Of a stretch of 27,152 bases of DNA, positions 1 through 27,152 are shown piece by piece. The notes below the pieces were generated by a model. That model was given only the letters and a program-made list of their open reading frames with translations. It searched no databases and was not told the DNA's origin. The translations under genes were made by a program, and so were the position numbers. Location: the IMG/VR virus record IMGVR_UViG_3300033141_004135. The stretch is one strand, 5' to 3'. The stretch is from an uncultured virus (IMG/VR IMGVR_UViG_3300033141_004135). Taxonomy: Duplodnaviria; Heunggongvirae; Uroviricota; Caudoviricetes. Within the stretch, counting starts at the first letter, position 1; each line of letters starts with the position of its first letter.

Positions 1-1429
1 TCCCCTTTATTTTAGGGATGGCAACAGCATTCTCTGGATCAACGATGAATTGTTTCGTATCTTCATCATAAGATCTATTTCCTCTGCTCGTGGTTAACGA
101 AATATAAACCGTAGAGGACGGTAGATCAACGTCCAATCCATTACTATACTTAGCGAACACATTTTGATTACTTTCCAGCGAATAATCAGTCAATATTAAT
201 TTTGGCGATGAGCCTTCTCTACTATAAACACCAGAAAACGCACATTCACAGATCGCAAAGGAATTGAAGTCTATCTTGTCCCAGACACCACCATCATCCT
301 TAATGATCTCTCCATCCTCATCCTTTAGGGCTCTATATTTCATGTGGTAATCGTTAATATCGGCTAAATCAATTATCGGTATGTAATCAAGCTCCGTATA
401 TTTCTTATAAAGATTATATAATTCTTTTATTTTCTTCGTTTTATCATCTTCTGATAAGGAGTTATAATGTTCTACGATCGCTAAAGCTTTTGCTCTAATC
501 CTTTTATTTATGGCTCTAATGATATCAGTGATCTTGATTTTCGATTCGCTAACATCTATCGACTCTCCAGACATGTTCACTTGTAAGAAAAGATCATTCG
601 AGTATTTCGTTTCAACCGCCTTTATTTTACAACCCTTAAACCAAATTCCCTTTTTACAAATGAACTTTGGGGAGCTAGGGTTTGCTTGATCTCCATATAA
701 AGTAACCCTTGTGATCAACGCATCTTCAATAGGATTTTTCTGTTTTTTGGTTATAGTACCGTCATCATTCTTGATCTCCTTCACACCAGTGAAAAATCCA
801 ATTCCGAAAATACTCATTTTCCAATTCGGAACTAATGGTCGGCTCCAATTTCTATTCTTATAAACCTCGCCATCCTCCGTATATTGGATTGTTTTCCTAT
901 AATCTCTGGCAACAGGAGTATCTCCCGGTTCCCATAATTCTCCATCAACAACAACCCACTCTCCGTTATTTAGCATCGTCATCTTATTAATGCTCCTCAC
1001 TGGCTTATAAACATCGTTGAAAAACACGTTTTTATTGTCTATTACAGCATCTTTAATTTTCATCAACATGACCTTACTATCACTTCCATCACCGCTTTCT
1101 CCCAATATCATCTTCAACCTATTTTGCGGGTTGGAAAACTCTTTTATGATCTCGTTTCTCATTTTTTCGTTCGTATCGAGTGGTTCTTGGAAGATTCCAA
1201 ATGGGATGATTATGAATTCTTTTCCTCTATTGAACTTTTTGTTTGAATAATAATTTAATAATCCGTTGTAAGTTCTAATATTTATCTTAAAATCGGAGAG
1301 ATTTGGTTCTAAATCAACTATTTTTTCTCTCAAAGCATAAAACAATAATAGTACATCTTGAAAGTCAACATCATTATCATCCGCTATTTTCCTTAATTTT
1401 TCTTTTAAGTTTTCATCTATTTTATCCAT
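1..1429 (-). CDS. Large hypothetical protein (>476 aa, 3' end outside the window); possibly a viral ssDNA-binding/replication protein
   Basis: Manual translation from ATG at 1429 (MDKIDENLKEKLRKIA...) stays open to position 1, so it is absent from the ORF track. It overlaps the stop of the upstream gene by 8 nt. The function is a guess from the replication-gene context. Confidence 0.85.
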   Translation of the reverse strand, partial: MDKIDENLKEKLRKIADDNDVDFQDVLLLFYALREKIVDLEPNLSDFKINIRTYNGLLNYYSNKKFNRGKEFIIIPFGIFQEPLDTNEKMRNEIIKEFSNPQNRLKMILGESGDGSDSKVMLMKIKDAVIDNKNVFFNDVYKPVRSINKMTMLNNGEWVVVDGELWEPGDTPVARDYRKTIQYTEDGEVYKNRNWSRPLVPNWKMSIFGIGFFTGVKEIKNDDGTITKKQKNPIEDALITRVTLYGDQANPSSPKFICKKGIWFKGCKIKAVETKYSNDLFLQVNMSGESIDVSESKIKITDIIRAINKRIRAKALAIVEHYNSLSEDDKTKKIKELYNLYKKYTELDYIPIIDLADINDYHMKYRALKDEDGEIIKDDGGVWDKIDFNSFAICECAFSGVYSREGSSPKLILTDYSLESNQNVFAKYSNGLDVDLPSSTVYISLTTSRGNRSYDEDTKQFIVDPENAVAIPKIKG

Positions 1430-1739
1430 TATTATTTTCTTCACCTATTATTACTGTTATTTTTTTTGTTTTAATTTTAGGCATTTTTTTATTCTTGCCC
1501 AATAATCCTTTACCAAGATCCTCATATATCAATCCGGCATCCAACAAATAAGAAATGTGGAAACTAACAGTTCCCGATGTTATGCCGAGTTTTTCCGCAA
1601 GTTCTTTATGAGACAATCCGTCATTATTTCTAATTACGTCTAACATTTCCAATCTTTTTTCGTTTGCCAAAGATTCGGCAATCACTTTTATTTTTTCCTT
1701 ATCTTTATTCAATTCTAAAAATTCTTCCATATCCATCAT
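1422..1739 (-). CDS. ArsR-like winged-HTH transcriptional regulator
   Basis: SLANEKRLEMLDVI...LSHKELAEKLGITSGTVSFHISYLLDAGLI matches the ArsR/HTH_20 pattern. Confidence 0.85.
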   Translation of the reverse strand: MMDMEEFLELNKDKEKIKVIAESLANEKRLEMLDVIRNNDGLSHKELAEKLGITSGTVSFHISYLLDAGLIYEDLGKGLLGKNKKMPKIKTKKITVIIGEENNNG

Positions 1740-2392
1740 TCATATTTTTTTTCTATAAATTCATCAATCTTATTAAAGAACGAACCAAGATCCCTTTTAT
1801 CATTCTCTATTACATAATCTGGTGTTATATCTTTATATTCGTTTTCCGAAACATGAACATCAACTTCTTCGTCCACAGAATTTACCTTCATCGATATTTC
1901 TTCTCCAGAAACATCTTTTATCAATACTTCTTTTCCAGAAACATCTTTTACCAATAAGATCACGACATTTTTTTGAAGTTTTCTTAAAAACTCTACTTCT
2001 CTTTTGAACCTAACATCTGGAACTACGACGTCCAAAACCGAGTTTCTTGATTTTGAACTTATCACATCATAAGTATGCTTAAATATATTAATCCAGATGT
2101 CGCCTGGAGGAATTTTCAATTGAGGTAATCTACTATAAATGTCTCTTTTGAACAACTCATTTCCAATAGTCTGCATTAGCTGTCTTGGAGATACGCCGTA
2201 CCTATTATCAATCACATCTTTCGAATCCCCTTCTAGTTGCTCATTAGTTAAGAAAAACAAATTCTTACACAACATTTTCAGAGGAGTAGCAAAAGATATT
2301 TTTATGAATGAGTATCCGTTAACTAAATATTCAGCCGCTGTAGACTTACCAGATCTTCTTTTTCCGATAATCCCGATTATAATTTTAACCAC
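1736..2392 (-). CDS. Deoxynucleoside monophosphate kinase (T4 gp1/NCLDV-like)
   Basis: P-loop IGIIGKRRSGKSTAA, plus FATPLK, RQLMQTIG and VVVPDVRFKRE motifs typical of viral dNMP kinases. Confidence 0.88.
   Translation of the reverse strand: MVKIIIGIIGKRRSGKSTAAEYLVNGYSFIKISFATPLKMLCKNLFFLTNEQLEGDSKDVIDNRYGVSPRQLMQTIGNELFKRDIYSRLPQLKIPPGDIWINIFKHTYDVISSKSRNSVLDVVVPDVRFKREVEFLRKLQKNVVILLVKDVSGKEVLIKDVSGEEISMKVNSVDEEVDVHVSENEYKDITPDYVIENDKRDLGSFFNKIDEFIEKKYE
1891..1956. repeat. 30-bp in-frame tandem duplication inside the dNMP kinase gene
   Basis: tcgatatttcttctccagaaacatctttta / tcaatacttcttttccagaaacatctttta; encodes KDVSGKEVLI-KDVSGEEI. Confidence 0.85.
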
Positions 2393-2582
2393 CTCTCTTA
2401 AGTCTCTCTATTTCCTCATTCTTCTTTCTTATGATGCTCTTCAACCTTTTAATCTCTTCGTTTTCCTTATTTTCTATTTCCTCCAATTCAACCGAGAGTA
2501 CTATTATCTTTCTTGCTAATTCATTCTTTTCCTTTATTAACTCTTTCAAATTTACCATTTTTTTCTCACCAAATAAAATCAA
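2385..2582 (-). CDS. Small coiled-coil protein
   Basis: E/K-rich heptad pattern; fills the gap between the RFC and kinase genes with overlapping ends. Confidence 0.7.
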   Translation of the reverse strand: MILFGEKKMVNLKELIKEKNELARKIIVLSVELEEIENKENEEIKRLKSIIRKKNEEIERLKRGG

Positions 2583-3513
2583 ACAAATAAGCCATCTGTA
2601 TTATCTCATTACACCCTCTACGCAACCTCGAATCCACTTTAGCAAATATTTGTGGATTCTTAAAACCCACTGCTTCAAATAACATCTCTAAGAAATGGCG
2701 AACATTCATGCTGTTTTTCTCCCATATTTCTTTAAACGTTTTTAATTTATCATCCGATTCGATGATCCTTTTAATGAATTCTGAATATCTCTCGCCTTGA
2801 TATATCTTATACACATCTTCTTTATACACCATGATTTTCCCGTTTGTTTTCTGCTTGCCTCTAAGAGATTCCAGACAATCATTTAACATCATTCTAAAGT
2901 CCCCTCTATAATATCTAACGATATCTTCCACGATTTCCTTGCTAGAAAAGTAAACATCTTCCTTCATTGATGTTTCAACAAACCATTCTGCTATATCAGA
3001 AAAATTCGGAGTTTCAAATCTAAAAACAGCACACCTACTAAACAACGCTGGCTCTAAGATCCCGCTAATATTATTCATGCTCAAAATAAATATGCAGTTA
3101 TCTTCTGTTTTTTCCATTATTGATCTTAGTGCCAATTGAAACTGAATGGTGGTCGAGTCTACTTCATCTAAGAAGATGATCCTTTTTAATCTAACATCAT
3201 CTCCGTATGAATTCGAAGCTGTTTCAGCAAATACAGATATATTGTTTCTAACTACATCTATGCCTCTATCTTTTGAGGCATTTATTTCCTTATAATCTAC
3301 ATCTCCATCCTCAGTACTCACTGTTATTTCTCTACCGAAATACTCGCTGGCAAACGCATAAGCCGTTGTATTTTTCCCGATTCCGGGTGGACCCACAAAC
3401 ATCATGTGTGGTGGATCCATCGTCCTCAAGTAAGATTTTAGATCCTTCTTTATGTCTTGGTGTCCTACTATTTGATCCAATGTTTTAGGTCGATATTTTC
3501 TTGACAGATTAAT
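2566..3513 (-). CDS. rfcS: Replication factor C (clamp loader) small subunit
   Basis: Box II RKYRPKTLDQIVG, Walker A GPPGIGKNT, EINASKDRGIDVVR, Walker B IIFLDEVD, SRC motif, GDFR. Start extended from TTG 3480 to ATT 3513 to include KYRP. Confidence 0.93.
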   Translation of the reverse strand: MNLSRKYRPKTLDQIVGHQDIKKDLKSYLRTMDPPHMMFVGPPGIGKNTTAYAFASEYFGREITVSTEDGDVDYKEINASKDRGIDVVRNNISVFAETASNSYGDDVRLKRIIFLDEVDSTTIQFQLALRSIMEKTEDNCIFILSMNNISGILEPALFSRCAVFRFETPNFSDIAEWFVETSMKEDVYFSSKEIVEDIVRYYRGDFRMMLNDCLESLRGKQKTNGKIMVYKEDVYKIYQGERYSEFIKRIIESDDKLKTFKEIWEKNSMNVRHFLEMLFEAVGFKNPQIFAKVDSRLRRGCNEIIQMAYLFDFIW

Positions 3514-3527
3514 TTTTAATTACCTCT

Positions 3528-3890
3528 TTATTCTTCCATTAATTCTTCGGATAGAAAATCAGCTACTTCTTCTTTTACTTTATTGTTTTTCGCTAATTTT
3601 GTTTTTTTGGTTTTTGTAGTCGTTTTATTTGACTTGTTTTGCTCATTTTCCTCTTTAATTTCTTTTTTGAAAATGAGACCTCCTCCATAAGGCAATCCTT
3701 GATAAACTATTTCAGATACTAGTTCCCAGCCTTTCTCTCCTACTTCATTCATGAAGTCTTCAAGGTATCTTTCATTTTCTCTTCTTATTGTTATTCCGTC
3801 CTTCCTTCGTTCTCTAAAGACTATGAGTTTATTCTTTTTAGATTCTATAATTTCTGGTGGATATACGATCCTATATTTGTATTTTTTCAT
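3528..3890 (-). CDS. DUF4177-like protein
   Basis: MKKYKYR...LEDFMNEVGEKGWELVS...LIFKKE pattern; basic low-complexity tail. Confidence 0.65.
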   Translation of the reverse strand: MKKYKYRIVYPPEIIESKKNKLIVFRERRKDGITIRRENERYLEDFMNEVGEKGWELVSEIVYQGLPYGGGLIFKKEIKEENEQNKSNKTTTKTKKTKLAKNNKVKEEVADFLSEELMEE

Positions 3891-3928
3891 TTTTCTTTTC
3901 TCCTTTATTTATTTCAATAAAAATACTT

Positions 3929-4237
3929 CTAGATTGCTTCTTTTAATTCTTCTTCTAATTTTTTCTTCAAATCTTCTACGTATTGTTTAAAAATTCTCTG
4001 ATATTCTGTTTTCAACGCTCCAAAATACACCTTAACATCGAAAACAAAATTTGAGATTTTTTCAACTAAAAATGGAACGATTTTTTTACTTTTTTCTAAC
4101 AAAGCAGATGCCAACTTCTTAGTCTCGTCTAAAACAATCGTAGAAATCACTTTCAACTTTAAAAAGATTTTCATTGTTTTTTCTATCATTAACATCACTC
4201 TCCATTTTATTTTATATAATTTGATACTTCTTTTCAT
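3929..4237 (-). CDS. Hypothetical helical protein
   Basis: ATGA overlap with the RFC large gene; the true start may be internal. Confidence 0.6.
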   Translation of the reverse strand: MKRSIKLYKIKWRVMLMIEKTMKIFLKLKVISTIVLDETKKLASALLEKSKKIVPFLVEKISNFVFDVKVYFGALKTEYQRIFKQYVEDLKKKLEEELKEAI

Positions 4238-5301
4238 ATTAATAAGAAATCCCCGATATTCGATTGTTCTAATTTTCTTTTTTTTCTCTTTTTTCCTTTC
4301 TTAGTCTTAATAAATTCTCCAGCTTCCCGTGGTAGCTCCTCTTCTCCAGTTTTTCTTTTAAAAGGAGGGAAATCCATTACATCCTTCATCGTACTCGGTG
4401 GTATTTCTAACAACATTCTTTTTAAGAAACCCCCCTTCATTACCTTCTTATTAGCATCGATGAAAGATACGATTTCCATCACTTTCATCAGTTTTTTATT
4501 ACCGTAAAATTTATGAGCATTCCATCCAATCCAATTATTTATGAAAAAGAACGGGTGAATACAATTATTTATATCATCAATAGTAGCTATCCCTTTTAAG
4601 ATCCTATAAGCTACTATTTTTGAATCTAGCTTTTCGACAACCTCTCTTTTAAACGTGTTTCTTTTTCTTAGCTGATAGTTTAATTTTATTTTCCTCCAAT
4701 CTTTATCATATATTTCCCCCAACAGTTGCTCGTCATTTTCTTCTCCTATTTCTTTCAGCCAGTTTGCTACATCGAGTCTAGAAGGAGGTAAGATCTTCAC
4801 GCTTTTTAACAGTTTTGTTATGTGTTTTGTCGGAGTATTATTAAGAGTTGTTATTATGACTATTGGATGGATTGAATCTTCTATATATTTTTTCACGAGA
4901 GAGTATTTTTTCCAATAGTAGAAATCTCCTTCAATCAAAAACAGAGTGTTATTCTCAGATTTTTGAAATGGTTTATCTCCGAAGTCTTTTAATAATTCAG
5001 ATTCGTTAAATGGATATGAAACCACCAGTCCGAAGTTATTTTTTCTGGCTATGCTCTTAACAATATGTGTTTTTCCAACACCGTTATTTCCGTACACATG
5101 TATTTTTTCTCCGTTTAATATCAATTTTTCTAATTCATGGAAGGCTTTCGGCTGGACGTCATGGTGCATGTATTCAAAATAAGCGTCAATGCATTCGTTT
5201 ATCGGAGTATTCAAGATTCTGGAGATCTCTTCGTATGATCTACCGTTCATGATCCATTTCTTAACGGCTTTTCCAAGCTGTTTTTTTGAAAAAGTTTTCA
5301 T
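4234..5301 (-). CDS. rfcL: Divergent RFC large subunit-like AAA+ protein with N-terminal HTH and C-terminal PIP box
   Basis: Walker A GNNGVGKT, degenerate Walker B (LFLIEGD), PIVII sensor strand, DWRK, basic tail ending QSNIGDFL (PIP box); close to rfcS. Confidence 0.75.
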   Translation of the reverse strand: MKTFSKKQLGKAVKKWIMNGRSYEEISRILNTPINECIDAYFEYMHHDVQPKAFHELEKLILNGEKIHVYGNNGVGKTHIVKSIARKNNFGLVVSYPFNESELLKDFGDKPFQKSENNTLFLIEGDFYYWKKYSLVKKYIEDSIHPIVIITTLNNTPTKHITKLLKSVKILPPSRLDVANWLKEIGEENDEQLLGEIYDKDWRKIKLNYQLRKRNTFKREVVEKLDSKIVAYRILKGIATIDDINNCIHPFFFINNWIGWNAHKFYGNKKLMKVMEIVSFIDANKKVMKGGFLKRMLLEIPPSTMKDVMDFPPFKRKTGEEELPREAGEFIKTKKGKKRKKRKLEQSNIGDFLLI

Positions 5302-5324
5302 TAATTAATTTATATTAAGGTTAA

Positions 5325-5339
5325 CATTTAAACTTTATT
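5325..5339 (-). promoter_or_regulatory. Putative archaeal BRE-TATA promoter (leaderless) for the RFC operon
   Basis: Minus strand AATAAAG-TTTAAA-TG; the TTTAAA box (5327-5332) lies ~25 nt upstream of the ATG at 5301, and there is no SD motif. Confidence 0.5.
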
Positions 5340-5407
5340 ATTATGTTAAAATAACATATAGATTTTATATATTAATAAAAAACTTTTTTTAATAAATAGA
5401 TTTCAAC

Positions 5408-5899
5408 TTACTCTACTTCTTTGGGGGCTATGAGGAACGCTCCTACATCATTCTTGATTATCAGAGGGAATCCTCTTTCTTCATTGGAGAGCCAGATTTC
5501 TGCGTTCGGAGTAAGCTTGAGAGCCCAACGAATATAGATTGGTTCATACGTCCATTTTTTCAGAGATTTCCACAGTTCTGGAGTAAAAGGCTTGCTGTTC
5601 CACTCTTTCTTATATTTCTCAAAATCGAAGTTCAAAACAAAGGCTATTGTCTTAACACAATTTGTTATGACGATCTCTCCGAAAACTCCAGTCGTTCCAA
5701 ATTTAATGAAACACTCATATGTTTTATAAGAAAAGCTCTTTTTGAATACTTCTATGTCCTTACAATTTCTTCTTTCTTCTGGAGTTCCATCGCAATCTCC
5801 TTCGGCGTACTCCCAACATGTCTCTGCACATAGTTCATTTAAATACATCCTTTCAATAAAAAAACAATTATTTTCAAGCCACTTTTCTGGATTTATCAT
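5408..5899 (-). CDS. Hypothetical protein with a PCNA-like C-terminus
   Basis: Ends GFPLIIKNDVGAFLIAPKEVE; Cys-rich N-terminus; adjacent to the RFC genes. Confidence 0.75.
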   Translation of the reverse strand: MINPEKWLENNCFFIERMYLNELCAETCWEYAEGDCDGTPEERRNCKDIEVFKKSFSYKTYECFIKFGTTGVFGEIVITNCVKTIAFVLNFDFEKYKKEWNSKPFTPELWKSLKKWTYEPIYIRWALKLTPNAEIWLSNEERGFPLIIKNDVGAFLIAPKEVE

Positions 5900-6349
5900 T
5901 TTAAATTCCTATTTTTTCTAGATCTCTCGCTAAGATTAGGCAGCCTAATAATCTCCGAATTGAATTCTTACAGATAAAATCTCTAACTCTCTCAAAAACC
6001 AGATTGAAATCACACGCTCCACAAGGGACTTTTTCTCCCAAAGAGCACAATTTACAATCTGGAGTCAACCCTTTTCTCTTAAACATTCTTTTGCAGCGTC
6101 TACAGATGTCATCTTTTATAGGACAATTCACATAAAGATCCTTTCCTTCTTGTACTAATCGATACCCTATAAATTCACAAGGAGATTTAATTATCATCTT
6201 TTTTAATCCATCAACGAAAGGTTTTATCGCAATCTTTAAAGATTTAAATTCTCTGAAGTAATCGATGAATGCCGGGTAGATTACGTCCATAAAAAAATGA
6301 AACATGTATTTCTTTTTGATTTTTATCATTTTAAATTCCTATTTTTTCT
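5892..6349. repeat. 28-bp perfect direct repeats (5892-5919 and 6322-6349) bracketing one gene
   Basis: tttatcattttaaattcctattttttct occurs twice, 430 bp apart. Confidence 0.9.
5901..6329 (-). CDS. Cys-rich hypothetical protein (paralog of 18909-19268)
   Basis: CRRC, CKLC, CGAC motifs; C-terminal SIRRLLGCLILARDLEKI. Confidence 0.8.
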   Translation of the reverse strand: MIKIKKKYMFHFFMDVIYPAFIDYFREFKSLKIAIKPFVDGLKKMIIKSPCEFIGYRLVQEGKDLYVNCPIKDDICRRCKRMFKRKGLTPDCKLCSLGEKVPCGACDFNLVFERVRDFICKNSIRRLLGCLILARDLEKIGI

Positions 6350-6350
6350 C

Positions 6351-6554
6351 CTATTTTTTCTTTTTTAGAATATATGGTATGTCATTTTCCTCAAAAAAAT
6401 GCTCTAGATAAGATATAAACTCATCTAGATAGAATCCTTGATGATACCAATCATCATCGTGAAAGGGGAAGGGACAGTCTGGATCCCTTCTAATAAAAAC
6501 ATCAACAATCTTATTTTTATCGTCATATTCAAACAATCTAGGTTTCAACAACAT
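6351..6554 (-). CDS. Hypothetical protein
   Basis: 67-aa ORF in a tightly packed operon. Confidence 0.65.
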   Translation of the reverse strand: MLLKPRLFEYDDKNKIVDVFIRRDPDCPFPFHDDDWYHQGFYLDEFISYLEHFFEENDIPYILKKKK

Positions 6555-6659
6555 TCAACTCCAGTAATCTAGAATTAGTAAGATGAATATGGTGATCACA
6601 TACCCCACAACACAACCATCTAATAATTTTATAAAAAAGAATGTGAGAATCTTATTCAT
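6555..6659 (-). CDS. Small hydrophobic (single-TM) peptide, 34 aa
   Basis: MNKILTFFFIKLLDGCVVGYVITIFILLILDYWS; GAGGT SD upstream; its stop abuts the next ATG. Below the ORF-track cutoff. Confidence 0.55.
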   Translation of the reverse strand: MNKILTFFFIKLLDGCVVGYVITIFILLILDYWS

Positions 6660-6691
6660 GTTTTAATAACCTCTTTTTTTTTAAAAAAAAA

Positions 6692-6970
6692 TTAATAATT
6701 CATTGTTCTTTTCATGATCGGGAAAATACCAGATCTCTCCATCGGGCAATAATCAAACTTGTTCCTACTGCAAACGGTTTCATAGCCGTTTATGATACTA
6801 CAGACGAACTCGAGTAAGAAATCATTAACAATATCCACCGCAACCCTATTAGGAGAGACATTTTTCCTATATTTAAACGAATTTAAGAATATGGTTATCT
6901 CTCCATCGACATTACAAGCTTCAGCTCCTTCGTCCTCTGGATCCCAATCTAGCTTGAGATTAAGTTTCAT
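6692..6970 (-). CDS. Hypothetical protein
   Basis: ATGA overlap with the upstream gene; AGGAG upstream. Confidence 0.7.
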   Translation of the reverse strand: MKLNLKLDWDPEDEGAEACNVDGEITIFLNSFKYRKNVSPNRVAVDIVNDFLLEFVCSIINGYETVCSRNKFDYCPMERSGIFPIMKRTMNY

Positions 6971-7188
6971 CTCCTACTCACGAATACTGTATTATCTTTA
7001 TTGTCTGATAAGTAAGGCGAACCGAAAGACGAGTACACCATGGCACCGCACTTCGGACATTCGAACAGATCCCCCCTATGGATCTGAACCATTAAATCTG
7101 TCGGATCGTAGTAGCTAACTTGTCTTCCGATATCTATTTTTCTCATTATGAGATTGCATCTGGCACATACAACTTCCATTTCATTCAC
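6967..7188 (-). CDS. Small zinc-ribbon protein
   Basis: CARC ... FECPKCG; AGGAGGTG SD suggests the start is the second ATG (MEVVC). Confidence 0.75.
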   Translation of the reverse strand: MNEMEVVCARCNLIMRKIDIGRQVSYYDPTDLMVQIHRGDLFECPKCGAMVYSSFGSPYLSDNKDNTVFVSRR

Positions 7189-7233
7189 CTCCTTTGTTTT
7201 TTCTTTATCATATCATTTAAATCCGTTTTCCTT

Positions 7234-7416
7234 CTACTCCTTTTTATCATTAATATTCTCGATAAGTTCATAAAAGTCTTCAAAAAACTTCCAGGCTTCA
7301 TCAGACAACTTCACTCCATCAAACGATACGATACAGAGAAGTTCTCTCTTTACTTCATACTGAGCTTCACTACTTAGGTTTTTGAATTTTTCAACCCAAT
7401 ATTTTTTATCAGACAT
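7234..7416 (-). CDS. Hypothetical protein
   Basis: GAGGTGG SD; 60 aa. Confidence 0.65.
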   Translation of the reverse strand: MSDKKYWVEKFKNLSSEAQYEVKRELLCIVSFDGVKLSDEAWKFFEDFYELIENINDKKE

Positions 7417-7441
7417 TTTTTATCCACCTCATTTAATTCTA

Positions 7442-7867
7442 TTATTTTGAACCATATCTTTTACTTGGTTTTGTTTTTCTTATTTCTAAAGTGTTCCATC
7501 TCCTATTAATCTTCATCCTAAATCCTCTTTCTTTCAACCGCTCTCTAAATGATTTCTTAAGTGTCTTATTCCCGTTTTTATCGAATTCCAAACAAACATC
7601 TGTTAGATATCTCTGCATCTCACTCCAAGAAAACCACAATACGTTGGTTTTATTTTTCCGGAAATCATTTTTAAGAAAGTTAGCAAACGTTAAAGCATAC
7701 GCCTCCATCGGACCGTAAGATTTGTTAAGATCTAATAGAAGATCCACTTTCTTACTAAGCTCTTTTATTGAGAAAGTTTTTTTAGCTTCCTCGATTTTTC
7801 TCCAGCGTTTTTCTTTTTCTATTAGTTCTTTAAACTTTTTCATTTCTTCTTCGGTTATTTCTGGCAT
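7442..7867 (-). CDS. Hypothetical basic protein
   Basis: 141-aa ORF; AGGTGA SD. Confidence 0.75.
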   Translation of the reverse strand: MPEITEEEMKKFKELIEKEKRWRKIEEAKKTFSIKELSKKVDLLLDLNKSYGPMEAYALTFANFLKNDFRKNKTNVLWFSWSEMQRYLTDVCLEFDKNGNKTLKKSFRERLKERGFRMKINRRWNTLEIRKTKPSKRYGSK

Positions 7868-8283
7868 ATTTCTTTCACCTTTTTTTCTCTACAGGTTTTT
7901 GAGCAAAAGGTCATTAATTTTTTATCGTTAAAGATGTTATTATGAAATATTGGATGTGATACGAAACCACCGCAATAATCACACACGCACATGTTATATA
8001 TCTCGTCTACTGTATTTTTATCTAACGTACAATAATATATTTTTTTCCTCGTTATTTTTTTGTTTCTCCTACTTTTTATTATATCTCCTCTCAGTGGTTT
8101 CATCTTCATCGTGATGCTTTCATTTCTGATCAATAAAGCTTCATGAAGATCGTCTATAGTACATCCATCTTCCTTGCTCACCAATGCTTTGAGCAATTTT
8201 ATATTACTCAGTATGAGACTGGGATTTTTACACCCCATCTTCTCTCTTATCATCTCTATTATTTTTCCTCTGGGGTTTTTCAA
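7855..8283 (-). CDS. Winged-HTH plus TRASH/MYM-type zinc-finger regulator
   Basis: N-terminal GCTIDDLHEAL...KIYY (wHTH-like); C-terminal CDYCGG...TFCSKTC. TTG start with AGGAG SD. Confidence 0.65.
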   Translation of the reverse strand: MKNPRGKIIEMIREKMGCKNPSLILSNIKLLKALVSKEDGCTIDDLHEALLIRNESITMKMKPLRGDIIKSRRNKKITRKKIYYCTLDKNTVDEIYNMCVCDYCGGFVSHPIFHNNIFNDKKLMTFCSKTCREKKVKEICQK

Positions 8284-8312
8284 ATTTTTTTGATCTCCTT
8301 TTCATTCATTAT

Positions 8313-8385
8313 TTTAATAATATTAATATTGTAAACGTTCTTAATATTAATATATATATGGGTTTACAATATTAATATTATTAAA
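8313..8385. repeat. Perfect 24-bp inverted repeat with 25-bp spacer
   Basis: tttaataatattaatattgtaaac (8313-8336) / gtttacaatattaatattattaaa (8362-8385). Confidence 0.9.
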
Positions 8386-8463
8386 TTTTAAGAGAAAACA
8401 AAAGCAAGCTCCCCAAATCCGCATTTTATAATGGAAAAACTTATAAAGGGGTACATATAAAAA

Positions 8464-8619
8464 CTATATATTTTTCTCATTTTTTTCCGAAATTTTGGGA
8501 GTTTGCTCACTTTTCGTAGATCCAATCCGATGATCAGATCTACCTTTTGATCTCGCTTCCAAATATATCTCGTATTTGAACCTAAGTTCGTGAGGATCGT
8601 AATATTCTTTATTCTTCAT
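8464..8619 (-). CDS. Small hypothetical protein, 51 aa
   Basis: MKNKEYYDPHELRFKYEIYLEARSK...; ATGA overlap with 8616-8774. Confidence 0.5.
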   Translation of the reverse strand: MKNKEYYDPHELRFKYEIYLEARSKGRSDHRIGSTKSEQTPKISEKNEKNI

Positions 8620-8774
8620 CCTTTCATCTCCAGCATTTTTTCTTGGAGATAATCCATTCTTTTTTCGAGATCGATTATTCTCTCCTCTAAGAGATGTATT
8701 TCTGTTTTAATTTCGTCGATTTTATCGTCCATTAGATGAACGATGAATTCAAACCTATCTAGATTTTTATCCAT
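8616..8774 (-). CDS. Small coiled-coil protein, 52 aa
   Basis: MDKNLDRFEFIVHLMDDKIDEIKTEIHLLEERIIDLEKRMDYLQEKMLEMKG; heptad pattern. Confidence 0.65.
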   Translation of the reverse strand: MDKNLDRFEFIVHLMDDKIDEIKTEIHLLEERIIDLEKRMDYLQEKMLEMKG

Positions 8775-8783
8775 ATAGAATCA

Positions 8784-9116
8784 TCATAGCGGAATTTTTT
8801 TGTAGATCACATCACATTTCTTACAATAAATGATCCTATGTGGATCTGAGACATACATATCTATGGTGTTTAAATTAGTATTACATTTAGGGCATTTTAG
8901 AAATCCAACAATCTTTTTCTTATAGAAACAATAACAGCATACATCTTCATGATCTTCATGAAGAATATTATTTTTCTTGAGTTTATTGATTATCTCCACA
9001 TAAGAAGGATCTAGTTCAGCATAGCAATACTTACAGATTCCGAGTTTTTTTCCGAAATCTTTTTTAGGGAAAAAGAAATACTGAGTAAATGATTTATCAA
9101 CTTTTTGGATTTTCAT
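8784..9116 (-). CDS. Zinc-finger family 1 paralog (1/9)
   Basis: YFF..CKYC..LDPSY..II.KL..CCYC..GFLKCPKC..CKKC..YK. Confidence 0.88.
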   Translation of the reverse strand: MKIQKVDKSFTQYFFFPKKDFGKKLGICKYCYAELDPSYVEIINKLKKNNILHEDHEDVCCYCFYKKKIVGFLKCPKCNTNLNTIDMYVSDPHRIIYCKKCDVIYKKIPL

Positions 9117-9135
9117 GTATAATCATCTTTTTTTT

Positions 9136-9471
9136 TTAGATTTCCTTATATATCTTAACACATAAACCGCAACATATTAGTTTAGTTGTCTCTTCAGACG
9201 TAATCCTAATAGTCATTATTCTTAAGGTTGAATTACATTTTGGACATTTTAGAAATCCAAGATGTGTTTTTATGAATGCACAGTCGCAACACATTTCTTC
9301 ATATTCTGGATGGAGAATGCCTTGCTTTCTCATTCTTTTTATTATTTCCGTATATTTAGGATCTAACTTGTTTGAGCAATATTTACAATTATCTGTTTTG
9401 TTTCCAAAATTTGGATTATTAGAAGAAAAGAAATATTGCTCATATGGTTTTCTAAATTTAGAAATCTTCAT
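9136..9471 (-). CDS. Zinc-finger family 1 paralog (2/9)
   Basis: CKYC, LDPKY, CCDC, GFLKCPKC, CGLC. Confidence 0.88.
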   Translation of the reverse strand: MKISKFRKPYEQYFFSSNNPNFGNKTDNCKYCSNKLDPKYTEIIKRMRKQGILHPEYEEMCCDCAFIKTHLGFLKCPKCNSTLRIMTIRITSEETTKLICCGLCVKIYKEI

Positions 9472-9492
9472 TTTAAACTCACCTTATTTTTT

Positions 9493-9837
9493 TTATTTTT
9501 GATCCTTATTTACCATAATTCTTTTATATACTTTCCCACATAATACACAAAAAATCACCATATTTGAATTTACATCCTCTAAGATGGTGATTTCTCCATC
9601 ACATTTAATACATCTAAAGAATCCTAATTCTTTTTTCAATGTGAAGCAAAGACAACACATGTCTACATATTCTTCCGATAGAAGATTGGTGGTTTTTAGT
9701 TTCCTTATTATCATTGAATAGTAAGGATCCAATTCGATTCCACAATACTTACATTTATTATACACATATTCTTCGTAGTCTCTATCGGGGAAGAAGTAAA
9801 ATTGATTAAAATTTTTATATACTCTCGTGATTCTCAT
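9493..9837 (-). CDS. Zinc-finger family 1 paralog (3/9)
   Basis: CKYC, LDPYY, CCLC, GFFRCIKC, CVLC. Confidence 0.88.
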   Translation of the reverse strand: MRITRVYKNFNQFYFFPDRDYEEYVYNKCKYCGIELDPYYSMIIRKLKTTNLLSEEYVDMCCLCFTLKKELGFFRCIKCDGEITILEDVNSNMVIFCVLCGKVYKRIMVNKDQK

Positions 9838-10189
9838 CTAACATTCCTCCTAATTTAATTGTAAATTCTTTATATATTATACAGCAGTTATAACAATAAA
9901 TGACTCGACATGAAGGTCTTTCCTTTATATCATTCATACTAAGAAGGTTATTACATTTCGGACATCTCGTGAACCCGATCATGTCTTCTATGTAAGAACA
10001 GAAACAGCATAAACTTCTATGATCGGGGTGGAGGATGTTCGTCTTTCTTAGTTTATTTATTATCTCTGCGTAGCAAGGATCCATGAACCCATGACATGAT
10101 TCGCAGAAATCATTTCTCTCTCTAAATTCTTTTTTATCTGTTCTAAAAAAGAATTGTGTAAATGGTGTTGTTTCTTTTCTGATTATCAT
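9815..10189 (-). CDS. Zinc-finger family 1 paralog (4/9)
   Basis: CESC, MDPCY, CCFC, GFTRCPKC, CYNC. Confidence 0.88.
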   Translation of the reverse strand: MIIRKETTPFTQFFFRTDKKEFRERNDFCESCHGFMDPCYAEIINKLRKTNILHPDHRSLCCFCSYIEDMIGFTRCPKCNNLLSMNDIKERPSCRVIYCYNCCIIYKEFTIKLGGMLDENHESI

Positions 10190-10437
10190 TATAAAAACCC
10201 CTTTCCAACTTTCATGAGAGAATGACAGATACAGCAGAGCTGTTCATAGTTATCATCTAGGAGGTTTTTTTCTCTTAGACTATTTATTATTTTTACGTAT
10301 TGATCATCTAGAGGCAACCCGCATTTTTCACATGTCGAACATTCATCATATTTAAATTCATTAGATCCTCTCGAAGAGAGGAAAAAATAGAACTTAAAAA
10401 TACCTTCTTCTTTTTTACTTATGAACATCATCTTCAC
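10189..10437 (-). CDS. Zinc-finger family 1 paralog (5/9; first domain only)
   Basis: CEKC, LDDQY, CCIC; lacks the C-terminal zinc ribbon. Confidence 0.85.
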   Translation of the reverse strand: MKMMFISKKEEGIFKFYFFLSSRGSNEFKYDECSTCEKCGLPLDDQYVKIINSLREKNLLDDNYEQLCCICHSLMKVGKGFL

Positions 10438-10783
10438 TTCTTATTTCTTTCAATACTTTTTCACATTTTGAGCAGTAAACGATTACTTGTGGTTTATCTC
10501 TTAATATTATTGAATATAGATCTGTTCTGTTTCCACAAATCGGGCATTTATCCATCTTTATTGTATTTACCAGATAATAACATTCGCAGCATAATTTTTT
10601 ATAATCTTCCGTTAAAAGCCCGAATTCCGACAATTTCTTAACCACATAGGTAAATCCTCTCGACGATAGCACCATTCCACAGTTATCGCATTTTATTAGT
10701 TTTTCCATCGGTTTTTGATATGATGTAGAATAATACTTTATATTACTTTCGTTTTCAGTAAAAAATATTTTAATATCCATCAT
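10415..10783 (-). CDS. Zinc-finger family 1 paralog (6/9)
   Basis: CDNC, LLTEDYKKLCCEC, CPIC, CSKC. Confidence 0.85.
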   Translation of the reverse strand: MMDIKIFFTENESNIKYYSTSYQKPMEKLIKCDNCGMVLSSRGFTYVVKKLSEFGLLTEDYKKLCCECYYLVNTIKMDKCPICGNRTDLYSIILRDKPQVIVYCSKCEKVLKEIRSEDDVHK

Positions 10784-10796
10784 CTCGTTTGTTTGA

Positions 10797-11153
10797 TTAA
10801 ATATTTAACATGCTGCGATAAAGAGCCACAGCACAAGGTTTACAATAATAAGATGAGCCGATCTTGATTGCATCCTCAAGTTTTATCGTTTTTTGACAAT
10901 TTTTAATGCTGCAGTTGACTATTTTTTTACTTTCGGTGTGATATATATACATGCAATCACAACAGATTGATTTAAATTTTTCATGTAATAATGATTTTTC
11001 TCTCAGCTTGTTTATTAAGTAAGAATAAACAGTAGAAAGTTCTTTTTTGCAGTAATAACATCGTTCTTGAATTTTGATTCTACAACTTTTATCCGCAAAA
11101 TAGAAAAAATATCTCATGTCACCAAACGGTTCTACTTTTATGATTTTCATCAT
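10797..11153 (-). CDS. Zinc-finger family 1 paralog (7/9; different C-terminal finger)
   Basis: CYYC, CCDC, then CSIKNC...YYCKPC. Confidence 0.85.
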   Translation of the reverse strand: MMKIIKVEPFGDMRYFFYFADKSCRIKIQERCYYCKKELSTVYSYLINKLREKSLLHEKFKSICCDCMYIYHTESKKIVNCSIKNCQKTIKLEDAIKIGSSYYCKPCAVALYRSMLNI

Positions 11154-11476
11154 TCAACCATATCTTTTTTATATACCTTTCTGCATGAAATACAGTAAAA
11201 TGTTATATATGAATCTTCAACTATGGCATGGATTATGTCGCCACATTCTTTACATTTACTGAACCCTAATTCTTCCTTCACAAAGTAGCAATAACAACAT
11301 AATTCATCATAATCTTGATGGAGAAGTTCTCTTTTTCTCAATCTTTCTATCACTCCAGAATAATAATGAGATAGCAGCGAACCACAAGATTCGCAGCGTT
11401 TTGGCTTTACTGCAAAGTTTTCGTCGGCTTCGAATAAATATGTGTGCCACATGTCTTCTTTTTTTGTTATATTCAT
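11150..11476 (-). CDS. Zinc-finger family 1 paralog (8/9)
   Basis: CESC, CCYC, GFSKCKEC, CISC; start placed at MNITKK (ATGA overlap) to match the paralogs. Confidence 0.85.
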   Translation of the reverse strand: MNITKKEDMWHTYLFEADENFAVKPKRCESCGSLLSHYYSGVIERLRKRELLHQDYDELCCYCYFVKEELGFSKCKECGDIIHAIVEDSYITFYCISCRKVYKKDMVE

Positions 11477-11829
11477 TGTAATATGATCTCTTTGTATGTT
11501 TTCCAGCATTTAAAACATTTTATTTCGACGTGTTCGATACCATTCTTATATCTATAAAAATTGCGGAGTAATTCTCCACAATCCTTGCATCTGATGAATC
11601 CTAACTCGTTTAGGATTATCGAACAATTACAGCATGTTGGTTTGAAAGAGCCAGATAATAAGCCGTTCTTATTCAATCTCTTAATGATATATGAATATAC
11701 TGGCTCTAAGAATTTATTACAATAACTACATCTTCCGATGTCGCAAGAATCCAAATTACTTTGGATTAAAAAAAACGAAAAATTATTTCGGTTAACTTTT
11801 GAGATTTTAATAGCCATTACATTCACCAC
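11473..11829 (-). CDS. Zinc-finger family 1 paralog (9/9)
   Basis: CSYC, LEPVY, CCNC, GFIRCKDC, CFKC. Confidence 0.85.
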   Translation of the reverse strand: MVNVMAIKISKVNRNNFSFFLIQSNLDSCDIGRCSYCNKFLEPVYSYIIKRLNKNGLLSGSFKPTCCNCSIILNELGFIRCKDCGELLRNFYRYKNGIEHVEIKCFKCWKTYKEIILQ

Positions 11830-11853
11830 ATGTAATAATAAAAAAAAATGAAG

Positions 11854-12939
11854 TTAATTATTATTTACCCACTTAAAGCATTTATTTAGCTGGCTTAATA
11901 TTACTTCTGGCTTTACTAAATCAAATACTTTAAGTGCGTTTTTTATTTTTTCATGTTCTGTTCTCTCTTTCTTAGGGATGGATTTAAACTCGTTATAAAC
12001 CTCTCTCATCTTCTCTTTTACAGAATTATCAATTGGGTATTTTACTTCGCCGTAATCGGGGAGCAAGTTTCTATACTTATTGTCTTCTCTATAGCCTATT
12101 TTTCTCCAACCAGAGACATCGATTAGCCAGGAATTATTGTCATTCATGTAATCCAAATGTCCAGAATGTCTGGGAGCTATGGTCGGTATTCCAGAGAGCA
12201 TTGCTTCGGTACAAGGACCTGACCAAGCTTCGCCTAGATCTGTGGTTATGTAAGCGTCGACTGATCTATATAGATACGACATGTCTGGCAATTTCTCGTC
12301 TAAGAGATAGATGTTTTTTGAAGGTTTTAGAGAGTTGAACCACAACGGCAAGCAAGTGTCGGGAGAGTAAGTTTTTACTATTAGAGCGACATTCCTTTCG
12401 TCGCCGAATTCTTCCGTGAAGTTTTTTATTAGGCATTCTAGATTTTTCCTAACATCGATTCTCCCGATCGTTAGAAACTTGAACGTTTCATCTTTTATGT
12501 TTTCGAATTTAAGCGATTTACCTTTGGGTGAGAACTCGTCCTTAAAGAACGGGAAGTTCACCTTAAAAACCTTTTTCTTATTTGAAACTACGGATTTATA
12601 TGCTCTGGTGCTGAAGCTTGAAAGTCCAATAACAAAATCAGCCATTTCGAGGTTCTGAATCTGGTCGTAAGGTGGCGTTTTTAACTCTGTACAAGTACAG
12701 AATCCAGTTTTTTCTTCGTTAATTGGAGGGAATATGGGTATTAAGTTTTCAACTCTAATCGGATCATCGAGTTGAATGTCTTGGTATTCATAGAAATAAT
12801 CTTCTGGTTCTAATCGTTTTCTTACTGAAATGACTTTTACGTTGTATTCCCCAGATTCTATTAGGATTTTACAGAGTTTTCTACACCAGATTCCGTATCC
12901 AGAAACGTCGAATGTTCCACGCCATTCTATATCAATCAT
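11854..12939 (-). CDS. Glycosyltransferase, GT-B fold (GT4-like)
   Basis: SGYG N-terminus, FLTIGRIDVRKN, GEAWSGPCTEAMLSGIPTI (EX7E). Confidence 0.9.
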   Translation of the reverse strand: MIDIEWRGTFDVSGYGIWCRKLCKILIESGEYNVKVISVRKRLEPEDYFYEYQDIQLDDPIRVENLIPIFPPINEEKTGFCTCTELKTPPYDQIQNLEMADFVIGLSSFSTRAYKSVVSNKKKVFKVNFPFFKDEFSPKGKSLKFENIKDETFKFLTIGRIDVRKNLECLIKNFTEEFGDERNVALIVKTYSPDTCLPLWFNSLKPSKNIYLLDEKLPDMSYLYRSVDAYITTDLGEAWSGPCTEAMLSGIPTIAPRHSGHLDYMNDNNSWLIDVSGWRKIGYREDNKYRNLLPDYGEVKYPIDNSVKEKMREVYNEFKSIPKKERTEHEKIKNALKVFDLVKPEVILSQLNKCFKWVNNN

Positions 12940-14170
12940 ACTTTATCACCGCTTTATTTGTCTCCGTTTTTTCTAATATTTTCAATACTTTGTTTTGGAT
13001 CACCGGGATCGAGCAGTTTTCAACTACCCAAGATCTACCGTTTTTCCCCATTGTCCTCCTCTTCTGTGGATGATCTAGAAGATATTCTATTTTATCGCAG
13101 AAATCATGTATGTCGACGTAGGGACGTATTACTCCTCTATCCTCATGAGATTCCGCTATTTTTACTCCCAATCCTCTTTTCCATATTCCATCTGATTTAC
13201 CGAGTTCTGGAGTCGTAGTACAGTTAGTAGCGATGAAAGGTGTTTCACAAGCCATTGCCTCTGCTATCGGCATTCCGAATCCTTCTCCACCATGGGCAGA
13301 GATAAATATGTCTGCTAAGTTGTATAATCCTCTAAGAAACCATTTCGGAGCCCCGACATCCCATTCGATGATCTTAGTGAACCTAATGGATTTATGCGGG
13401 ATTCGTTGTGCGTGAATTTCTTTACCGATATTAAAGGTAGAGGCCGGATCGTTGATGTCTGTGTGGAGATATAACATCACATCTTTTCTCTCTCTTCCGT
13501 TTATTAGTTCGCTGAAAACACCGAGTAATATCTGTAGATTTTTCCTCCATCCTGGTCTGCCGACGAAAAGAAGCATTTGTTTATCATCGGGATTTATTAC
13601 TTTTTTAAAGCTCATCAGCTTCTTATGATCTTCCGTTCCTCTTTTTATTTTTCTAAAGCCGTCAAACGTGTTGTCGACTGTTCTGAACTCATCTGTTTGT
13701 ATGAAGGGGTACAGATAATCTTCGACAACTAATCCAGCTCCTCTGAGGAAGTCCATGGCATAATTTGACATTAAGATCGGGATGTCCATGGTTTTTACGG
13801 TATAAAGAGCTCTGATTAGATGAGGGGAGTCTTCGTGATCTATCGGGAGCCAGTGGATCCAAGGAACCTTGGATGGAACCGATCTCTTAAAGTTTATGAA
13901 GTACTGCCAATCGCCTATGCTGAAAACGAATTCTGGTGATAACTTGTCTATCATTTTGGGCACGTATTTCATGTTTCTTTCGGATTTATCTCTTCCAGAG
14001 GGCCACTTCATGTAATGTGGATAGATCTCTGGCTTTCCGAAAGAAAACCCGTTTACCATTACGTTCCATTGGTATTTATGAGAAGTTGTTTTTGTGAGGT
14101 AATCCATTAAGATGCCGTAAGAAAGAATGCTATTGGGATTATCACTGATTCCTAAAACTATTCTTTTCAT
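12932..14170 (-). CDS. Glycosyltransferase, GT-B fold (GT4-like)
   Basis: LFVGRPGWRKN, YNLADIF, GEGFGMPIAEAMACETP (EX7E). Confidence 0.93.
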   Translation of the reverse strand: MKRIVLGISDNPNSILSYGILMDYLTKTTSHKYQWNVMVNGFSFGKPEIYPHYMKWPSGRDKSERNMKYVPKMIDKLSPEFVFSIGDWQYFINFKRSVPSKVPWIHWLPIDHEDSPHLIRALYTVKTMDIPILMSNYAMDFLRGAGLVVEDYLYPFIQTDEFRTVDNTFDGFRKIKRGTEDHKKLMSFKKVINPDDKQMLLFVGRPGWRKNLQILLGVFSELINGRERKDVMLYLHTDINDPASTFNIGKEIHAQRIPHKSIRFTKIIEWDVGAPKWFLRGLYNLADIFISAHGGEGFGMPIAEAMACETPFIATNCTTTPELGKSDGIWKRGLGVKIAESHEDRGVIRPYVDIHDFCDKIEYLLDHPQKRRTMGKNGRSWVVENCSIPVIQNKVLKILEKTETNKAVIKYD

Positions 14171-14553
14171 TTATAATACAACACTTTGTTGCTGTTCTTA
14201 ATTGTAGTAGATGCGTTTCCGCATTTATTACAAACATACGTAAACTCTTTCGTCTGTTCTCTTACTTGCTTTTTAGGGTTGTTTATTTTTTCTTTCGTAT
14301 AAACGAGTTTAAGCAAGTAAATATCATCTGAATCGCAGTTAATACATTTCCCCTTATAAGGAAAACTCTTCATCTTGCTAATTTCTTCGTGTATTTTTCT
14401 AACTGATTCTTCTTCTAACATCCTAATAAAAAAAAGGATGTTTAGTTTTTTATTGTTAATTGTTCCGGTTATTTCTATCGTCTCATCGTCGAGTATTACT
14501 TTTTTAATGGTCTTAAATTCGTAATACTCTCCAGATTTTAGCTTTAACTTCAT
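14167..14553 (-). CDS. Zinc-ribbon protein
   Basis: CINCDS ... YVCNKCG. Confidence 0.75.
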   Translation of the reverse strand: MKLKLKSGEYYEFKTIKKVILDDETIEITGTINNKKLNILFFIRMLEEESVRKIHEEISKMKSFPYKGKCINCDSDDIYLLKLVYTKEKINNPKKQVREQTKEFTYVCNKCGNASTTIKNSNKVLYYK

Positions 14554-14728
14554 CTTTAATCTCCGATATTTTAACTAAAATTATAAACATTATCCAAAGA
14601 AAACATAAAATTGCTGATATTATGACGTAGAAAAAGGGATTATCTATGAAGGCTTCGATTGACAATAGTAGTATTGATACATAGAATACAACGTAAAAAT
14701 ACTCTAACTTATTTTTGTTTTCACTCAT
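14513..14728 (-). CDS. Small membrane protein (2 TM)
   Basis: Two hydrophobic segments and a basic C-terminus. Confidence 0.65.
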   Translation of the reverse strand: MSENKNKLEYFYVVFYVSILLLSIEAFIDNPFFYVIISAILCFLWIMFIILVKISEIKDEVKAKIWRVLRI

Positions 14729-15269
14729 AGTTTTTATAAGATTTTATCCCCTTGATGGGCTCACGATCCTTTAACAGTCTCTGGAATGATTTATATTCTT
14801 CGATTGAAATTCCCCCAAACATTAGTTTGATCAATGCTTGTTTGGATTCTGGGAATCTCATGTAAATATCTATTTCGTTTACTAATCTCTTGTCTGGATT
14901 AGATTCCCCGATGTATCTGGTGTTTTTTATGATTCCGAGAAATTCTTTTATTTCTCCGATTCTAATCCATATACTTTTGAGTAGTTTTCTTATTCCTTTT
15001 TCATCGTCAGATTCGGAGGATAGCGGTTCATAGAACATTTCGAATATTTTCCTATCCTCTTTTTTAATGAAAAAGGGATTTGGCGGTATTCTTAGTATTT
15101 CTCCTTTATATCCTTTGGGGTTAAGGATCTCGTTTAGAGGTGGATCTGATATTCTCCGGAATTTAATGGAATTTTCGCAGTATATGGCGAGTTTAAATAA
15201 TCGAAATAGGTATAGTTCCCATTTTTTGTATAGAGAATCGAAGAAACCATCATATATTTTTATTCTCAT
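14721..15269 (-). CDS. Hypothetical protein in the Ubl/JAB operon
   Basis: 182-aa ORF with ATGA overlap to the JAB gene. Confidence 0.8.
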   Translation of the reverse strand: MRIKIYDGFFDSLYKKWELYLFRLFKLAIYCENSIKFRRISDPPLNEILNPKGYKGEILRIPPNPFFIKKEDRKIFEMFYEPLSSESDDEKGIRKLLKSIWIRIGEIKEFLGIIKNTRYIGESNPDKRLVNEIDIYMRFPESKQALIKLMFGGISIEEYKSFQRLLKDREPIKGIKSYKNYE

Positions 15270-15700
15270 CGCACTTCTACTCCAACTTCGATCATTTTAT
15301 AGATTATCTCTTCCTTGTGGATTGGAAAGAATGATCTATTAAGAACCTTCATTCTTTTTATCATGTAGGCACTTAGTTCGTTGTCATTACCGAGTATTAA
15401 GAAGGGAATGTTCCAGATCTTCGATATGTTTTTCATGAAAAACAGATCTTTTTGAGAGGGTTCACTCCCTACTGGATGCGTGTGAAAAAGAGCAGATGGT
15501 TCGCCGTACTCTTTTATTAAATCGAACATCTCTTGAGGATCTATTTCATCGAAAGAAACAACGGTTCTCTTCTTCGGATGGAGTTCCTTCACGATCGTGT
15601 TGTTCTTAAAAAGGATCGCACAGGCTTCCATCGGATGATTAGACTCTTTTATCTGTAATAGCTCGTTTAGTACTGGAGCCGAAATCATGACTTTTATCAT
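15266..15700 (-). CDS. JAB/MPN+ (JAMM) metalloisopeptidase
   Basis: MEACAIL ... FHTHPVGSEPSQKD = E-x(n)-HxH-x(~7)-S-x2-D JAMM motif. Confidence 0.92.
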   Translation of the reverse strand: MIKVMISAPVLNELLQIKESNHPMEACAILFKNNTIVKELHPKKRTVVSFDEIDPQEMFDLIKEYGEPSALFHTHPVGSEPSQKDLFFMKNISKIWNIPFLILGNDNELSAYMIKRMKVLNRSFFPIHKEEIIYKMIEVGVEVR

Positions 15701-15701
15701 T

Positions 15702-15974
15702 TTAAACCCCCATTTTTGTTATTAAGGATAAAATGAATGTGTTTCTAGATCTCAACTCTGGATCGATGTAATACAGAAAAGGTTCATCAGAACTGAAGTC
15801 TCTTTTGATGAGTTTTATTATTTCGACATCACCTACCTTCACCGAGGATATCTCTATTTTATCGGAGAGAAAAAGAATTTTTTCTTCTTCGGTTTTTATT
15901 GATACGTAATCAGCAATATCTTCTAATATTGCCGTTTCCTTTGAAACGATCTTTACATCTTCTTCCTTTTTCAT
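15702..15974 (-). CDS. Hypothetical protein between Ubl and JAB
   Basis: 90-aa ORF, tightly packed. Confidence 0.7.
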   Translation of the reverse strand: MKKEEDVKIVSKETAILEDIADYVSIKTEEEKILFLSDKIEISSVKVGDVEIIKLIKRDFSSDEPFLYYIDPELRSRNTFILSLITKMGV

Positions 15975-15998
15975 TTATCTAACACTTTTTTTTTTATT

Positions 15999-16226
15999 TT
16001 AGTTTCCTCCGGCGAACAAAGGAAGGATTTTAACATCGTCATCTCTACCGATCTTAGTATCGATGTCGACTTTCTTCCCGTTGACAAAGTAAGCAAAAAA
16101 CTCAGAAGCTTGAGATTTTGAGATTGTCTCTGGGGAAAGAACTTCGAGTAAAAGATCGTATAGAGTGATCTTGTTTTCCTCTGTTAACCCGAGGATAGTT
16201 TCCTCAACTATTTTTTGGCTTAACAT
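15999..16226 (-). CDS. Ubiquitin-like (ThiS/MoaD/SAMP beta-grasp) protein with a GG-N C-terminus
   Basis: ITLYDLL...FVNGKKVDIDTKIGRDDDVKILPLFAGGN; GAGGT SD. Confidence 0.9.
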   Translation of the reverse strand: MLSQKIVEETILGLTEENKITLYDLLLEVLSPETISKSQASEFFAYFVNGKKVDIDTKIGRDDDVKILPLFAGGN

Positions 16227-16415
16227 TTTTTCTTACCTCTTTTTTTTTGTAAATATAAATGCTGTCATTTATTATATTTATATGAATTTTAAACATATAA
16301 ATTTTATGATATAAATGACTGTGATATTTTTTTTAATATTAAAAAAAATGATCGATTGATTTGAATGAATTTAAAACAATGATTAAAAAAAATATTTAAA
16401 TGAGCATCATAACTA

Positions 16416-16931
16416 TTAAAAAAAATGATGACAACCGTCAGAATCAATCACATATTCCTCATATACCTCATCTCCTAATACAGCGTAGTAGACAAAAGCC
16501 GCTATGTCTCTAAGTTCTGGGAATATTATCTTTGGAAGATCTGGGTTTATTTTTGTGATCTTCCTAAGAAGGGAAAGAATGTATTCACAGCCAGAACAAA
16601 AGCTTGTCAATCTACCACCGTATATGTCGTATTCTGTGTATATCTTTTTGTGATCTTTCAAACAAAAATCACATCTCTTAGTTTCTCTATGGTTTAAGCG
16701 GATTCTAGGAATATCATTGGATAAGATTAAGTCTAGGTGCAGATACCTTCTCATCGATAATAGATAAGGCACCCCTCTAATGTAAGAAGTGAAGTATCTA
16801 TAAAAATCAAAACATGAATCACAAACTGGCTCCGAAGTATACGAAGCAAACCCTTTTTGCGAGATATATCTGAAGAAATACATCTTTTTGGTATTTAAAT
16901 TACATAGACGGCAGATCATCCTCATTTTCAC
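16416..16931 (-). CDS. Zinc-finger family 2 paralog (1/7)
   Basis: CRLC..VCDSC..CDFC..FCSGC. Confidence 0.82.
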   Translation of the reverse strand: MKMRMICRLCNLNTKKMYFFRYISQKGFASYTSEPVCDSCFDFYRYFTSYIRGVPYLLSMRRYLHLDLILSNDIPRIRLNHRETKRCDFCLKDHKKIYTEYDIYGGRLTSFCSGCEYILSLLRKITKINPDLPKIIFPELRDIAAFVYYAVLGDEVYEEYVIDSDGCHHFF

Positions 16932-16943
16932 CTACTTTTTAGT

Positions 16944-17378
16944 TCATCTTTTGATCTTCCAATTTCTGAATCTTATTTCTAAGGTCCTTAAAGTAGATAA
17001 GGAAATTCCCGCAGTCGAAAACAGCGACCTCGCATCTTGATCCGATGAGATTTTTCTTTTCATCATCATGATGAACTCACCACATTCCTTACATAAGAAA
17101 TAGGTTCCAGCAAAGAAAACTGTGTAGTAGAAGGATCTTCTCCCGCATAATTTACATGGAATGCTTTTGGATTTATAAGAGAAAATTGTTTTGCTATGGT
17201 TTATCATGTCCTTAATGATAAGAAAGAGCGAGTCATCCATATCGATTTGTTTAATTCTCCTCACATAGTTAATCCCTACTTTTAATATGTCGAGACATTC
17301 GGGACATATGATCCGATCACACAGCAAGGGATATTTCTTCCAATAATTTATTTTCTTTTTACAAAGAAAGCATTCCAT
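16944..17378 (-). CDS. Zinc-finger family 2 paralog (2/7)
   Basis: CFLC..ICPEC..GINY..CKLC..LCKECGEFI. Confidence 0.87.
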   Translation of the reverse strand: MECFLCKKKINYWKKYPLLCDRIICPECLDILKVGINYVRRIKQIDMDDSLFLIIKDMINHSKTIFSYKSKSIPCKLCGRRSFYYTVFFAGTYFLCKECGEFIMMMKRKISSDQDARSLFSTAGISLSTLRTLEIRFRNWKIKR

Positions 17379-17778
17379 TTATCATCCTCTCCTTGAGTTT
17401 TAGGAGATGGTTTAAAACTTGAAGAATTGATGATGAAGATTGATCTTCCGAACTTAATAATCTATCCCTAAATCCTCGAAAAGAGTTGATGAATTCACCG
17501 CATCTCTTACAGAGATGCATTAATGAAGCGGGAGTATTTATGGTATAATATGTTGGTTTTTTCCTACAAAGAAAACAGCTAAAATCTCTTTTTTCTCTTT
17601 TGACATAAGAGTTAACAATTAACTCGTAGATTATTATGGTTCTATATTGACTTGGAATTCGTTTGAAGTAGTTTAGAGTCATCCTTACTAACGAATAACA
17701 ATCAGCACAGAATGTATTTGTCGAGTAGATGGAGTAATATGCCTTGTTGATGTTTTTCCCGCATTGATCACATTTCAT
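17359..17778 (-). CDS. Zinc-finger family 2 paralog (3/7)
   Basis: MKCDQC..FCADC..CFLC..LCKRCGEFI; start placed at MKC to match the paralogs. Confidence 0.85.
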   Translation of the reverse strand: MKCDQCGKNINKAYYSIYSTNTFCADCYSLVRMTLNYFKRIPSQYRTIIIYELIVNSYVKREKRDFSCFLCRKKPTYYTINTPASLMHLCKRCGEFINSFRGFRDRLLSSEDQSSSSILQVLNHLLKLKERMINGMLSL

Positions 17779-18211
17779 CTGCATCTTCCTCTCTGGATTC
17801 TTTAATGGCGATGATATATTGCAGAAAACCTTTTGCTCCAAGGGAGCTGCCTGTAAACCCCTTATAAACGATGTGGAATCCTCTCATGGCGAGGATGAAT
17901 TCACAACAAGCCTTACATACTCCTATTGAACGTAGATCAAAAAACTCACTGCATTCTTTAAGGTAGATGACGTTTGTGGTTCCTTTTTTCCAGCAGATGA
18001 AACAAAGACCGTAAGAATCCTTATCTTTTCTCATGAAATCGAATCCTAGGATCACTCTTACTAACCGATCGATCTGTAAGTCGTATGGGGGGTTTTTGAA
18101 AAATTTTATCCCCGTTTCTAACAAGTAATAACAGTTAGAGCATAGTTTATTTGGAGAACCATTGATTGGATGTAATTTCCTAACAGTTCTTCCACAACCT
18201 TCACAGAGCAT
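17768..18211 (-). CDS. Zinc-finger family 2 paralog (4/7)
   Basis: CEGC..LCSNC..CFIC..VCKACCEFI. Confidence 0.87.
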   Translation of the reverse strand: MLCEGCGRTVRKLHPINGSPNKLCSNCYYLLETGIKFFKNPPYDLQIDRLVRVILGFDFMRKDKDSYGLCFICWKKGTTNVIYLKECSEFFDLRSIGVCKACCEFILAMRGFHIVYKGFTGSSLGAKGFLQYIIAIKESREEDADEM

Positions 18212-18215
18212 GTTC

Positions 18216-18647
18216 TTAACCTCGATCGTTTTCTATTATAGATTTATGAGCCACAATGTACCGTAGAAACAGTAGTGTACCTTCTCCGTCTTTTCTAAAC
18301 TTTCTACAAGAATTTTCAAATCTTCTTAACGAGAAGATGAATTCAGCACAGTATTTACAAGCATCAAAACAAGCATTGAAACTATTTGGCGGGCAGTAGA
18401 AGATTCTACGACTTGTTATTTTTCTACCGCATATATAACAAGGGAATATCGGAGTTTTGATTTTTTCTGATCGTTCAAATCCTATGACGGCTAAATGTAT
18501 TTTTTCGATTTTGGTATTGTTTGGTATTTTATCGAAGTAAATCAATCCCATTTTGAGTAGGTATGAACAATCTGAGCAAAATAGATCCCAGGAGTTCTTT
18601 ACCGGATATCTGCGTTTTACTGGTCTATTACAAGCATCGCATTTCAT
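18216..18647 (-). CDS. Zinc-finger family 2 paralog (5/7)
   Basis: CDAC..FCSDC..CYIC..ACKYCAEFI. Confidence 0.87.
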   Translation of the reverse strand: MKCDACNRPVKRRYPVKNSWDLFCSDCSYLLKMGLIYFDKIPNNTKIEKIHLAVIGFERSEKIKTPIFPCYICGRKITSRRIFYCPPNSFNACFDACKYCAEFIFSLRRFENSCRKFRKDGEGTLLFLRYIVAHKSIIENDRG

Positions 18648-18912
18648 GATGGAAACATTTAAACATGTTGTAATTCCGATTTAGTTCAAATAATAGATTC
18701 TTTTTCTTATATAGGATTGACATTATCTCTAATTCGTACTCGTTAGCTTCCATATAGAAGAATCTCATTATTTTATCCTCTTTTTCGAGTAGGAAAGAGC
18801 AGATGAAGTTTCCATCGTTTTCTTCCCAAGTAAAATTTTGGATTTTCCAGTGATCTAATGATCTTCTGAGCTTTAGAACACGCTTGAAGATCTGTTTTTT
18901 CCATTCTTTCAT
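18628..18912 (-). CDS. Hypothetical protein
   Basis: ATGA overlap with the upstream gene; interrupts array 2. Confidence 0.7.
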   Translation of the reverse strand: MKEWKKQIFKRVLKLRRSLDHWKIQNFTWEENDGNFICSFLLEKEDKIMRFFYMEANEYELEIMSILYKKKNLLFELNRNYNMFKCFHHEMRCL

Positions 18913-19268
18913 TTTCTGATCTTCTTTTGTTTAATTATTTTCTCTAAGTCCTCTGCCAGCATGAGGCAAATTAATAATCTCCTCATGCTTTTACTTGAAA
19001 AAGCGAATAACTCTATCGAGTAGTATAAATCGCACCTTTCACAATTTTCTCTGCGAAAATCGTAAGGTGCTTTTAATATACCAGCCTTCAAATATCTGAT
19101 CCACTTCTCTAACTTAGGATGCGGATCATTTTTCTCTATTTCAATGAGTTTATTGTAATTCCTCCAAAACGAATCATACTCATATTTTATATGAGTCATC
19201 ATCTCATGGAGATCTAATGTTAGAATTTCTAACTTCTTTTTTCCAAACTTTAATATTTTTATCTTCAT
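18909..19268 (-). CDS. Hypothetical protein (paralog of 5901-6329)
   Basis: CERCDL ... SMRRLLICLMLAEDLEKI; GAGGT SD. Confidence 0.8.
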   Translation of the reverse strand: MKIKILKFGKKKLEILTLDLHEMMTHIKYEYDSFWRNYNKLIEIEKNDPHPKLEKWIRYLKAGILKAPYDFRRENCERCDLYYSIELFAFSSKSMRRLLICLMLAEDLEKIIKQKKIRK

Positions 19269-19299
19269 GATTTTTACCTCTTTTATTTTAGATTTTTTT

Positions 19300-19767
19300 T
19301 TAAAAATGAGAAAGCCCCTTTTTATTTCTGTTTGGGTTATCTCTACGTTTTTTATGTGATGCTAAATATCTAAGAAACATTGTGGATGCCGAGTTAAAGT
19401 TTCTAAATTTCTTACATGTCAAGTGGAATCTACGTAGTTCTAGGATGAACTCACCGCACTTCTTACAGATCCATGAGTAAGTATGTATTGGTTGATCAAA
19501 GAGTTTATCTTCATAATAGAAGAGAGTGCAGTTTGGTCTAATATCGTCGCATACAAAACATCTTATTGGCTTTTGAGAGTACCATCCTAAACTTTCCAAA
19601 CCGATGGTTATTTTGTTGATTTTATGCAGTAATAGTGCAGTTGGGAAACCATCGAAATAGTTCATTCCCATTTTGAATAAGAAGAGACAATTAGAGCATA
19701 GCTTATCTTTGGAGTGTTTTATTGGATAAACCTTCCTCACCTGTTTATAGCATCCACTACATCTCAT
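19300..19767 (-). CDS. Zinc-finger family 2 paralog (6/7)
   Basis: CSGC..LCSNC..GMNYF..CFVC..ICKKCGEFI. Confidence 0.87.
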   Translation of the reverse strand: MRCSGCYKQVRKVYPIKHSKDKLCSNCLFLFKMGMNYFDGFPTALLLHKINKITIGLESLGWYSQKPIRCFVCDDIRPNCTLFYYEDKLFDQPIHTYSWICKKCGEFILELRRFHLTCKKFRNFNSASTMFLRYLASHKKRRDNPNRNKKGLSHF

Positions 19768-20158
19768 TTTCTAAGAACCTCTGGCGTTGGTTTTTAACAT
19801 GGAGTAAGAAATCATACATGTTTACTGTTCTCTTATGCATTATTGTTTTTAGATGAAGCGAGAATTCTCCACATCTCTTACAAAGATAGAATATGTAGGT
19901 CACTCCTTTAAAGGAATAATAAGTTGGAGATTTCCCGCAGATATAACAATGTCGACATTTTCTGTAGGATTTCCTAAGCTTTTTGGGGTATATTCCTCTA
20001 AATGCTGAGAGGATTCCCTCTATCATATAATTTTCGATGGAGTAAAAATAGTTTTCCCCCATCTTCAATACGAAGAGACAATCACGGCAATACAATTTTT
20101 CTTCTGGTTTTCTGATCGTCTCTTCGTTGATTGTTTTTTTACAAACCATGCATTTCAT
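19757..20158 (-). CDS. Zinc-finger family 2 paralog (7/7)
   Basis: CMVC..YCRDC..GENYF..CYIC..LCKRCGEF. Confidence 0.87.
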   Translation of the reverse strand: MKCMVCKKTINEETIRKPEEKLYCRDCLFVLKMGENYFYSIENYMIEGILSAFRGIYPKKLRKSYRKCRHCYICGKSPTYYSFKGVTYIFYLCKRCGEFSLHLKTIMHKRTVNMYDFLLHVKNQRQRFLENEM

Positions 20159-20831
20159 TTTTCATGATTTTGATGTGATTTACGAGTTTTTCAGCTGTTG
20201 TGGGAGTTAGACCCGGACAGCTGTTTAACTCGATTAAATAAAAAAGATGATCGTGAATTCCAACGTCCATTCCTACAAAATGGACGTTTATTTTATTAAT
20301 GATTTTTTTGCAGAAATATTCTAATTTGGAGTTTAAAATGGTGACGTACTTACACGTCTTAATGTTCTTATAAAGAGGAGTATAGCATTTTGATCTCGGG
20401 ATCTTTTTCTTAGTGCTGATTACTCCGAGTTTAGTGATTAGAACCCGATATTCCTTTTCGAATGGGATGAAGATTTGGAAGTACTCATCCTGTGAAAAGG
20501 ATAGATCCTTGATCTCGGAGTACAGATAAAACCCGATGCCCTCGGCTTTTGATTCGAATCGATGTTTAACGACGAGTAGTTGATCATCTGGAGTTCCGAG
20601 TAGATCTTCGATGCTATAGAACGTCGGTGGATGGAGTATCTGTAGAGAGTCTAATGTCTGGTTCATTCTTATTTTATCTTTAATCCATTCGATGTATGGA
20701 TTAAAGATAAAAAAAATAGAAGATTTAGGATCTACGAAGTCTGATCTGGTGTTGATCAAGACGTCCTCAATGAAAAACCGTTTGAGGAGTTTGATCGATC
20801 TACTCCAGATCTTAGTAGGTATTATGATCAT
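20139..20831 (-). CDS. ATP-grasp amidoligase (RimK/YheCD-like)
   Basis: VVK..., FQIFIPFEKEYRV, FVGMDVG, YLIELNSCPGL (ExN motif). Confidence 0.85.
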   Translation of the reverse strand: MIIIPTKIWSRSIKLLKRFFIEDVLINTRSDFVDPKSSIFFIFNPYIEWIKDKIRMNQTLDSLQILHPPTFYSIEDLLGTPDDQLLVVKHRFESKAEGIGFYLYSEIKDLSFSQDEYFQIFIPFEKEYRVLITKLGVISTKKKIPRSKCYTPLYKNIKTCKYVTILNSKLEYFCKKIINKINVHFVGMDVGIHDHLFYLIELNSCPGLTPTTAEKLVNHIKIMKNEMHGL

Positions 20832-20834
20832 CGC

Positions 20835-21557
20835 CTATTTTTTCCACCATTTTTTCTTACTTTTGGTGGTGGAAAGAGGCGTATAATCATAGTACTTCCA
20901 GCCACCATATTTATATACGTAAGTGTATTTTTTCTCCTCTGGCTTATGTAGTCGTTTCGGTCCAGATCTCTTTAAGAGATATAGTCCTTCATCTATTTCT
21001 GTTTGCTCACCGAAATAGCTGAGATCTGAACCGTAGATCCCTTCTCCATCTATGTAACCGAACTCACCGCTCGTCTTGAGGAGATATATTTTATTTTCTC
21101 TCCTATCGTATACAACGATAACACCGTAGAATGAATCATCGAAAGTAGAGTAGAAATTAAGAATCCCCACTTTCTCTATTATGTAGGCGATGGCGTATGA
21201 ATCGGATACGCCCACTTTCCTACACCCGAGTAATTTGGCGTAATCATAAGCCTTTGTGAATATGCCGTTATGAGCAATGACATATCGCCCAAGACAGATC
21301 GGTTGAGTATTTTTTATTGAGATCTTGCCGTGAGACTTCCTCCTATAATGAAGGATATAGGGGGGAGTCAAGTCTTCGTATATTTCACCGCTGTACTCCA
21401 AGCCGTCCTCTACTGTTTTGTAGAGGACGTTTTTATCATGTACATATGCTCCGAATCCATCACCACCGTTAGTAGTGATTAATTCAAAGCTCATGATATA
21501 TAGGTCCTCACGAGTAAGAGGAAACCTCTTACTCACATTTACAAAAATTCTGCACAT
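20835..21557 (-). CDS. Class II (Ntn) glutamine amidotransferase
   Basis: N-terminal MC, DGFG, HYRRKSHG, NTQP, AHNG, SDS. Confidence 0.9.
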   Translation of the reverse strand: MCRIFVNVSKRFPLTREDLYIMSFELITTNGGDGFGAYVHDKNVLYKTVEDGLEYSGEIYEDLTPPYILHYRRKSHGKISIKNTQPICLGRYVIAHNGIFTKAYDYAKLLGCRKVGVSDSYAIAYIIEKVGILNFYSTFDDSFYGVIVVYDRRENKIYLLKTSGEFGYIDGEGIYGSDLSYFGEQTEIDEGLYLLKRSGPKRLHKPEEKKYTYVYKYGGWKYYDYTPLSTTKSKKKWWKK

Positions 21558-21577
21558 TTTTATCTTTTTTTTTATGA

Positions 21578-22840
21578 TTAGATGATCTTGAATTTTTCCA
21601 AAACTATCCTAAGGAATCTGTTGACATTCCCCTCAAGACAGTTGAAAAATAAGAATGATCTTAATGATCTAGAAAATCCTATCGAGTATGGAGATGTATT
21701 CCCTACACCGAAGGATTTCCTAACTATCTTGATTGTTAGATCCTTCTCCTTAAATACGCCGTCTTCATCACGGCTGTATATGGATCTAACAAACATTTCA
21801 TCCCCATAATATTCTATCTTATCGGAGATGAAAATTGACATCGTCGTCGATGCTTTAGATATCGGATCATCTCCATCTCTGACTCTCACACCGTATAAAA
21901 CGGTATTTTCTGGTGTGAGAATTTCCCTTTTAGCTTTTCTCCAGAGATCAACGATCTCGTTGATCGGTTCCATATAATCGTCCATATTTACGATTATATG
22001 GGGTTTTCCTTTCTTCAATGAAGATGATGCATTGTATCCGAAATTTTCGAATACATCATAACTCATCTTTTTCCCTCTCTCTATAAGAGAGAAAAGAGAT
22101 AAGATGTATCCGTTAAATCGAGGATACGGTGAACCCCACTTCATCATTCTGAGTATGTTTTGTTTCGCATGCTGGTATACTAGCCAGTACGCATCTCCCC
22201 AGTCTTTATCTTCGTTCAAATCACGAAGAAGAGAGAATATCTCTGGGGAGGTTTTTAGTTTTCTCCAGTACTCAGCTATCAACGATACTATGGCGAATCC
22301 GCCTCTAAGATGTAGAGGCGAAGAGATAAAGGAGTATGGTACCCTAAATTCAAACCCATGGCTTTTTGATCTCACCATTGAGTTTGAATCTATGACACCA
22401 TAGCAGTAATCCGATCTTACTACCCTCTTGTACAGTTCCTCGGAGGGTATTAAGCCCCATATTATGGGGATGAAATTTTCAACCAATAAATGGGAGATAA
22501 CTTTAATCGATTTGCAGTTTAACGGCTTACAATTACCTCCCATGTGTATGTGGCATCCAATAGGTTGTCCGTTATAAAAAGCTCCAGAACGGAGCCAAAG
22601 GTTCTCTCTATTCTCTTTTATGAATATTTTCTTCAGAGTGTAGAGTAGAACCTCTACATTATGAGTAAGACCTACAATCCGAGTATGATTGCTCGGATGA
22701 GGTCTTAACTCCAATGGAGTTCCTGCTCCATCGCACCCGATTGGTTCGTGCGTAGAGCAGAAATCCAAGTCATCTCTGGCACTATAGATAGAGCCAGACC
22801 TATTCAATATAAGGAATTCTGGATCGCATCCAATTAACAT
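21578..22840 (-). CDS. phiEco32-like COOH-NH2 ligase type 2 (glutamine synthetase/gamma-GCS-fold amidoligase)
   Basis: LIGCDPEF, IGCDG...LELRP, GCHIHMG, RSKSHGFEFR. Confidence 0.88.
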   Translation of the reverse strand: MLIGCDPEFLILNRSGSIYSARDDLDFCSTHEPIGCDGAGTPLELRPHPSNHTRIVGLTHNVEVLLYTLKKIFIKENRENLWLRSGAFYNGQPIGCHIHMGGNCKPLNCKSIKVISHLLVENFIPIIWGLIPSEELYKRVVRSDYCYGVIDSNSMVRSKSHGFEFRVPYSFISSPLHLRGGFAIVSLIAEYWRKLKTSPEIFSLLRDLNEDKDWGDAYWLVYQHAKQNILRMMKWGSPYPRFNGYILSLFSLIERGKKMSYDVFENFGYNASSSLKKGKPHIIVNMDDYMEPINEIVDLWRKAKREILTPENTVLYGVRVRDGDDPISKASTTMSIFISDKIEYYGDEMFVRSIYSRDEDGVFKEKDLTIKIVRKSFGVGNTSPYSIGFSRSLRSFLFFNCLEGNVNRFLRIVLEKFKII

Positions 22841-22882
22841 GATTATTTATGATGATTTTTTTTTGATTAATATAATAAATGT

Positions 22883-23197
22883 GATGAAAAAAAGTATTGG
22901 AGGGATGCGAACATCCTCCAATTGAACTGGGGGATAATGGTAAGATCCGTAAAGAAAATGGACCTCACTCCTCTTAAGATCCGACCCTACATCGACCTCA
23001 TCATTTCCTCGACATCAACATCCCCAACCCTCATCTCTACCTCCTGAGTCTTACGTGTATACACACTGCTCTTGTAGAGTGAAAGGAATTTGGGGACTTT
23101 TGCAGCGCACTACCTTTAGCTAAGATGCAGAATCGGGTCTACGCCCCATAGGAGTGATTGCGGAGTATGGAGTAAGTCTCCAACCTTCGCCACTCCT
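22883..23197 (-). ncRNA. Putative structured ncRNA, motif A copy 1 (unassigned family)
   Basis: Homologous to 24217-24431 (25-nt identical core, compensatory stems, frame-breaking indels); ends in a UUCG hairpin plus T-tract. Confidence 0.7.
22887..22922 (-). terminator. Hairpin (ATTGGAGGATG-TTCG-CATCCCTCCAAT) plus T7 tract
   Basis: GC-rich stem, UUCG loop, oligo-T; repeated at 24221-24256. Confidence 0.6.
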
Positions 23198-23199
23198 TT

Positions 23200-23394
23200 T
23201 CAGATCATCAATTCGAGATCTTCAGCATCGAAGAATTCGATGATTCTTCTTTTTTCCGGGATGATCACGCTTTCTACATTGGGAAAACGTGATATCCGTC
23301 GAAGAAGATCTCGAAGGTCCTCTTCCTTTATCTTTATGTCGATGTACTCTACCCCATCGGTAAAGTACTCCGACAATTTTATCTTAATTAGCAT
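23200..23394 (-). CDS. Hypothetical protein, 64 aa
   Basis: MLIKIKLSEYF...; ATG 23394 avoids overlap with 23423-23611. Confidence 0.65.
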   Translation of the reverse strand: MLIKIKLSEYFTDGVEYIDIKIKEEDLRDLLRRISRFPNVESVIIPEKRRIIEFFDAEDLELMI

Positions 23395-23422
23395 GATTAA
23401 GTAGAAAAAAAAAAGATTATTA

Positions 23423-23611
23423 TTATTTTTTGATAATTGCATTAATCTCCTTCCAACAATTACGGCAAGCCCAGATTTCTTTTCCTTCTCTAATCTCCTC
23501 GAAGTGAAACCTCTCTTGATCTGCACCTCGTGGATCTGACGAGGCACAGTACTGAACTTGCCAATTGGGGCAGTTTGTACATGTCAACGTTCGGATGATT
23601 CCAGTATCCAT
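23423..23611 (-). CDS. Small Cys-rich protein
   Basis: CTNC..YC..ACRNC; GAGGTGA SD. Confidence 0.7.
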   Translation of the reverse strand: MDTGIIRTLTCTNCPNWQVQYCASSDPRGADQERFHFEEIREGKEIWACRNCWKEINAIIKK

Positions 23612-23625
23612 TTTTTTTTATCACC

Positions 23626-23778
23626 TCATATTGCGAATACATCGATCCATCTCCTCCCACAAGAAAGACAGAGGAGATTGGCGTGTTTAACGTCATCGAT
23701 CGAATCTACCTTTATTAAAAAGGTAGATGAAGATCCGCATTTTTCACAATTTAAAGTTATGTGGTTTACATTTATCAT
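23626..23778 (-). CDS. Small zinc-ribbon protein, 50 aa
   Basis: MINVNHITLNCEKCGSS...LLCLSCGRRW; ATGA overlap with the upstream gene; not in the ORF track. Confidence 0.65.
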   Translation of the reverse strand: MINVNHITLNCEKCGSSSTFLIKVDSIDDVKHANLLCLSCGRRWIDVFAI

Positions 23779-24098
23779 GGTTTCTCACCCCTCATGAATG
23801 GGGGAGTCACCCTCCATATGAATTCCTCGCAGATTGTTTTGTTTATTTTCAGCGTTTTGTTATACTCTTTGGCGAATCTTCGCCAGAGTTTAAACAATTT
23901 TCTATGGATTCTATCTGTATACAATCCATAGCGTTTAAACTCTTGCATTATTTTCTTTTTCGAGTATTCGATGGGACCTTCTCTGCATAAGGCGGTGGTG
24001 ATCATTCTCTTAATCACTTTTGCATGTTCACGATGGAAATCAGCCTCTCTGCTCCGCACAAAAGTCATATATTTTTCATAAATTTTATCTGACAACAT
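23775..24098 (-). CDS. Hypothetical basic protein
   Basis: 107-aa ORF preceded by structured leader B. Confidence 0.7.
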   Translation of the reverse strand: MLSDKIYEKYMTFVRSREADFHREHAKVIKRMITTALCREGPIEYSKKKIMQEFKRYGLYTDRIHRKLFKLWRRFAKEYNKTLKINKTICEEFIWRVTPPFMRGEKP

Positions 24099-24223
24099 GG
24101 TTTCCCCATGCTGATCGATTTGATCAGCATGGGGCTATAATGACTATGGATTCTACCCGCCCACCCCATCCCCGACCGCCATTTCATCCCCCATGATCTA
24201 ACTGATCATGGGTCTGGATGAAA
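24096..24223 (-). promoter_or_regulatory. Leader motif B copy 1: hairpin / G-quadruplex / hairpin / AAACC-ATG
   Basis: Hairpin 24190-24212, GGGGATGGGGTGGGCGGG (24156-24173, minus strand), 13-bp hairpin 24104-24134. Confidence 0.6.
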
Positions 24224-24431
24224 AAAAATATTGGAGGGATGCGAACATCCTCCGATCTGATGAGGGGATAATGATAGGATCCTAAGAAAATGCGGATCTC
24301 ACTTCTCAGCTTAGAAGAGATGGTAATCCTGCCTATCTCGGTCTTAGGGATCGATCTCTTTTTTAGCCTAAGCTCCCTCAGAGAAGTGATTGCGGAACAC
24401 GGAGTAGATCTCCAATGCTTCGCCACTTCTC
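24217..24431 (-). ncRNA. Putative structured ncRNA, motif A copy 2
   Basis: Same architecture as 22883-23197 with a shorter variable domain. Confidence 0.7.
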
Positions 24432-24464
24432 GTCTAGTTGTAGTTGGAGTATGTACGAATGCAT

Positions 24465-24680
24465 TTAGCATTTCTCTGGATTTTCTCTCTCTAATGATTT
24501 CTTCTCCTTTGGAGAGAGTAGAAACGGATAGGAGTCATAGAGAGAAATTCCGCAATAGTCACACCGCAACTCTTCCGAGCCATCATCAAAGAGTAGAAGA
24601 GTTGCTCTTTTTCTGTGACAAAAGATACAATATAATCCATTGAATTTATATTTACATTTTTTACTTTCCATTTTCATCAC
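24465..24680 (-). CDS. Small zinc-finger protein
   Basis: YCIFCH ... RCDYCG. Confidence 0.7.
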   Translation of the reverse strand: MMKMESKKCKYKFNGLYCIFCHRKRATLLLFDDGSEELRCDYCGISLYDSYPFLLSPKEKKSLERENPEKC

Positions 24681-24691
24681 TTTAATATTTA

Positions 24692-24744
24692 TTTAATCTC
24701 TTATGAGAGTAGATACTAGGTGTCTACTCTTATAAGAGATTAAA
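24692..24744. repeat. Intergenic palindrome family C, copy 1
   Basis: 25-bp arms with 2 mismatches and a 3-nt centre; core AGTAGAT-N7-GTCTACT. Confidence 0.9.
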
Positions 24745-24765
24745 CTATAAAATAAGGAAAAAAAA

Positions 24766-25230
24766 TTATATATTTAGTAAATCTGGGAAATTGCATACCA
24801 ATTTTGGATAGAATAATGTTATTGCATGTTGGAGCTCATCATCTGAGCTCCTATCGTAGATTAAATAATCCAACTCATAGTATTTTTTACAGTTATCAGT
24901 TGGAACATACATAAACGCCTTTATTACTTCTCCGGTTTTTCTCTCTACGAGAACCTCTTCTCTTTTGAAGAGATCGTTGTGGGTTCCTTCTAAGAAGTCA
25001 ATGTTGTCTAATGCTTCCATTGGAACCTCCGAGTACATTAAGGTCCAGAAATGATGATCCTTCAATTCGTAAGTGAACGAGTATTGATCTACGTAAGGAT
25101 GTAGGATCCTCACATGGTCGAGTACTTTCACTGGCTCTGCTGGAAATCCAGAAAGCCAATGAAAGATTGAAGAGTCATTTGCTACAAGGCGATATGTTTT
25201 CTCGTCTTTATAGGCTTTTCTTATCCTCAT
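24766..25230 (-). CDS. Gamma-glutamylcyclotransferase/AIG2-like protein
   Basis: EVPMEALDNIDFLEG...LFKREEVLVERKTGEVIKAFMYV matches the GGCT-like LDxxEG..Y/FxR..V..AxxY pattern; the N-terminal YGSL motif is not evident. Confidence 0.65.
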   Translation of the reverse strand: MRIRKAYKDEKTYRLVANDSSIFHWLSGFPAEPVKVLDHVRILHPYVDQYSFTYELKDHHFWTLMYSEVPMEALDNIDFLEGTHNDLFKREEVLVERKTGEVIKAFMYVPTDNCKKYYELDYLIYDRSSDDELQHAITLFYPKLVCNFPDLLNI

Positions 25231-25262
25231 CTTTTAAACCTTAGGTTATTTTTGATTATATG

Positions 25263-25306
25263 ATCTTTTATCTGAATAGATCTAATCATCTACTCAGATA
25301 GAAGAT
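25263..25306. repeat. Intergenic palindrome family C, copy 2
   Basis: 19-bp arms with 2 mismatches; AATAGAT-N6-ATCTACT. Confidence 0.85.
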
Positions 25307-25354
25307 GATATAAAAAAAGAGATTTATTTTTTGGAGTATTTACCTATGATCACC

Positions 25355-25409
25355 ATTTATCTTTCCATAAGAGTAGACGCCGAGTATCTACTATTATGGA
25401 AAGATAAAT
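25355..25409. repeat. Intergenic palindrome family C, copy 3
   Basis: 26-bp arms with 3 mismatches; AGTAGAC-N7-ATCTACT. Confidence 0.9.
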
Positions 25410-25437
25410 TAAGTAAGATAAAATAAAAAGAGATTAT

Positions 25438-25779
25438 TTATTTGAAGTATTTTTTGTTGATTTCTTTGATCATCGGTCCTACCTCTCTGAGGTAGGCTAT
25501 GGTATTTTTTATCTCCTCTATTATAGAGGAGATACCGTGGTCTTTTTCATCATCGCCGTAGTGGTTGTAATCCCACCCAACCACATAGTGATCCGGAGGG
25601 ATTACATTTTCGAGTAGCAACATGTTAACTGATTCTCCGTCTCCATTATAAGTGATCCCCCCATGTACTGGGAGATCTCTTATATTCAAGTAAGAGAGAT
25701 CTTCCTCCATACCGAGATATACCCGGTATGGGTTTTCTAAGATTACGGCATAGATATTCCTATCTCTTAGGATTATCAA
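25438..25779 (-). CDS. Conserved phage-type hypothetical protein (VHGG-TY / GWD-H-GD pattern)
   Basis: LPVHGGITYNG ... VVGWDYNHYGD. Confidence 0.75.
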   Translation of the reverse strand: MIILRDRNIYAVILENPYRVYLGMEEDLSYLNIRDLPVHGGITYNGDGESVNMLLLENVIPPDHYVVGWDYNHYGDDEKDHGISSIIEEIKNTIAYLREVGPMIKEINKKYFK

Positions 25780-25781
25780 AT

Positions 25782-26198
25782 CTAATCACCATTTGACTTT
25801 TTGAATTGGATGCTTGGAAAATATTCCAAGCCTCTCTCTGGAGTAGAGGAACATGCCTCCTCAAACTCCAGATCAAACTCTCCGTATCCAAATATTTCGA
25901 GTTTGAATTGGCTATCTTTCTCGAGTATTCTAAAATACTCGGTTCCTGCAGCAAAGGAATTTCGGTACCCCTTAAATACAAGGATCCCATTTGCAGATAT
26001 TGTGTATAATCCTTTGCCGCTTGCTGTCGTATAGCTGATGCTGTTGTCTTCAAACCAGAACCAGCCCATAACACTACTTGGGCTATAGCCTTGATCCCTT
26101 AATTCATAGTAGTAATTTATATGCTCCTCGCCAATTTTGGCGAGTATTTGGTAAACTTCCTTACCTTTCCCATCTTTTATTCTAAATTTTGTTTTCAT
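25782..26198 (-). CDS. Hypothetical protein
   Basis: 138-aa ORF; AGGTGA SD. Confidence 0.75.
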   Translation of the reverse strand: MKTKFRIKDGKGKEVYQILAKIGEEHINYYYELRDQGYSPSSVMGWFWFEDNSISYTTASGKGLYTISANGILVFKGYRNSFAAGTEYFRILEKDSQFKLEIFGYGEFDLEFEEACSSTPERGLEYFPSIQFKKSNGD

Positions 26199-26231
26199 AA
26201 AAATATATCACCTTTTTGGGGCATTATCTAC

Positions 26232-26275
26232 CCCCTTATCTGGATAGATTGAGTAGTATCTACCCAGATAAGAGG
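26232..26275. repeat. Intergenic palindrome family C, copy 4
   Basis: 18-bp arms with 2 mismatches; GATAGAT-N8-ATCTACC. Confidence 0.85.
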
Positions 26276-26296
26276 ATAAATAATTAAAAAAAAATC

Positions 26297-26656
26297 TTAT
26301 ATCCTAACGTAAAATATATCCCGGTAAGGACCGGGATCGTAAATATTATCTCCGTTAATATTCGAGTAAATGCATATCCCACATCTTATATGACAGCATT
26401 GACACATACATGAGTATAACTCAGTTTCAATCCTCAGTTTGAGCCCTCTCTCATCAAAGACGAGAGAGAAGTCAAAGATAGTATTCTCTCTTATGGATAA
26501 TCTCCAGCAACCTTCTTTCTTTATTTTTGTTGCTGTGATATATACCTCATCGAGAGTGAGTAACCCACTCTCGATTGCATCCTCGAGGCAGTAGGCTATT
26601 GCATCTGCAATATCCTCCACCTTTGTAGAGGACAATAGCTCAGTGAGACTGTACAT
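26297..26656 (-). CDS. Hypothetical protein with a Cys-rich C-terminus
   Basis: 119-aa ORF; GGAG upstream. Confidence 0.7.
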   Translation of the reverse strand: MYSLTELLSSTKVEDIADAIAYCLEDAIESGLLTLDEVYITATKIKKEGCWRLSIRENTIFDFSLVFDERGLKLRIETELYSCMCQCCHIRCGICIYSNINGDNIYDPGPYRDIFYVRI

Positions 26657-26837
26657 ATTCTCTCCTCCACATAGAGATTGAACTGTGTTTATACTCCGAG
26701 TGAGTACTACAGATGTAGTACTCTATATCCTTATCCTCTGCAAAGTCTACTACCTCTTTGCAGAGGTAGTAGAACTTACAATTACCACAGTTAAGTGGCA
26801 ACCGAGTACTATAAGGATGAAGTCTGAAAATTATCAT
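26640..26837 (-). CDS. Small Cys-rich protein
   Basis: CGNC..LC..IC; preceded by leader B copy 2. Confidence 0.65.
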   Translation of the reverse strand: MIIFRLHPYSTRLPLNCGNCKFYYLCKEVVDFAEDKDIEYYICSTHSEYKHSSISMWRREYVQSH

Positions 26838-26945
26838 GGTTTCTACATGCAGATCGAATTGATATAATGCATGTAGCCGTAAAAAGCCCTCCCACCCACC
26901 CTCCTTCCTCCTTCCTTACTCCCCATGACGGTTCCTCGTCATGGG
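26835..26945 (-). promoter_or_regulatory. Leader motif B copy 2
   Basis: Hairpin 26922-26945, GGGTGGGTGGGAGGG (26887-26901, minus strand), hairpin 26843-26876, AAACC-ATG. Confidence 0.6.
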
Positions 26946-27087
26946 TTAGAGTAGATATTAATATATGGATGGGATCGAGATTGCTCATGGCAAAATCTAC
27001 CCATCCTAAAAACGGAGTATACACTCCGACATGCTTACTTCGAAGGAGTATAACTCGGAGTATGCATGTCGGAGTAGGACCTGATTT

Positions 27088-27152
27088 GATCGATTTCGAT
27101 CGCCGATGATCGATTTTGATCATTTTGATCATTTTCGATCATTTTGATCATT
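27088..27152. repeat. Tandem 9-10 bp GATC(G)ATTTT repeats, running off the window
   Basis: GATC at 27088, 27098, 27108, 27118, 27127, 27137, 27146. Confidence 0.85.

Follow-up and report, generated by a model that had tools for sequence, protein, structure and literature searches.

A duplicated and probably structured RNA element between transcription units of an uncultured sediment virus

The DNA analysed here, called the window throughout, is a stretch of 27,152 nt from an uncultured sediment virus, and all of its genes lie on the minus strand. Judging from the sequence, the host is probably archaeal; the best NCBIfam match of the viral clamp loader is the RFC small subunit (1e-47). Two related non-coding elements are present, each located 3' of a small gene and 5' of the next operon. 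Copy 1 starts 3 nt past the stop (23200-23202) of a 65-aa ORF, and copy 2 starts 33 nt past the stop (24465-24467) of a 71-aa zinc-ribbon ORF. Metabolic-type genes, namely those for an amidoligase, a GATase and an ATP-grasp protein, follow copy 1. Copy 2 precedes a 3-4-gene unit of unrelated small genes, and the 122 nt to its next ATG (24099-24220) span a G+C-rich palindromic stretch. The original prediction placed copy 1 directly upstream of the amidoligase operon. This is correct as to position (43 nt to the ATG), but the hairpin, the U7 tract and an AT-rich, promoter-like box lie in between. The box in this 43-nt spacer resembles those found 5' of other operons, and therefore the amidoligase operon may have its own promoter. 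Runs of T8-10 found after stop codons, without hairpins, also point to an archaeal host.

In both copies, middles that differ are enclosed by a block with a hairpin on the 5' side and a block ending in a hairpin with U7-8 on the 3' side (Table 1). The 3' blocks (22883-22973 and 24217-24307) agree at 79% over 91 nt when compared without gaps and at 85.3% over 95 nt when aligned (E 2e-21), and a run of 25 identical nucleotides covers the UUCG hairpin. Similarly, the 5' blocks (23144-23194 and 24375-24427) share 81% over 53 aligned nt (E 2e-6). No alignment is possible for the middles, which measure about 170 nt in copy 1 and 67 nt in copy 2. Conservation between the copies begins about 7 nt 5' of X1 and ends 4 nt past the U-tract. 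The G+C content is 47% in copy 1 and 45% in copy 2, as against 10-31% in seven other non-coding gaps; an eighth gap (24099-24216) has 53%. A third copy is absent from the 27-kb window according to two covariance models, R1 and R2, both of which find the two copies only, with next-best matches at E 0.05, on copy 1 read in reverse, and at E 0.4. The duplication, the common architecture and every part named in the original prediction were recovered, at positions identical to it or 1-4 nt away. The copies are best read as two paralogous forms of a structured, non-coding RNA module that has not been described before.

Table 1. Parts of the two copies of the element (window coordinates; motifs are written as RNA of the minus strand)
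Feature	Coordinates	Strand	Remarks
Copy 1, whole, X1 through U7	22887..23197	-	311 nt
Copy 2, whole, X1 through U8	24221..24431	-	211 nt
Copy 1 X1, AGGAGUG, 5' arm of closing helix P1a	23191..23197	-	Shine-Dalgarno-like
Copy 2 X1, GAGAAGUG	24424..24431	-	
Copy 1 inner hairpin P1b/P1c	23160..23190	-	conserved GCG/CGC base, A.C mismatch
Copy 1 AAU bulge after P1b/P1c	23157..23159	-	3 nt
Copy 2 inner hairpin P1b/P1c	24392..24423	-	tip swapped in run X3
Copy 1 X', CACUCCU	23150..23156	-	partner X1 or, alternatively, X2
Copy 2 X', CACUUCUC	24381..24388	-	
Copy 1 A, UGGGG, 5' arm of helix closing the three-way junction	23144..23148	-	
Copy 2 A, UGAGGG	24375..24380	-	
Copy 1 variable domain P3	22973..23143	-	long branched hairpin; 13-bp base including 3 G-U pairs
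Copy 2 variable domain P3	24308..24374	-	hairpin, 8-bp base
Copy 1 X2, second AGGAGUG	22966..22972	-	P3/P4 junction
Copy 2 X2, second GAGAAGUG	24300..24307	-	
Copy 1 P4	22940..22968	-	9-bp hairpin; 11-nt U-rich loop with AUUUUCUU
Copy 2 P4	24274..24302	-	8/9 positions paired, one A.C
Copy 1 CAUUAU linker	22934..22939	-	invariant
Copy 2 CAUUAU linker	24268..24273	-	invariant
Copy 1 A', CCCCA	22928..22932	-	
Copy 2 A', CCCUCA	24261..24266	-	extra U matched by extra A in A
Copy 1 3' hairpin, UUCG loop	22897..22921	-	bulged C; -13.0 kcal/mol
Copy 2 3' hairpin	24233..24253	-	within 25-nt identical run; -9.9 kcal/mol
Copy 1 U7 tract	22887..22893	-	3 nt past hairpin foot
Copy 2 U8 tract	24221..24228	-	

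Whole-element folding gave z-scores of -3.2 for copy 1 and -2.6 for copy 2. Independent folding again gave the helices proposed earlier, namely X1/X', A/A', the UUCG hairpin and the small one whose loop holds AUUUUCUU, and RNAalifold independently yields P1, P4 and the 3' hairpin. Both the MFE and the centroid folds of the two copies contain a three-way junction, in which A/A' closes P3 and P4. In P1, 36 of 36 cells are paired, with one double and three one-sided changes, as compared with 33-58% in slid controls. Compensatory changes between the copies occur in X1/X' and A/A'. As originally claimed, the G/A difference in X is repeated at X1, X' and X2, and A/A' differ by an inserted A-U pair whose two halves match. 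The covariation is without statistical power because only two paralogues and near-identical strain variants exist, and its score on this input was matched by 255 of 500 shuffles. The evidence for the strand, earlier described as mixed, leans towards minus by the pairs in the listed helices (10 G-U against 3 A.C) and by the fold energy of copy 1 (-110.8 kcal/mol on the minus strand versus -93.5 on the plus), while for copy 2 the strands are tied. It is our fairly confident view that a real structured RNA is encoded on the minus strand.

It had also been proposed that a third X site is complementary to X' and that its pairing crosses A/A', and at the level of sequence this was borne out in both copies. 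X2 is fully complementary to X', with 8 and 9 Watson-Crick pairs including the covarying position. The duplex energies of X'/X2 (-13.4 and -14.0 kcal/mol) are close to those of X1/X' (-11.8 and -12.8). In dinucleotide shuffles, a second exact X arose in 1009 of 20000 cases for copy 1; for copy 2, such a recurrence is seldom reached by chance (10/20000 for the 8-mer and 55/20000 for the 7-mer). In copy 1, X2 with its upstream flank repeats 16 nt of the X1 region in direct orientation, and 14 of the 16 are identical. The helix order X' < A < X2 < A' is a crossing one; only a single pair of crossing helices can be drawn. A switch or a pseudoknot is plausible on this model.

The 3' hairpins have a bulged C in the stem, and the U-run begins 3-4 nt past the foot; neither was listed by a simple terminator scan. 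An alternative, anti-terminator-like hairpin may be drawn between A' with the linker and the 5' arm of the 3' hairpin (-8.7 kcal/mol in copy 1 and -5.3 in copy 2). It was matched in 322 and 2185 of 5000 shuffles, respectively, and is not above chance. When X1 is masked in the nascent copy 2 RNA, A/A' (P about 1.0) gives way to the alternative hairpin (P about 0.67), and with the mini-ORF region described below masked, the alternative hairpin reaches P 0.8-0.97 in nascent RNA. In the full-length RNA, the 3' hairpin prevails under nearly all conditions.

As for coding potential, the claim that the copies share no reading frame stands for copy 1, in which all three frames contain stops. It needs a caveat for copy 2, which is spanned by a 95-aa ORF (ORF95, 24184-24471) whose ATG overlaps the upstream stop. 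Used as a proxy for translated homologues of the element, ORF95 has none among 5.8 billion clusters, and it has no Pfam match. Inside the 5' hairpin, a frame of 14-15 codons is open in both copies; it has a UUG 9-10 nt past the X1 motif and ends at a stop that lies 3-4 nt past A. Its 5-6 codon differences between the copies are all non-synonymous.

The element had been put forward as a candidate new class of RNA, and a scan of the whole window on both strands with Rfam 15 (4227 families) gave no match at the gathering threshold. Between 22600 and 24700, there are 10 sub-threshold matches at E<=10, all to miRNA, snoRNA, sRNA and small pseudoknot models. The best of them reaches 23 bits versus a gathering score of 60, and two small pseudoknot models match 23850-23979, outside both copies. 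The suggested identity as a ribozyme or ligand riboswitch found no backing, as no catalytic or aptamer family appeared even at E<=10; HDV-like ribozyme, group I intron and xrRNA models were likewise without a match at either level. Inspection by eye revealed no bulge-helix-bulge splice motif, K-turn, C/D boxes, CRISPR-repeat likeness or tRNA T-arm in the element, and ARAGORN reported no tRNA or tmRNA gene in the window.

In seven scans with DNA patterns, which covered collections of viral contigs, metagenome contigs and genomes, only one real relative was found, the strain contig L026. It was the only real one among 28 loci in metagenome contigs and is 97.7% identical to the window across 2077 nt. 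In viral contigs, the 3' hairpin and 5' block patterns gave no loci, the relaxed 5' block 10 and the P4-linker 8, none of them real, and for the loop-linker-U-tract pattern the arrangement was absent from the best-folding 25 of 63 loci. Species genomes gave 7 loci, none real, and blastn against phage GenBank records gave no match. With the amidoligase and the clamp loader as protein anchors, no relative was found in viral contigs, and the amidoligase had no phage match. In the collections searched, the element is, by sequence, confined to one virus lineage. In copy 1, L026 departs from the window only at 22930, within A'; the change (minus strand, C to U) turns a G-C pair of A/A' into G-U. A 19-nt match of L026 to the copy 1 hairpin (E 0.12) was dropped, as it was not reproduced in the window. 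Copy 1 differs between strains at 1 of 315 positions and a neighbouring ORF at 1 of 324; strain differences are spread unevenly over the region. For this reason, the scarcity of changes in copy 1 relative to the rest (Fisher P 0.007) is unsafe as evidence of selection, and it may have come from mosaic recombination instead.

Of six sequencing runs, none of which was listed as RNA, X4-X6 leave parts of the stretch without cover. A contig from run X3, representing a second strain, matches 24163-24396 and then diverges from inside the tip of the 5' hairpin, so that a copy-2-like element stands behind a different upstream sequence. In place of the tip of P1 it has an unrelated hairpin of 8 perfectly matched bp, and the conserved base is kept. 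By reading of the swapped tip, it carries an AUG at the codon position of the mini-ORF start and in the same frame. Three 1-nt indels are found in P3, and the net indel in ORF95 is +1.

The function that we tentatively favour, at somewhat less than even chances, is that of a boundary RNA acting in cis, with a bistable fold that would tune termination or the survival of the 3' end. The RNA would be the tail of a short minus-strand transcription unit, consisting of a small gene, the RNA and a hairpin with its U-tract, just before the next operon. In the fold obtained from the folding and the few compensatory changes, the X1/X' clamp at the 5' end closes the conserved base of a hairpin and leaves the tip free to vary. 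It is followed by the three-way junction shut by A/A', with the large variable P3 and the small conserved P4 with its U-rich loop as arms; the invariant CAUUAU linker and the 3' hairpin with its U7-8 tract complete the fold. Such an element would end the upstream transcript, and the bistable fold upstream would set the efficacy or the stability of that end. The local X'/X1 hairpin is expected to form first. Once X1 is occluded or removed, X' could pair with X2, stacking on and crossing A/A'. In copy 1, a ribosome stopping 3 nt upstream of X1 might be such a trigger; this example fits copy 1 only, because the stop codon of copy 2 lies 33 nt from X1. A' would further be competed for by the weak alternative hairpin, and in this way read-through into the downstream operon, or else the survival of the 3' end, would come under regulation. 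If this is true, RNA alone serves the virus to keep successive transcription units apart or to link them conditionally, and the few switchable terminator or 3'-end devices gain a new fold, in which a clamp hairpin and a three-way junction are combined with a strand that has two identical possible partners. A further model, which we hold to be improbable, is that of a 5'-end-sensing knot switch, in which exonuclease removal or ribosome cover of X1 lets X'/X2 lock a knotted three-way junction. The locked junction would block further decay or fix the termination decision, leaving a stable viral RNA; if true, a device like an xrRNA would be present in a virus that has a DNA genome and infects a prokaryote, probably an archaeon. 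The covariation at three sites (X1, X' and X2) gives a clean and directly testable prediction. The breadth is narrow, as it concerns one viral lineage, and the element may be a lineage-specific repeat with a modest role. We know of very few structured RNAs described for archaeal or uncultured sediment viruses, and a comparable element was not found in those parts of the literature on such viral RNAs that were available.

Several known systems resemble a boundary RNA of this kind in part. In phage lambda, the cro-nutR-tR1 region consists of a small early gene, a cis RNA element, a terminator and the next operon. The lambda nut sites, as well as putL and putR of HK022, are present as two related copies per genome, of which each governs a different operon, and act on the nascent transcript. 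The present elements are analogous in the order gene-RNA-terminator-operon and in having two copies. However, they are without boxA/boxB or the put sequence or fold, and they have their own conserved hairpin and U-tract, a length of 211-311 nt and a three-way junction; the host may be archaeal, and read-through control is here only proposed. With attenuators and riboswitch platforms, they would share a modelled chain of exclusive helices (X1/X', X'/X2, and A/A' versus the alternative hairpin versus the 3' hairpin) and a hairpin with a U-tract just 5' of an operon. Unlike attenuators, the element follows a coding gene with no upstream promoter, its alternative hairpin is at chance level, its U-tract stands off the hairpin by 3-4 nt and no known aptamer matches. 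To our knowledge, hairpin-dependent attenuation is not established in archaea. The crossing order of X', A, X2 and A' recalls the pseudoknotted topology of HDV-like and group I cores, with their nested double pseudoknot or P3-P7 core and conserved catalytic nucleotides, which the absence of a ribozyme or intron match and of conserved catalytic residues sets apart from the element.

Among the other explanations, it is unlikely that the element is a trans-acting viral ncRNA, cut or terminated from the transcript, whose conserved core (the P1 base, the P4 loop, the linker and the 3' hairpin) binds a protein of the host or the virus and whose P3 gives specificity to each paralogue. The conserved single-stranded motifs flanking the variable arm (the AUUUUCUU loop and the CAUUAU linker), the conservation of the 25-nt 3' hairpin beyond the need of termination alone and the absence of any change in the copy 1 arm P3 between strains would suit it, as would the different upstream sequence in run X3, expected of an autonomous module. 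However, no promoter-like sequence is conserved upstream, where conservation begins just before X1; antisense matches to transcripts of the window are not above chance (the best are U/A runs, E at least 0.15), and no partner protein is identifiable. Run X3 also bears on the rather doubtful idea of a DNA-level intergenic repeat cassette, PeSL-like or MITE/PATE-like, spread by recombination or transposition and with an incidental or secondary RNA fold, since its breakpoint lies inside the hairpin tip with an unlike flank beyond. PeSLs are numerous. ERIC, Correia, BOX and the IS200/IS605-derived PATEs are co-transcribed intergenic repeats that have conserved ends and a variable middle, insert after stops and fold stably in the mRNA tail. 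The element also has conserved ends around a middle of variable size; in copy 1, one foot (UUGGAG...CUCCA) is common to the 3' hairpin and the hairpin at the 5' tip, and relatives are absent outside the lineage in the collections searched. The PeSLs of T4-like phages are described as small composite terminator/promoter sequences and points of genetic exchange (PMC4122927). The likeness to PeSLs lies in repeated intergenic stem-loop sequences between small genes and in a strain breakpoint inside the repeat; the element differs in having only two copies in 27 kb, each of 211-311 nt, and no promoter part conserved together with the terminator, as conservation stops right after the U-tract. Neither terminal inverted repeats nor a target duplication are visible by eye, and no transposase family was found among the ORFs scanned with Pfam, PHROGs and NCBIfam (the Pfam scan covered some ORFs). 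Furthermore, the G-U-rich helices favour one RNA strand, and together with the compensatory changes in X1/X', A/A' and X2 they indicate, at the level of sequence, selection on the RNA fold, unlike in repeat elements.

The remaining explanations are less probable than these. In flaviviruses, PK1 of the xrRNAs comprises only a few base pairs, and xrRNAs are so far known to us only from eukaryotic RNA viruses. Flavivirus-type xrRNAs withstand a 5'-3' exonuclease and have a base triple as well as a ring of 15-16 nt round the 5' end; in plant viruses the pseudoknot forms once the nuclease has degraded its way through a P1 stem, and several xrRNAs in series are common (PMC8374639). The element is similar in its three-way junction, in the pairing that its 5' flank could make with a junction strand, in a competing 5' stem whose removal would permit the pseudoknot and in its duplicated copies in the 3' region. 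An xrRNA-like device would have a 5'-to-3' exonuclease digest X1, so that X' pairs with X2 and the knot halts decay, leaving a stable ncRNA. This topological fit is set against the lack of any sequence or Rfam xrRNA match, an X'/X2 helix that at 8-9 bp is longer than PK1, the stable hairpin between X1 and X' and the setting in a DNA virus of a prokaryote, and we regard the device as quite unlikely. Hardly different is the standing of a ligand-binding riboswitch or self-cleaving ribozyme: a junction with a possible pseudoknot 5' of metabolic-type genes and the G+C enrichment speak for it, but copy 2 lies upstream of unrelated small genes, both copies are 3' of a coding gene and not of a promoter, their variable arms differ in length (67 versus about 170 nt), and neither a family match at the gathering score or E<=10 nor a recognisable conserved motif like a catalytic core was found. 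Still a little less credible is a leader-peptide attenuator, in which the mini-ORF would be translated with X1 as its ribosome-binding site and the ribosome would decide the formation of A/A'. The frame is open in both copies, the in-frame AUG of the strain variant falls at the same codon position, and masking of the mini-ORF lifts the alternative hairpin. Nevertheless, every codon difference is non-synonymous, the codons that are conserved fall on conserved bases of the helices, X1 makes a poor Shine-Dalgarno sequence in copy 2, and the start-codon coincidence is rare by chance only to the level of a few percent (a rough figure, before three-frame correction). Lastly, it is very improbable that the copies are decayed coding paralogues, with copy 2 as the intact ORF95 and copy 1 as a pseudogene. 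The overlap of the ORF95 start with the upstream stop and the single frame shared by the 5' and 3' blocks of copy 1 agree with it; against this, ORF95 is without homologues, a 1-nt indel puts the 5' blocks of the two copies out of frame, copy 1 has three stops in the ORF95 frame, the strain variant has its net +1 indel, and the helices survive replacement of the sequence.

The two related RNA elements, copy 1 and copy 2, are a genuine same-strand duplication. Their 3' blocks are 79% identical without gaps and 85% identical over 95 nt in a gapped alignment (E 2e-21), and their 5' blocks are 81% identical over 53 nt; the middles (~170 nt in copy 1, 67 nt in copy 2) do not align between the copies. 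All the sub-elements lie within 1-4 nt of where the original prediction had placed them. It had also called the G-U evidence on the strand mixed. The folding of copy 2 is a tie between the strands, but the rest favours minus. The minus fold of copy 1 is better by 17 kcal/mol than the plus fold. Read on the minus strand, the listed helices hold 10 G-U pairs, all of which would turn into A.C if read on plus, against 3 A.C. Minus, which carries every gene of the 27-kb window, is also indicated by the U-tracts and the orientation of the genes. The G+C content is 47% in copy 1 and 45% in copy 2, against 34% for the window and 10-31% for seven other non-coding gaps; structured RNAs usually stand out by their high G+C where the background is AT-rich.

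Positions of the two elements and of neighbouring features
Feature	Position	Strand	Remark
Copy 1	22887-23197	-	
Copy 2	24221-24431	-	
3' blocks	22883-22973; 24217-24307	-	
Frames within 5' hairpin	23140-23182; 24369-24415	-	14-15 codons, open in both copies
Alternative P4-arm hairpin	22960-22982	-	copy 1
Intergenic stretch	24099-24220		copy 2 U-tract to next ATG; 53% G+C; fold z -5.6 (minus), -6.3 (plus)
Perfect palindrome	~24183-24222		
Perfect palindrome	24104-24116/24122-24134		13-nt arms
G-run	~24156-24173	-	GGGG-AU-GGGG-U-GGG-C-GGG
Long palindrome	24692-24744		25-nt arms, 92% complementary
Long palindrome	25355-25409		23-nt arms, 96% complementary
Long palindrome	26205-26302		45-nt arms, 73% complementary
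T8-T10 runs (examples)	23404-23413; 24755-24762; 26280-26288		directly after stops, no hairpin
ArsR/MarR-like HTH gene	1422-1739		
Amidoligase cluster	20139-22840; 24766-25230	-	
Small-gene arrays	8800-11320; 17070-20090	-	

A common architecture appears in the minimum free energy (MFE) and centroid folds of both copies (z -3.2 for copy 1, -2.6 for copy 2), all energies being nearest-neighbour predictions without pseudoknot terms. In the 5' hairpin, P1, strand X at its first site (X1) pairs with X' to close a GCG/CGC base with a conserved A.C mismatch and a 3-nt AAU bulge, on top of which sits a distal hairpin. The A/A' helix closes a three-way junction bearing the long variable arm P3, and P4 is a conserved 9-bp hairpin with a U-rich loop of 11 nt. 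A CAUUAU linker is invariant in both copies, and a 3' hairpin with a U-tract ends the element. Unguided RNAalifold recovers P1, P4 and the 3' hairpin.

The comparative support for this fold is real but thin. In P1, all 36 of 36 cells are paired, against only 33-58% in slid controls; three changes there are one-sided and one is double (G-C to A-U). A shuffle control (255/500) is uninformative because only two sequences are compared. Between the copies, A and A' differ by a matched inserted A-U pair, and P4 has one-sided changes only, plus one break. Metagenome contig L026, a strain variant, is 97.7% identical to 22098-24173 and is the sole real match of the metagenome scan. Its single difference from copy 1 in 315 positions, at 22930, turns a G-C pair of A/A' into G-U. 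The rest of the alignment differs at 46/1761 (P 0.007), but the low divergence of copy 1 is not leaned on because divergence is patchy and a neighbouring ORF is likewise low (1/324). A contig of sequencing run X3, which holds another strain variant, matches copy 2 over 24163-24396 and then departs. In its 30-letter loose end, GGATGAAG and CTTCATCC form a perfect inverted repeat of 8 bp around a 5-nt spacer, and the complement of the conserved GUGGCGA comes next. In this variant the hairpin tip is thus an unrelated sequence that again forms a perfect hairpin on the unchanged conserved base, and this replacement is the strongest single evidence that the hairpin, rather than its sequence, is kept.

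Strand X recurs at a third site, X2, at the P3/P4 junction, where each copy exactly repeats its own X1 (AGGAGUG for copy 1, GAGAAGUG for copy 2). With one flanking base included, X'/X2 has 8 (copy 1) and 9 (copy 2) potential Watson-Crick pairs, and the copy 1 repeat can be followed over 16 nt, 14 of them identical. Of 20000 dinucleotide shuffles of the copy 1 body, 1009 produced a second exact X; in copy 2 the counts were 10/20000 for the 8-mer and 55/20000 for the 7-mer, the tests of the two copies not being independent because the copies are homologous. The G-to-A change in X makes X1 and X2 less Shine-Dalgarno-like and is compensated in X'; this fits base-pairing better than it fits a common binding site for a protein or the ribosome. 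As predicted originally, X'/X2 crosses A/A', the order being X', A, X2, A'. The duplex energies for copy 1/copy 2 are similar, at -13.4/-14.0 kcal/mol for X'/X2 and -11.8/-12.8 for X1/X'. When X1 is available, the MFE is the P1 state (-110.8/-69.8, against -101.9/-62.3 with a nested X'/X2 forced). A switch between X1/X' and X'/X2 is, on these models, possible in topology and energy and hinted at statistically.

In lambda cro-nutR-tR1 and HK022 put, a small gene, an RNA element, a terminator and the next operon follow one another. The same layout, with a structured RNA and a hairpin/U-tract, is found twice in the window, which favours a cis-acting boundary element. Copy 2 lies after a zinc-ribbon gene of 71 aa, upstream of which are an AT-rich box of its own and a palindrome with 25-nt arms. 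Copy 1 begins 3 nt past the stop of a 65-aa gene, the last in a run of small genes, and the amidoligase gene (PF14395) starts 43 nt after its end, followed by a class-II GATase-like and an ATP-grasp-like gene; this 43-nt spacer may hold a promoter.

We tentatively propose, at somewhat short of an even chance, that the elements are cis-acting boundary RNAs that tune termination or the survival of 3' ends through a bistable fold. X1/X' and X'/X2 would be competing pairings. A/A' would compete with an alternative hairpin, in which the linker and A' pair with the 5' arm of the 3' hairpin, and this would in turn compete with the 3' hairpin itself. The alternative hairpin is predicted at -8.7 (copy 1) and -5.3 (copy 2) kcal/mol, against -13.0 and -9.9 for the 3' hairpin, and it is not above chance, being matched in 322/5000 and 2185/5000 shuffles, respectively. 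In ensemble predictions for nascent copy 2 with X1 masked, A/A' (P ~1.0) gives way to the alternative hairpin (P ~0.67); in the full-length RNA, the 3' hairpin dominates. The U-tract of 7-8 nt lies 3-4 nt from the foot of the 3' hairpins, which a simple terminator scan missed. We know of no demonstration of hairpin-dependent attenuation in archaea. The P4 5' arm of copy 1 can instead pair with an upstream GGAUCUUA, a motif that flanks X2 on both sides, to give a hairpin directly followed by AUUUUCUUUA. The same scan listed this hairpin as terminator-like; it is a possible further alternative pairing.

Other readings have to be weighed against the boundary element. Conservation begins ~7 nt before X1, and no promoter-like sequence upstream of the elements is conserved between the copies. 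The elements are thus most simply the tails of upstream transcripts, and a trans-acting ncRNA is rather unlikely. A DNA-level repeat cassette is unlikely; both covariance models retrieve copies 1 and 2 only, with no third copy in the window. The suggested identity as a ribozyme or riboswitch found no support in comparison, as models of ribozymes, riboswitches, introns and xrRNAs gave no match even at E<=10. A ligand-binding riboswitch or a ribozyme is accordingly improbable, and an xrRNA-like device is improbable to the same degree. The suggested novelty did hold, no Rfam 15 family reaching its gathering score, and no tRNA or tmRNA was found in the window. DNA-pattern and protein-anchored scans of public collections returned no member besides the L026 variant, the DNA-pattern scans needing an exact match at 14-22 specified bases, so that diverged relatives would be missed. 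The element constitutes a new RNA family. Its general kind, a structured terminator-associated viral RNA, is familiar, and its unusual trait is a strand covarying at three sites.

Translation has also to be considered. The elements had been said to share no reading frame; copy 1 indeed has stops in all three minus frames, but a 95-aa ORF extends across copy 2. This ORF has no Pfam match and no homologue in a 5.8-billion-cluster search, the frame differs between the two 5' blocks through a 1-nt indel, and the differences listed for the run X3 contig include three 1-nt indels (net +1) within it. Decayed coding paralogues are very improbable. A leader-peptide attenuator would use the short frame within P1 (METYSILRNHSYGA and MEIYSVFRNHFSEGA) and is quite improbable. 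This frame has a UUG start 9-10 nt after the X1 motif and a stop 3-4 nt after A; as we read the run X3 contig, the swapped tip has an AUG at the same codon position in the same frame.

The stretch between the copy 2 U-tract and the next ATG has its own structure. Two perfect palindromes, related in sequence, lie within it, and the G-run between them fits a G-quadruplex pattern; that the stretch folds equally well on both strands suggests operator sites at the DNA level, around a promoter. Three long intergenic palindromes lie upstream of gene starts, each with an AT-rich TTATTTTAT-like box immediately before it. Their core is GAGTAGA...TCTACTC (GGTAGA...TCTACC in the third), and judging from sequence a single regulator encoded by the virus probably uses them as operators. 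The window also encodes an ArsR/MarR-like HTH protein.

The T8-T10 runs after several stops, the GAGGT or GGTGA motifs 7-10 nt before ATG in many genes and a clamp loader resembling the replication factor C small subunit (best NCBIfam match, 1e-47) suggest an archaeal host. The same clamp loader matches the T4-type clamp loader among PHROGs (5e-41) and, among GenBank phages, is only ~30% identical to those of T4-like cyanophages. Operons are preceded by AT-rich TTTAT-type boxes. The virus is probably a tailed virus of an archaeon, with a bacterial host as the alternative. Its DNA is present in marine-sediment and hydrothermal-vent metagenomes, with long near-identical contigs in run X3 among the runs compared.

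The amidoligase cluster comprises a phiEco32-type COOH-NH2 ligase (PF14395, 2.4e-16), class-II GATase-like and ATP-grasp/RimK-like genes, with a gamma-glutamyl cyclotransferase-like gene nearby; by its gene content it is a putative peptide-ligation or small-molecule module. One paper lists like modules as auxiliary metabolic genes of one Poseidoniales virus genome and reports amidoligase with GATase in tailed archaeal viruses (PMC11706807). Elsewhere, small paralogous genes (~110-160 aa) that carry repeated Cys-codon motifs stand in tandem arrays, which make up repeat families D1-D5 and D7. Their products resemble small proteins of zinc-ribbon type, in families such as a hyperplastic region typically has.

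Follow-up and report, generated by a model that had tools for sequence, protein, structure and literature searches.

Two copies of a composite, non-coding module of about 130 nt lie near one end of the genome of an uncultured tailed virus, each directly 5' of an orphan gene. Both are on the minus strand, copy A at 26945-26835 and copy B at 24212-24096, and both are built in one order: hairpin of 9 bp, four-tract G-quadruplex (G4) motif, second hairpin, AAACC, and ATG. This module is genuine, chance does not explain it, and its base pairing is under constraint. It most likely controls the expression of the two genes. The reading we favor, tentatively, is that it would be a duplicated (paralogous) cis-acting expression cassette, each copy heading an orphan-gene unit in a variable, end-proximal early region.

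The virus and its setting

The window, meaning the whole stretch of 27152 bases analyzed here, is the orphan-gene-rich end of a genome of about 89 kb with 34% GC. The virus is new and probably a virus of Archaea, and its lineage is new as well. Archaeal RFC small subunits are the best matches of its clamp loader (4e-34, versus 1e-11 for T4 gp44), NCBIfam names this protein an RFC small subunit (1e-47, under the curated cut-off), and the next matches after some 64 unnamed homologues are archaeal RFCs. The PolB of one relative, G004, has archaeal and eukaryal PolB as its nearest matches. Counting against an archaeal host, the language-model clusters nearest to the clamp loader are tailed-virus clamp loaders. 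Five gene cassettes end in runs of T5-T10 without an adjacent hairpin; the promoter model considered below takes its archaeal setting from these cassette ends, the RFC matches, and the G004 PolB. A tandem-repeat array with a 9-nt unit in 4.9 copies forms the contig end (27107-27152), and it continues in contigs of a relative.

Architecture of the two copies

An earlier note on this DNA had described two minus-strand copies, and every element it listed is present in its place. The collinearity of A and B starts not at hairpin 1 but at an AT-rich box. The box of A, CCATATATTAAT (26957-26968), is a TATA-like candidate promoter element that ends about 23 nt upstream of the hairpin 1 center and aligns without gaps to the AT/T-run box of B. 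Hairpin 1 of A, CCCATGACG / AGGAAC / CGTCATGGG (26922-26945), is a perfect 9-bp palindrome with a 6-nt loop and a computed RNA folding energy of -16.6 kcal/mol for a 31-nt piece. A 20-nt purine-rich, GGAGG-rich spacer (26902-26921) leads to the G4 motif GGGTGGGTGGGAGGG (26887-26901), with loops T, T, and A, and a further 10 nt (between 26887 and 26876) lead to hairpin 2, CTACATGCA / 16-nt loop / TGCATGTAG (26843-26876), whose loop contains CATTATAT and ATCAATTCGATC. AAACC and the ATG at 26837 (26835-26842) then start a 65-aa orphan ORF, 26837-26640.

In copy B, CAATA and T8 (24221-24233) form both the AT-rich box and the oligo-T end of an upstream structured, RNA-like element. Hairpin 1, CCCATGATC / AGTTA / GATCATGGG (24190-24212), has a 5-nt loop and is extendable through TTCATCC/GGATGAA. 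The G4 motif GGGGATGGGGTGGGCGGG (24156-24173; loops AT, T, and C) follows after 16 nt (between 24190 and 24173), and hairpin 2, CCCCATGCTGATC / AAATC / GATCAGCATGGGG (24104-24134), after another 21 nt (between 24156 and 24134). This second hairpin is a perfect 13-bp palindrome with a computed RNA folding energy of -25.8 kcal/mol. AAACC and the ATG at 24098 (24096-24103) start a 107-aa orphan ORF, 24098-23775, for which the only homologue, one protein among four candidates, is a 99%-identical variant. The two copies have the same orientation and an identical distance (5 nt) from the end of hairpin 2 to the ATG. As had been claimed, neither start codon has a GAGGT-type Shine-Dalgarno (SD) sequence; the sole SD-like stretch in B, GGGG, lies inside the 3' arm of hairpin 2.

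A 29-nt stretch that includes AAACCATG is 86% identical between A and B, and the word GAAACCATG occurs three times on the minus strand, versus 0.12 times expected. The copies are paralogues, and so do not represent two independent origins of a G4. Their spacers retain no recognizable similarity, and the spacer lengths differ too, 20 vs 16 nt before the G4 motif and 10 vs 21 nt after it; the loops of hairpin 1 (6 vs 5 nt) and hairpin 2 (16 vs 5 nt) are likewise of unequal length.

The G-quadruplex motif

The motifs had been called canonical, short-looped, and striking in such AT-rich DNA. Taking as canonical four tracts of at least three G on one strand, separated by loops of 1-7 nt, a scan of both strands of the window finds exactly two, 26901-26887 in A (loops 1, 1, 1) and 24173-24156 in B (loops 2, 1, 1). 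First-order Markov simulations give a mean of 0.023 motifs, and none of 1000 contained two or more. Even three tracts with loops of 1-4 nt are found in the window only in A and B, which also have its two top G4Hunter scores (1.92 and 2.2, respectively). The copies share a GGGTGGGYGGG core, and the fourth tract sits on opposite sides of that core, which points to selection for four tracts and not to residual sequence. G4-aware folding with ViennaRNA predicts a quadruplex at 37 and 60 C, with hairpin 1, G4, and hairpin 2 as three separate modules at both temperatures; the predicted G4 of A stays a separate module at 37, 60, and 80 C. Two assemblies have contigs that break off at 24163-24176, around or within the G4 motif of B, with three such ends in all. 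These breaks may simply reflect poor sequencing of G-rich DNA, and the two assemblies may come from one sample.

Base pairing under constraint

Compensatory changes, claimed in the earlier note for the second hairpin, are borne out by the 18 comparable stem pairs of A and B: five are double-compensatory, thirteen identical, and none single-sided or broken. The stem arms are Watson-Crick throughout, with G.U in 0 of 40 stem pairs. Copy B folds better than all of 200 shuffled sequences (z = -5.0), while for A nine of 200 shuffles fold as well (z = -2.0). Perfect palindromes are abundant window-wide, within ORFs too (27, versus 0-5 in 20 simulations), which makes the hairpins less specific to the module than the G4. 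Searches with the covariance models of Rfam 15 found no match overlapping A or B at E values up to 5; the matches listed are long-hairpin look-alikes, far under gathering scores.

Paralogy allows a reading in which the module lacks any function of its own, a G-rich hairpin spacer having arisen once and been copied with a gene cassette, so that the similarity is residual. The 86% identity, the shuffling-prone character of this orphan-gene zone, the palindromes found throughout the genome, and the related viruses that manage without the module would all fit. However, the spacers have diverged, yet the four tracts, both stems (with no disruptive change), and the 5-nt distance to the ATG are kept, and the fourth tract lies on a different side of the core in each copy. 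We consider this reading quite unlikely.

Natural variants and coding potential

A homologous locus is found only in relatives of about 96-98% identity. In one variant contig, L007, the G4 motif of B reads GGGGATGGGGTGGGTGGG, with its tracts intact and one loop base changed from C to T. Both substitutions there fall in the G4 loop or flank with the G tracts unchanged, and hairpin 2 of B is identical; a c>a change in this contig creates a stop in one upstream reading frame. In hairpin 1 of B the variant C24210>T retains a G.U pair on the minus strand, and c24220>a disrupts the outer extension. A 2-nt deletion at 26866 lies in the hairpin 2 loop of A, which shows that this stretch is not coding, and the variant indels in the 65-aa ORF (+6 at 26834; +1/-1 at 26677/26681) preserve frame. 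A larger difference is a cassette swap at 24396-25418, where 1021 nt are replaced by 665 nt; its borders are other repeated intergenic modules, not A or B.

These variants bear on whether the G-rich tract might itself be translated, as a short glycine-rich upstream ORF from an ATG in the 3' arm of hairpin 1, its translation opening the structures and coupling to the main ORF. Such an ORF has 27 codons in A, with a TAG 5 nt before the main ATG that would suit re-initiation, and 13 codons in B, ending right after the G tract. Both peptides begin with MG, and the shared core encodes V-G-G in a common frame, in which both L007 substitutions are synonymous (GTC>GTA, GGC>GGT). But the peptides are alike only in MG..VGG, with different lengths and stop positions, and the synonymous sites are exactly the G4 loop and flank positions, so both readings fit. 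Public gene calls, and hence public protein sets, offer a second coding candidate, another 107-aa ORF (27132-26809) across A; it starts within the tandem repeats, however, and the sole other member of its cluster comes from the same virus in a different assembly. The 2-nt deletion at 26866 breaks the frame of this ORF and of the upstream ORF of A alike. That either is real seems to us highly improbable.

The earlier note had proposed a conserved cis-element for gene control or, alternatively, for replication or packaging. A selected non-coding element before two genes is supported by the compensatory changes, the four tracts in both copies, the tracts retained in the variant, and the variant indel. 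The replication or packaging alternative found little specific support.

Upstream signals and a proposed mechanism

On its upstream side each copy is preceded by a terminator-like end, and on its downstream side it runs into a start codon. Upstream of B is a hairpin with T8; upstream of A are CGGAGT..ACTCCG with T5 and then a GGATGGG..CCCATCC hairpin. In archaeal BRE/TATA promoters the AT-rich TATA box stands about 25-30 nt upstream of the transcription start. In A, B, and four other intergenic hairpin modules of the region (six of six examined), 21-23 nt lie between the end of the AT box and the palindrome center, a spacing that fits the archaeal TATA box-to-start-site distance; measured from the TTTAT-type cores within the boxes, the distance to that center varies by up to 7 nt. 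Closer to the gene there is another TATA-like word, CATTATA, ending 24 nt (A) or 36 nt (B) before the ATG, and if it were the promoter, the G4 would sit upstream of it. When the upstream DNA is profiled for the 109 genes of the window and two relatives in which it is free, an SD-like G peak emerges and a TATA peak at a constant distance from the start codon does not. No sigma-70-like site occurs in 26945-26838 or 24223-24099, and the early region has nine such sites where 14.4 are expected. Bacterial intrinsic termination was considered for the module's own hairpins and rejected: none of the four is among the nine terminator-like sites found. What follows hairpin 1 is G-rich sequence and what follows hairpin 2 is AAACC-ATG, in neither case a T run; the T runs are upstream of the module.

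No RNA run contains the sequence, and we infer the promoter, the start site, the assignment of structures to RNA or DNA, and any effect on expression from sequence. As an expression cassette, the module might work as follows. The oligo-T run would end the preceding transcription unit, and the AT-rich box overlapping or following it would act as a TATA-like core promoter. Transcription would start some 22-25 nt further on, within hairpin 1, which would then be a DNA palindrome around the start site, and not an RNA hairpin, serving as an operator or melting-prone site. The transcript would begin with the G-rich tract, and a three-tetrad, short-loop G4 could form in that RNA as well as in the non-template DNA strand once displaced. 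Hairpin 2 would form in the leader, ending 5 nt before the SD-less start codon, where together with the G4 it would set mRNA stability and ribosome access; the G4 may also keep the promoter-proximal bubble open. The variable core spacing, the CATTATA word, the missing TATA peak, the many palindromes elsewhere in the window, and the absence of the element from related viruses tell against this scheme. So does a further observation: arms that differ between the copies yet stay complementary are easier to reconcile with pairing within one strand than with a sequence-specific dimeric operator.

The same observation suits a different arrangement, unlikely in our estimate, in which the whole module including hairpin 1 is an RNA leader whose transcription begins at a more distant upstream point or reads through the oligo-T run, with a role in 5'/3' end protection or processing, in translational control, or in modifying RNA polymerase for read-through of oligo-T terminators. 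Compensatory changes in both hairpins with free spacing and loop length, the G.U pair that C24210>T gives on the sense strand, and the neat three-module predicted fold are in line with such a leader, as are the many T-run terminators of the early region that would need read-through and the placing of two copies, each heading a unit. The put RNAs of phage HK022 are two-hairpin RNAs that modify RNA polymerase to read through terminators, and the put and lambda nut sites similarly occur as two copies per genome heading early units, hairpin-based RNA modules upstream of several terminators. They concern bacterial polymerase, however, with specific sequences and factors and no G tract, and transcription of hairpin 1 is here only hypothetical. 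Only 8 nt separate T8 from hairpin 1 in B, so hairpin 1 would be RNA only if T8 were read through. The lack of G.U among 40 stem pairs is unusual for selected RNA helices, and no Rfam family matches A or B at E values up to 5.

A third possibility is a DNA structural signal: an origin or primer site (R-loop or hybrid G4), a packaging signal, or a recombination hot spot at cassette borders. At mitochondrial LSP-CSBII a hybrid RNA/DNA G4 stops transcription and makes a replication primer; here too a non-template G run shortly follows a putative promoter, so that nascent RNA and displaced DNA could form a G4 or R-loop. But two same-orientation copies, each coupled to an ORF start, differ from that arrangement. 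The module lies within 4.3 kb of the tandem-repeat array, its perfect palindromes could extrude as cruciforms, and the hairpin 2 loop has GATCAAATC in common with the repeat region; the exact hairpin 2 center word ATCAAWTCGATC, however, is confined to A and B and absent from the repeats. The 1021-to-665-nt swap would suit a recombination hot spot, but A and B are not its borders, and the contig ends in the G4 motif of B may have the mundane explanations given above. Neither an AT-rich unwinding region nor an initiator gene lies alongside, and the same orientation and constant 5-nt spacing to the start codon read naturally as a gene-linked function. We regard a DNA signal as very unlikely.

Related viruses

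Four related viruses, with RFC identities of 43-46%, have none of these early genes, the whole early region being missing, and none of the four records has even a three-tract G motif. The module is by implication lineage-specific; since these distant relatives lack the homologous locus, the absence of G tracts there says little about conservation.

Discussion

The closest parallel to the favored cassette reading may be the PeSLs (promoter-early stem-loops), mobile regulatory cassettes of T4-type phages (PMC2839356, PMC4122927). Both are small composite intergenic cassettes, repeated within a genome at the borders of non-essential orphan genes in variable regions, that join transcription signals with stem-loops. 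Close relatives of PeSL-bearing phages differ by cassette replacement at the repeats, to which the single swap of 1021 for 665 nt seen here may correspond. PeSLs differ in combining a strong sigma-70-like promoter with a terminator stem-loop, whereas A and B have no sigma-70-like site, no T run following their hairpins, and a G4 motif between the hairpins. In addition, the virus here is probably archaeal, and the swap is bounded by other repeats.

G4s in eukaryotic 5'-UTRs act as translational repressors, and a survey of G4s across archaeal genomes reportedly exists. Predicted G4s of Haloferax volcanii show enrichment ahead of start sites (PMC12873603), so G4s near archaeal promoters have precedent. 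Like such promoter and leader G4s, the motifs described here are short-looped, on the sense strand, in a regulatory interval a few tens of nt from a gene start. Those G4s, however, belong to GC-rich genomes in which motifs are frequent, in contrast to a 34%-GC genome with no other motif; and here the putative G4 belongs to a repeated viral unit in which two pairing-constrained hairpins frame it.

A more specific version, in our view a distinctly unlikely one, is a heat-stable riboregulator or promoter switch, in which the two hairpins would act as clamps that keep a three-tetrad, one-nt-loop G4 single-stranded and foldable; it would sense intracellular K+ or a host factor that binds or unwinds G4s, timing expression of the SD-less early genes. 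Were that true, no functional G4 control element would have been described in an archaeal virus before it, and it would be a natural modular design.

To our knowledge, the regulatory DNA and RNA of archaeal viruses are almost unmapped, and the study of archaeal G4 function has only begun, in GC-rich genomes where motifs are common. Exactly two motifs in a 34%-GC genome provide a clean background, and the element is short enough to synthesize. If functional, it would be a compact natural G4 gene-control part in a prokaryotic virus; if not, it would still mark the duplication of a cassette within the variable early region of a new virus lineage.

Architecture of the two copies

The two stretches that we designate copies A and B form a duplicated non-coding module that is real, non-random and lineage-specific, and whose structure is constrained. 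Both lie on the minus strand, which carries nearly all genes of the window, and both present the same parts in identical order. Copy A (26945-26835) opens with hairpin 1, CCCATGACG/AGGAAC/CGTCATGGG at 26945-26922, followed after 20 nt by the G-quadruplex (G4) motif GGGTGGGTGGGAGGG (26901-26887) and after another 10 nt by hairpin 2, in which CTACATGCA and TGCATGTAG enclose a 16-nt loop (26876-26843); AAACC then leads into the ATG at 26837, the start of a 65-aa orphan ORF (26837-26640). The corresponding parts of copy B (24212-24096) are hairpin 1, CCCATGATC/AGTTA/GATCATGGG at 24212-24190, a spacer of 16 nt, the G4 motif GGGGATGGGGTGGGCGGG (24173-24156), a spacer of 21 nt, hairpin 2, CCCCATGCTGATC/AAATC/GATCAGCATGGGG at 24134-24104, and AAACC before the ATG at 24098, which heads a 107-aa orphan ORF (24098-23775). 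The earlier note had described this layout, including the common centre of hairpin 2, and was right in all details; the centre word, ATCAAWTCGATC, is found at A and B only.

The spacers of A and B are of unequal length and cannot be aligned. Relative to the common GGGTGGGYGGG core, the fourth G tract is on the 3' side in A and on the 5' side in B. Of 18 alignable stem pairs, 13 are identical, five are changed on both sides with pairing kept, and none is changed on one side only. On these features, the copies are best viewed as old paralogues that have retained the four G tracts, the two stems and the 5-nt gap to the ATG. Retention so selective makes it quite unlikely that the module is a residual duplicate without function. 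Each of the 40 stem pairs is Watson-Crick and none is G.U, which counts against the whole module being an RNA leader made by read-through and acting on stability, translation or terminator read-through, an explanation to which we give a minor but appreciable share of probability.

Frequency of the motifs in the window

Four-tract G runs had been called striking in DNA so rich in A and T, and simulation bears this out. In 27152 bases, searched on both strands, the only canonical G4 motifs are the tracts of A and B, as compared with a mean of 0.023 in first-order Markov simulations (n=1000), none of which contained two. A and B are also the sole places in the window with three G3 tracts separated by loops of 1-4. 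Their tracts give its two highest G4Hunter scores, 2.2 for B and 1.92 for A; the third-best, 1.44, belongs to another non-coding element of the same region. The word GAAACCATG occurs three times on the minus strand, as against 0.12 expected, the third copy being located at an ATGA stop/start overlap downstream of an ordinary GAGGGGTGA ribosome site.

Fold z-scores are -5.0 for B and -2.0 for A, and the hairpins form as drawn. In G4-aware folding, hairpin 1, G4 and hairpin 2 stay separate modules at 37 and 60 C. No Rfam family matches A or B. Perfect palindromes (stem of at least 9 bp, loop 3-16) number 27 in the window, as against 0-5 in 20 Markov simulations; 17 of them lie above 18900 and several fall within ORFs, three of these inside the 65-aa ORF (26702-26773). 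The relatives have 19 and 13, in genomes about four times the length of the window. Because the window is so rich in palindromes, many of them within ORFs, the hairpins are less distinctive than the G4.

A natural variant of the module

A related virus population was met twice, as metagenome contig L007 (98% protein identity) and in contigs of sequencing run X3; cluster look-ups returned the same virus only. The G4 of copy B in L007, GGGGATGGGGTGGGTGGG, has its tracts intact, with one loop base (C to T) and one flanking base (c to a) altered, so that conservation of the G tracts in homologous loci holds for B, in a comparison applicable only to this near-identical variant. Hairpin 2, AAACC and the ATG of B are unchanged. 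In hairpin 1 of B, C24210 is replaced by T, with a G.U pair kept on the sense strand, and a change at 24220 breaks only an optional outer extension. For copy A the comparison covers indels, and here the variant has a 2-nt deletion within the loop of hairpin 2 and a 6-nt in-frame insertion right after the ATG, and further indels in its 65-aa ORF restore the frame. Since the indels break frame in the module and restore it in the ORF, the module is non-coding and the ORFs behind it are coding.

Two reading frames that cross the module can be viewed in this light. Public gene calls place a 107-aa ORF across A (27132-26809, minus strand), which starts inside tandem repeats, reads through terminators, both hairpins and the G4, and is broken by the 2-nt deletion of the variant; it is probably a false gene call. 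The module could also hold a glycine-rich upstream ORF whose start codon lies in the 3' arm of hairpin 1 and in whose frame both variant substitutions are synonymous. The synonymous sites, however, are G4 loop positions as well, the peptides of A and B are unrelated, and the 2-nt deletion disrupts the frame in A, so we give this ORF only a very slight chance.

At 24396-25418, the variant has 665 unrelated nt in exchange for 1021 nt of the window. The segment lost contains a GGACT-like 154-aa gene and a 71-aa zinc-ribbon ORF, and the borders of the swap lie in a GTAGAT-type hairpin module and in the 5' domain of the non-coding element before B. The exchange is modular shuffling, with repeated intergenic modules at its borders. 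Within the G4 of B there are three contig ends, which come from two assemblies. This cassette swap, these contig ends and a tandem-repeat array at the contig end would all suit a DNA signal for replication, packaging or recombination, but A and B are both tied to start codons with identical spacing, and we hold such a signal to be very unlikely.

Surroundings of the two copies

Copy B begins 8 nt past a T8 run, the end of a non-coding, structured element some 220 nt long (24436-24221) that has a paralogue at 23199-22886, before the ligase gene. Each element, on the minus strand, comes right after a stop codon. They share a 5' domain, in which a stem GUGGCG..CGC-AAU-CAC surrounds a GGAGAnnUACUCC hairpin and the two copies differ by one compensatory change (A-U to G-C), and a 3' end composed of a GGAGGAUG-UUCG-CAUCCCUCC hairpin, AAUA and T7-8; their middles differ by about 100 nt. 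Their fold z-scores are -2.5 and -4.4, with no match in Rfam, and a 95-aa ORF over the element before B is broken in the variant by net +1 indels. The pair may represent conserved 3'-UTR or small-RNA elements. Upstream of A are a very stable hairpin (z = -6.6), a CGGAGT..ACTCCG site with T5, and a GGATGGG..CCCATCC hairpin.

The alignment of A with B is collinear from an AT-rich box on (CCATATATTAAT in A, CAATATTTTTTT in B), and from the end of this box to the centre of hairpin 1 there are 21-23 nt in both copies. The same distance is seen in four other long intergenic hairpins that share a GTAGAT apex, at 26282-26225, 25409-25355, 25305-25264 and 24745-24692 on the minus strand. Their arms of 19-25 nt are unlike in sequence around the common GTAGA(T/C). 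Before each hairpin come a T5-T10 run and an AT-rich box, and after it comes the next gene. One, with four G.U pairs, has -35.2 kcal/mol on the minus strand vs -20.9 on the plus strand; another is stabler on the plus strand. Possibly the four are promoter/operator or processing sites of early cassettes. No sigma-70-like promoter was found in A or B, and the region is not enriched in such promoters, with nine sites vs 14.4 expected.

The minus strand carries 51 copies of the hexamer TACTC[CG] and the plus strand 16, with about six expected from minus-strand composition; the word is densest above 13500. Because it appears in all three reading frames (13, 16 and 12 times) and in intergenic DNA (10 times), it is a strand-specific DNA or RNA word rather than a codon effect. 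The stable hairpin upstream of A contains four copies, and others are found in the 5' domain that the two non-coding elements share; of the related complete genomes, G004 shows no enrichment and G003 a mild one, on one strand only. At the window edge, a tandem array (27107-27152) holds 4.9 copies of the 9-nt unit TGATCATTT (plus strand). Contigs of the variant run on past the window end with more GATC-bearing repeats, and two assemblies of the same virus are 36 nt apart in length, with ORF calls one repeat unit apart. The array may consist of iterons or form a terminal repeat.

The virus and its relatives

In public protein sets, the window sits on contigs of about 89.1 kb. Its clamp loader (3480-2566) scores 4e-34 against the small subunits of archaeal RFC vs 1e-11 against T4 gp44; the NCBIfam model for the RFC small subunit gives 1e-47, under its cut-off. 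The homologues are about 64 unnamed proteins (43-64% identity), then archaeal RFCs, and no bacterial or phage name stands among the best 120 matches listed. A language-model search found tailed-virus clamp loaders as the nearest clusters, a result that does not settle the host. Four relatives in IMG/VR show 43-46% clamp-loader identity, two of them complete (about 99 kb, 33% GC). Among the proteins of these relatives are a baseplate J protein and a T4-type terminase, as well as a polymerase of family B whose nearest matches are archaeal and eukaryal. The window encodes many small zinc-ribbon proteins, and its gene cassettes terminate in T5-T10 runs with no adjoining hairpin. Taken together, the RFC-like clamp loader, the relatives' polymerase, the zinc ribbons and the hairpin-less T runs point to a tailed virus of Archaea, which we consider quite likely from gene content. 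The sequencing runs in which the virus occurs are labeled as marine sediment and hydrothermal vent metagenomes, with no RNA runs listed among them.

Other searches returned no near relatives. Megablast of 20000-27152 and tblastn of the 420-aa ligase gave no match among phage records, and neither the ligase nor the clamp loader, as a single protein, had a close relative in IMG/VR. A word of 25 nt from the RNA-like element upstream had no match there, and a 21-nt word none in GTDB genomes. In the latter, alignment of the clamp loader found 18 loci, each a cellular RFC or AAA gene, the best of them at 34% identity. The genes common to the window and its two complete relatives, all below 15300, are replication genes, two glycosyltransferases and one other; the ORFs of 15.3-27.1 kb have no matches in those two genomes. 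The 107-aa ORF behind B has one homologue, in the near-identical variant, a search with the 65-aa ORF behind A found none, and the three-tract G motif is absent from all four related records. With the early ORFs unmatched and the motif missing from relatives, the module belongs to a lineage-specific region rich in orphan genes.

Several other features of the genome were observed. GATC is 2.5-fold over-represented in the window (207 vs 84 expected) and under-represented in G003 and G004 (165 and 211 vs about 300 expected), the latter of which encodes a D12-class adenine methyltransferase; CATG is depleted in both relatives and not in the window. The stretch 22840-20139 encodes a row of phiEco32-type COOH-NH2 ligase, class-II glutamine amidotransferase-like and S6-glutaminyl-transferase-like proteins, and 16226-15266 a small ThiS-like protein with a JAB-domain protein nearby. 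Both stretches are modules of the early region for peptide tagging or modification.

Look-alike loci and rejected readings

Pattern scans of IMG/VR found six loci for CCCATGA..TCATGGG..GGGTGGG and seven for GGGTGGGNGGG..GAAACCATG. All are in contigs of 41-65% GC and lack the rest of the module, and for both reasons we judged them chance matches. One of them, in an unrelated 65%-GC virus contig (L006, 3001-3105; the same in L003), comprises 105 nt in which a CCCATGAG/CTCATGGG palindrome is joined by a four-tract G motif, by another palindrome centred on CATG, and by a gene start with AAACC-ATG (AAACCATG) 60 nt beyond the scan match. Since its palindrome occurs once per record, we treat this element as an odd coincidence.

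Hairpin promoters of the N4 type are known, but the stems and loops here are too long for one, and the geometries of A and B are unlike. Archaeal origin recognition boxes carry a G-string, but the copies are direct repeats, and neither an initiator gene nor an unwinding region adjoins them. Switching between G tract and hairpin arms was rejected because complementary words exist in B and none in A, and an RNA thermometer because hairpin 2 of B is still folded at 80 C in the model. Recoding of TAG to lengthen ORFs was set aside, as TAG is the stop of 8 of 56 genes and genes are already densely packed under the standard code. A general leaderless architecture receives no support from the upstream profile.

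A candidate expression-control cassette

The module is most probably an expression-control cassette. The fuller account that we propose, comprising a TATA-like box, a start in hairpin 1, and a leader with G4 and hairpin 2, is drawn from geometry and, taken whole, is tentative, somewhat short of an even chance. The AT box would be an archaeal TATA-like element placed after the terminator of the preceding unit, and the start site would lie within hairpin 1, which would serve as a DNA palindrome spanning it. The G tract would then open the transcript, and hairpin 2 would reach to 5 nt before a start codon that has no ribosome-binding sequence. The flanking stems would leave the G tract free to fold, as their separate folding in the G4-aware model suggests, and the G4, in RNA and in the displaced sense DNA strand, would together with hairpin 2 set transcript stability and ribosome access. 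For G4s near archaeal promoters there is a precedent in Haloferax volcanii, where predicted G4s are enriched upstream of start sites (PMC12873603).

Several observations weigh against this account. The AT-box distances are constant only roughly. A second TATA-like word, CATTATA, precedes the ATG at closer range, by 24 nt in A and by 36 nt in B; the true promoter could be this word, with the G4 then upstream of it. The upstream profile of 109 genes that have free DNA before them, taken from this virus and two relatives, shows a G peak of Shine-Dalgarno type and no TATA signal at a set position. The covarying arms, furthermore, are a better fit to single-strand pairing than to a dimeric operator.

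Promoter and leader G4s are known in principle. Among the open-access papers searched, none describes a repeated G4 unit framed by hairpins in a prokaryotic virus; the related G4 literature found there consists of surveys and of herpesvirus or Haloferax work. The nearest described thing is PeSL, the promoter-early stem-loop cassette of T4-type phages, a family of small repeated units of promoter and stem-loop that border orphan genes and mediate modular shuffling (PMC2839356, PMC4122927). The setting is the same, with one cassette swap at repeated intergenic modules seen here. In their defining parts A and B differ, having no sigma-70 promoter, no terminator stem-loop, and a G4, and so are not members of the PeSL family. 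By analogy, the A/B module may nevertheless work like PeSL.
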